Below, in pieces: positions 1 to 64,000 of a DNA stretch of 64,000 bases. The position numbers were made by a program, and so were the translations under genes. The DNA is taken from the NCBI GenBank assembly GCA_036172245.1, contig JAYWIR010000007.1, positions 1,860,001 to 1,924,000 on the forward strand, given 5' to 3'. The notes under the pieces were generated by a model. It ran no database searches. It saw nothing but the letters and a program-made list of their open reading frames with translations, and was not told where the DNA came from. Each line of letters begins with the position of its first letter. The first letter of the stretch is position 1. The DNA is from Raillietiella orientalis (Eukaryota).

Positions 1-545
1 CTGCAACCCCGCGAACGGTAGCGCCTGCCTACAGGAAACCGCCCGCACGTGGGGGAGGAGCCAGGAACAAGGCACGGAATAGGTGCGCCGGTTCCTGTTC
101 GTGCACAACAACCGTTCCACGCTCCGATGTATCCTGAAGTATCCCGGAAAAAATGCATGGGCAGGAAGAACTCCCCTCGCCGCAGCGCTGCCCTCCTTCA
201 GGGAACAACTGAGCAGCTTCATGGCTGCGAAATATGAAGTTGAGGTGAACATCTCAGGAAGTGAAAAAGGACTGGACGAGTGGAAGACGGGCCAGCTCAC
301 CGACGCTGTGACCGCGAGTACACCACCTTACGGACTCCTGCGCTGGTGCGAGCCGCTGGATGTTCCGGTGGAACACCATCTTCCGGTGGCCCCGGTACTT
401 ATGGACAACCGCACCCTCCCCATGAAGTGACAGAAGTCGGCGCTGCTGCATTGGGGTCTCCCATAGAACTCCCGCCGTCACCACTGGATGCGTGTGTGTG
501 TAGACCCCAACTGTGTGAGGTGCGGGGAACAGGAATCCCTCCTCC
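1..545 (+). mobile_element. Degenerate LINE (L1/Tx1-like) ORF2 C-terminal fragment with Cys-rich (zf-RVT-like) region
   Basis: Reading on past the stops after ORF 83..430 gives ...ALLHWGLP*NSRRHHWMRVCVDPNCVRCGEQES. This resembles the LH..LP....RL....CxxCGExE motif at the end of L1/Tx1 ORF2, and clear LINE fragments lie alongside. Confidence 0.5.
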
Positions 546-806
546 TACCTGCTAGTGAATTGTGTTGTTGCCCTTCGGCCCCTTTGTGGACGCTTTGCTG
601 CAACCTTAGGATCCCCCGGTGGCAACTCCAGGGACGTTTGAAAACCCCTCTTCTTTCGCGACACCCTTCGGCCAGCAGCCTCCCTTGCAGCCTTGTGTTC
701 CCTACACGGTATCGTCGCAGACTGGAGCAAAGCGACGGGAGAACCCAGCGATAGGGATCCCTATCGCTAGGTTGCCATCCATTTCACCATCCAATTCATT
801 AGAATA

Positions 807-990
807 ACGACGCGATGGTCCCACCTGGAAATGAACATTCAGTTAGACCTTGCCGGCATCCTGGAGAGGATGGACCGGACTGCCACCAGCAGACAGTGAT
901 CCCTTCCCGAAGCCCTCCATAGTGCATTTATTTTTATTTTTTGTTTTCTTTTTTTTTTCTTTTTGTTTTCCCCCTCCCCTCCGCTGTCGT
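807..990 (+). mobile_element. LINE ORF2 terminus plus start of 3' UTR (plus-strand copy)
   Basis: TTRWSHLEMNIQLDLAGILERMDRTATSRQ* (TGA 897-899) aligns with the minus-strand copy ATRWRRLRILKPALVRIQNWMQRTTRGEQ*. Both continue with CAGTGATCCCTTCCC and a T-rich tract. Confidence 0.55.
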
Positions 991-991
991 T

Positions 992-1480
992 GTTTTTTAC
1001 CCAGATTTCCGAGGCATTTAATATTAAAATTTTATCAATGAATTTATAATAAAGTCTTTAAGCTTTTGTTCGTGGTTCCGCCTGTCTTGCAACACTTGTC
1101 TTTACCGGCCCGCAGGCAGGTAAGGTGTTCACCTCTGGTGAAGGGGATGGGAAAACCACAAAAAAAAATAAAATAAAATGAAGAAAGAAAAGGGGAGGGC
1201 AATGTTTTTCGGGAAGGGTGAGGAAGGGAAGGGATCACTGCTCGCCGCGGGTGGTCCTCTGCATCCAGTTTTGGATGCGGACAAGTGCTGGTTTTAGAAT
1301 TCTAAGCCGGCGCCATCGGGTAGCCTTCTCCATGGAGATGACTGCCCAGTGAATGGCATTCCGGCTGTTGTGGCCGTAGTGGACCGCGCCAGTCTGCCTA
1401 CCGGCGACCCGGCAGGTGTCTTTGAAATTGGGCGTGGTTGGACCACTAGTCCAACCACAATTTTCTCTGTAATGAGTTTG
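992..1480 (-). mobile_element. LINE ORF2 terminus plus full 3' UTR and A-rich tail (minus-strand copy)
   Basis: The ORF ends ...QRTTRGEQ* at 1235. The 3' UTR is similar to 1550-1780 and ends ATTAAATGCCTCGGAAATCTGGGTAAAAAAC. Confidence 0.55.
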
Positions 1481-1549
1481 TTTTAAAAATAAATGCCCCA
1501 GCGCACTCGAGAGGAAATAGAGCCTTGCTTCCGGGGTGGACATAGGCAG

Positions 1550-3657
1550 CAGAAGTTTCTCACCCGGATAGGCCGGGGCATTTATTATTGAAATTTTTAT
1601 ACAAAAATTTTATAAGTCTTGAATAAGTTTTGTATCGTGGTAGAACACTTGGCTCTACCACGCTCGGTAGACTTGTCATGAACCGGTATTAAGACCGGTG
1701 AGGTCCTCTCCAGGGGCGAAGGGGAAGAGAGAAACAAAACAAAAAAACCAAAAGAATTGAAAAGGGGAGGGGAATGTAGGAGGAGAAGTAGATCATCTGC
1801 GTAAGCTGCCACGGACGGCGTACACAGAGAGAGGTTGGGCAGGTTGATCAGTGTCTGCCTGTACGCTCTCAACACTAACTCGAATTAGATGCTGGAGTGC
1901 AGAGGGCTTAAGCTGTTTGCCCTTCCTGATGCCTCTGCGTAGAGCCACACCGTACACGTGGCAGTCGCTGAAACAAAAGTCGACTAACGCGTGGCGCCAG
2001 CAAGAGCGCAAGTACAGAAGGAGTTAGGTCGGAAGTCCGAGGCGTTGCAGGAGCTCCTTGAGGAGTACCCGGATGATGCAGTCGAATGCTTTGTGAAGAT
2101 CAACCGCGACCGCCGAGGCTCCCGGCCTTTCTCCAGTGTCGGCACTGGCGCTTGCAGTCGGTAGGAGCTCTCGTTGCTGCACCACTGTCTGTCGCAACGC
2201 GTTCCTGAAGCTGAAACCAAATGCTCAGGAAAAGGAGGTTCGCAACCATGGAGCGCCTGGAAACAGCGTAGGACTGCTGTGGGTTCCATTTTTTCATCTA
2301 TCATATCGAGAAAATTTTGGTACAAACCCAGATCATGCCCGCAATTCCCTAACAAATTGTGGTATTCGGCGTCCTGAATACGGAGACCGACGTGTGCATT
2401 ACCAAAATACAAGAAAACGAGGGATCAATACACTTATCCAGATCATGTCCCGTTTTGGCAAGCACAACGAGACTGCATCCAACATCAATCATAATGAGCG
2501 TCTAGAGTTTTTGGGAGATGCTGTTGTGGAATTTCTCACAACTATTCACTTGTTCTTGTTTCCATCCATTGAGGAAGGTGGATTGGCCACATATCGTGCA
2601 GCTATTGTCCAAAACCAGCATTTAGCTGTATTGGCACAAAAACTGAATCCGGAAAAATATTTGTTGTATGCTCATGGCTCTGAGTTATGCCATGAGGTAA
2701 AGCTGCGACATGCAATGGCCAACTGTTTTGAAGCATTAATTGGTGCTTTGCTTCTAGGTGCTGGGCTGGAGAAGACAAATGAGATCTTCTCTAAGGCCCT
2801 ATTTGCTGATCAGCCAGAGTTGTTGGAGATTTGACTAGGTTTGCCTCTTCATCCTTTACAAGAACAAGAACAAGAATGCTATCGGCACTGGATAGATAAA
2901 GTTCCTTTCTTGGAAAAGTTCACTCAGTTCGAAAAAGAAATAGGCATCGGATTCCATCACATTAGGATGTTAGCAAGAGCCTTCACAGACCGGAGTGTTG
3001 GTTACAATGATTTAACCATGGGCTCCAATCAGCGACTTGAGTTTCTGGGAGATACAGTTTTACAGCTCATCACTCTTCCTAGGCGCTCTATTCAAAGCTT
3101 GGAAAACATCTTGACGTCTGTATTCACTAAGGTGATCGGACTCTAGTTGTTAAGCAGGAGCAAATCTTCGCCTTTCGGCAGGAGACGCTCCTTAGCTGAG
3201 TGGGAGGAGGCAGGGAACTCCCTGATCAGCGACGAGATGCTCAGCACTAGTGGGGCGAGTTCCACCGTGAAGCTCTGAAATAACTCCGCGGGCAGCCCGT
3301 CCTCACCTGGTGCCTTTCGTCTCTCTCCGCGATGGCGGAAAAAACTTCCTCGAACGTGCAGAGCTGGTCGAGACGTGAGCGCCCCTTCTCGCTGATCTCG
3401 TGAGCACCCACCGGCAGAAGTAGCTCCTAGAGAGCTCTCTCCGTCGGGGCCCATGAGTACAGCGAGGAGTAGAATCGTCTTACAGCTCGTCGTACGTCGG
3501 CTGGGTGTTCATCGGAGATATTGTGAATTTCCTGCAGGAGTGCCAAGTCGAAACGGCACAGAGAGTTCGCCAGACTGCACATGTTCTTACCCTTGCTCAG
3601 CCCGTTGACATTTCAACAGGCTACGCTTAAGCGACGAGATGAAACGACTCCCCGCAT
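1550..3657 (-). mobile_element. Internally deleted, inactive L1/Tx1-like LINE (APE endonuclease N-terminus, RT core, 3' UTR), interrupted by a Drosha fragment
   Basis: Minus-strand motifs in canonical order: MRGVVSSRRLSVAC*NVNGL...DLALLQEIH (APE start, ATG 3655-3657); RRFYSSLYS; KAPGEDGLPAELF; LLPKGED..NN*SPITLVNTDVKMFSK..RL; PQQSYAVSRRSMVANL; VDLHKAFD; RRGIRKG; AYADDLLLL (~1785-1805); then the 3' UTR. Multiple stops and frameshifts. Confidence 0.9.
2295..3074 (+). pseudogene. drosha: Drosha (RNase III) gene fragment covering RNase IIIa and the start of RNase IIIb; intronless and disabled
   Basis: HLSYRENFGTNPDHARNSLTNCGIRRPEYGDR...NERLEFLGDAVVEF...EEGGLATYRAAIVQNQHL...LRHAMANCFEALIGA...ARAFTDRS..GSNQRLEFLGDTVLQLI is recognisably arthropod Drosha. 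It has an in-frame TGA at 2832-2834 in place of a Trp, an apparent one-codon deletion (HLF-LFP), and truncation at both ends. Confidence 0.95.
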
Positions 3658-3689
3658 TATAACTGGAAAGACGATGGCGGGTTCCTCGA

Positions 3690-4410
3690 CCCGTCCGGCG
3701 AGTTGGACAGGACTAAAGGTGAACAGGGTGAAGTCGTCCGTGATGCCAGTCGATGCGGCGTCGGCAGAGCATCTGGACTGGATCCGCTTGCAGACACCCA
3801 CGGTTCGGTACTTCAATTACATCGAAGTGCCGTTGGGGGACTATCTTCCGGCGGAGGCGTGGTCCAACTGCCTCCAGAAGGCAGAGTCGGCGATCGGTCC
3901 GTTCCAAGGAGGCAGGTTTTGCCTACCGGAACGGGTTGTGATGTGGAACACGTTCGCGGTCCCCCTCCTCCGTCCCCTGCTTTTTGTTTGCTTCCTGCCT
4001 GAGGGGATCAAGAAGCAGACGAAGAACGACCTAAGAATCGCCCTTTGGAGCAAAGGGAGGTCCCGAGTCCGTATGAAGGACTGGGACGCTCCGCGCTGGG
4101 ACGCCGGTCTCGGCCCCCTGATGCTTGAGCGGCTGGAGCTTCAGCCCCAGTAAAGGGCAGGAAGTAGCGAAGTTTTGGGGCACCACCTGGTGCGACCCTG
4201 CTCGCCTCCTCGTCGAACAGGTCACCGAGAAGGCGTAACTCGCCTCCTTCCTTGCGCTCCGTGGCCGCAACATCTGCCACTGCGGATTGCAGCTTCGGCG
4301 GGGGACCGCGCTGAGGAGGAGGAACATGGGATGGGTCTTCTGCGGTCCCGCGAACGGTGGTGCCAAGCAAGAAGCAACGCACAGAACAGGTTCGCTGCTT
4401 TCTATGGCGA
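3690..4410 (+). mobile_element. LINE ORF2 fragment (post-YADD thumb region), L1/Tx1-like
   Basis: TGLKVNRVKS...YFNYIEVPLG...ERVVMWNTFAVP...ALWSKGRSRV...APRWDAGLG matches the GLK.N..KS / YLGVPL / GGLG motifs that follow the RT core. Confidence 0.85.
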
Positions 4411-4559
4411 ATGATGAATTATTGCCGATACATAAGCAGTTACAAATAGCTGATTAAAATTAGTTACATCAAAATTGATGCTTTGTTTAAGCAAATTGTG
4501 AATAAGACTGGAGGTGGGAAAATACAGAAACGAATAACCACATTAAGGAAACCTTGAAA

Positions 4560-5402
4560 TATAGTTTCTCCATAAAGGTACAATAATGGATCGATGGATG
4601 GGATATGTAATCGATTAGCAAGACTCATTTAAGGATTCGAATCACTTCTGAGGAAAATTTGATTATATAGAGATCTGCGATGTATTAAACAATCAACCAA
4701 GCACTAAGTTGCAACGGAAAGAAATTTTGAGATTTAATGGTCATGGAGGATTTTCAAATTTTTTAATGGAGGGAAATAAGACAGTGATCAAAGATTGCAT
4801 GTCAGCTGTTGGGTTATGTATGATCATCTTCCAAATGATTCTAGAAATCAAGAATTCTCCCAATAGGAATGTCGTACCACTAATGCAAACGATTTATTAC
4901 CTCAATTTCAAAAATAAGGTGCATGCAACACTTTTGAGCCACTACCACCAAAGTCAGAATGTCACCTCGCCTCGATAAGATGCAGATACCTAACTTCGTT
5001 TCCCAACTTTGAAAATAGTGCAGGAAGTCTTACGCTAAGTGGCTATATTCCTCTTATACATTACTATGAACGGTTGCAGCGTCATCAAACGTTCTACCTC
5101 TCGGCTTTATTGTACTCTTCGAGAATCGACAAGATCTGCATCAAGCGAACATTGTATACGAAGAAATCACAGGAAGGACTTTTTCAACCAAAAATTAACT
5201 AGGCAAAAGTGCGAGATGGGAAGCAGTTATGGCTCAAGTGTTTACAACTCGCAAGCATCTTTCGACCTGCATTTCTAGAAATTCCTTACCGACTCCGCCT
5301 CGCACCTTGTGATTGGAAACCAGGAAAATGGGAACGAATTTGGCATACCTCAAGCACTTGCAGAGGTGCTTGAGTAGGAATTAACACAGGCACATTCTTA
5401 AG
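4560..5402 (+). mobile_element. Possible highly decayed Tc1-like transposase relic
   Basis: Weak collinear echoes of Tc1 motifs: GHGGFS...DCMSAVG (cf. HGGGS..VWGC.SA.G), NVVP, and GIPQALAEVL (cf. SMP.RL..VI). Many stops. Confidence 0.25.
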
Positions 5403-5479
5403 TTGATTCTCCGTTCATCAGCAATTTCTCAGATGATGAAACGTCGATTGCGTTACTTAGCAACAACCGTTTTGTTCTC

Positions 5480-5850
5480 AACTGAAGCGGAAGGGATTTC
5501 CATTTTCGAATCTTTCCATTGTCTATGGGCAGCAATCAGCAATCTCGGAAACACTCTCCTCACTGCAAAACGAGACATACTCGAGCGTGCAGCACCGAAT
5601 GCATTCTTTAAACATCATGAGAATCATGGTAACACTGTTACGATTTTTCGCGTACAGGTACATATACCTCTCATCACTAACCATCATTCGTACATTCGGA
5701 AGGATGACACATGTCTCCTTTTGCATGAGCCTGTCTATACGCTAGCTGCAGCAATGACAAATCGCTCGAAGGGGGTTGCGATGCGTCTCCAACCTTCTCA
5801 CCACACGCTGGTGCACTGTCTCCACGGTTGCAGCTGCTACTGAAAAAAGT
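5480..5850 (-). mobile_element. Possible decayed Tc1-like transposase N-terminal (HTH) relic
   Basis: Minus strand SDERYMYLYAKNRNSVT and, after a frameshift, SMSRFAVRRV resemble Tc1 'EDR.I...A.RNR..T' and 'VS..TVRRRL'. Confidence 0.3.
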
Positions 5851-6149
5851 CTTAGAGATCTCTTGAAACATCGCACCACACACGTGCTAGAATGTTCCAC
5901 AGACACCAGAATAACGAATGAAGGTTTTGACTTTGAAAAGATGAAACACGAAAATCATTAAGTTTCGAACGTAGCTTCCTAACTAGGAAAATGTCCTTAC
6001 TTGAGAGTTTTCATGTGGAAGGTATTTTTTTTCATATTTAATTTATTTTATGTCTGCTGCACAGTTTTCACTCCCCTTAAAACAAACAAACAAACAAACA
6101 AGCAAGCAAGCAAAAAAAAAAAAAAAAAAAAAAACAGAGCAGTAATCAG

Positions 6150-6560
6150 TTTTCGATACATTCGCATGAAAATTAATTTATCTTTTGGATCGATTATGTA
6201 CTGCTGATACGAAAAATAGCATGCAAATCCGTTCCCAATGAATTTTTTGGGTAAATGGATTCGTCTCCTAGGGAACGAGTTTGTAGATGTTTCGGGATTT
6301 CCAGCAGTCGAGTACTGCTTAAGAATTTTTACCTTGCTTTGCAAAATATCCGGCAGAAATTCAGTTTTCGACTAGGGATATTTCGATGTATTTCGAATAT
6401 CGGTTTCTCTCTTCGTTTCGAAATCGTGAACGTTCTAGCATATTTAATGATACGAGCTGTTTTTTTTTTTTTTTTCCTCTTCATTTTAGTGGAAAAATGT
6501 AAAGCGATCTTGATACTTCTCGAAGATAACAGCTGATTGTTACTGTTGGAGATCAAGTAA
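6150..6560 (+). promoter_or_regulatory. Candidate distal promoter / 5' end of the ensconsin (MAP7) gene
   Basis: Local cluster of CpG/TCGA words in AT-rich DNA, immediately upstream of donor-like sites (6795 gtacgt; 7233 gtaaag) and of a CpG-poor zone. The transcription start site is inferred. Confidence 0.4.
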
Positions 6561-7204
6561 TTTGCATATTACGTTTGTGCATGAATAAAAGCATTTTACA
6601 AGCAAGTAAGTCTCGGCAAAAGTCTGGTTTTTCTTCTTCCTATGTGCATATCATCATTTACGTAGTTCTTTGTGTAATGTGTGGAATTAATTGTAGTAGG
6701 GATCCGCCCAGTCACAATTGAAAACTTGAGACTTTAATATGCAAGTGATCGGTTGAATGAAACTGCTGTTAATTAATGCCCAGAAAATCCGATGGTACGT
6801 GCTAAGAGGAGGAGGATAGTTTTTGTTTTTTGCGTTATTTCGAATTTCAAGTTTTGAAAACTGAATGGTGTCCGAGAAGTCACGATGAAAATTCGGTCAA
6901 TTTTTTTGTTCAGTAGTGTTTTCACAAAACCATTTCCTTTGCATGCCATGAAAACAATTCGTTTCTTGCTTTTCTTCCACTACTTGTTTGTGTTGCGTAT
7001 GTTATTGTATTTTAAATTAGGGAACACTTTTAGTGCTAGTAAAGGATACAGTTGTGTTTTTTTTGGTGGGTGTTATTATAAGTCATTTTGAGCATTAAGA
7101 ACAAACGACCAAATTTTTGTACCTATTTTCAGAGTATGATGATATGTAACTCACATATTTTATGAAAAGTTTTGGTCTCCTGACGTACAGAATTATCCAT
7201 TGGA

Positions 7205-7232
7205 ATGGAATCGTGTAGAGTTTCTACTTCAG
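7205..7232 (+). CDS. ens: Candidate first coding exon of ensconsin/MAP7 (MESCRVSTS; exon 7133-7232)
   Basis: Acceptor tattttcag| at 7132 and donor CAG|gtaaag at 7233. The phase-1 end matches the phase-1 start of exon 28502. Confidence 0.45.
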
Positions 7233-10200
7233 GTAAAGTTTATGATTAATCTTTGAACTTTCAGTAGAGAAATGCTCGTGGATGCATTTTGTTTTTGTTT
7301 TTTTTCTTATACATGCGTTCTACCCTTGGTGCATGTTGTGATGTGTAATGAATATACTTCCCGACTCATGAAGTCAGAGAAATTAAACACTTATAGAAAT
7401 TTATTTTTTGGTAGTTATCCACAAGCTTTGAACATTTTGTAATAGTAATCTTAAATCCTGATTTGCGGATGCTGCACTATGAATGTTACGGATTCAAGGT
7501 TGCAAAAAGAATCAGCATTGTTTCATTATTTGGTATTCTGTCTCCAAGTCCCTTTACGCTTAGTAGGGATCTGCAATTTATAATGCAAATCTGTGATAGC
7601 TGACTATTTTGCTTGCCAGTTGGCAGCAGCATTTGAGAATGTGAATCCATGGTAATGATTGATGAGAGATGATGACATAAAGTGACAGAAATAATTAGAG
7701 GAACAGCACTTTGTAACTATTGTAATGCCTGCAAAAAGACTCCTTAGATATCTGCTTATCAGAGATGTGAGTACAAAACATCTTTGTGCACTGCTACCCA
7801 TGTTCTGAATGGTAATCATGCTTACAATCACACTGCATTTTTTCCCAATTCATTGTTCATCAGGAGTGAAGTTGATGCCATTTAGGAAGGATTGCTTGAA
7901 AATGCTTTTGAAGTAATAATCCAGCAGTACAAGTTGTCATGAGCGACTTGAGATCCATAGCCAATTGCAAATTTTCTTATTTATTTATTTATCTTATTTT
8001 TGATGGAATTTTATGGAATACTTCATCCCATATTAAGATGCATTGGACTGAAGAAATGCATCAAGTTTTTTCTTTTCTTGAAACAGATTGTTTGTTCTTC
8101 TGTGAAGACAAAAGAATTGTGCAGGCTTACAGTATCTTTCTGAAAATTGTACCAACTTATTAGGCTACATTGAATTGCAGTCAGCATGTTAAAGAATATC
8201 AGGATGAAATCTTAGGTAACATTTCATGTGCTGAATTTTCACTTTTGAAGTGTCCAAGAATTCCTTACTATGGCCTCCATGCTTGCAGGGTATTACAAAG
8301 TGTGCAATTCAGGTTTCTTTAAGAATTTGTTTGGGGATGCATAGTATATAAAATACAAGCCTTAGTTATCTCAGTATGTGTGCTTCAACCCAACATAATT
8401 TATTAATGGATGCAGTATTCCAAAGGATTCTATTAGAAGAAAAAATTAGGAAAATTTTCCAGTCAATTGTAGATTCTCAAGTAGCCAATTGTAATTTATA
8501 TTGTTAGACTCCTACTTTATCCTTTTATTGAGTCAATTCATTCACTTTCTCAATCTCATCTCGAATTTCCTAATCTTTATCCAACATGTACACAAATAAC
8601 AAATTGTTTGTTAAGAGCATTATTTCCTAGTGCATTGAGTGGATGCGTTTTACATTGTCATGCATTGCATATATTTCTTTTAGTTGTTCCATATGAAATT
8701 AGTGTATTTTCTATTCCATGTTGTTTGCATATTGGGTTCCTGTTTCTTTGCATGAATTACAGATGCTGTACTTTTGTGTGCAACTGTTGTCTTTCAGATG
8801 AATATGGATATCTTTGTCAAAAACTGACAAACCCCATTGTTGTATAAAAAAAATTCTTTTCTTTTTTTTTTACATTGAGCAGCATGTCCACATAACCAGC
8901 CTTTAAGAGCATAACAGTTTGCATCAAGAGAAGATCATGCTCCTGTTGTCATTGTATTCCTACTCATGATGATGGAACAGTCGTGCTTTTTGATTTTTCA
9001 AATGCAATTGAATAGAAGCAGATATGTGTCCCATGGGCTTTATTCTGAAACTTTAAAAATCAAGAAAGATTTGGATGCTGATTGCTCAATCAGAAATCCA
9101 GAAACACATCTACATGGAGAACTCCTGCACTTGTTCACATTTTAAATAATGATTTCTCTTAGGTAAAGAATGAAGCATCAGCCACAGTAGTGTTGAACAA
9201 GCAGGGCTTTTCGAATTGTGACATGTATCCGGACTTGAAGTGCATTCCTTCAGTAGTTCATGTATAGCCTGGTTTTTTGTCAATTCATGGAAAGTGATGC
9301 ATTCTGTTACTACAAGATCATATATTATGGGGTACTACTAATACAATTTACAAACGAGGTTGTGTTTATTTGTAAATTGTAAATTCTTGTCATTTTGATG
9401 CTTTTTGCAATCTTTACAATATCTTTAGAGTGGAAGACTTTCTACTTACTTGATCACAATGAGTTTACCTAATTAAAGGTGGTGTGAGTGATGGGAATCA
9501 TCTCACTGTTTTCTCACTTTGCAAATCAGGCCTCAGTGTAAAGCTGATGGCCTTTCTTTCAGACTCAGAAAATGTTGACAAAGAATGGTGTCAAATCTTG
9601 TGTGACTCAGCAGTTTTTTCTGAAGTGCCATCAGATCTCATATTGATAAATCTCATGGTCTAAATGAATTATTTTAGTTGTGCATAGAAACTCTTGATTG
9701 GAGTAATTACTGGACGCTGTGCACTTTCTAAAGAAATTGTAGGAAAATTTTCCAGAAGAATTGACCATACGGTTTAGAAAACAATCTGCTTGTTCTCAGT
9801 ATTGTCCAGGCATGTAAGCGATCTGATTAGTTTATATGTGTATGTGTATGTGTGTGTGTGTGTGTATATATTACCAGTGTAGCTGTTTTCCAGTTCAAGA
9901 GCTTGCATCTCTCACAACGACTTTTCATAACCTTGTGACACAGCTTTGTTTCTCCAGACTTTTTCCTTTCTTGGTTTATCTTTTGGGTTTTTTTTTTTCT
10001 CATTGATTCTACAAGTTTAACCTATTTTCAGATTCAAAATATTTGCTTAAACAGTGTCAGAGCATATTAATACAGTGTAGAGATCCAAGTGGTTTCTCCA
10101 TGAATGAGTTGTCCGGTAGAGAAACTCTCATTTGTGGACAGCGTTTTTCGTATTTTGTTTTTGAAGTATCGAAGTAGTCAAATGTTCGACTTGAGTGTCC

Positions 10201-12048
10201 TTTCTTTTATCGGTAATTCTTATCTGCTTGATTCTTCCTTGATAATTTACGCCTCTGTTTTGTATACACGTTCTGTATGCAGTACAACCGGGTATTCAAT
10301 CATCCGCCTCTTTATTTGTCTGGAAGGTCAGTAATTCACTCGGGTGTTCCTATCTTGTGAGGAAAAGTGACAGTTGTTCTCCGGAGTTGCTGCTCAAGAC
10401 GGTTGGTGCAACGAATCGGTTGAAATAGCTCATGCAGTTCCCGCGAAAAACGTCTGTTGCAATAAAATGTATTTTGGTTTGTGGATCTATTCATCTGTCA
10501 TCAAATTGTGTGCGGTTTTGTGAACCCTTTACGTGTGTTGCATCCATTTAGAAGCACTCTTGTGCTGTTGCTTTCATCCTTGTATCTGCATGCAAAGTCA
10601 CAGTGCTCCTAATGCACAGTTTGCCGTTTTGTATCTTCAGTGTAACACCGTAAATGTGTTTCCCATCAGAACGGCTACTCTTTATGAAAACGTGAAGCTA
10701 ACTAATAAGATGTAGGCGCATCCTTTAGTAGGCATTATAATGTTCGCCGTTTCTTCACGCATCTGTATGTACACGTACCCACGTATGTACATACATATGT
10801 ATGTCAGTTGATTTTATCCTTACGCTGCAAGACTTCCATGCATCTCGTAGAAGGGAACCTGGGCTGCAAATGTTCCTTTTTTGTGTTTCAAAGGAGTACA
10901 CGTGTATTTAGGAATGCATCTTAGCGGGCAGCCTGGCGTTCCTGGCAACTCATTCAACCGATTTGAGAAGAAGAAGAAGAAAAAAAAACGGCGGTTAGAA
11001 ACTTTCTAGAGTGCTGCCAATGTGAAGGCGTGGGTTCCATTTTCCTGATTCTCCGTACATTCTGAAAGCGCGCGTGGAAATGCGACAAATTGACCGGCAA
11101 AAGTGTTGAAGTTGGGTGTTGGTGGGTGAATCTGTGTTTCCTTCTTGCGTGCATGCGTGTGCGCATACACGGTGGGAATCGTTCCCTTTCCGCTGGCAAT
11201 CCCGTGGCGCGCCGATGCTCCTTTTGCTGAGCGTGAACGGGAAATTTTGAAAAGGAAGTTGGGATAAGGAGAGAGCGCAGGGCCACCTATGGAAAGATGA
11301 TTGATGCTATCGTAAGCAACTCCTTGTGATCACCGATAAAATCCAATCGGAAGGTTTTCCTTCTTTTTTTTTTTTTTTTTTCTTTGTGTGTGTGTGTGTG
11401 AGGTATTTGCACAGGTGTCATCGTAGGTGTCTTCTAAAAGTAATCCCCCAAAATAAACGGATCAGGAACGATTGCGCTACTTTGGCTTTCCTTTCGGTTA
11501 AAGGCCTTATGGGAGAACGGGAAACTTTTGCATATTCGAAATGCATCCGTGTTATGCTGTGGGGTGTTCTTTTTGCATGTTCTCTTTTGTTACCAAACGT
11601 AAGATTTTGTACCGCGTGGAAGTGTTTTGTCTTTTTTTTTTTTTGCTTTCCGGCATGCTTGAAAATGGCGTTAGAACTCGGTGGGAGCACTCGAAATGAT
11701 GCAAAAAAGGCAACCAGGTTGATAACTTCATTTCGTTTGCACACATCGGGTGGTGGTGGTGGTGGTGGTACGCCGAAGGCAGCATGAAGGCAAGGGAATG
11801 CTTGCTAACAGCATCCTCGTAGCAAAATCTATAGAAGAAAGTCACCCTCTCTAAAGTGAACGCAAGGAAAAGCTATGCCTCACCCAAAAGTGCTGAAAAG
11901 TGGGAGTGCACGGAAGAAATCATTAAGGTGTGTGTGTGTGTTTGCGAACCACAGCAAGTACATGGTAGATGAAGAGAGGAAAGGATCTTTCGAAAGTGGG
12001 AACACGTATGTGTCTCTTGAGCTGATCATGGCATGATGAAAAATTTCA

Positions 12049-12780
12049 TGACGTCAATGCATTCGTAACTGTTAATTTCCTGTTTGTCAGCTGAATGACA
12101 TGAGATTGCATAGGAGATTGGGATACCCCCGAGATAAACGGAAATGTCTTCATTCGTGAAGTGTTTCAGATTTTCAACGGGGCAGGCCTTGTTAGGTTAC
12201 TTCAGCAGCAGCTCGAGTCTTTTGTGTTTAAAAAGGCTATAGATCCACATTACTTCCTGTTCCTTGGATTCCGGCGGTGCTTCCCCTCCCCTCCCTCCCC
12301 ATAATATACACTTGCATTTTCCCAAATCACTCTGTTTCGGTGGACACTTCTTTTGCTAGATGTTTTCCTTTTTTCGGATCCTGATCGAAGAGCACACCGT
12401 CGGGGGCTTCAAACTACAAATTGGAAGATGTGCTTTCAGCCGAGATAATTGTTTTACGGCACGTTTTCCTCGTATGCCTTTAGCTGTTCCTCCGCCGCCA
12501 TTTAAGTTATTTCGAGCTCGGTGACGTCATTTTGACCATGTGCAAATTCCTGTTGCCCCCATTTCGAAGATTGCGAGGCTATCTTTACCTGGGGCTCCCT
12601 CCGAGTAACAACTTGGTACAATTAACGTTGTTTCGGTACGAGACGGTGTCCATCGAGCCGAATCGAACCGCGCGTGCGGAGGGAGTCCCGGAACGAAAAA
12701 CGGGAGAGGTTCGTACGCGACGGCGCGCGTGCGCCCCTCCCGAGACGGTACTTTTTCGAAAACCGGGCCGAAAATGGGGG
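12049..12780 (+). promoter_or_regulatory. Candidate internal promoter with two CRE palindromes and a YY1/Pho-like motif
   Basis: TGACGTCA at 12049-12056 and 12522-12529; CCGCCATTT at 12495-12503; CpG-rich 12630-12780. Confidence 0.35.
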
Positions 12781-12792
12781 AAAATCACGTTA

Positions 12793-12835
12793 ATGCCATT
12801 CGAAATCGAGAACGATGTGCGATCGCAGGACCAGG
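12793..12835 (+). CDS. ens: Candidate alternative first coding exon of ensconsin/MAP7 (MPFEIENDVRSQDQ)
   Basis: ATG at 12793 and strong donor CAGG|gtaagc at 12836, phase 1. It lies just downstream of a CpG-rich promoter-like region. Confidence 0.4.
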
Positions 12836-15800
12836 GTAAGCGGCTTCATGATATTCCACGCGAAGTGTTATCGATTTCGGATGCATCCGGCTCGTGGGTG
12901 TCTGCGTGTTGTGCACAAGGCTTGGACCGTGTGGTGTTGTAGGGGATGTAGGGTTGCGCGCGCGCCGTGGTCCGCCCGAACCTCGCTTTCACCGGGACTC
13001 CCGGGACACTGGGGATTCTGTGGTTCGGATCGCCATTTCGTGGATCTGAAAGCGGTGTTCGACAAATGGCATCGTAAGTTTTTCCCGTTCAGTGCAGGGC
13101 AATTGTGGGAACCTTGTGCACCCTGCCTTGCGCGATGGCTCAATTACTCGTGCATCTCTTGTGGCAGCCATATCGTGGCCATTATCGGAATAATCGCGCG
13201 CGCGAACTGTGGAAAGCACCGGCCGCTCGGTTGCACGGAAGAAGAAGGAGAAGAAGAAAAAAATGGTCCGCCTCCTCCGAGACGTGCAGGCCTCGCGTCC
13301 CGAACACCCGTAGACGAAGCACGCGGGATGTACTCTTGCACAGATCGCCTCCGTTCCTGCTTTGTGCCGTGGTCCGGCCGTGAACCGATTTGCTTCGACT
13401 TCAAAGTGGACTTTGTGGATGAAAGTGTTGTAAAAGTAAATAGCGGCGAAAGTAACGAGCAGCGGAGGGGGCAGCGGGCAGAAGTATGAAGTGTTATTAA
13501 TGAAATCTGGGTAATGGAGAAGGAGCTGTCCTTCTCTCGGAGAACGGCCCAGAAACGGTTCGTTTGAGTTGTGGTGAACTTTTGTTTGCAACTTTGCAAG
13601 TAGGTAGGTAGGTGTAGGTGGAAGCGCAAAGCATAAATTGGTACAAAGAAGAGAGGGGAGGGTTGGTTACTGGAGAGCAGCGGTCTGGGCGTGAGCTCTT
13701 CCCGTTCCAGTGAGATGGAAATTTCGCTCTGGAAAAGTCTCGTGGAGCGAGGCACTTTGCTCGTCTGCTGCAGAGAGATTCGAGGATTGCCCGTCGGAGC
13801 CGAATCATAGGGTGAATCAAAATTGCCCAGGATTTCATCGAACGGAGAGCATTCAGCAATCGCAGCGAAGCTGGTTGCCACGTGAAAGACCTCTTGCAGT
13901 GGTCGCAAGCATCTTGAAGGTTTTGCGCAGTGACGAACTGGAATTTTATCGATTGCTAGATTCTTGAATTTTTTTTCTTCTTTGTCTTGAGGTCTAATTC
14001 TGTGCAAATCGGTCAGATGCGATTTGCTTGGCGCGATTGAAGGTCAAGAACACGAGATTCCCATTCGAAAAAGGAATCCAGATGTTCGCTAGATGTGAAA
14101 CTGGAAGCGACGCTTCTCGAATTGCCCTCCCCCCAAATCACGAAAGATTAACTTCCCGTAAAGTTATTAGAACTGATAATTGGCAGAGTAACCGTGGGTT
14201 GCTCTGTCTGTGTTTCTGCCTGCCTTTCTCCGTTACGCACTTCCTCAGCATGCAATGCTCATTTGATGGGTTTCAGAAGAGCGTTCGAGAAATGTTTGAA
14301 TCCGCTGCTTTTCTTCCAAGTGCAATGTCTTGGAAAGTGAATCGACAGTTGTCGCTTCGGAAAGTGGCTTTCCTCGATAAATGAAAGTCAGAGGTTAAGT
14401 ATTCGGGTGTCTCCCGTAGAGTAGAGTGACATTACTTGTGTCTTTTCGTGGTTGGCTTTGCCAAAGTCCCGCCAACTCTCTCTGCGGTGTTAGTGCGTGC
14501 AGGTCGCTCGCTGCTGGTCTTTCTAGTTGCAGGGAAGGCGACATTACGGCAGGAAAGCGCACGTATGCTTCCATACATGTCATTCCTACATATGTGCAGC
14601 GTCAGCATCGTGCACGTTAAACACGACCGACTGATGGAAGGTCCAGAGAAAAATCTCTGCTTCGGGCACCGCAATGTTCAACATGGGAGCATCTTTATTT
14701 TCGTGTGGTTTGGTTGTTTTCGGTTTTCGGATAGCGAACCGAATGCTGCATAGACCGCAGAATCAAACCGGAGGAATAAGGAAAAGGTGGAACCGACAAC
14801 GAAAATCCACCAGAAGAAAACGGTTTTGAGCTTGCGCATTGCGTTTCCGCCGAGATTTCGGTGCTGTGCCCCTACGCGCGTGTTTGCCACACGGCGGTGG
14901 TGGTGGTGGCCTTTTTCTCGATAGCATGGAGAATCCGCCGAGATCGTAACGAGCGGAAGCACCGAGTTCGTTGGTTCGTTTCGTGCGAGTTCTTGGATTT
15001 TTCTGGAGCAGTGAGGTTCGGGATTGCTGAGGGATCGGCTGTGATGAAAGCACGACGAAAACGTGCAACGGCATCGGGCGAGGAACGATGCTTGCTCCAG
15101 ATCTCTGCGACAGCGAAGAGCGGTGGAGATTTATTTCCACCGTTGGCCAAGGTTTCTTTCTTTCCCTTTTCCTTTTTTGCTCTCCCGCCCCGTTTTTCTC
15201 AATGGTTAGCATCGCGCTCTTGATTAGTCGGTTCTGGAGCAGGCGGAAGCCGTGGCTGCATTCCGTTCAAAGAGCGGGGATTGTGTGCATGCAAATCACC
15301 GTGATCGCTGAAGCGCCTGCGAGATTTTCCTGTCCCGAGCTTCCTGCTTCCTGGATGTTGGCGGAATTCTGTTGGAGCAACCATCTGTACGGAAATGAAA
15401 AACCATCTGCATGAAAATACTTGCGTCTTGCTGACGCTTTGCAGACGTACCCATTATGTCGATATTTTCATGGGAGCCTTCTTGCTAGGACGGGGACGTC
15501 CGTGGGGTGGTCAAAGGAGCGAATTTGCCGTCAGCACAAGGGTCCGAGAGATGGGAATTTTTTTGTTTTTGTATTTTCTCAAAGTAACGTGGAAAGAAAA
15601 TCGATGCTACCAAAGGCCTTTTTTTGTTTTCAAGAAGGGAAAGCTTCGGAAGGTTGGGTGAAACAATAACAGCGTCGATGGATCTCAGGGTTCAGAGTAT
15701 TGGGGGTTCCTCGCTTTGCCTTGTGAATAGGAGGCGAGGAAAGTGTGGTGTTGGTAACTTAATGGAGAAGTGTTTTTCTGGGAGAGCTGATGGGGGAGTT

Positions 15801-18800
15801 GTGAAAGCAAATAGGAACAATTTCTTTCACGGAACATGACGTTACTCACGAAGAGATTTTAATGTGGCGATGGATGGGTTCGCTGCCACTGCTGCATCCG
15901 GAAGAAGGTGCTTGTAATTTCGAGTACACAGATAGGGGGAAGGCTGGCGGGTGTGTGCTTACACGTAAGATAGGCGTGTGCACATACAGCAACTTGGATT
16001 TGTTCGGCGTTGTTGCTGTCGTCGCAGCACGAAAGTGTACGAGTGAGCGGACGTTGCAGTTTGCAGTAATGATGGGTGATTGTTTCTGTGGACCATACAC
16101 GTTACGTGCATGTGTACGTGTGTGTGCCGCGTGTTTTCCTCTTCCGTTTTTCCATTCAGTCAGTAGTTTTGCATCAGGGCAGTGGGGAGAAACCGAATGG
16201 AAAAAATGAGACTGACCTGGATGTGGCAGCACCCTCTGTCCATTTCATTACTTTCGAGGAATAACACGCCTTTTTCCTACCTATGGTTGTCGTTTAATCA
16301 CAGGCCTGTAGGAGGAAGCTTCTGCCGCGGAAGCAGTTTTTGAAAGTGGGGCACGTGAGCGTTCTTCCAGAATAGTGACTAGCATGAGAAAGACTCTTGC
16401 TCGAGACTATGGACGAGCCTGTACTTAAGAGTAATAAGCGAAACGTATTGCCCTCCTAATTAGTGAGCCGATCCTCCCTGGAAGGCAAGCTGCTCGGTAA
16501 CGAGCCCACGGCGTGTGCTTTGCTTCCGGGTAGGGGGGGAGTTGGTTCGCTCGGCACTCCTAGTATTGATTCGGATCGTCTGTGCCGTCTGATGCGATTT
16601 CCAATAACTTCCAAATTTTCGGCCCTCCGCCGAATCAATGTGCGGCAGGAAGCCAGCCTCGTGCGTCTCACCCCGGAGGTCCTCTGGGTTCCTTCGACAC
16701 GCGCTCGTCCATGAGCACGTGCCACACCCTTGCGAGGAACGTGTCGGCAGCTTCTGCTTGCGTTCCTCGTTTTGACCTCTGCTTTTGTTTCCGTCTTGGA
16801 GTGCGGAAAGCCTTGACCCATCCATGTTTCGGCAGGGACTGTAAACTGCAGTCTGCTAGCGGTGTGAGCCGACTCGCAGCTCTCCTGGTTGGCAAACACG
16901 GACGGGAGAAGAGGGGGAGGAGGAAGCGTTTACTTGTTTGTTTGTTTGACAATTGGATATTGAGAGGGTATTGCTGTGGGCTGGAGTCCTCCCGGGGAGG
17001 TCTCCGCCCTGCTTTCTTGGCTTCTTTCGTGCGGATCCAAAGCAGTCCCGCGACAAGTATTCTTGATCTTCTGGGAGCGTGTCTGCTCGACTTCTGAAAG
17101 TCTGTACCAGTGGTTGTCGTTCGCTCGGAATTTCGTTCGATGGGTGCGTTTGGAAAGCGGTAAAGGAAGGTGTGTGTGTGCGTTCAGATTTTTCGTCTGA
17201 TATCACAGTGTCTCTACCGGTTGCCACCACTTGCGCCTTCGCCGACGAACTCTGTATGAGCCTTCGAGCTCCGATGGCTACTTTTTCCTCAATGCTCTTC
17301 CCCGTTACACTTGAAAATGTTGAGGCGAACCTACTCTCCCCCAAAGGGCGCATCGTTCCAGAAAGTTTCCCTTGCGCATGCATTCCCATGGCCATTATTC
17401 CTGCGAGGGGATACGCTTAGGAAACGAGGCGTGCTTCTCCCTGTCGACTCACTTCGGCCTGCAGTCCGGTCTTGCCTTTCTGAACTAAGAACGACATTTG
17501 GGGACGATGCCACCTCCGTCATATGGACCCGCGGGAAGTCCCTGCAGTTGCATCTCTTGGATGTGGGACCGGAAAGAAAGAGGAGGACGTGCTGTGTACG
17601 CACTTGTATTGTGGGCCCAGCCTCTCCCGAACGATGGGGTGTCTTGGATCACTCGAGCCTCTCTCAGTCGTGAGAAAGGATCTCCTGGACGGTTTTTCTG
17701 ATTTCTCGGCGCGCAGAGTGCCGCTTCCTCCTGTTGTCGCGAGAGACGAGTGGGCGGCGCGAGTGGGCGCTGCCGTAGCGCACCAGGTCGGGAGGAGGAG
17801 TGCGAAGGGATCCTGGTGTCTGCCTCGCTCCAAGGGAGGCTCCTTCGAACTTCGCCAGGCAATGTGGAATAGGCCGTTCGCTGACCAGGTACGTTCCTTC
17901 ACATCCGCGGCATCAAGCCCCTGCATATGCTTCCACCTCTCCGGTGCGTTTTCTTCCCGGAACGACTGTCCGTCGTTCGATCACAAAGAAACGTCTTCTC
18001 CAGCCCAGGTACAGCGGCTGCACTCGCGAGCTCGGCGTGATGATGAAGGCGGCGCTCTGTGGAAGAGGAACTTGGAACAGTCGAAGAAGAGAATGGGAGG
18101 AAATGGCATTTATGAAGGGCGAAATTCTCAGGAGCTTTCGTGTGCGAAGCCAGGAATCCTGGAGAAAGGGAACAGTATGGGACTCTTCTCATCAGCTTCT
18201 GCCGCCATTCTTCGAGAGGCGGAGACCCGGCAACCGCAAATTCGGCGGGGTTCTTGTTAGAAAAGGAGAGCTTCGAGTCGTGATGGCGGAGGCGACTCCT
18301 ACCTTTCCACCCGCAACGAGGGTGGACAAGTGGGGAGGGATGCTGCTGCACCTTGTGGCCTCTGCTCGTGCAGTCCATCGACACAAATTATAAAGAACTC
18401 TCCTCTCTCTCAGGCCGAATGCGGGATGCAGTGATCCCTTCGAATCCGAGAGACTTGCGAGTTCTCCTCCCTTCTTCCCCCGTGCTCACAGCAGAGCTTT
18501 GCTGCTGGCACCGCCGCCGCCCGTGCGCATGCTGCGAAAGGAGTCGGTCAAGCACGTGGCGCATCGTTTCCGTTTCCACAGCGACAGCAGCGGATGCGTT
18601 TCAGTTCCTACTTCTTTTGTTTATTCGTAGAAGCATGTTGCATTCACCTGTGCACGCCGTACTGTACATGTGTGTTCGTAATCACAGTCTGCGGCTGTCT
18701 TGGTAAAGAGTTCTCTAGTCATTGCTACCACACGCGTTTTTTTCCGCTCTTTTGTCTCAAGCGGCATGGCGAGTACATGACTTCACCCCCACCGCTTTCC

Positions 18801-21800
18801 TCGTAATTCGAGATCGCCATAGCGGTGGCAGCAAGTTCATCTGCGGGCTGTTCTTGGCGAAAGGGAAGTGAAGTTCAACACGGCATTGAGAGGTAGAGGG
18901 CAGGTGGTATCCTCCGTTCAAGTGACCAGCTGTTGCGCGCGCTGCGTTCGTTTCGTTCCTTGTCTTTCGGTGCACACTCCCTCCTGTTTTCATGCGCCCG
19001 TTCGCAAGCCCCCGAAGTCACACGCGTATTTTGCGTGCCCCCTAAAGCTCTCCTCCCGTTCTCTGGAATTTCCGCGCTGATGACGATTTGCACATACACC
19101 CACGTCCCCCACGCGCATTCAGTGTTGAAGAAACCGCTTTCTTTCCCTCCTCTTCTTCCATTTTCTCCGGATGTTCTTCAGCTTGCTCGTCATAGACTCC
19201 TGAGTGTGGTGATCCATGAAAGAAACGCCGAGAGCAAGTTACTCTCCTTCTGCGTGGTTGCGCCGCCTGGATCTTCTCATCCACACGTTTACACGCACGC
19301 TTGGATCGTGGCGCGATATTCTTGGTGCAGCTAGATTAGATCCAGACTGGCTTCATCTAAGACCGCTGTTAGTGGGAGAATTTTCAATGCGGGGAAAAGG
19401 AAAGGGCCCATTTCGCCTCTCATTCTCGCCCAAACCAAATGCTTCCCTGTTCTGGTAACCAGGTAGGACCACGCGAAGGCATTACTGTCTCCGTGATGGG
19501 ACTTGGTTCGATTTCTGCGTGCAGGGTGGCGACGGCTTTTTTTCTCGTGTCCACAGCTGGAATTGCCTATTCGATTGTTTCGAAGCCCCGATCTCCAGAC
19601 AGACGGGAGTTTAGGGAACGTTGTTGCCGTGCAGTGCTCCTTTGCATGGTTGCTAGGCATTCTCATCTGCGTGCGACCAGGAACGCTTTGATTCGCGGCT
19701 CCTTCGTTCATGTTTCGGAGGCGGTGCGTCTTCAGAGGTATATTGCTTTGGCTTTCTTTGCCTTGTTCGTCCTTTGTGTTGCCTTTTTGTCCCGGAATTA
19801 TCGGTGGCAGCAATCCAATCCGTCCCGTAGCCTGCTTGCGTTTAGGGGAGGTGCCTGGTAACTCAGTCAGCTTCCCAGCGGCGTTGTCCATGTTCTTTGT
19901 GCAGTCTCCTGCACAGGTGTTCTTCAAGGGAGTGAGTGTTGTGTGTGTGTTTCTTGTTGCGCTTTCCACTCGCTCTCGTTCCCGCCCCGCCAACGCACGC
20001 ACGCTCCTGCACCCGGCACCAAAGGCTGCAGGCAGATCGAAACTTCTTTGCGAGTCGAAGGGATTCTGCATCCGGTTTTCCATCTCTGGCTGCTACGTGG
20101 ACTCGTCTACCCGCCAGGCATTCGAGGATCTAGCGAATTGAACGTCGTAGCGCGTGCTGCTGATGGTGGTGCTGGGTGCAGTGTTCGGTGTCCTTGTGAA
20201 AAGGAGTGTGGCTCAGGACAGCATTCGTGGTCCACTCTTGAAAAATGAAGGAGGATACGTTCGTTCTATCGCGGTCTCAAGGGCTGACGGCCCATATTTC
20301 CTTCGTCGTTACCACCGTTCACGAGGGGCAGCAGCTATGTCCAACCACACCATTGTCCGCTCGGGTTGTCGGTGATTCTCGTGAGCGGTCGGTGAAGCGT
20401 CACCTTTGACGTCGCTAGCGAAACCGAAAACTTTCCTGAACTTTCGACTACGCCAGTTGCATGCGTGTCGGGCTGTCGCGCATCGGTGGCGGCGACTGCA
20501 GCAACCTCTCTCCCCCCCACTTGCTCTCCCCACAACCAAACAGGGAAGTGAAGTCCCTCGCTGCAGAAGGACCGCCAGAGTTACGCAGACACGCAAAGCA
20601 CTTCGGACCAAGTGAACCTTTCGTGTTTCTTAATTTTTTGCGAATGCTCGCGGACACATGTGTCAGCCTTGATACACCATTTCATGTCTTTGCACCTTTA
20701 CCCTTAATGAAGCCTGTTGGATTCTTGGTTTTGCTTCTGCTGCTGGAAGAGCAGCCGTTTGGCAGCTGTGCTTTACGTGGCACTGAGCACTGCAACTCCA
20801 AGAGATGTTTGCATTCACGATGAAGAGATGAGAGATTCATCTCGCAGCTCTACCAGTGCTGGGACTGCTCCAATGTTCTCCTCTGCTTTGCCTTCGTCGA
20901 GAAGAGTGTGTGGCTTTTAATGCGTCTGCCAAAAATTAAGTAACATTTAAGTGGTATTGCAGGCAAAAAATGAACTGGCGGAGGATCGTGACGAGCGTGT
21001 ACAGTCAAGATGAGTAGAAAGACAGAACGGATCGTCCAACTGAAGAAGTTCCCCCTCCCTCCCCTCCCCCCTTCCCAAAGAATAAAGCGGCAAAGGGCGC
21101 TTCCATTCGTTGAAAAAGTGTCATTCAGTTCATGAAAGGCAGTTTGGCCCAGGCGGAATTCTCGAAAAATGGCATTTCCACGGTTTTGACTATGTACCAG
21201 CCAGTCTGAGTTGCGAAGAAACCAGCCATTGGACCAGCCGCGACTTTTTTTTTTTTTTTTTTTCCACTCCATAAAGTGTTTAGCGAAGAAATTAAAAAAG
21301 TGTTCTCGTGGAGTGTCCCCCTGCGCATCGATTTTCCTCGTAGCAGTGCGTACGGTGTTACCATTACGAGGAACGTGACAGCAGAGTATGGTGTTGTGCC
21401 TCACTAAGCGTGTACGAAGTGTTCGTAGGTCGATTTCCGAACCGTTTGTTCTTTGGTCCATTCAGAAGTGCGCTGGAAACGAACATTGGAACTCCTGCAC
21501 TGAACTCTCAGTCATTTACTAGACGGTGCTGCAATGACCCACAGGAGATCGCACTTCCATTTGCGTTCCTTATTGCTTCAGCATCGTGCAGGAGTGTGTA
21601 GCTCGCTTTTGTGAAGGGCGTTTGAGTGTTTCGCTGGCGTGGGAGGGTTGCGATGCTCGTCGCATCCTCGGAATCTCTTGTGACACATCTCTTTGCTTTG
21701 GGATGCATAGGTGCTGTGGGACGACGCGTTTTGCATGGAACCTGCGCTCGATCCGCTGTTTACGGAAAGCGTGACTCACAAGCGAGTGATTTTCGTCTCT

Positions 21801-24800
21801 CGTATTCATTTTCCAAGGGCGGAGATAATTGCAGATGTAATTTCGGAGGAGGCAATCGATTTGCTGCAGTGTTTGTGTTCGCTGTGATTTGTACTCCGTA
21901 TGCGTCATCTTTCTCCTCTTCCCGTACACTGTTCGACAGAGGATGATTTTCCAGCCACGTGAACAACTTATGCGAACTCCCACGCGTGGAAGAAATTTCA
22001 GCATAGCAACCGTTGACCTTCATGTTGGTGTTCATTGTTGCCACGCCCCTCTTTTTAACTCACCATAGCTGCTCGCGCTTGTTGCCATACCGAATGAAGA
22101 CTAATCTCTTGCATAAGAGGAAAAGCTGTTCTGCTGTTCTGCCTTCTTTTCGGAAGACGGGAAGATGGCTCTCTTCCTGGGGCACAGGTGGGATGCATTG
22201 GGAATGCTGCAGGCTCAAACGTAAGGTTGCAGCATCACGGAGCAGCGAAAATCCGAGCAGGGGAAGCAGACCGCATTGCCAAGAACGGATGTCGGTTGAG
22301 TGAGCGGGAGGGAGGATCTCATGGCGTGGATGGCAGCACTCAGACGGCGGTGCTGGTATTGCACCTGCCAGGTTCACCGACTGGGATCAGTCTCACGTTA
22401 GCATCTGATTTCTTTGAATTGCCAGTGTGCGGATGCAGGGTTCCCCATTTCGCGCCCAACGGAATGGCGTTCCTCACTCTGATTGGCTGCGCTTTAGGTT
22501 CGCGGGATTCTTTGGGAACTCTTCTTCCTTCACTCCTTACAAGCAGGACGATGCTTGATGTTGCTTAATTTTTTTTTGTGTTTTTGTCTGGTTTCTCAAA
22601 CTCGTTTGCAATCGAGCCCTCCCACCAGAACGGGCAGTGGAATGGGAGACGAAGAGCACGAACGTCAACTGTTCGAGAGTCTCCTCCCGGCTGCAGAACT
22701 CGGTGATTCAGAACGGTCTCCACCGATCCGTTTGCGCTCCCGATACTGGAGTAGCAGGAAGGAAAAGCACATCCTTGAATGCGTGAAAAAGCGCACGTTC
22801 GTTTCTCTGTGAAAATCATCTCCTGCAGCTTCGCCAAGGGAACCGTCGAGAACAGCACGAGGTCTTGCGACATGGGGAGGACTTCTGGGAAGGACAAACT
22901 TGGACTCGTGGAAAAGGGAGTAATCGTTTCATGAAGGGAGGAAGCGAGCCGGGTCCATGCAGCTCACAAGAGAATCCCCTTTCGGATCGTAGCGTACGAT
23001 GCCTAGAAGCATGGGCTCTCTGGTTCGACCGGCTTGCACAGGCTCTTTGACAAGCCATGTGGTGCAAGTGGAGTGGAGTAAGCAGATAGTAGTGAACGTG
23101 GAGTAGCAGAGGCTGGCAACATCCTGATCCTGTGAACTCCTGAGGGTTGTTGGTCTTCCGAGTGTTTCGCTTCGGAAAGATTCGCTGATGACTTGTGTCG
23201 GATGGATCTCCAAAGCAGTCATTCCCCTTCTAGCTGATTCTTGGGAACCATTAATGCCTTTGGTTGCGGCGCTGTGTGAGAAGAAAATAAGAATCTTCAC
23301 AGAAGATGAAATCTTGGAACTTTTGGCGACTCTGCGAGTTGGTTGCCAGATTATGACTTTCTTCTTTGAAGATGCAATCCAAATCTATTAAATGAACGAC
23401 CAGCGATTCCTCAGGACTATTCCCTGTAGCCTTTCTCATCCTTCCACATTGAACTTTCCATTGTCTCCCTTCTTCTTTCTTTTCATTCTTTTCTCTCACG
23501 GAAGATGTCGGAGGCCTTTGCGAACTCTGCGTCTGGATCTTAAAGTTTCTGTTGCGAGTACGGTGCTCGGTTTTCTAACCGGACCCACGGAGTGTCCAGT
23601 GCGCACTTGGAAGGGAAAAGTCCTTTTGTGTTTTCCAGAATTTGGAACAATTCACATAGTGTGCAATCCGATCGGAGTTTCGACGCGTGCGCTCCACCTC
23701 CATTAAAGGCGCTTTTCCCACGCTTGTGAAGTTAGCTAGCTGATGGGGTCTTCCCCCAGCCCACCACTACCCGTTTCTTCCTGCCAGCCTGCCTCCCGTC
23801 GCGATGTTTCGGATGTCCCCTGTTTCCCGACCCAGAAGCCCCGCACCGGTGTTTAAGGATCCTGGAGTATTTTCTCTGCAACACTTGAACGCAGTGTTTT
23901 GAGTAGGGAAATGGACCCTGTCTGCAGATCATGTTTTCTGGAGTGGTTTTCCGTTCATTTCCTTTGCAGAATACCGGCAATCATTAAACAGGGCTAATCT
24001 CATCGCACGATCAGCGCATCAGAGTTGGATCCGGTGCTGCTTTTGGACTGCATCCTTCTGGATATGATACATTTCTGCCGGCTCAGACCACTCTTCTCTC
24101 TCTCTGTCTTTAGATGGAATACGCTCGCTCTCGTTTTCCCCGCTGTTAACGTGGGGATCGTGGAAATTAATCTCGTCATTGCATGAGAGGCGTGCGAGTG
24201 TGTGAAATAGAAGTTATTTATCTTGCATAATCATCAGCATGCCGTTAGTCAGCTGAGCAAGTTATTTATTTTTATTTTTTTTTTTTTGCATTCTTTCTGT
24301 TGACTAACTGATCAGTTGTGACGTATGTGGCATTTTGTTTCCGGGATCATTTCAACAGTGTGTCCTTTGACGGTGGGTTCTTCATGTTAGTGACGTCACG
24401 ATCTCCAAGCCCGAAAACGTTTCGTGCTGTTTCCCAGTCTCGCATGTGCATTTGTTTTTGCTGCCTTGTACGCTTCAAGTTGTCGGCATGCGACGTGTCC
24501 GTGTTTTTTTTTTTTTTTTTTCTTTGTTTTTGTTTTTGTTTTTTGTGTTTTTGCGTTCCCTCCTCTTACCGAATAAATGTTTGTGTGTAATGTGCACGTA
24601 TCTTGGGATCTTCACCTGGTGCGCAATTGGTTTATTTTTAGTCCTCTCCAAGCGGTGGAGTCCTCGCTCCACCGCTTGCTTCCCGCCAAAGATTATATTC
24701 ATAATGTGGTCGGTCCAGTTTTGCTTCACGCACGCCTCACGTCGGGCGTTGTTATGGTTTCGTGCGCTCAGGCGGGCAGGAGGCCTCATCTCTCAGAGCA

Positions 24801-26260
24801 TTGAGAAATCTGGAAGCATTGTTTCTTGTCAGAATACCGTGGTAACATATATTGTGGGCGATGGCATTTGCACGTAATGAACCTTGAAGTGACTTTATAT
24901 GGATCGTGATCGCACGTGAGGAGTTGTTTTCGTGTTGGATGTGAATGACTTGTGGAGCCACTCGGGATTGGGAATGGTTGTGCTGTCCGTGTCTTTTCGC
25001 ACCCGCTGCGGGTGAGGTGGAAGAATCTCTTCTCGGTACCAGAAATTTCGAAAGCAGCTCACCCCCTTGCAGTGGTCAGTGTCATGACGAAAGTAGGAAA
25101 GTGCTCGGGGAATCGGAAATTCCATCGTGAGCGTCTCCTTTGGGAACCTCATCAGTTTAAGACAGCGGATGTGTTTTCGGGATTCCGCCTCGATCTCATC
25201 GTAGGTAGCAGTCGTTTGCCCTCCCCCTCTTCTTGGCTGGATTCGTCCACCCCCTTATCCCTTCTTCTGACCATAGGCGCGGATGTCTGCGCCGTTTCCC
25301 AATCTCGGTCCTCGCGGCTTCGTGACTTTTCCACTTCCAAACAAAAATCTTTTCGCAAAAAAGATTGCAGTGCTGATGATGCTGTAATGTCTGCGAAAGT
25401 GCCGACGCTGTGCACGTGCGTTTTCTCTTGACTTTGATGAGAATCGCTACTGAAGGCTGCGTGGAGAGGTGGTGCCTGTGTCTCCGTCGTCCGTTTTGGG
25501 GTTTGCCGAGTTCCTGACTTGGTCGGGCGTTCGGGACCCAATGTTTGAGAGCTTAGGACCCAGGGCGATTCCCGTCAAGTGGGATCAGCGCGCAATGTAT
25601 GGGGAACATTATTTCGTACAACTCTGCAACGTTCTTTTGCACCTTCTCGTGAGACGAAACACCCGAGGAGGGTCCGTTTGAAGGTTCTGCATGGCAGCTA
25701 CGCTCCTGATCGTGATCACTTGCCCAAGCACTGCACAGGGAGTGCACGCAGCATTTCTTGTTTGCTTCATGGAGAGCTTGGTGTCTTTAAGCGAATCGAA
25801 ATAACTTGGCTTCTGCACCATTTCACCTTTGCCCCGCCCGAGTTTTCTGCGGATGCGCGTGCGGCATCAGCAATGCTGATGTGCCGTTCGGCGTCCCTCC
25901 TTTCCGTGCTGATCAGGTTCAACCCCCCAAGGCTGCTGTCTTCCGAAAGGGTCCGCGAGTCATTTTTGAAGAGTTAAAAGTATCTTTCGAAGATCCACGC
26001 GCAACATCCATCCGTTGGGTCGCTTCTTCCTGTGCGTGCGTGTGCTTCCGCGGTACATTCCATTTTGGGAACGAATGAGCATTGCTGGCTTGCAGTGTCG
26101 CCAGACGAAGTTCCGGACGGGAGAGGCGGGTTCTATAAGGTGGATCAAACGCATAAAATCAGGATGAATTGCTACGCTTTTCGAATTGGGATCGTGTGCG
26201 CATATGTAACGTCTGCACATGATTCATAAAGCAAGAGCCCTAAAAGTGATTTAATTGCAG

Positions 26261-26317
26261 GAAACGGCACGGTAACCACGGTTGTTAACTGTGAACCGCA
26301 GAAGCTAATGTCTGAAG
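26261..26317 (+). CDS. ens: Candidate 57-nt phase 1-1 exon of ensconsin/MAP7 (GNGTVTTVVNCEPQKLMSE)
   Basis: ttaattgcag| acceptor and GAAG|gtaaat donor; stop-free in the required frame. Confidence 0.4.
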
Positions 26318-28501
26318 GTAAATAAGTTTTGCTGCTACCTTAATATGTGGGGAGGAAACGTGAGGAGCGCGGGGGGAGGGAGAGCCCTAAACGTGTGCAT
26401 CCTTTTGAAGGTTCGTTGTTGTTTGTGTGCTGCGTTCTTGTTGTGCGTCCACTGCTTCAAACCGGATTTCTTCGTTAACCCATGCGTTTCATACCGCTTA
26501 TTCCTTTCTACAACGACACTTCCTCTTGAGACCGTGAGTGTGGTGAATCCCTCCCGTCCTCCTTTCCGTCCCGGCCGTGGTCTTGCCGTGTTGTTGGTGC
26601 CTTCTTTGGTCGGTGGACCGCCCGCCGAATTTCCTTTCCCAGTTCGTCATTCGAGTATCAAAAATTCGAAAATGCTTCTGCGCCTTCGGACGAAGAGGGT
26701 TTCTGCGCTTCTGTTCGTTTTCATTCGAAGCATTCGGTTCTTGACCCTGTGAGCGCGGCGGTTTTGTTCTTGTAGCTGTTATCATGAAACTACACTCAAC
26801 AGAAAATTCGAAAACTGTACTATCCTGTAATAACAACCGTGGGCGAATGCGTGCACTATCGAGTTGTTTCAGGCCCAAGTGGGGTATTGTTTCCAGTAGA
26901 GCAGGCAAGAGTCTCTGAACCGAAACGGCAACGGACTTGTTCCTTCAGGATCGGCAAGCCAGGATGCATCGTTTCTGTCCCGGTCATCCTATCCATGTGT
27001 TGGTTTCGTGTACAAAGAAGGTATATCCCACGTAGCGTCAAGGTCTCCTTGTCTCTTGTTTCCGAGAATGGGAGCGGCGCGTTCCACCTGCGCGGAATCC
27101 TGAAATTACCGGTTGGTATGAGGAATCCGGAACGTTGTCTTTGATAGCGCGCTGTGCTGCTTTGAAACAAAAGCATCAGGAGAGGAGGGAAGGAAAGAAA
27201 GAAGAAGAGAAAAAAAAAAGTCAAAAAGAGAGGGAGAGGGAACTGCAGGTTGTCATCGCCCTGCGTCCCGGCAAACAGATTCTTCTCCGAGAAGACCCCT
27301 CGTTTTTCTCCTTGCAATGAAGGATTGTTTCCAAAGCACCCTCGCAGAAGTCCACACCATAGAGAGAGAAGGGAAGTTCGTGTGATGAGCAAGCACCAAG
27401 CCCGACTTGCCCCAGAAGAAAGTTTCGTACATTCTCAGATAGCATGGGCGTGTCTCGGGCTGCAAAGATGGATGGACTTATCTCGACTCCGGGGCTCGCA
27501 TGCCGACAGGATTGCCAACCAGCGGTTCTGTAGAAAGAGGAATGTTCATCCCGCGACAGTGAAAAACTCCTGCGCCGATGAGACGATTGCACGGACATTA
27601 CGGACGCTTCCTCCGAAAACTGCGCTCGCATCCTCGAATGGTGAGCTTCCGAGCGAGTGTTCCATCCAACTGCCCACACTGTATTCTGAAACGGCTCTTG
27701 GCTGCTGCTGCAGTCAGCACGAGAAGGTCGGCGCGGTTTGCTCTGCCTTGCCCTCTTGGTCAGGCTGACCCGAGAAGGATGCTCCAGGGAACCCTGCAGC
27801 ACTGTTGCCGTGGTCGGCCTAGAGGAGTTCCCAAGCAACAGTGGTCCACAGACCGCAATGAAGAAGGACGTGCCCCGGCGGCAAATCTTCAATTACCACG
27901 CTACCCCCCTCCCCCCCCCCCGAAGTGAATTCAGAAGGAAACTGATTTCGGCGGCAATTTTTTCGTCACGAAAGGTCGAAAAGCATTTTGGTTAACATCA
28001 GAAGAATGGCACGGTATTCGATGTGTACGCGCGCGCACGGGCTCAGCTCTTCAGATGGCGTGAATAAGATAACGAAGAAATAAGATGAACCTGTAAATGT
28101 TGAATTACTGTCCTCAAGAAGAACCTTTTCGCTCCACATGCGGCACCACTTCGATCGAATGATGATGAAACGAAGACGCGATGCGGAATTGAAATCGAAA
28201 TCGCGCCGGAGCCATGCGAGGCTTTCGTTGTTCCGATTAGCGGAATTGTGGAACAGCGCCACTGGCACCACATCCATCGGCATCATCACAGCAACCACCA
28301 TTATCATTATTACGGGCCCTCGGCTACGGAACGAATGTATTCTGCTTCTGCTGATGTGCAAGATGAGCTCGCGGACGTGGGTGTGCGTGATTGCATGGGC
28401 ACGAAAGTGGAAGAGGTTCAGGAGTCTGCCTCAGCAGTGCTCTCGATTCGCTTATTTCATCGTGGTTTCTAATATGGATCGTCTGTTTCCCCCTTTTTCA
28501 G

Positions 28502-28602
28502 AAGGAATTTCCTTTCTGAGAGATCGTGAAGACCGAATTCGAGTCTTACGCGAGAAACAGAATGAAGAACGAGAGAAGAAAATTCTCGAACTAGCAAAAC
28601 AG
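28502..28602 (+). CDS. ens: MAP7 exon (EGISFLRDREDRIRVLREKQNEEREKKILELAKQ) with GC donor
   Basis: ctttttcag| acceptor and CAG|gcaagt donor; start of the microtubule-binding coiled coil. Confidence 0.88.
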
Positions 28603-31600
28603 GCAAGTAACATTTGATTATCTTCTTTTTTTTTTCTTTTTTTTTCTTTTTTTTTTTGCACCCACGGAAAAAAAAAAGCGTTCTCGATTTTGTTTCCTTT
28701 CAATCCCATTTTCATGTTCAGTGAGAGATAATCGCGATGTGCACTGCTGTGTACTATAATGCGGGATTTCCTATGAAAGAACCCACGTCCAGATAGTGTG
28801 GCACGGTCTGCACGGTTCAGCTACGTGCCACCTCTTGACGCTGATGTTCTTTTGTTTTGTACTTTTTGGCGCCGATTGGCTCATAATAGCAACCATGTGT
28901 GCGCACAACAGGAAGTTGTAAAAGGTGAGTCACGCACGATCCCCAAGCTGGGCCTACCCGATAGGTCGAACTCGCGTGCAATAGGAACGAAACAACCACC
29001 GTGGACGGTTGGGCGCCGATGGGCATTACAGGCGTTTCAAGATCTGCGCATGTGCGGACGTGTGCAGCCATCCTGCAGCACCTCGGAAAGATTCACTGGC
29101 GTGCCTCATGGGTACTCCAGCGACCACTCCCTGCACCTTTGCCTCAGTGCATCAGACGCGTTTGTTTTCCCCTCTCTCTGTCTTCGGAATTGCTAACTTC
29201 GGGGAAATCCGTTTTGGGGGCATCTTTCAAGGTACCTTTGGGGACTTCTGGAAAACTAGCGCGCTTCCTCGCTTCGCCTGCTTGTGATGTGCATTTCCTG
29301 TTGCTGTTCTCATTCGAAACGAGGAGAGAAACGAGAGAACAAGCAAACAAGAAATGGCCCTAGCTGGAAGTCGCGAACGAAGAGCACCTGTCACTTGTTT
29401 TGTCCAAGAACAAGTAGTGCTTTTTACGTGAAAACCGTTCAAGATGCAGGTGTGCCCCTGCAGTCCTTTGTAACGCTCCCGCGTGTTTGGTGATCCAGGG
29501 CTGCAGATCTTTTCCATTCATAAATTCTGTTTTCGGCGAGTGCGTTCGGCCGCTGTGTTTGCAACGCAGATCGGTCCTTCGTTGTCAGCCGAACGGGCCG
29601 AGTGGGATTCGGGCAATGCGTTTAGCTGCGACCGCCTCCGCATCGGACAGTCAGTTGCCCGTTTTCGAGGCTTCGCTTCCTTTCCGCCCGTCATAGTGCC
29701 AGTGGTGTCAGCTTCCCCTCCTCCCCCTGGGGATTTTCTTGGCGACTGAAAGTGTGCGCGTGGATGAAGGAATCGACGTGGATGCATCTCATCTACGGCT
29801 TTCTTGCACGGGGAAGATCTGCTCCGGCTTCCCTATTGCTTTGAGCTTCCTCCTAGGGCTGCAAAAGGATTCAAGTGGGTCCCGTCCTCCGCTGTGGGAA
29901 TGGTCACCGCTTTCCGTCCGATGCGCCAGCGCACGCGTCTTGCGAGGACTGTGTGGCGTGTAGCGCGACGTTTCAACTCTTTCTTCGCTGCTATACCTTC
30001 CTCCTTGCCTCGGATGCCTCGTTGATTGAGGTCGAGCTGCGGCATGCGGAGCTGTTAGTTGCGGTGTGCTCCCATAGCAGTTGGTGATTTCCGTGTTTCT
30101 CTTTTGTGCGACACGGCATGCATCGTCAGCGTCCCACCTAAAGAACAGCGAATTGAATTCGTTGGAATGCCGGATGCTGAGCTGCTCCCAGCGCTGCCAG
30201 TCCTTTTTGAACTCTTCCTCGAAGCCGACGTTAGCGCCGTGTTGCCGGAGTGCGCTAAAAGAGGAAACAGCCGTGCCTAAGTTTGCAAATATGGCTTGTG
30301 GTTTAAAAACTGATCTGTAGCTGCAATGCATCCGAATAATTCCCTGTTCGAAGACAAAGCAAGCACCGACTTCGTTGACTTCCCAAAGATCACTGCAGGA
30401 CTCACAGTAGGGGGTGCTTTTGCTTTCTCGAACAAACTTGTCGAGCTTTCCGAAGAAGCTCCACAACTGTGTTCAAATTCTCTCGAAAATTTAATCTAAG
30501 CACGCGACTAAAAGTGACAGAGCTTGTCACTGCGAGATCGTGTCAGATCGAATGGCAGCGAATGGGTCCACGTTCGGTTCTCTTGATTGTTCTTGCATGT
30601 CGGATACCTCGTTTGAGAACAAGTGAAGTTTCGCTGCATTTTGTTTCCCATTTTCTGCTTAGAAGCACACCTCGAAGTCTTTGAATTTGATTCTGTGCCT
30701 GTTCACCGCGCACGCGCGTTTCCCACGTTTCCCATCCGAAGTGAATGAACGCTCACTGAACAAGTGCTCCTGAAGATTCCCTACAAACGCTGCGGTGGCA
30801 TCCACGAATGATCACAATAACTTTGCTAAGGAATAGATGTGAGCAAAAGCTCCGTTAGAACGTCGGATTCGTGTGGAAAACTTTCGAGTAGTTCAGTCGG
30901 CTTCCTTTTCAATTTCTTGTAGACCTTTCTTCAGTGAGCCGACTCAGGTCATCTGACCCGTCAAGCGTTCGGAGCAGAAGATATCGGGCACATTGCTCTC
31001 TGTTTGCCACCTCCTTCCCATTCCCTGCCTTGGGGGAGGGGAGGGGGGGGAGAAAAGAAAATGAAAGAGAGTTAGGGTTAGCCATAGTGTACAGTTCGAA
31101 CCCGTCCTGTCTTTCTCAGAGAGATAAGTAAACACGCACACGCACACACACGCACGCACAGACACACACACACACACACAGAGAGAGAGAGGGGGGGAGA
31201 GAGAGGAATGGGAGAGAAGAACACATAACTCCATTAGTTTTTTGTCACTTTTCTGGAATTCAGGCTGTTGAGGTCATTCCGTGCCTGATGGGGTGGGATA
31301 GGAGATTGGAGGTGCCATTGCAAGAATTTTGTGAGTCTTGCTCAACCACTTCGACTTTGCTTCCTTCGAAGGCACTGCACGAACGCAGTTTCCCTACCGG
31401 AGATCCCACCCTGCACTGTTGAAAAGTAATCACCTGATATCGTTGAAAATTCATGTGTTCGTATTATGCGCAGGTGTTCGTACACATGTACTTGCACAGC
31501 CATGTGTAGGCACAGGCACCTCCGATCCCCTTGTCTCCAGTCGCGCTGCTCGTCCCTTTTTCTGTTTTGGCAGACAGAAATTCAGCATTGCGTCGGTGCA

Positions 31601-34600
31601 AGGGTGACTGCTCCTTCCCGGTCAATGTAGCTTTTCGTTTTGGAGTTTTCAGCGCATTTTTTAAATAATAACCTTGAAAAAGTGTCAGGGAGAAAGGGTT
31701 CGTAAGACACGGAATTGGCGAGACTGCTGCATCAGCTACCCAAACCGGTTTTTTTGGTCTCATGTCCTCTTTGACCGTACACAATGGATTCCTCCTTTCG
31801 AACGTGTTGAAAGTGTGTGATTTTCGTGCCGTGTGCCTTTTAAAGGTTGCGACAGTTTTTTTGTTTGTGTTTTCCCCTATCTACAGGAATAGGTGTCCTT
31901 AGAGAATTGGTGGGTATGCATTGATGGCTATTCTTGCTTTGGTGCGGAGTTTCGCTCTTTATAGTGTTCCCAGCATTATTTCGGACTGCTAGTCCGTTAG
32001 TGAACTTTAATCGCTGCTGATAAATCGGAGAGCCAGCTGCCCATTTATCAGAAACGATCGAGACTACAGTTGCTCTGCGGGGCTATCTTTCGTTCTTTCA
32101 AAGCTGTAGGTCCTTCTGCTTTGCTTTTGTTGTTTTCACTTGTCCCGCACCAATTTTTTTTTTAGTCACATTTTTTGCATCTCTATCTTTGGTGTTTTAT
32201 GCTCGTGCCTTTTCGGGTGTGTGTGTCCATTTCCTGTGGCGCGGCCGCCTGTTTGTGCCACGTGGTTGACGGCTGCGCTCTTGCTTTTCCTAACCTAGTA
32301 TCGTGCCTGGCCACCCTTACACGTGGACTTCCTGGAATTATCTTTGACGTCGGTTGCGTGGATTTCTAGGCTGCGAGATATACCACACAGATAAATAGCT
32401 TAACCCCCGAGCCTCCTCCACACCGAGCTGCTCATTCGAAACCTTTCAAATTGGATCCGTCCTTTCCCAGTCCAACGCCCAAGCTCGCTCGCCTTTGCTT
32501 CGTTTCCTGCTCCAACCTTCGCGTTTCCCCCCTCGATGCCCTACGTGGTGGTAGTACTTTGCAACGCACGTAGGTCATGGCCATAATCACGGCCACTCGT
32601 GATTTCCGGAGCCATGTGCAGGATAGAGATCAGGAAGAGACGCCAGCCCCCGTGCTGCTTTCGAAGACTGCAGGAAGTTGTCTCTGTTCACCCAAACGGT
32701 CGTTCGTCTCTTCGAGTTCGTACCGCCTTGCCCGGTTCCCCCTTCATGTTCCAGAAATCGTACTTGAGCTCCTCCTTCATTCCTACAGCAGTCGTCCTAT
32801 CATCGCGATGCGATACTCACCAACGACTGAAAGCGAAAGGCTGTGTGCCTCCCCTCCCCTTAAAAAAAAAAAAAAAAACTGAGCTCTTCGGAAAGCAAAC
32901 AGTTGCGCGACTCCTCCTTGGGCCTTGGCGGAAGCATGCAAAGACCATCCTCGCCTCGCAGAAGGGATTCCTCCAGAAGCCAAGGGAGCTTTCGAGCCAA
33001 ATTTTGTGAAAAATGCGGTGGGAGACCCTGGTTTTCTGGTTAAGCAGCCCATGAGCTGTTTACGATGTGACGGTGCGTTCTCTCCGCCTCGTTTTTCTTC
33101 AGCGAAAGCCGCTGCAATCGTACCCTCCCTCCTACTTCCCGTTTTCTGTCTTTTGTGTAACTCCTAACTTTCGGAATTGATCCACGCCACGTTCCTTGGC
33201 AGTTGGAGCGCTCACGTCAAACAGCAGCGGGCGAACGACCTACGACACACGTAGGTGCGTACGTTCCTCCCTCATCCTGCCTCCATATTGAGGAGTTTGT
33301 TCCCCCACGAGGAACTTGTTCCCTTTTTTCCGACACTTCCAGACTCCGGGAACCCGCTCGTAGAAGGAGCGTGTCAGTGTGGAGTGTTGGGTGGACGCTG
33401 GAAAGAATCAAACACCTTCAGGTGCGAGAGAGGCAGGCGCCGCCCGGCCTTTACGTGTTACCGCTCCCACATGCAGCATGCAAGATGCGATGAAGATTAT
33501 ATCCTCTGCTCCGCTCATCTTTCCGCTGTTTACCAACCCGGGCATCGTCTTCCGGATGGAATGTGCATGTAATTTGCTGTTGATTGATGACCAGGAGCGT
33601 ATCTCTTGCCGTGCATGTCTAATTACTCGTGCCGTGATCTATGCGAGGACTTCGATCTAGAAGGATCCCATTCACACATACACACTTTCCTTCCCATTTT
33701 GTGTGTGTGTGTGTGTGTGTGTGAGTGTGAATTGCAGTGCTCTCCCTCCTCGAAAGACTTCTCCATCCTTGATCCCAATGTTATTTTTTATTTTACCTAT
33801 CCGTTCTGCATGAAAACTTGAACGCTGCGTTAATTCTCACGGTAGCAGATGGCCTGGTGTGCCCGATTGTCTATTTTGGAAGTTTTTATCTCCGGTACGG
33901 AGGCTTCGACATGCCATCTCTTCCCGGCAACCTTTCCTGGCAACCACGCGTGTGTTGCTCCGTGTTGCTTTTTGCGTGCGTGTGCGTGTTTTTTCCCCTT
34001 CTGCGGTGCTCCGGACGTTTGGGGCTCGGAAGGCCACTTCGCCTCATCGGAACGTGAGCTCTTGTTTGGGGCAGCAGTCCTCAAATGCCAACCATCCATC
34101 GAAAGATCCGCGCCTTTGCCTCCGTCGAGGTGGACGTGGAAGCAGCGGTCGATGGAGTGACTATCCCCTCGCCTGTGGGCCGACGGCCAGCTGCGAAACA
34201 AAGAAGAGGCCTGACTGGGAACTCTCGGAGCGCAAGAGCGGTGGACTGCACGGAGCTAGAGGAATGCCTGGATATCGGTCGCACGGGATCGTGATGACCG
34301 CTTCGCCCGACTGCACCGAGAGGGAAGGCTCAGGGAGGGAAGAGCGGCTGCATCGGATGCCGCCGTCGCCTTGTCGTCGGTTCGCGGCGGCGGAGGATGC
34401 GTGGGAGCCCTTGGCGTCCCGTGACCAAGCCAAGTCGCCGTGTCCATCCGCAGCGGCGGGTTCATTGCGTAGACGCGCATGGGTCCGTCCCCGCAACGGT
34501 TTACCGACCGGAAAAGAGGGGACTGCGGAGAGCGTAGCTTGGTGGACATGATGCATTCCAAAGAGCCGGACCGCGACGCGTCCTGCCTGTATCGTCATCA

Positions 34601-37600
34601 TCATCAACCCGTTTGCTTTGCTGCGTGCTGTTTTTATCCTTTTAGAATTGTGCCCCGCTAGCTATTGGCCCTCCGGTATGGCTCGGGCTCCCCTTGCTTC
34701 CCGATGCATGCAAGGGTGGTGCTTGCCTCCTTCCGAAGGGACAACTGACGTTTCCTTTCGGATGCCCCCCGCTTCCCCGCTTGTTTTATACGAAAGCCTT
34801 GTGATCGTGTCATTTCCAAGCAACCGAGAAGCCCGCTGCTTTTGGCGCAGGGGGCGCTCGTGTACTAACGCTGCCCGTTTGTATGCAGTGTAAATACACG
34901 GGTCAGCTCTTGTAGCATGAGTAGATATCAAAATGGACGTTCTACCAAGGGATCACAGAGTGGTGTGAAGTTCCACCGATGGGGTTTCGTGTCCATGGCG
35001 TGCTTACGCCGTTGGCTGTGCGCCCGCCCGTACGCGTGCGTATACCTTCAACCGGTAGACGTATGCAAGCTCAAAGATCAGGGATTGCATGAACATTTGT
35101 TCATATGTGGATAATGTACAAAGGATGTTCATCATCTTCCCCTTTTCCCTTGTCGTGAAGAAAATCTTCCACTTAAAGTAATGCTTTATTTTTTTCTGGA
35201 AACTTGAAAAAACAAACTCGTATCACCAGGTAATTTTATCTAAGAGAACAGTTTTCTCTCTCTTGCGATGAGTTCTCCAGCTCATATGTCTAGATTTCAC
35301 CATTTTCAGTTTACATCGAAAATAATAATGATCGAAAACCATGAAGTGCCCCTCCCTAAGCTTAGCTTTGAACAATTCTGGTGTTTTTTTTTCTTTTTTT
35401 ACCATATACCGACCTTTGCTAGATTGTACAATGCTTATTAATATTTTGAACATTGATGCTGCTTATGAATTGAAACATGCCTTCAACTTTTTTTCGAAGA
35501 CGTTGATGGGGTCATGTATATTATATGACATCGATTATGTTATGTACTATATGCATTCGATTACAGAGCGACCGTATAAATTAAGTCTTGGAGGAATCGA
35601 ATGAAGTGTTCGCAATTTTGTAGAAAGAGGTCAGATGCCACGAGTGGGAATGATTTCCATGGTTTTTCCATGGTTTCCGTCCTGAATCTCAGACTCCAAA
35701 AATTTTCTGAAAATGAAGAGTTTGCTGGAATAACGTGGCAAAAAAAAAAAAAACTCCTACGTTGAAAGTGAAAATGTGTACAAGCCGTTCGCCCTGTGCT
35801 CGTGTGTGTGTGTGTGTGGGTGTGTATACGAGTGAATGAACGCTGTTACGCGGCGGCGCATGCACATGTGCGCACACGAGGCCTCCTCTTCCTCCTCCTC
35901 CCGCCATCAAATCTTTTGGGCGTCTGTGCGTTCGTGCTCGCGAGTTTTCGAGCACGTGATTCCGCGCTCGCGAAGATGCCCGGGTACGAGTTTCCGGCCC
36001 CCTTCCGTTCGCGAATCCCAGCGAATCTCCTCCAACCCTTCCCGCGCATCCCGTTTCCCGAGAGCCGGGGAACCTTTGACCGTGGACGCTCCCGCAGCCA
36101 AAGGTCTCCAAGTGTTTTCCTCGCGCGCACGTGTACGAACGATGTGCGAGCGACGGCGGCGAGCCGAAAGGGGAAGGGCACGACAGCGGCTCGGCGGGCG
36201 TTCACCTTGTTTGCTTGCCTGTTCCGTTCGCATCCCCTGCCCTTCCTCGCCTCCCACCCCGCTAAGCCAGAGTTCTCACCGCTGTGCTTCCAGGCCGAGA
36301 ACGCTCAAAAGTTCCGAATCGAGCAAGAGCTGGGCAAGCGGAAGAAGATCGAAGAGCTGAAGGCCAAGGAGCAGCAGCGCCTCTCCCAAGTCAGCGAGAG
36401 GAAGAAGGCTCTTGAGGAAGCTGAGCAGGAGAGGAGGGAAGCCGTGATTCGTCGGAACAAAGTGAGCCAGGAGGAGGCTTCCGGGTCTCTTCTTCTTCCC
36501 CTGGGGCAGCATCCCCGTTTGTTGCGTGTGTGCGCGCTTCATGAATTCCTTTTCCCCCGCACAGGAGCGCGAGGCTCGCCTGGAAACGAAGCGGCGCAAC
36601 GAGCGCAGCTCCCTGGTGTTCGCTTTCGGCAGCTGCACCCCCAGGATGCTGAGCACGGCGCCCGGGACCGGGATCCTCTCGGAGAGGTGAGGACCCCCCC
36701 TCCTTCCGCTTTCCGCCTCCCCCTGTTCTTCCTTCTCTCACCCGACCTTTTCCCCTTCCTTGCGTGCGTGCTCTTCCGTAGGGCGATTCCCTCGGCGGAG
36801 CCGAACCCTCACTTTATAAGAAGGTTCGGAGGGCACGCAGAGAACGGCGGCGGTATCGGCGAGAAGAAGCGAGCCTTGAGCGCCAGCGGACTGGACAGGA
36901 AGCACGCCTCAGGTATCTCCCCTCTTTTCCCTCAGCATGCGCGCATTCAGCCAGGTCGGTCAGCCGGCCGGCAGGCACTTGCGCTTTTCCCTTCCACCAC
37001 GTTTTTTTTTTTTTTTTTTTGCCCTCTTTTGGTTTTTTTTTTTTTTTCTTTCTCTTACTCGTGCGATCAGATTCCCGGTCCACTTCGATGTACGAGGTGT
37101 TCCAGTGGGAGGACCCTGCTCCTCCTCCTACCTCTTGGGAGAAGGGTCAGAAAACGGAAGACGGAGCAGCGGCTGCACGCTACGCCGACTGCCCGCACTC
37201 TTCCGCCTCTCCGGCTTACTGCGTGGCTCGCTCTCCTCCGGATCTAAGGGACTCTTCCTTTACTCCCCCTAACAGACTTCGCCCTTCTGGCTGGCCACAG
37301 CCTTTCCTCTGTCCGGATGGCGGTCACAAGGACAGGGATTTTTCGACTTCTTATCTGTCGACCCCCATCGGTGAGTTGTTTGCTTAGTGGCGGCTCCTTT
37401 CCTTGCCTGTTGGTTCCCTGCCGAGTGTTGTGTTTTGGTGCCTCGCACACTTCCTCCTCCTCCTCCTTCTCCTCTTGCACACTCAACTACTTGCTTGGGT
37501 TTTGTATCTGTAGACTGCTTGATTGTTTGTTTCTCCGTTTGCTTATCGACGGGTAAGGAAGAAAGGGAGCTCTGTGCTGCTCGCCACCAGCTGCTTTCAG

Positions 37601-39965
37601 GAGCTGCACCTAACCTCTGCTTCCATCTTTTTTTCAGATGACGTCATGACTCAGTCGTTCACTGCAGGCGTTCCTGTCGGGCGCGGCCGTCGCAAAACTG
37701 ATATCCACCCGCTGACGCCAACCGGCAGCGGCGGCGGCGCCACCCGAGCTGTTGCGAGTTCTGTAAAAGGGACCATGAGTTCCTCAGGTAGGGCGTGCTC
37801 TATGGGCCGCTTGGATCGCAGCACGCTGCTGTCGTCGAGAACGCGACCGGGAGTCGCCGCCTGTAAGTCAAAGCAAGGTATAGTGGATCAGACAGTCACA
37901 GGACCCAAAAACGCCGTCAGCCTCATGCATCTGGCTGAACGCAGCAACCGCACCGAGCAGTTACGGCTTCGGTTGCGTCACTTTGAGAAGACAGAAGTCG
38001 ACCAGCAATCCGGTAAGGCCCGAAGGCTCTCCCGGGAATGATAGCATAAGGCAGACTCACTCTCAACAAATAGCGATCTTTTTTTTAAAAGAAAAAAAAA
38101 ATGATTTCTTTTTTCCCGTTTCGTTTGGCTGCTGCGGCGCTGTTGTTGTTGGTTGTTGATCTCTTTGTTGCCTTCCATTATGAGGTTTTGCAGCATCATT
38201 CCTCACCATCCCCTTCTCCCTCTTTCCGTGTCTCCAGTTTCGCGCTTCGCCGGTTCGCGCCTTTCGAGCGCCAACGCCTCCGCCGCCTCTAGCACGCCTT
38301 CTGGAAGTCTCTCGGTTGCAATTCGTCAGAACTCAGCGAAGAAGAGTCGTCCCCTCAGCATCGCCGGCACGGTTCCAGATGTACCGCCGCGCACTTCCCA
38401 TGCAGGTACGCCGGCGGTGCTCGCTGGATCCCCCGCTCTTTCTCGATCGACCTTTGCCTTTCTGCATCCCGTAGGAAGGGTTGCTCCCACCACCAGGGCT
38501 CCTGCCGTGCTCAGGAGGGAGGCAGAGAAGGTTGCCAAGGTTGGTTCTGCGTTCTTTGGGAGGGAGGGAGAACATGATCGCATCCGTGTGCCGTTTTTTC
38601 CTTGAAGGAGCTTCCAAGCAAGGAAAAGAACAGGAAGCCAGCGAAGCTCGCCCAGGCGGCGTCGCAACCAGAGGAGGAACCTGCGAAAGACAAGTCCGGC
38701 GGCGGAGATGGCGGCGGTGGTGGTGAAAGCGTTGCAGCACCTACTTCTGCTGTCTCTACGGCTCCCATTGTGGAGGACACGACTGCTCAAGGGGACACTC
38801 TAAAAGAAATGATGGTGGTAACGGCGGCTACGGTCAGAGAAGAAGGTGAGCGGCCTCGACGGCGACTACGAGACGATGGAACTGGACCCTTTTCCGCTTT
38901 CTCTCTGCCCCTCTCCTCCTCTTCTCTATCGAAATGTCCGTATTCTCAGAAACGGAATGCAAGAAGCGCATCGCTACCGAAGAGGAGGCCAAGGCCGCCA
39001 TAGCAGAAAAGCGTCGCCAAGCACGGCAGCAGGCGGAGAAGGAGGCTGCCGAGCAGAAGAGGTAGGAAAGATTTCGCGCACCTTCCCCCTCTCCCGTCGT
39101 CACGCCATCATGCCAAACAGACTCGAAGAGCAGGAGAGAAGAAGGGAAGAGGAGGAAAGGCTGCAGTTCGAACGGGAGATGGAGATGCAGAGGCAGCACG
39201 AGGAAGAACGCCTGAGGCAGGCTATCGAGGTGACCATACCTTCTATTCTCCTTCCTCGCCCCCTTTCCCTCTTCCTTGCGTTCCCCTTCTCCCCTTTCAA
39301 AGAAAGGATCGATTGCGGCGAGTGGATCGTGCGCGCCGTCTTTCAGGAGGCACAGAGGAAAGAGGAGGAGCAGAGGGCTCAGAGGGAAGAGGAGGCGCGC
39401 TTGCGCGCCGAGAAGGAGGAAGCGGACAGGAAAGCCCTCGAGGTAGCGGAGCAGCTCCGCAAAGAAAACGAGGAGAAGCTGCGGAAGGAGGAGGAGGAGC
39501 GGCTGGCCAGGAAGCAGGTGGGCTGCGCGCGCTGTTTTCCTTAAGACCCCGTGCCACGAGCTTTTTCCTCCCCCGCAGAGGGTGGCTGCTATCATGAGCC
39601 GCGCGCGGTCGAGGACGACAGCAACGGCGGCGTCCGAAACGGCACAGGTAAGACCTCCTGTCCCCGGCGCCACTCGTGCGTCTCGTTCCCAGCACAGTTC
39701 CCTTTCTTCCTCCCTTTCCTTTGAGCAGCAGCAGGACGAGGCAGCAGAGCTGATGTCGCCGTTGGAGCAGGCGCCGTCCGAGCTTGCGGAAGGAGAGCAG
39801 CAGCAGCAGCAGCCTATGTTGAATGGTCAAGCGAATGGACTCATCCAGGCGTCATCGTCTCCTCCTCTCGTCTCCTTTCCGGAGCCGATCACCATTCCCG
39901 GCGACAAGCTTCGCCCGCGAGACGAAAACGGCGTCGGCTTGGATTCGACTTCTTCTCTGTGCTAA
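28502..39965 (+). CDS. ens: Ensconsin / MAP7 (microtubule-associated protein, kinesin-1 activator), 14 core coding exons, ~800 aa
   Basis: Exons: 28502-28602, 36294-36461, 36565-36686, 36782-36912, 37071-37370, 37638-38012, 38238-38405, 38475-38539, 38608-38845, 38950-39061, 39121-39229, 39347-39517, 39579-39647, ~39729-39965. All phases are consistent. Motifs: N-terminal coiled coil DREDRIRVLREKQNEER...VFAFGSCTPRML, SMYEVFQW, RRKTD, RPLSIAG, and MAP7 domain TEEEAKAAIAEKRRQAR...RLARKQRVAAIMSRAR. Confidence 0.93.
31131..31205. repeat. Compound (CA)n(GA)n microsatellite
   Basis: Seen directly. Other (GT)n tracts at ~9837-9866, 33700-33722 and 51806-51837. Confidence 0.9.
33890..34584 (-). repeat. 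~695-bp inverted repeat, arm 1 (inside the MAP7 GC-AG intron)
   Basis: Reverse complement of 45222-45916. The ORF-track translations are mirror images with only isolated substitutions (PDWELS/PDWGLS; MECIM/MERIM). Confidence 0.97.
36294..36912 (+). CDS. ens: MAP7 exons 36294-36461, 36565-36686, 36782-36912 (N-terminal coiled coil to FAFGS motif)
   Basis: AENAQKFRIEQELGKRKKIEEL...RRNK | EREARLETKRRNERSSLVFAFGSCTPRML | ...KKRALSASGLDRK; canonical GT-AG introns. Confidence 0.92.
37071..38845 (+). CDS. ens: MAP7 central low-complexity exons 37071-37370, 37638-38012, 38238-38405, 38475-38539, 38608-38845
   Basis: SMYEVFQW; DDVMTQSF..GRGRRKTDI; GRACSMGRLD; SRPLSIAG; GT-AG sites with compatible phases. 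Confidence 0.8.
38950..39965 (+). CDS. ens: MAP7-domain and terminal exons 38950-39061, 39121-39229, 39347-39517, 39579-39647, ~39729-39965
   Basis: KRIATEEEAKAAIAEKRRQAR, an E/R-rich helix, RKQRVAAIMSRAR; stop TAA at 39963-39965. Confidence 0.9.
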
Positions 39966-40303
39966 TTAGATGACGATGATGACGCTTGTCGACAGTACTT
40001 TGGATCGCTTCGATGTAGTCTTCTTTGTGTTTCCCTCGCCATTCTGTTCGGCGCCCTCCCGCCGACGTCCTAGGAAAGACTTCCCCGTTGGATTCTACCT
40101 CCCCTCCCCTCCCCCTCCCCCCCTCCCTCCCCCTTTTGCCCCTACATCCTCCTTTGTTCGCCTGTCGCGGAATGTGCGCAGCAAGGGAAGCAGCAAGCAG
40201 CAGCGGTGCAGCTTCCTGAGCAGGAGCAACAGCAGCGTTGCTGCTGCAGCTCAAGGCTGTTCTTCCCATTCCCTCTTTTCTCCCTCCCCATCGTTACCTT
40301 GGA

Positions 40304-40309
40304 AATAAA
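40304..40309 (+). terminator. Candidate polyadenylation signal of MAP7
   Basis: AATAAA ~340 nt after the stop codon, in otherwise GC-rich sequence. Confidence 0.45.
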
Positions 40310-43243
40310 CTGAAGATTTACACGCCACTACCACATCCACACCCATCCACGCTTGCGTAGGTCACCACCACAGGCTGTTCTTGTTGTAAGGGAGAGAAGG
40401 AAGGAAAAAGGATCAGGGGTGTGTGGCGAAAGGAAGCAGGCGTGTCAGCGTAGAAGGGGGTCCGCGGTAGGCGCACTCAGGGCCGCAGCGCGAACGGCAT
40501 GGGAAGAGTTCGGGTTCCCCCCCCCCCCGTCCTCGCTGCTCTCTTCTCCACGACTTCTGGACTGAGCGATCCTCCTTCCACCTTTCACACCCGGTGCGCA
40601 GGCGGCAACCGACTCGAAAGGAAGGAAGGGATTCAGATGAGGGCAGACCGCCCCTGTCGCGAGGAGGGAGAGGAGCCCTCGCCCCGTCCCTCCGCTGTAT
40701 TGGCTCGTACTTGACAAAGGACGAAAAGGGGGTCAGATCTGGCAGATCCCTTTCCCTGAAAGCTTTGGGTGGACTTGGCGATCGCAAGGAGGTTGTTGCG
40801 GTTAGTTGCTCGGTTGGGGTGAGGGGGGATTCCAAGACTCGCGAAAGCTTCTGGACAGAAGCATCATCCAAGAGGGGACTTGCGAAGCCGTGAACTGAAC
40901 GCCCTTCCCTTTCCTGATGCGGTCGCACGGAAGCGTCGGAGCTGCCGAGCCCTGTCCGCACGCAAGAAACCGCGGCGCGTTTGCAACAAGTGGAACGTAG
41001 CGGTCGACTGCCGAAGACACGCCCGCCCATGTTCGTCCTCCAGCCTTACGCCAAGGGAACAACCTCCATGGAAGGCGGCTACTGACCTGGACTGGACGCG
41101 ACTCCGTCCCTCCTCGAGGGCTGACTGGCTGGCTGGCTGGCTGACGTGCACGGCGAGGCCCTCGCTGCGCGCACGCAGTCCATCTAAGGGGCTAAATTAA
41201 CGCACGGGAAGCGACGGCGCCCGGATCTGGTTCCGCGCGCACGCGTTGCTCCGCAACAGAGGGCCGCGCTTAGACTTCCTGTTGGCGCTCACTCGACTGA
41301 AGTCTCCGGGCGCACCGCGAGAGCGCGTCCGTCGGCCCAGCACGCAGGTGCCCGCGGTAGGTGGTGGGGGAGGCTCTCACGCGCGACGGCTTCGCAGCGA
41401 ATCGGGCAGTGAGCGAGGGCAGGCAGAAAACGACCTTGAGAGGGAAGCCATCGGCAAACATCATCCCAGGCCATGAGGAAGGAAGGGGGTAGCAGCATCC
41501 CAGCATCAGGAAGAGACTGGCAGCACGCGCGTGCCATGCTTGTCTTCCTATCGGGATCATGGAACCCCCGTGCTCCACGGCCGTGTCTCGCGCCTTCAGT
41601 GTGGCAAGCGTTAGCACACCCACAGGGAACTGACGGGCATCAACACTCGCAGAAACGGAAAGAAGCCGTTTCGGTGGCGGTCCTAGCAGCCTGACGCTGC
41701 TGAGATGGCAAAGGCACGGGCTGGTCCACCCACGCTCTTACGCAAGGCAAAGTGCATCTTTGCTCGGAAGAAGAAAGGTGGCACAGATGCTGCTGCCTCT
41801 ACGCGGCTGGAAGGAAGAAGCCGGCCACCGTAGCTGCGAGTAGTGGAGACGTCGTCTGCACCGATTGCAAGCCAGGAGGACATCGAGGTTGAGGAGGGGC
41901 AGGAAAGGCTCCAACTTAGCTGGCCGACTGTGTGCAGCAGCCCACGGTAAACTTCAGAATGGCAGGAGCCGTGTTGAAAAGTGCGATGGTGGAACTCTGA
42001 AGAGCATCTGGGCGGAGAGAAAGGAAGGAGCGTTTCGTTTGGCTGGGAAATGTGGAGAGGATGGCACGAGCACGTCCGCGCCCTTTCTGAAGTCGCCTCG
42101 CCTTGCAAAAGCTGCCTGTGCAGACCTCCTTCACGTCAGCCTCGGTCAAGGGGGGTCGTCGGAAGAATGGATCCTGGCTCTCGTGTATCTCCAGAGGCCC
42201 CATCTGTGGAGAACTTTCGTAATCCGGCGTGGTCTTCGCAGCTCGACTACTGGAGCTCCTGTGCGCACAGCTTCAAGATCAGGGATGCAGGCCGTGGGTC
42301 GACACGTCCACTCCGTAGGAGCTTCTTCCCCTCTACCCCGACGACGAGCGAATCGTTGCCGTCGTCGGCGACTCCAAGGGAGCTCCCGGGCAGAAGAAAT
42401 ACCCCTTCTGCAGGCTTTAGGGAAGGAGGTCCGATGTTTCCTCTCCTGGTCTACGCGAGGTGGTCATGCAGTTTGGCAGAACGGTGCCTTTGCCGATCCT
42501 TTCGCGCGGAGTAGCAGCAGCGATGCGGTCGGCCGGCAGAAGCGAGGGAAGAGAACCCAAAGCACGTACACTTCTCAAAAGATGGCACGGTCGCCATCGA
42601 GCCGGCGTTGCCTGTCCGCGAAGACGGGGATGCTAAAAGGGAAAACAGAGGACTGCGAGCGTTTCGCGCCTTTCACTTTGCTGTCACTTCTCTGATCTGT
42701 TAAGAAGGTGGTGGCCCTGCCTAGTCACGCCGGACCCTCTTTTCTTGCTCGCTCCTCATTCCAAACCGGTTGTCGTCCTGCCGTCGAATCCTTTGCTACG
42801 TAGGGCTGCGGAGTCTGGGGGAGGGGGGGGGGGGATCTGTTTGTTTTCTATCCTGCAAGATCGAAAGAACGATATCGATAGGAGTGTAGGATGCATCGAT
42901 ATTGACTGTAGGAGCTTTCCGTGGGAGAATTATGGAGCGGTGCGGATTAGTCTTGTTTATCTCCCGTTTTTTTTGTGTGTTCTTTTATCCTTTCTCGCGT
43001 AAGTATTGATTTTTGTGAAATCGCATCTGCTTGTGGAAGTTTTTATCGCGGTAATTCACGCGCGTTCTCCCGGACGTTTCCGCTTTGTCTTTCCGCACAT
43101 CCAGAACACCGAATTGCTCGTTGGTCAAAAAGGACTTTTTCCTGCCTTCATCAGTCGCATCGCCCGTGTGAGGCACTTTACCTGTGTGTTCCCTCCGAGG
43201 CAATCACTGCGACGACGGAATTCATTGAGTAATTCGGGTGATT

Positions 43244-43310
43244 GCGTAATTTTCTAGGAATTAGATTAAGTAGCGTCTGCGTAGTTTCTAGGAATTGATT
43301 AAGTAGTTTG
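43244..43310. repeat. Short imperfect tandem duplication (2 x ~33 bp)
   Basis: gcgtaattttctaggaattagattaagtag / gcgtagtttctaggaattgattaagtag. Confidence 0.8.
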
Positions 43311-43774
43311 TGTGAACTCTATCCGATCTGGATCCCATCGGTCAAGTGGAAAAGTAAGCTGGAGCCGGCTCTTCTTTTGCACTTCCCTTTTTTTTTTTTT
43401 TTTTTTTTTTTTTTCCCCTAGGCTCGTGTGCACCGATTACGCCCTGCCGCCTCCCCCACCCTCATCCCTAATACGGATTCGCGGCTTTTCCGAAGTCGTT
43501 TCGTGGTGTGTCTTCCGGCCGAATGTTCCTATTGCCTCCGTTCTTGACGGAGGTTTCCGCCACCAGTCAGGAAGGAGGATGACCCTGCGGACGCCGACCT
43601 TCTTCGAACGAAAGGATGCCTCGGCGCTCGCCCTGCCTCCTGTCAGGGGAAACAGGAATTCGCCAGCCTCGGGTGTGCCCGGGTTCCGCGCCCAGAATCG
43701 CTCCTTCAGTCGCCCTTGTGACTTTTTTGTTTTTTGTTTGTTTTTTTTTTACCGCAGCCTCGGACCACAGGAGC

Positions 43775-44680
43775 TTCTCGTGAGAATTTCTTGCCTGGAC
43801 ATCTTTCGGGTCTCTGGAATGGCCCTTGGCAAAGCCAAAGCAGCCCGTGCTAACGACAGGGTGGTGGTTCGCAAGCTGTCTCACTGTTTCAATGCTATTC
43901 GTCATGTTTTCAAATAAATCAGCTGTTGTCGTCGTTCTTGCTGTTTCACGGATTCTCTGCTCGCACAGGAGTTCGTGCCATTTCCAATAGCTGCGATAAA
44001 AGAAATCGCCATTTGCAAGGTGGTCCCTCCCGAATTACATTCATCTCCCTTGGTAACACGGATCATAATTTTGCCTGGAGCGATGACAAATGTGATTTGG
44101 TTTTGGAGATCCGGCGGGGAACTTTCGTCCATGCGCTTCTTTTACTCGATGTCGTGATCGCACCAGTGATGAAACACCTCTTCCAGTTGTGGAATTCTCT
44201 TCCGTTTCACGAAAGTGGATCCTCTGGCCGTCCGTCACGTCGAGCGGAACATCCGGCACGTCCGATCCGCGCCGCGCATCGATTCGGCCGGTGAATCAGG
44301 TGCTTCCATCTTCTTCGTTGGACAGCAATCAGCTTCGCTCGTTCGATTTTCCTTCGGACCGGTTTGGCCTGCTGCGAGCGGTGGAGTCGCTCCCTGCTCC
44401 GGCGGCCAGCTTCAGACACCTCGAGCCTCCGTCGACCCCGCAGGGACGCTCTCCACGGGAACCGGAACACCACAGGGACTCAACAGCTGGCTCAAGAGCT
44501 TCCTTTCCGCCCCCCTTTCAAAGGCGCTCTCCGAAAACAAGATTGATGATTTGTGGCGAAAGGAAATTTTGGCCTTTTTTTCCTAACGCTCAGCTGGAGT
44601 TGATGAGCAATCTCGCCAACTCCCTCCGACGGATCCATTAAAGTTCACTCGAGGATAACATTTCGTGCTCGGAAGGGGTG
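43775..44680 (-). mobile_element. Probable decayed mariner-like transposase relic
   Basis: Collinear minus-strand motif echoes across frameshifts: EIAHQLQLS (HTH), FITG, DIE*K, GSPKP...APGKIM (cf. GSP.PKK...SAGKVM), DHLANG, SQLLE, RCPGKKFS (cf. L.GKKFS). Confidence 0.4.
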
Positions 44681-45221
44681 AAAACGCCGAACTGACCCCG
44701 TCTAAGGAAGGCGCCGATTCCATCGATTCCCGGAACTCGGTTCCCGTGCGGCAGAGTCCGCGAACCGAGCCACAAGGCCCAAGTCGGGCCTCGGCGGCGT
44801 CCAGGCGGCCGGCGTCGACGGTGACTTTCGCTCATCAACCAATCACCCCCGTCGAGCACCAGTTCGCTTCTTGGAAAGGGAAAGCACGATCTCGAGAAGC
44901 AGTAACAGCAACGGAGGTCATCTGCTTGCCTGAAGAGTGGCTCCTTTGGCTGCACATATGCGAGCGGAAGCTGCATTGTCCCATGCGTGCAGCGCCGCTC
45001 GCGACCAGGTGATCTCGCCAGCGAAGGACTGTCTGTCACTTCTCATAGAGGGATGGGGGGGGGGGGGGAGAAAGGGGGGGAAGACAAGCGTTCACGTACC
45101 GACGTGTGCGTGCATTTGGTTTGCTCCAAGTGAAAGGAGGAACGCCGTGATGGTCTTCGTGCCAACTCCTCCACGAGAAAGGCGTACGTTTTCTGGGAGG
45201 GTGGCGGCGGCGGCTACCAGT

Positions 45222-45916
45222 AGAACGCATCGCGGTCCGGCTCTTTGGAACGCATCATGTCCACCAAGCTACGCTCTCCGCAGTCCCCTCTTTTCCGGTC
45301 GGTAAACCGTTGCGGGGACGGACCCATGCGCGTCTACGCAATGAACCCGCCGCTGCGGATGGACACGGCGACTTGGCTTGGTCACGGGACGCCAAGGGCT
45401 CCCACGCATCCTCCGCCGCCGCGAACCGACGACAAGGCGACGGCGGCATCCGATGCAGCCGCTCTTCCCTCCCTGAGCCTTCCCTCTCGGTGCAGTCGGG
45501 CGAAGCGGTCATCACGATCCCGTGCGACCGATATCCAGGCATTCCTCTAGCTCCGTGCAGTCCACCGCTCTTGCGCTCCGAGAGTCCCCAGTCAGGCCTC
45601 TTCTTTGTTTCGCAGCTGGCCGTCGGCCCACAGGCGAGGGGATAGTCACTCCATCGACCGCTGCTTCCACGTCCACCTCGACGGAGGCAAAGGCGCGGAT
45701 CTTTCGATGGATGGTTGGCATTTGAGGACTGCTGCCCCAAACAAGAGCTCACGTTCCGATGAGGCGAAGTGGCCTTCCGAGCCCCAAACGTCCGGAGCAC
45801 CGCAGAAGGGGAAAAAACACGCACACGCACGCAAAAAGCAACACGGAGCAACACACGCGTGGTTGCCAGGAAAGGTTGCCGGGAAGAGATGGCATGTCGA
45901 AGCCTCCGTACCGGAG
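45222..45916 (+). repeat. ~695-bp inverted repeat, arm 2 (downstream of MAP7)
   Basis: Reverse complement of 33890-34584; ends in hairpin GCCTCCG-TAC-CGGAGGC followed by AAAAGAAAAAAC. Confidence 0.97.
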
Positions 45917-48900
45917 GCAAAAGAAAAAACAAAACTTTGTGCGGAGAACTCCCTCACGTGGAGTGGGGGTCGAGAAGGGGCGGGAGAGGGTGGCGCTCAA
46001 GGGCAACGGGCCACTGCGGTGGACTTGAGAGAGGAACCAGCCCGACCGCCGGACATGGACAAGAGCGGCCGGATTGCAGGGACCGCTCGCCTCGAGCTGG
46101 CGTGCCTACCCGCCAAGAGGCGACGAGGGCGGTCCTATCGGGGGCGAACCAGCCCCCGCAATGCTCTTACACCGGGGGCCGTCACAGGGAAGAGCGGGAA
46201 AGGGGCCCTTCTCCCCTGGCTGCAGGAGACTCACAGGCTCCTAGTAGGAAGCTCCCAGCGCGGCACCAGACTCAAGGCTTCTCTCCTGCCGCCCTCCGAA
46301 AGCAGAGGGAGGGGCACCACCCTTTGCTTTCCTCAGAAAATGCGGACCTCCCAAGCTCTTTCGAGGTCACTTCTGAATTCCTACTCAGGACGGCGGGTCT
46401 TCCGCGGCCCACGGCCGCATCCCGACCCGTCATGCCTGCGCGCATCCCTTGGTACGGTTAAGGCGGCCTGCGCCTCCCGGTTCGCCAGGGCCATCGCGCC
46501 GGACCACTCCGATGCCTATAGGGACGCCGACGGGAGCCGCCTGACCAATGCGGAGACCGGAGGGTTTTGCGGTGCCTCGGCAGTTGATCCCGGAACCCGG
46601 TGCACCCACGACGACGTGGCGATGCAGACGGCGAGCTGCCGCCTCTGAGGCAGGAGTGGCGCAAACGGTTCGTTCGGGACGCCCTCCTCTGCTGGACCAT
46701 CCTACCGACCGGGACGCCCGACCAACCCCTAAGGGACATTCTTCCTGTGAAAAAAAAGGGGAGAGGCAATCCGAAGGGTCTTTATCTCTCCGTTCTTTCC
46801 TTTTCAGGAAGGAGATGCGGGAAGTGGGGAAGGTGAGCTTCGAGAGCGGAACGGAGTCACAGGGACAGGAGGAGCCCCAGTGTCGTCCACTCCCGCACGG
46901 CCACCCTCCTCTACCCCTCCGCACGACAGGCCGTCCAGCGTTTGCCCAGAGGAGGCGACCGCAGCGAGACGAACGAACCCCTACGTGCCGCTGGCGCCCG
47001 GCTTGCGTGTTCGGGGGGAGCTCGGTCGGGCTGCATCCATGGTGGGGCCACACGGAAGGGCAACTGCAGCCGCCGCCTCCGCCCCCCTTCCTTCCGGGAG
47101 AGCGAGGGGGATTGCATGAAAACGTAACGCAGGGCGTGGAGGGGGGAGTTGCCGACCCCGCCTCCATCGTCGTCCTGGAAACGAAGACCAGCCGCGACTG
47201 CGGGGCGAGAGTGAGGACTCCCGCAGCTCATGGAAACGCCCTCGAGATCTGAGAACCTACCGGAAGAGAGGAAAAACGGAATGGGGCAGCGGGAGGAAAG
47301 GGGTAGGGGGGTGGTTCATGCAGCCTTTCCTGGCCATGCAGTGATCTCCGTCCTCAAGTTGAAGGGGAAATTGGGGTTGAAGAAACGGGATCTCCACAGA
47401 TGGGACCACTGCTTCTCCTCTCTTCCTCCCTTTTCTTCCTCCTCTTCCCTTCCTTTTTCTCCTCTCCCTCCTCCCTTACTTCTCCCCTTCTCCTCCTGCT
47501 CTTCACCCTCAACCTACCCCACCCCCACTCCCCACTCATCGGTCGTCTCCTTCCCATCCGTTTTCTGTGACCGAGAGGTCTGCTACAACAACCGCTTTGG
47601 GGACCGGACGGAAAGCGACCCAGAGACCACAAGTACGAGGCATTCGCCTAAGAGGACGACCAGTGGGTGAGTCATCGACGACAGCGAGAGTGTGGTCCAC
47701 AGGAGGATGAGATGAACAAAGGTGCCTCCGAGCCTCTGGGACGAGCTGGGGGGTGAGCTTCAGGGAGACTGGGTGGAAGAGTGGGCAAGGAGGGAGCGCT
47801 CGTGGAGGCTCGTGCCCGTCCTGCCTTCTCCCTTCCCCCCGACCGCCGCCGCTCCACGCCTGTCCTTCGTCCAGCCTCCCCGTGCCCTCTCGGGAAGCCA
47901 TCCGGAGGGTCCCGCGAGGAAGGGGCCCTCGAGTAGGCGAAACCGATCGCCCAAACAGAAGAGACCAGACGTTCTCTCGCCGCTGTTTCTCTTTGACTGC
48001 GATTCCGGGCGGCCGCGTGGCGGCGGCAGCTCCCGGCTGACGACAGGCGACAGGGAGTCTCCGCTCGCTGAGGGGGCGGGGGAAGAGGAGGAGGATGTGG
48101 GGGAGGACGGCGCGCGCGACAGCACGTCCGGCTCTCTGAGTGCGCGTGGGCCGAGCACGGTTGGAGCGAAGCCGCCCGTCCGCCTAATCCTTCCGTAGGC
48201 GCGCAGGGCCTCCCCGTTTGCCACGCCTCCGCATCGATCGCCAGCCCGCGAAGGTCAGCAACGCCACCGCACGTGTGCGCCTCTCCTCGTCGGCGAGAGA
48301 GAAGAGGAGGAGGGAGAGGGGGGGGGTAGTCGTGCCGCCTCCTTTGTTCCCTGCTCTTGGGTTCGGCGCTCCAGCCCCACGGGCGCGCAGCAGCACCGCG
48401 GGAAAGCTGGAGCAGAGAAGCACTCCGGAAACCATGGCGACCGCCTCCCGTCGGGGGGTGCCGAGCGGAGGCTTCGCTCCTCGCCGCTTAATGCTCCCCG
48501 ACCCAATCACGCGGGACGTCTCTCGGGACCGCTGAAGAGGGCTTGGGAGAGGAACGGCCCTTGCCCTCGCGCCTCCTCCCTTCGGCCTATCACACGCTGG
48601 AACGGTCTGGGGCCCCCTCAGGGACGGGAGAGGGAGTAACGGGGATATTCCGGGAAAGCAAGGGGATTGCGTCGGGTGGGGGAGGGGAGGGGGGAGAGAG
48701 AGAAGGGAGTCCCTGAGTTTTTCCTCTCTCTCTCTCTCTCCCCTTGGCCGGGAGGGTCACGAGAGGTCAGCCGAGAACCGTTCCGGCATCGTTCCGAGGG
48801 GCCCGGCGCCGGAAGGAGGGCAGTCGATCCCGTCTAGCCCAAGCCCCTCGATCCTGTGGGTTCCGCAAGGTGCGTCCGAGGACGAAGGGAGGAGGCTGCG

Positions 48901-51805
48901 GGAAGGTCATCCCGGGATGGGCGCGTTGCTGATCCCCTGTCCCTCCCCTCCTTTCGGTCGAAAAGACACGGATTGCGCCTCTTCTTCCGGTCGCAGCTTC
49001 GCGGCAGCACCTCCGCCGGAGAAGGAGCGGGAAGCGACCGGCATCTCCTGCGGCGCAGGGGCTCCGGCGCTCTCCCCTGGGAGGAGAGGAGCCCCAGGAC
49101 GTGAAGGGGCGGCTTCGAGGTCGCCCCTCTTCGGGTCGGGGGGGCTGGAGCGTGGCGCCGCAGCTTCCGCCGCCCAGCCACTGGACGGTTGTTCAGGAAG
49201 AAGGAGAAGCTGCGGAAGATCGGCGGGCCGTCACCAGAGCTTCCTGCAGACGGTAGCAGCAAGCGGCAGCAGAAGGCGCCACCGGCGTCCACGGAGGCGA
49301 CCATCGGTCTTCCAGCAGACCCTTCGCCCCGCCTTCTCCCCGCACTCGAGAACTTACCGGGGGGGAGGGGGAGGCCTTCAGCGGCCGTGACGACGGTGAT
49401 TGGTTAGCCGCGCCGCCGCTCCCCACGACCGGCACGGGCGTTTCAGCCGGTCGGTCGGTGGGTAGGAAAGCGAGAGAAAGGAGCGGGAGAAAGGGTATTT
49501 CCGCCTCTGCGGAGCATCGACCACGCCCTCTCCTACTCCTCCTTCTCGCGTTCCCCCCCCCCTCCTCCTTCGCGTCGGAAGAAGCTCCTGCACACCTGCA
49601 TGTCTTCCCCCCACATCGATAATTCCTCATCGGCGGTGTGTCCCGTGATTGGCAAGAAACGTGAGGTCCCCGGGAATCGATATTTGCAACAAGGAGGAGG
49701 AAGGAGGAGGAGCAGCAGCAGCAGCAGCAGCTGCAGGAGAAAGGAGGAAGGGGAGGAGAAGGAGGAAGAGGAGGAAGGGATAGAACAGGGAATTTTCGAA
49801 CGCTATCAGGAGGCGAAGGGAGCTCATATCCTCACGGACTGAAGGCCATCTCCCGGGGCACGGCCGGCTGCGGTAGGCGAACACGGAAGCGGAAGACAGG
49901 AAAAGGGCACGTGCGTGTACACGTCCGAGCCTGCCGTGCACGACATCCGGGGGCAAACGTGTACACCTTATTCGCACGCAGAGCTCCTGAGCAGGAGCTC
50001 ATCCTCACTCATACACAGTGTGTGTGTGTGTGTGGATAATACATATGTGATCGTGTGCGCGTTCCGCGGGCACGGGCAGCTGCTGCTGCTGCTGCTGCTG
50101 CTCCTGGGAAGAAGGCCGCTGAGTTAGGGAGGGGCCCGAGGGGCTGACGACTTCGATATTCGTGCAGCGCTTCACATCGGCAGAAGAGGAAAACGGAGAC
50201 CGCGGGAGGATGCGCGCCTATCGGATCACCACGTCTGCTTTCCTGGCTTCCTTCTGTTCGCTTCGAAGGCATCCCAGAAGCAGCCGCTATCGGACCGACC
50301 CCCCCCCCCCCCTCCCCCTGGCCTCGTGGGAGCCGCCGCACCCACGAGGCCAGGTGCCTCCATGAGCACTGATCGGCGAAAGTGATTCAGGCCATCCCTC
50401 ACGAGGCGCTGCTTCCTCAGAGGAGGAAGATCAGCGGTGCTCTTCGTGCCTCACGGAGACTGTAGGGGAGGGGAAGGGGGGACCCTGTGTCCGAAAGCTC
50501 ATCATGGGGGAGCATATGCATGCAGATGTGAAACCATGGAGACGATCCCCGAGTTCTCCAGAGAAAGCCTGCGATCCTCTCCGCCGTCGTCACGATCCCA
50601 TGGTGCGCACCACGGGAGAAAACGGAGGATCTTTCCAATGCACCTGCGGTCCCTTAGCAACGACGGCGGTTCGACTCGCCGGGCTGGTGCGTCCGCGGAA
50701 CGTCGTCCCACTTGGGCGAATGGATTGCCGGGCAAGGTCTGCCCCCCTCCGGGATGGAACAACAAGGAATTTCAGTTTCCTGGAGACGACGCCACGAAAA
50801 CAAATTCTCCATGGAGAAAAAGTCCCCCTCTCACCATTCGTATTCGTCCCCTGATGTGCAAAAATCGTCCCTGCATTGTGCGGGGACGCCATGATTTTGT
50901 CAAGGAAGAAAAGAAAAAAAAAAAAAAGAAAGAAAGAAAGAAAGGAAAACGAAAATGAAGGGAGCATTCGAAGCGGCGGCCAAAGGAATTCCTTCACGTA
51001 AGATCCACAGCGAAAAGTGGCACCGTACAAGTGTTCGTGTAAAGTGCGTTTCAACATTCTCACCTTTTATCGCCGCCGCGCCGGAGGAAAAAGGGAATGA
51101 GGAAAAGGAAAAAAAAAAAAAAAAAAAACACCCTGCGATGGGGTTTTGAAGAGCGGCGAGCCCCAACCTGCGCGATCGAAGATCTCTGACGTAAATATCT
51201 TTTCGGCAAACCTCTTGGAATATCACGCCTGTAATCCTAGAGCGCATGAATAAATATCGATCCCATAGAAGGATCCCGGAAGGAGGCAAAGAATAATTAT
51301 TCGGAATTTAAACCCCGAATCCGAGCTCCTTCTTCGCCTCCCGGTCACGCCGTGCGCCTGGTGCCACACGGAAGCAGCACCGCAACTCAGGTACGTGGCC
51401 ATTGTTGACGTTTCCGCTTCCGACGGGGGGAGCATTGTTGCGTTTCCTTACCTTCCCCTCCCCCCCCCCCCTCGCCCGTGCTTGCGCCTCGTCCGACCCG
51501 ATGCGCTTCGTGCTCGCTTTGTCGGAGGTCGCTTTGCCGCGTGGTTCCGTGGTGGTAACGAAAGCTGTGGTGCGCTCCGACCTCGGAAGCGTGGAAAGTG
51601 TGGTCGGGAGGTGCGCACGCCCGCGGAAAAAAAACGGAACCCACCGGTCCGACCGCGTCCCCACGCAACCATATGTTGCTTTCCCCCGAGCTGGGCACGA
51701 GGAATGGCGACGACCCCGACGCCGGTGGCAGCGAGCCGATGGCCACGCCGCGGCTCCGAGGCACCGCGGACGGTGGCATCCGGAAATTTTCGGAAAACCG
51801 CGCGA

Positions 51806-51836
<31 letters not shown>

Positions 51837-54198
51837 TTCGGGGATGGGACAACACCTGTGTCGCCAACGCCTCGTCCCGAAACGCCTCTCCCGAGGATGA
51901 GACGTGCTGGAGGAAGGAAGGTGGGTTGCGGATACGTCGCAACCCTCAGGGCCGTGGAATTACCACCACCACCACCACCTTCCCAAAATTCTCTGTTCGT
52001 GTCGGCTTTCTTTCCTTTACTTCCACACGACCTGCGCTTCCCATTTTTGTCGTTCCATTCTTCGATCGAGAAGTGGCATTGGAAAGAAAAACAAAAAGGT
52101 GGTTGTGAGGATGCGCTCATTCTTGACGCGGCAGACCAGCCACCTCCCCCCCCAACCTGGACAGGCTATCGGGCAAAAGTGGGCTCACCCCGAAACCATC
52201 CGAGCTCCAGGATGCCCTACTTCGTAGGGGATCCCAGGCATGAGAGCTGATTTTTTTCCTGGAGGGTGGGCGGGTGGGTGAGTTAACGAAAGGCAGCGCT
52301 GTTTCGTCGTTGGTGTTTCTCGCGGAGGTAGGAGGTGAGTTTGGACCTCGAGAGCATTGGATCACGACGGCTGAAAATTCCCAAAGGACCCGCCGTGCCA
52401 CCCACAGGCAGGCAACAGGGTCGCGTCTCCCGGGCTGCGAGCAGCCCTGGCTGTCTACGCGCACAGGAAGCGACCCCTACGATAGTGCGGCGGCGGTCCT
52501 CTCCGCTTCCATCAACGACCGTCTGCGAGGAAACTGCATAGAGGGACGACCTCGGCTCGCGGGCGTCCACTCCCCCATCACGTCACTTGTGGTGGGCATC
52601 CCTCGCACCTGCGTTTGGACAAGGACGCGACCCCCGAGTCTCCAGGTCCGGTCCTGGATGAGAAACAGTTGGGGAAGGACCCCAAGTGTCCTACAGGCCT
52701 CATGCTGTTCTCTGCAGGAATTCCACAAGCGAACAATCTGACCCTTGGGCAGATGCGGGCCACGCACGAAGCCCAATATGCTGCTCATCCTTCGGAAAGA
52801 ATTTCCCCCGTTCCCCGAGGAGGAGAGAGAGGAAATTACCGGCTCCTGAGATGCCAGAAGCCACTGAATCCAGTCCCATCTTTCTGTCTCTCGAAATCTC
52901 GTTTCCACCCCTTGGCCCTTCCTCCTCTTTCCCCTGTTCCCTTCGCATTCCTCCACTGAGCGGCTCCCAAAGAAGCACGCAGATCGCTCTTGCAAACTTG
53001 TCGCCTCCTCTCCTGGTTCTCCAGAAAGGCACGGGATCTTCCGGCGAGCACTTGGGGCCTGCGTTCGTCTCCCTTTTGCTCTCGCGTTGACCACGTCCCC
53101 TCTCCTCACCGACGCAGCTTCTCTCCTCCCTCCCCTCCCCTTCGCTCCGATCTTCCCACGCTTTCCCAGGAAACCCGCCTGCCAGCTTCCCTTCGGAATC
53201 GCGGGGGAGCTGTCAGGCGAATCCGCACATCGGAAACCCTGGGACCCTCACAGGAACTCCTCCACTCCGTTGTGCGTTCTCTGGCAAAGGAGGCATAAGG
53301 CGGCACTTTCCCTCCCCCCTCCTTCCCGGTCCCTCAGACTGCAGGGGCTATGGTTCCTTCTCCTTGTCTTCTCTCTGGAACCGCTGTCGGAACACTCTAG
53401 AGTCGAACCGTTATTCGGGGGGGAGGACGAACAGGAAAGGACTCGCCGGATGCATCTCCAAGAAAACCTCCCTTGAAGACGTTTCCTCCAAGGAAACGCA
53501 ACATGCAGGAGTGATCGATAGCCTTCCACGTGGGTGTCCCTCCTCTTCATGCACTCGGGAAGACTCGGCTGCGTGGGGTTCGGTAGCTTCTCTCATCTTC
53601 AGATAGGGACGGCTCGTGACTCTTGCCTGTTCTGCACGAGCGGTACAGTGACGAGCAGAGATGCCTTTTCCTGATAGACGACTCCACCTGCTTCCCCCTT
53701 TCTTCCTCCGTTCCCTCGTCAGGATAGGAGAGTCAGGACGGCCGGTTCCTAGGACTCGGTTATCCGGTCCGCAGACGAGGGACCGGAGAGCTTCGAAAGT
53801 CGGAGGACTTCCCCCCCCCCGCAGGATCCTTGCTCTTTGGTGCACGCGGACGTTTTCTTTGCCCTGGAATCCGCCTGCATCTTCCCTGTAGACTCAACGC
53901 GCACTACCCCGTGGTGCTGTTCCCCAAAACGATCCCCGGACGACTCTCCTCCTGTTGCCGAAACTGTTCAGAAAGGGGGGGGGGAGAATGGCTGTCCTGG
54001 AATGTGTTCCGGGGTGGACGGAGCCTCGTTCCCACTCGTAGTTGCCGGCTGCCTTGGAAAGATGCATGGAGCTTGGGTGGTTAGCCGGTGGGGCCGAAGT
54101 GGTCGGTCTGACGGGCGGCGGCCATTGGGAGAAAGATGTAGGGATTCTGAGACAGCGTCGCTTCTGCTCTTTTCAGGACCAGCGCGATCCCATCTGCG

Positions 54199-54448
54199 AT
54201 GCACCTGCTGTGGTTCTGTGCGACCGCCTCCTTCCTCTGCCTGCTATCCTGGGTGCACTCCACTCCTCTGAAGTCTCACCATCACAATGGTAACTGTCCT
54301 GGTCCTCCCTCCGCTCTAACGCGCCCCATGCCAGAGAGACGCTCCGTGGAAGACATCCAGTTTGGCAACCAGCAGAACCTACCCATCTCTTCAGAGGAAA
54401 AGCTGCTGGAGAAGGACCGCAACATGTCAAAGGAACCCGAAAGAGCGA
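54199..54448 (+). CDS. Prohormone-2/NVP-like coding exon 1 (signal peptide, FGNQQN)
   Basis: Acceptor ttttcag| at 54176, ATG at 54199, donor A|gtaagt at 54449. Confidence 0.85.
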
Positions 54449-57400
54449 GTAAGTAGATGGAGCGACGAGAGAGGCAAAGACTGCAGGCGAGCAGCCAAGA
54501 GAGGAATCGCTCGCTCTGCCCAGGGGCGGGGGGGGATCCCTCTGGACGCTCGGGAAGCGCGCGCCAAGGGACCAGGGGAGAGGCACGAACCAGGCGCCCT
54601 CTCTCTGAGCGTACTTGCTGAGGTCACGCACTTTTCCGACCTGGCGAGCTCTCCACGTGGCACGCGGCAGCCGTCACCCGAGCATTCTTTCCCGGAGTGC
54701 ATCCCGACACGATGAACACGCGTTCCCGTGTTTGTGCACTTTGCGCCTGCCTTTTCCTCCCTCTTCCCCGACTCGCTTCACGGTCAGAGTGACACTCCTG
54801 GCGGGGGAAGCAGCAACGAAGACGACGACGATGACGACTAGGAAACCGGAAACCCTCCGGCGCGCGAATGCTGCAACGGCGGAGGCGCCGCTTATCAGAG
54901 CGGCGCCCCCGCCCGGCCGGCGCCGCAGCGGCACCCGCTTTCCGGGACAGGCGCTCAAGCAGCGGAAGGAAGAAAAGAACCTCCTGCCACGGGCCCAGAG
55001 GTCTTTCCGTCGGCCTTCGACTAGGTCGGTCGTGCACGCACGCGTGCGCGAGCGCCGAGAGAGCTGACCACTGCGCGCCGTGCTCTTGCCGACCATCTCA
55101 GCAGCAGGTAACCCCCCTATCTCTCGAGGCAGCACAGATCCGATGGTGGCACAGGATGTGGCGGGCATGTGAGGAGCTGGCGCTGAAACGAGGCGGACGC
55201 TGCGTTCTCGACAGCGACCGTGAGAGGGGAGTTGCGCGGCATCGTCGCGACCCGCGTCACCACCAGCGCGCACTTGAGACACGCGGGCACACCGGCGTTG
55301 CGTTATGGGACTGGGGACTTTCCGATGCGCCTTGGGAGCGTGGGTGAATTCGCGGGGGGAAGGCATCTCCAACGCGCCCGATGAAAAAAAGAGAAACGCG
55401 GAAGCCTGCATGAGCTTCCGTCCCGGGCGCGCCACCTGCCCATCGCAGAGCCGAGCGAGCGTGGTCGCTTCCGCCTCTCTTCACGGTCGCTCATGCCGGC
55501 CTCCATGACGACGGGGCGAGGGTCTGCGCGAACGAGATCCAGTTGGGAAAGCAGCGGCAGGTTCCTCCGCGAAAGCTAAGGAAAAGGAGCGAAACCCTCA
55601 GCTGCGGGCGGTGGAACCGGAAAAAAAGGCGAAAGTGAAAGGGTAACCACTGCGCCTTGCGAGCTTGGAAGCCGGCGGAAGCGCGCCGTCCGGAGGAGCG
55701 GCGGAGCTCGCGCGCTTCCGGAGGCCACGTCGACGGCAGCTCCTCTCTCTCCCGACTCGACTACTTCATCTCTTCTTGCTGCTGTCTTTTCAGATTACCC
55801 GAAAGATAAAAGCTATGGATTAGGCAACCCCGACGAATACGACGCCGTGGAGGAACCCGTGGCTCTGCCTTACTTGGAAGAGCCGCAGGTGTACGAGCCC
55901 ATCGTCTCCAAGAGGAGGCTCAGCTACGTCAACCCGTATGCGTACTACGATAAAGGTGAGTCGCCGGCGCAAGACGAAAGCCGCCCGGGATGGGGACCGC
56001 AGCCTCTGAGACCCGCATTGTAAAGAGCGGCACCCGTGAAACGTTTCTTCTATGCTGGCAGCGAGGCCTCCACCCTCGGGGCTTGCGGGAAGTCGCCATG
56101 GCCTCCACGGCTTGTGTATTCTAGGGAGCGTTCCAGCTGCAATCCGAGGGTGGCTTTGCTTAGCGACACGGACTCCGAGGACCGTCGCCTTTCGCGTTTT
56201 GCCCCGCGGGCATTTTCGAGCAATGCCAGATGGCAGGTTGGGATGATTCCCTTTCAGGGCTAGGGGTAGCCGGCCGCTTTGCTCAAGACGCACACGGAGG
56301 CCTGCCCACCGGTCGTCCCACCGAGCGGTGGAAGGAGGAAAAAGGCAGCCTTTCCAGGAATGGCGATTCCAACGGCGTCGATCCCCTGGCAACCACCCGT
56401 CTCTAACCATCGCGGCCATTCCGACTACCGTTTCAATCTACTCCCGGCCGGAGGGCCAGCGCCACGCACCAGACGCAACCTGCTTCTTGTTGTTGTCGTT
56501 TGTTTTCTATCCCAATTCAGCACACTCGAAAGAGCGACTAGGAACCTCAACGCGCGGCACCCTTGCTCTGTGCAGATGCAAGGCAGATGTCTCCAGGAAT
56601 GCGGAACAGCACTCAAAGATAAAAAGTATAGGACGTGAGCACTTGGACTGGATGCGACCCGATCGCTGGAACGGTCTGCCATTTGTCACGGTTCCAGAGC
56701 AGCCTGGTGAATTGCCGAGACATCGAGCGTCCCCTCACGCGTTTGCACCACCACCACTTGACGTCCCGCGTGCTCCCGATGCTGATGGGAGGAGGGAGGG
56801 GCTAAGCGCCCCTCCCTCCTCCCATCAGCGTTAGAACGAGCCAGTATGTCGGCCGTATACCGACCGCAATCCTCATCGCGTCCTGAAGTCTTCGCCGCCC
56901 GCTCCTTTGGCGTGGGGACTTAATGAGGTAGGCAGCAGTCCTCTCGGAAAGAGAAAGGCAGCGATGGGGCTCTCCCGCAAGAAGGCGCAGCGGTCGCTCC
57001 TTGTCCCTCTTTCCTGCCCGGAAACCACTCCTAACGCAACCCAGTCACACGGAAGCGACCCCGGAAGAACGACGGCATCTCCGGGCCGCGAGACAGGTCC
57101 TCAACTTCTTGAGTTTTCGAGAAAGCGTGGTCAGGATGGAGGCGGTGTTGCCTTTCGCGAGGCGTCGTCCTCCCTCGAGGATGCAGGCAGAAGAGACTTG
57201 ATGATGAGAAGAGCTACCAAAGATTCTAGGGAGCAACTAGAAAGGGATTATTCCGCTGCTGTCTGTTGTCCCTCCAGGCACGACCAGCTGACCCACGAAC
57301 TAATGCGGGAGCGTAGGCTCCCGTCTCTCCGTAGCAGCATTCTAAGCAGCAGCACAGAGCTCTTAGATAGTGCCTTCTCAACCTGGAACTTCGCACGATG

Positions 57401-58471
57401 ACCCCGGGAACCCTTCCTCAATGAGATGCAGCCCTCGCGTTGGTGCCTTAGCGTCTGGTTCTCTTCAGCTCGCCTTCTGGCGATGAAGCCTGCACTTGTG
57501 AATTCTGCTGCTGACTCTCTTTCAAGGCCTTCTACCCAGTTCCATTCTTTCGCACCCTTGAAGTGCGTCTTTTACCCGTTTTCCAGTGGTCCTCTTCTCT
57601 CCCCCGACCGTTGGGAGAACTTCGGCGGCAGTCCATTTAGCTTTCCCTTTCCTTGTGCCAAGACTCCGTCGTGGTGACGTCACGGACCGGCACATCCCTG
57701 CGGAGGAGGTCCTTTTCCCACCCCAGGCCAGAAGAAATCGGCAGCTCCTGTCCGGATTCCGTCCGCGAAGAGCCGACCCGATCGTAACAGGCCGTCCCGT
57801 TTCCAGGGAGTTTCGACGATTCCGAACCGGAGCCGACCTACTACGGACGGAGCAGACGGACGTCCTTCCAGAGCCGCTCGAAGCGCTTCGCCAAGAATCC
57901 GAAGGTCCTCTCCGAGGAAGAGATCAATGGGCTGGTTTCGCTTCTGAACCTCAAGCAGGACGCCCACGGACCTTACCAGGCGAGGGAGCGCAACCACTTC
58001 AGATGGCCTTCGGAGGAAGAGCAGCTGGACCCTCGCCTGTACCTGCGCCAGGCGGAGAGGGCTCGGGGAAGCGAATACGGCGTGGAGCAGATCGATGACG
58101 ACGGTAGGAAAGCCAGGAAGAGGGAGGAGAGGAGGAGGAGGGAGGGAGAGGGAAGGAGGGGGCGCGAAGACGTCTCCAAGAACAGGCCCGATGGGAGGTT
58201 CTTGTTCTTTCCCTGCAGAGCAACCGCTTCCCTGGTACAGAGACTACAAGTCCAGCTACTACAGCAGCCCTTACTCCGCAAGCTATGACTACCACTCCTA
58301 CCCGAACCAGAAGAAGTCCGCGGCTGCGTACGGAAGGCTGCCGAGCCAGAAGCTGACCGAGGTAGGGGTGCCGTCTGCGCGGCAGACGCCCTGAGGACGG
58401 AATTATCCCTCCAGGACGAGAGAATCAAGTACCTCGCCTACCTGCTGAATCCCAACAGGGACGAAGAGTGA
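54199..58471 (+). CDS. Secreted neuropeptide-like precursor, prohormone-2 / NVP-like family, 302 aa, 5 coding exons
   Basis: Exons 54199-54448, 55794-55955, 57807-58103, 58219-58361, 58415-58471, all GT-AG with consistent phases. Signal peptide MHLLWFCATASFLCLLSWVHS. RR-SVEDIQFGNQQN matches the KR-AQE..MFGNQQN hallmark of insect prohormone-2. SEEEINGLVSLL, acidic EQIDDD followed by PW, a Tyr-rich tail and dibasic sites (RR, KRR, RSRR, KR, KK) are all collinear with that family. Confidence 0.82.
55794..55955 (+). CDS. Prohormone-2/NVP-like coding exon 2 (YPKDKSYGLG...SKRRLSYVNPYAYYDK)
   Basis: cttttcag| acceptor, AAAG|gtgagt donor, phase 1-1. Confidence 0.85.
57807..58471 (+). CDS. Prohormone-2/NVP-like coding exons 3-5 (57807-58103, 58219-58361, 58415-58471)
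   Basis: SFDDSEPEPTYYGRSRRTSFQSRSKRFAK...EQIDDD | EQPLPWYRDYKSSYYSS...KLTE | DERIKYLAYLLNPNRDEE*. Confidence 0.8.
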
Positions 58472-58610
58472 TGGCGGTCCCGAAATACCCTCAGCGCCTC
58501 TTCTGCTCCCCCCCCGTCTCGTCCAAAAGTGTTTCATTGTGGGAAGATTGGAAATATACGCTTTCGTCTTCCTCCGGGAACAACAAATCGTGCCAGAAGC
58601 AGGGTCTTTT

Positions 58611-58722
58611 CTTAGTTCCCCTTTCTTCCGTGAGATGGCACTGCAGCGCCGTCCCGAAGCGCAAGCGCGGGGGGAACATCAGAGAGCACGATCCCAGCAG
58701 CACCGCTTTCCTCGGACCGGGA
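58611..58722 (+). repeat. ~110-bp dispersed repeat, copy 1
   Basis: cttagttcccctttcttccgtgagatggcactgcagcgccgtcccgaagcgcaagcgcg...cggga is repeated at 59860-59970. Confidence 0.95.
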
Positions 58723-59859
58723 AGCCCCTCCCCTTTCCTTCCCTCCCTCCCCCTCCCTCACTTCCTCTTCTAGCGGGACCCCTGCATTCTGAAACGCGCC
58801 TTACAGAGATCAGCCGAGGACCCCCGCACTTCGTCATCCCGACAAGGACCTTGCCTTTCCCTCCGAGCGGGAGGGAGCCGACCTGCCTTGAGGAGGGGGA
58901 GGAAGAGGGGGAGGAACGAAGCGGGGAAGACGACGGCTTCCCTCCTCCTCCTCCTCCTCTCCCTCCCTCTGCCCGTCCGTCTGCCCGCCCCGTCTTCGGG
59001 ACCGGGAAAGCGAGGGCGGCTCACCAGAGGAGTTCCTCGGCGGAGGAGCAGGGGCGAGGGGCAGGGCGGAACTCCAAGGTCGTTGATTGAAACGAAGCGT
59101 GCGCGAAGGCCGGCGTCGCCCGCCTATCGGGGAGATGGGAGGCAAGCTGCCGCCGTCGATTCGCGCGCACCCGCTCTGGCCGGCCGACTGCCGCCGGGAG
59201 CGAAGGAAGGGCAGGAGGAAGGGATACCTGGACTCACGCCTGGGTAGCAGCGAACGAGCATTCCCGGTCAGGCATAGGCGCGGCGGCAGCGTCCACCTGA
59301 GGGAGTGGGAGGCGGCTTGAGAGGAGCTCCCGGCGGCTAAGGGAGGAGGTTGGCGACCTCCCACGCAGACTCCTCAGGATCCTGAGCCGAAGGAGCCCTA
59401 CCGCGCGTGCGCACAACCATCGTCGAGATCTTGGCTTTCTCTCCGTCCTCGACGACGGCAGGCCACTGCTTCTCGCTGAGGAAGAAGGCTCGGGGAGAGG
59501 GAGCAGGTGGCTGGGTTTTCCTCTTCTTTCTCTTCCCCTCCCCCCCCCGCGCTCCTTGGGGTCACCGGGAGGGATGGAATTCAGTGAGTTGGACATGAAG
59601 GAATGATGAAGCAGCAGCACAGGGAAGCGGACCCCTTTTCTCGTCCTCGTGGACGCGGCAGGCGAATGACGAGCACGCAGATCGGAGACATGGCGGCGAC
59701 GCGGGCGTTCGGCGAGGAGCGAGCGAGGGTGGAAACAAGCATGGGGGAGGGAAAGAGGGAGAAAGTAAAGGAGAGGAAGTCAGTGGGAGTCAAGGGTCAG
59801 GGTGGATCAGGGAGCTCTCGGGATAGCGACAAGAGAGGCGCACGGAGCGAGGCGGACGA

Positions 59860-59970
59860 CTTAGTTCCCCTTGCTTCCGTAAGATAGCACTGCAGCGCCG
59901 TCCCGAAGCGCAAGCGCGGGGGAGCATCAGCGAGCACGATCCCAGCAGCACCGCTTTCCTCGGTCCGGGA
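59860..59970 (+). repeat. ~110-bp dispersed repeat, copy 2
   Basis: Direct repeat of 58611-58722 with a handful of substitutions. Confidence 0.95.
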
Positions 59971-61239
59971 GGCCATGAAGCGAACCTCTCCCTGAGGACA
60001 CAACCTCCCTCCCCCTCCCTTTCCCGACACCCCGTGCCCCATTACCCCTCAGACAACGGAGCAGCTACCCTTGGCCGCTCTCGACCCCCGCTTTCCAGGG
60101 GCCTCTTTCTCCATCCGTGCTCGTCCGCGGACTCCCCCAGGCCCTCCACAGGCCTCCTCCGGAAGCGCAGGAGCGGAAGGAAGGAAGCATAGCGCTGAAA
60201 AAAAAAAAAAAGAAAACGATCTGGGCTCAGGAGTCGAGGCGATTCCCTCCAGGAGAGAGTCCCGGAACACATCGATCCGACGGGCGAGGAGGGAGAGGAA
60301 AGGGAAGGGGGGGAGGGGAGGAAGAGCGAACCTCCCCGCTCCGCGTTCCCACGGCGTCCACGAACGCGCGCTCGACGGTCTCCGTCCCGACTTGGAGGGA
60401 GGATTCGCTGGGACTCTCCCATGGCACACACTCCTCTTCCCCAGGACCCACGGGAACTTCCCCCGCGAGCCCGGAGGAAAGGGCTCTCCACAGGCCTCCT
60501 TCCTTACCCCTTCCGAGTAGAACGGCGTCCCTGAAGGGAGGAGGCAAACCGTTTTTTTCCTGGAGGGCAGTTCGGGATTCCCTCGCACTGGCGTCATCCA
60601 CTGGGGTGCGCCAGCGTTCGAATCCCCCCCCCCCGACCCCCGCGGCTTCGATCGGGAGAGGAGGCCGAGGAAGAGCCAAGAACGCAGCCAGCCACCATGG
60701 AAACGGGCCGTGCTGCTGCTGCTCCCACTTGGGGGCGCTGCTCATTGGGCAGCAGGGTGGGGGGATGTGTTCCTCCTCCCCCGCAATCCCCCACACTCCG
60801 TGCGGACCAGAGCGTGAAGTCGCGCGCTGCACTGTACACAAAACTCGCGCGCAGTACGGAAACCACGGAAACCCTCCGGAAACTCCTCGCGCAGCGACGC
60901 TCCCTCCCTCCCCCCCACCTGTGAGACCCGTACCATACGCTCAAAAGCGCGCGTGCGGAAACCTGCATCCCCCGGAAAAGCGCACGGAACGAGCTGTGCC
61001 GGAGCTGCGTTGCCCCCCCCCCCCCCTCTCCCCGTCCATCCTCCATTCGCCGCGTGAGAGCGCAACAGCACCGTGGGCATTTCGCGGGCGTTTCTCCTCC
61101 TTCCAGGGAAAGGGAGGAGAGCGCTCGACTCCGGGAGAAGGCGGCCATAGAGAATTCCCGGCGAGCCAGAAGATGCTCCCCCCTCTCCTCCCTCCCCTCT
61201 CCTTTCGCCCGTGGAATGCTCGCTAGGTTGCGACGAGCG

Positions 61240-61364
61240 CTTAGTTCTCCTTTCTTCCGTCAGATGGCACTGCCGCCGGCGCACGCTCTGGATGGAAGCT
61301 CCGGAGGGAGGGGGGAGGAGGGAAGGAGAGGAGGGACGTGAAAAGCACGATCCTGGCCGCACCC
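61240..61364 (+). repeat. Dispersed repeat, diverged copy 3
   Basis: The first ~34 bp (cttagttctcctttcttccgtcagatggcactgc) and the later agcacgatcc..gcacc segment match copies 1 and 2; the middle is different. Confidence 0.75.
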
Positions 61365-64000
61365 CTCAGACCGCTCGAGATCCTTCCTGCCGGAGACGCT
61401 GATGGTCCTCCAACGCACGAGGAAACCCCGCCCCCTCGCGCACCCCCCGATGAAAGGCCCGCGGTGCTTCCCGACTTTCAAAACCTTGTGGCCCTGGACC
61501 GATTCTCCAGTTCCGGTACGCCGCGGCCGCCGAAGACGCCGGCCGCCCTCTTCCTCCCTCCTCCCCTGCTGCCCTCGGGCGGTCGCGCGCGCACGCGCGC
61601 GCCGGAACCGAGGACGACGGCGGCGAGCGTGAAAGCGGTGCGCGCGGCCTCTTGCGTGGTGTCGCGAGGGCAGGGAGGCAGCCGCTGATTGCGCCACAGC
61701 GGCGGAAGCGGCGACCTGTCGAACGGCTAACCGTTGCGGGGGCGGCGGCTACCCTCACCCCCGGCTCTGCCCCTGCAATCGCGAGAGCGCTCAGCGGCGA
61801 AGAGCGAGGGAGAGACGGGAGGTCTGCTGCCGCCTGCACCTACTTCATGCCCCGCGCCCCTCGCCTAGTCCCGCAGGATGGCAAAGAAGGAAGTGAGGGA
61901 AGGGGGCAGGAGCAGCAGCACCTCCCGTGGTGGGGACGAGCGCGACCGGGCGCTTCCTCCCGAGCCCCCACTCTCCTAGCCGGGAGACGCCCGCAGCTTC
62001 GGCAGCACGTCCGAACCCTTCTTCGACCCTCCTCCCCTTTCTCCCCGCGTCAGCGTTCACAAAGAAGGGAGGAGGAGGGAGTTCCCCCTGCCAGGGGCGG
62101 CGACCCCGTTCAGTGCTCGCGGCAGGCACCTCGGAAACAGCGTCCGTCCAAGCGCGCTATTGCCTCCCCGGGGACTTCTCTCTCGCCCCTTCGGGGGCAA
62201 AACGGAGAGACACCGCACCCTGGCAGGACCAGGCGGCTCCCTGCTTCCCGGAGACGCCGCGAGAGGGCAGCTTCCACCTCTCCTTCCCCTCCCCCGTGAC
62301 TCCCAAGCGACTACCGCCTCGTCCGCCGCGCACCCTAGAAGTCTCGGCCCAGCCTCCAGCGTTTCCGGCTTCCCCAGAAGGGGTCACCCCCCCGCCTCTC
62401 CTGGAGGTCAGCGGGGCAAGCTCCCCGCCGGATCGCACGATCCGCCAACCAGAGGGCCGCCGAACGCGCCGCCGGGCAGAGTAGCTCCTGGGAGGAGCTG
62501 CGACCTGCCCCCTCGACTCCCCCGGGCGCCTCCGGCTGCCCCGCGAGGGTCGGCGGCGAGGGGATGGAAGGGCTTCCCCGCAGATAGGGACGAGTCGCCG
62601 GCAGCCTCGCTGTCGCTCGCGGCAAGGCTGCTGACCCTCGCGTGAAAGGATCGCCCCCCGGACAGAGATCCTGTTGCAGCGGCTCCTCCCCCGGTAACGT
62701 CTCTATGAGAACGCGATCCACGAGAGCGACAAACAGGGGAGCAAAGAAGCCCGCTCTCGGCGGCGGCGGAAGTGCCCTCGTTGCCGTGGTTATCCGAGGG
62801 CAGGAGCACCTGCGCGCGAGGCTTGTTCATGGAAACGGAGGGGTGGAAGCGGGGTGGGGGGAGATCGTCCGGCGTGGGCGAAGCGACACCGACGGAGCGC
62901 GGGCACAGACACTCCTCGCTGCATCCTCGACCCGCCTCGTATCCGGGGCGACGGCGGGTGGTGGCAGGTCCGCTGAGCCGAGAGAGAAGGAGGGGATGCG
63001 GGCGAGTGCCCCATTCCACCTCTCCCCACACCTTCCATCCCGCGCGCGCGTACTCCACGCCGCCTGGCCACCGACCCTCCCGGAGACGCGCGCGCGACCA
63101 CGGCGATGCCCCATCCGTCCTCAGGAGGGGGTCGTAGGCACACCCCTAGGGGGATCACCTACTTAACGGAGGGAGGGGAGTTGAGACCTTAGGCCGACCT
63201 CCGCCTGCTCTTCCGGGTGGTGGCGGCCTAGACAGGGAGGAACAGTGGTGGCGTCGATGGGCTCCTAGGGGACGGCCCCACGATGGCAGCGGCAAACAGC
63301 CGGCCACTCCCTCTTCCCTCCCTCCATCCAGAGATAGCCCTTCGGCGCAATCGTCAGGGAGCCTCCGGCCCGGCTTCCTCCCACGGGAGGAGGAGAAAGA
63401 TGGCGTGGGAGGCTGTGGCCCAGAGGTGTCCAAGCCCTGCCTCGCCCCCCGGCGACAGAGCCGCGAAGCGCTACCTGGGACTTGCCGGGTCCACTGCGAT
63501 GCTGCCGTTTCCTCCTCCCTCCCCGCGTGGGCGGCGCGGCGCGGGAGACTTGGCACCCCGAGCAGTTGAGAAGCAGAGGGACCCGGGCAGCGTCCACTGC
63601 CCCGCGGCGTCCCCCTGCTGGGGGCGGAGACCCAGTCCAATGCTCTCGGTGAGCACTCCAGGAAGCAGTGCCCTCCTGAGCGCGCGGTTGCCTCCTTGGG
63701 AGGTCTTTTCGCAGATTTCTTTGGGGGCAAAGCGAAGAGCCACCGCCGCGCGTCTCACACCGGTTCCCCTAGGAGTGGCTCCCTCCTTCCCCCTCCCGAG
63801 AACAACCACCACTCTCACTGCCTCCGTCGTCGCCATGCCGACCAGCCTCTCGGAAGCTGGAGCGAAGGGCGGGAAAAGTCCGCACCCGTGAGCGGGGATC
63901 ACCTCCTTCCCGTCTTTTTTTCATCCCCTAGCTGATAGGCGACCGGGAGTGAACCCTCGGGACCGAATCTGAGGGGCGGGAGGTCGCGCCTCCTGAGCAG

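Follow-up and report, generated by a model that had tools for sequence, protein, structure and literature searches.

A drosha coding fragment lies antisense within a decayed LINE copy of Raillietiella orientalis, bounded by a five-base repeat

We examined a 64-kb stretch of Raillietiella orientalis DNA (64,000 nucleotides of contig JAYWIR010000007.1, hereafter the window), in which at least six fragments of a single LINE family, lying in both orientations, are nested between positions 1 and 4450. The nest opens with a plus-strand piece (piece A, 1..1012) that holds the C terminus of ORF2 along with a Cys-rich motif, now degenerate, and a T-rich 3' region; residues 567-598 of the related representative protein P0121 align to it at 2-97. 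Then come a minus-strand LINE tail (1013-1285) and a probable plus-strand piece ending at 1499, both of the same family as the copy that hosts the insert described below. This host copy (piece C, minus strand) is split in two: an upstream half with the N-terminal region of the reverse transcriptase (RT) (3072..3516; P0121 residues 6-160; one frameshift and three stops) and a downstream half with the RT itself (1798..2293; P0121 residues ~161-328; two frameshifts, two stops and a 7-residue gap). P0121 residues 6-160 aligned at 3516-3071 (73-160 at 3325-3071) and residues 166-328 at 2285-1798, with 39-60% identity, and a YADD motif lies at 1792-1803. A heavily 5'-truncated tail of the same family (1553..1790, minus strand) is nested just after YADDLLLLL, and past it piece C continues on the minus strand at 1500..1570, where LLLPMSTPEA corresponds to P0121 residues ~331-340. 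This nested tail is flanked by an imperfect direct repeat (ACTTCTCCTCCTA / ACTTCTGCTGCCTA). Finally, piece D (3707..4418, plus strand; P0121 residues 355-592, 45-64% identity) stands head-to-head with piece C, and three tails of the nest share the terminus ...AAATAAATGCC. Because piece C continues at 1500-1570 and piece D is without the 3' end of the family, two separate copies are as likely as one twin-primed insertion for pieces C and D. The presence of several truncated copies of the same family indicates that LINE endonuclease and RT acted repeatedly at this locus.

The flanking RT belongs to a rare LINE family. A search of 1.84 billion representatives with a 121-residue RT piece returned five matches (P0121-P0125), and P0121, a protein of 619 residues from a 2.9-kb metagenome contig, was the only close relative of the RT flanks; it carries RVT_1 in Pfam (4.7e-24) and shares 39-64% identity across pieces C and D. 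Of the five, tblastn against the window gave alignments for P0121 and P0124 only. P0122 and P0125 were rejected as RT relatives, with no RT domain in Pfam and no window alignment, and P0123 was set aside for giving no alignment either. A further search with P0121 found no relatives above 32% identity, and the distant ones (at most 32%) carried PF03372, RVT_1 and PF13966, a domain set of the L1/Tx1 type. Among ten open frames in 1-4450, Pfam placed RNase III families in the two that overlap the insert and matched nothing in the other eight; 12 frames elsewhere in the window (out of 397 of at least 80 aa beyond 4400) had no Pfam match, and neither did the whole 64-kb window have one in Rfam.

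Piece C has three frameshifts, five stops and a 7-residue gap in ~960 bases. No intact ORF or endonuclease match was found in it, and no single open LINE piece had a Pfam match. What is left is a dead remnant among other transposon remains, unable to carry anything. An earlier reading of the locus, made from the sequence only, had seen in it a retroelement with part of a host small-RNA biogenesis enzyme on board, a description that these lesions and the surrounding nest of fragments do not support.

Between the two halves of piece C lies a plus-strand coding stretch of 259 codons (2295..3071) that tblastn, blastp and Pfam all identify as Drosha-derived. It matched all of the 120 arthropod Drosha homologues compared by blastp, the best 40 of the 120 at 72-75% identity over residues 1-259, and ten arthropod Drosha proteins aligned to it by tblastn with 68-73% identity, from 2250 or 2274 to 3071 or 3074. 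We rejected the extension of homology to 2274 as a chance Leu-Leu match, the residues between differing (LLWVPFFH versus LLQLALTH). Pfam assigned Ribonucleas_3_3 (PF14622, 1.4e-21) and Ribonuclease_3 (PF00636, 1.5e-19). The insert starts with the conserved His of LTHPSYRENFGTNPDHARN and runs as far as LEFLGDTVLQLI, with which RNase IIIb opens. RNase IIIa is there in full, together with the linker; before them comes the last part of the central domain, and after them come the first ~20 residues of RNase IIIb. The context of the catalytic signature in RNase IIIa, NERLEFLGDA, is conserved according to both Pfam and the alignment to the ten arthropod proteins. A complete Drosha, with the second RNase III domain, a dsRBD and the N-terminal and central domains in one open frame, is not present here, and tblastn with the same ten proteins gave no further match elsewhere in the window, homology being confined to 2295-3071.

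Two lesions were detected in the insert: an in-frame TGA stop (2832..2834), at a position occupied by Trp in at least 97% of 119 homologues, and a one-codon deletion between 2552 and 2553 (2550..2555; HLF-LFP against HLFFMFP in the homologues). Translated alignments to the Drosha homologues showed no intron-like break within 2295-3071. The insert is a fragment and not a gene, a non-functional pseudogene piece. This drosha copy was dead on arrival, without a start, a dsRBD or most of RNase IIIb, and has gained the stop and the codon deletion since; nothing suggests that it has a function.

Both ends of the insert carry the pentamer TCATC, at 2294-2298 and 3067-3071, exactly where the sequence-only reading had put it, and a pentamer search within 2201-3200 found a third copy at 2849. 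The direct repeat is five bases long and no longer (CCATTTTTTCATC followed by TATCAT, versus TTTACAGCTCATC followed by ACTCTT), since the bases adjoining the pentamers differ (...TTTTTTCATC before TATCAT... and ...ACAGCTCATC before ACTCTT...). A repeat at this spacing is rare: within the window, a 5-mer recurs 773 bases away at 98 of 63,222 positions (0.16%). The repeat has the form of a target-site duplication, if a short one: the imperfect repeat that flanks the nested LINE tail, the one tail examined, measures ~13-14 bases. Base composition changes sharply at both junctions, with 42% G+C in the insert versus 56% in both LINE flanks. At its 3' end, which falls inside coding sequence (...CAGCTCATC followed by ACTC), inspection found no A-run or poly(A) tail of the kind expected of a canonical processed pseudogene. 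Alignments and sequence thus agree with the earlier description of a precisely bounded, intronless and tail-less insert, antisense to the RT.

The reading frame of the LINE can be followed through the site. On the minus strand the upstream half reads ...AGA GTG ATG A (3076-3067) and the downstream half ATG AAA AAA TGG AAC (2297-2283), and the ATG inside GATGA has the same codon phase in both pentamer copies. Removal of 773 bases restores the minus-strand RT in frame as ...LGRVMKKWNPQQSYAV... (or ...IERLGRVMKKWNPQQSYAV...), just as had been claimed. The accompanying claim that no LINE sequence was lost needs one caveat: the rejoined LINE (LGRVMKKWNPQQ) is one residue shorter between a conserved Gly and Pro than P0121 (LGQLADGFISPEQ) and P0124 (LGSVMADVVHPDQ), the only two relatives available for this spacing, and a loss of three bases is therefore possible.

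Each pentamer also has a place in Drosha. In the left copy (2294..2298), the first T of T-CAT-C can close a Thr codon, CAT is a His codon and the final C can open a Pro codon; in the LINE frame of the minus strand this copy reads G ATG A (Met-Lys). In the right copy (3067..3071), TC completes a Leu codon and ATC gives Ile, while the LINE reads GTG ATG A (Val-Met-). The left context is invariant, with LTHPSY in 93 out of 93 homologues that fitted the search pattern (120 examined); the right context has L[I/V] after LQ in 119 of 120 homologues, and the following residue is never Thr. The T at 2299, directly after the left pentamer, misfits the invariant Pro codon. The LINE frame needs one pentamer as well (Val-Met-Lys), and P0124 has Val-Met at the same place ('SVMAD'). 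It is a fair inference from these conserved codons, and not from parental DNA, that three source pentamers collapsed into two, which would amount to microhomology at each junction; the double microhomology proposed earlier is reasonable to that extent.

One route proposed in the earlier reading was a circle, here taken as DNA or cDNA, that was cut out of drosha between two TCATC sites and integrated by recombination at the TCATC of the LINE. It would leave one pentamer at each end, both fitting Drosha codons, as observed, but it would take three separate five-base microhomology events, all at one pentamer, against a single break in the other routes, and the third TCATC at 2849 within the insert shows the pentamer to be common. 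A staggered break or a returning strand explains the identical pentamers without any circle, which makes this step unnecessary, and we regard it as very improbable.

The parental gene was sought in metagenome contigs by a Drosha-fragment scan, and it was not found among 45 loci: whole-span identity was at most ~75%, and 81-92% was reached only by short exon-sized pieces. A closer sequence came from run X1, an RNA metatranscriptome that contains 5% of the sampled words and gave three short contigs. One of them, 227 nt long, matches 2311..2537 on the plus strand at 97.8% identity (five differences) and reaches neither junction. Four of the five differences are listed, two synonymous (2429 and 2450) and two residue-changing (2371 and 2468). 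A drosha sequence nearly identical to the insert thus exists beyond this assembly, and the contig may derive from a drosha transcript, parental or orthologous, or from a copy like the insert. The other two contigs are LINE-like (64 and 52 bases, ~84-85% identity, unlike loose ends), and none of the three spans a junction.

That the only RNA metatranscriptome contig matching the insert stops short of the junctions would suit an assembly or library artefact, in which a chimeric read or a misjoin placed a drosha cDNA inside the LINE. A misjoin is unlikely, however, to resume the LINE in the same codon phase with a five-base duplication, and the 5 differences in 227 bases from the RNA contig, together with the stop and the codon deletion, form the pattern of an aged genomic copy. 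We find an artefact scarcely credible.

The absence of introns bears on the template. Among 40 metagenome Drosha loci that cover at least 100 residues of the span, 28 have at least one intron within it, recurrently at fragment residues ~43, ~115, ~155, ~205 and ~242, and 12 have none, although the intronless ones may include transcript contigs. An intronless copy of 777 bases thus modestly favours an RNA template. The 12 intronless loci would allow a DNA template; a nascent LINE strand ending in GATGA would then have switched to genomic drosha, copied 773 bases of one exon and returned, in the course of replication or of break repair. Candidate processes are microhomology-mediated break-induced replication, fork stalling and template switching, and polymerase-theta end joining. 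Such a patch accounts equally well for the microhomology at each junction and for the return to the same pentamer, and orientation is free when strands switch at the DNA level. Against it stand the introns in 28 of the 40 loci and the position of the insert in a quickly built tree that has no outgroup, where its long branch falls beside the intron-rich chelicerates; the source would on this placement probably be an arthropod from a lineage with poor sampling. Templated insertions made by polymerase theta are also usually much shorter than 773 bases. Taken jointly, these DNA-level routes seem to us unlikely, if the most serious of the competing explanations.

Orientation separates the insert from the published template-switch chimeras of LINEs with cellular RNAs. 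In the excerpts consulted of PMC2104539 and bioRxiv 10.1101/2025.02.02.635956, chimeras that arise by template switching or RNA ligation join the LINE and the foreign RNA in the same sense; here the same-orientation hallmark of the Buzdin/Gogvadze type is absent, with Drosha sense on the plus strand and LINE sense on the minus strand. The same excerpts take opposite orientation as the mark of priming that starts at a break's second end. Ordinary RNA template switching is disfavoured because the insert is antisense to the LINE. The U6/L1 and Magnaporthe MINE chimeras, as the excerpted parts of PMC2104539 present them, resemble the insert in that a LINE and a copy of a cellular RNA are joined without filler; but in them the two share one orientation, the foreign part is 5' and the whole lies within 10-20-bp repeats, whereas the Drosha insert is antisense and internal, with LINE on both sides.

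The earlier suggestion of template switching out of and back into the LINE is weakened by the opposite orientations and survives in a modified form, in which the chimera would be born in the LINE's own retrotransposition: second-strand synthesis, which is LINE-sense, would jump to drosha mRNA and back, and several copies of the product could exist. LINE RTs are known to jump between templates, according to the excerpted text of PMC2104539, and the same pentamer logic would apply, with the antisense orientation following from a nascent strand that is LINE-sense. The template-switch chimeras described in those excerpts are nevertheless same-sense, with the foreign RNA at the 5' end and not inside the LINE. 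No second LINE-Drosha chimera appeared in shallow searches of the window, of run X1 and of the metagenome contigs. The insert also seems less decayed than its flanks, with two lesions (one stop and one codon deletion) in 777 bases versus nine in ~960, a weak signal that is not significant (binomial P = 0.07). We consider an origin of this kind distinctly improbable, less so than the circle.

The origin that we favour, with moderate confidence, is that an internal drosha coding fragment was copied from mRNA into a LINE copy already present in the genome, through priming between GATGA and UCAUC. The strand that is continuous with antisense Drosha is the LINE-sense one (the minus strand of the window), and its 3' end at the site reads ...GATGA. 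Such an end could have been the five-base 3' overhang of a staggered break, made for example by a LINE endonuclease acting within the LINE nest, or a nascent repair strand. It would pair with the UCAUC in the Leu-Ile codons of drosha mRNA, at the start of RNase IIIb, and a reverse transcriptase would extend the paired end by ~773 nt towards the 5' end of the mRNA. Once the second UCAUC, in the Thr-His-Pro codons, had been copied, the new GATGA 3' end would pair with the complementary TCATC across the break, and sealing would close the gap. Under this scheme the pentamers are identical without any coincidence, as a single staggered cut leaves overhangs that complement each other. The scheme would yield in one step the shared identical pentamers, the little or no LINE loss, the lack of poly(A) and of introns, and the antisense orientation. 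The anatomy of the locus, what its two partners are, its frame and its decay can be read off directly; we infer that the template was RNA, which enzyme acted and in what order the steps occurred.

The lesion counts are compatible with an insert younger than the LINE copy, and both the lower decay of the insert and the repeated arrival of LINEs at the locus fit an in-trans insertion by LINE machinery into a pre-existing copy, neither of the two strongly. LINE copies can be defective from birth. With no poly(A) and a repeat of only five bases, the insert is not a canonical LINE-mediated retrocopy. It shares with the truncated retrocopies made by LINE machinery in trans an intronless mRNA segment, a short direct repeat, a copy dead on arrival and a locus hit repeatedly by LINE insertions; it differs from them in having no poly(A), a 3' end within the coding region and a repeat of only five bases. 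The lack of poly(A) and the 3' end inside the coding region point to internal microhomology priming. Microhomology is known to play a role at the 5' junctions of LINEs.

Two further systems come close to the event that we favour. In twin priming and LINE 5' inversions, both 3' ends of a break prime and give products of opposite orientation, as in the excerpts of bioRxiv 10.1101/2025.02.02.635956, and pieces C and D likewise stand head-to-head; classical twin priming, though, inverts part of one LINE RNA and places no piece of a cellular mRNA in an existing LINE. Templated insertion or cDNA capture at double-strand breaks, in the partial accounts drawn on here, resembles the insert in its foreign copy, its junction microhomology and its little or no target loss. 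Those accounts usually concern experimental or cancer systems, whereas the Drosha insert is a germ-line relic. The insert is a gene-fragment pseudogene of the retrocopy or templated-insertion kind: its class is ordinary, and what is unusual is how legibly it records a single event.

The insert provides a clean natural example of the pasting of a gene fragment through a few bases of microhomology at both ends, in which a single pentamer does triple duty, for priming, for landing and as the target duplication. It could serve for illustration, and further work on this genome could use it as a dated marker. What is known of Drosha, of LINEs and of small RNAs is unchanged by it, unless the locus makes small RNAs against drosha. 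We think it extremely unlikely that the nest at 1-4450 is a small-RNA source resembling a piRNA cluster, in which the trapped antisense drosha would yield small RNAs against the host's own drosha; if that were true, such a locus would couple transposon silencing to miRNA biogenesis.

The LINE nest at window positions 1-4450 was composed of at least six fragments of a single rare LINE family, with alternating orientations. Piece C (3516-1798, minus strand), the decayed reverse transcriptase remnant interrupted by the Drosha insert, was found head-to-head with piece D (3707-4418, plus strand), while tail-to-tail pieces met around 1012/1013 and the terminus AAATAAATGCC was common to three LINE tails in the nest. 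Piece C also contained a heavily 5'-truncated tail of its own family (1553-1790), inserted directly after the YADDLLLLL motif and bordered on both sides by an imperfect direct repeat of ~13-14 bases (ACTTCTCCTCCTA / ACTTCTGCTGCCTA); beyond this nested tail, the reverse transcriptase resumed at 1570-1500 (LLLPMSTPEA).

The G+C content of the window was very uneven: it was about 34-36% at 4420-10500, immediately to the right of the nest, and climbed to 58-69% across the final 28 kb (36000-64000). Long open frames were abundant in the G+C-rich part and were regarded as spurious. Outside the nest, no Pfam match was detected among the tested open frames, and no Rfam match. Two Glu/Lys/Arg-rich, coiled-coil-like stretches on the plus strand (35772-37244 and 38822-39541; e.g. 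EEQERRREEEERLQFEREMEMQRQHEEERLRQ), neither of which matched Pfam, might be host gene exons. Two open frames separated by about 11 kb, one on the plus strand (33814-34548) and the other on the minus strand (45258-45953), had translations with a long, near-identical stretch of >200 residues in common; these copies constitute an inverted repeat with a length of about 700 bases or more.

Finally, three of the 45 Drosha loci recovered from metagenome contigs with the insert as query (L012, L013 and L014) shared about 72% identity with its residues 1-115 and had introns near residues 116 and 205-208. The contigs bearing L012 and L014 had a measured G+C of 57-60%. Thus, G+C-rich, arthropod-like Drosha genes are present in environmental data.
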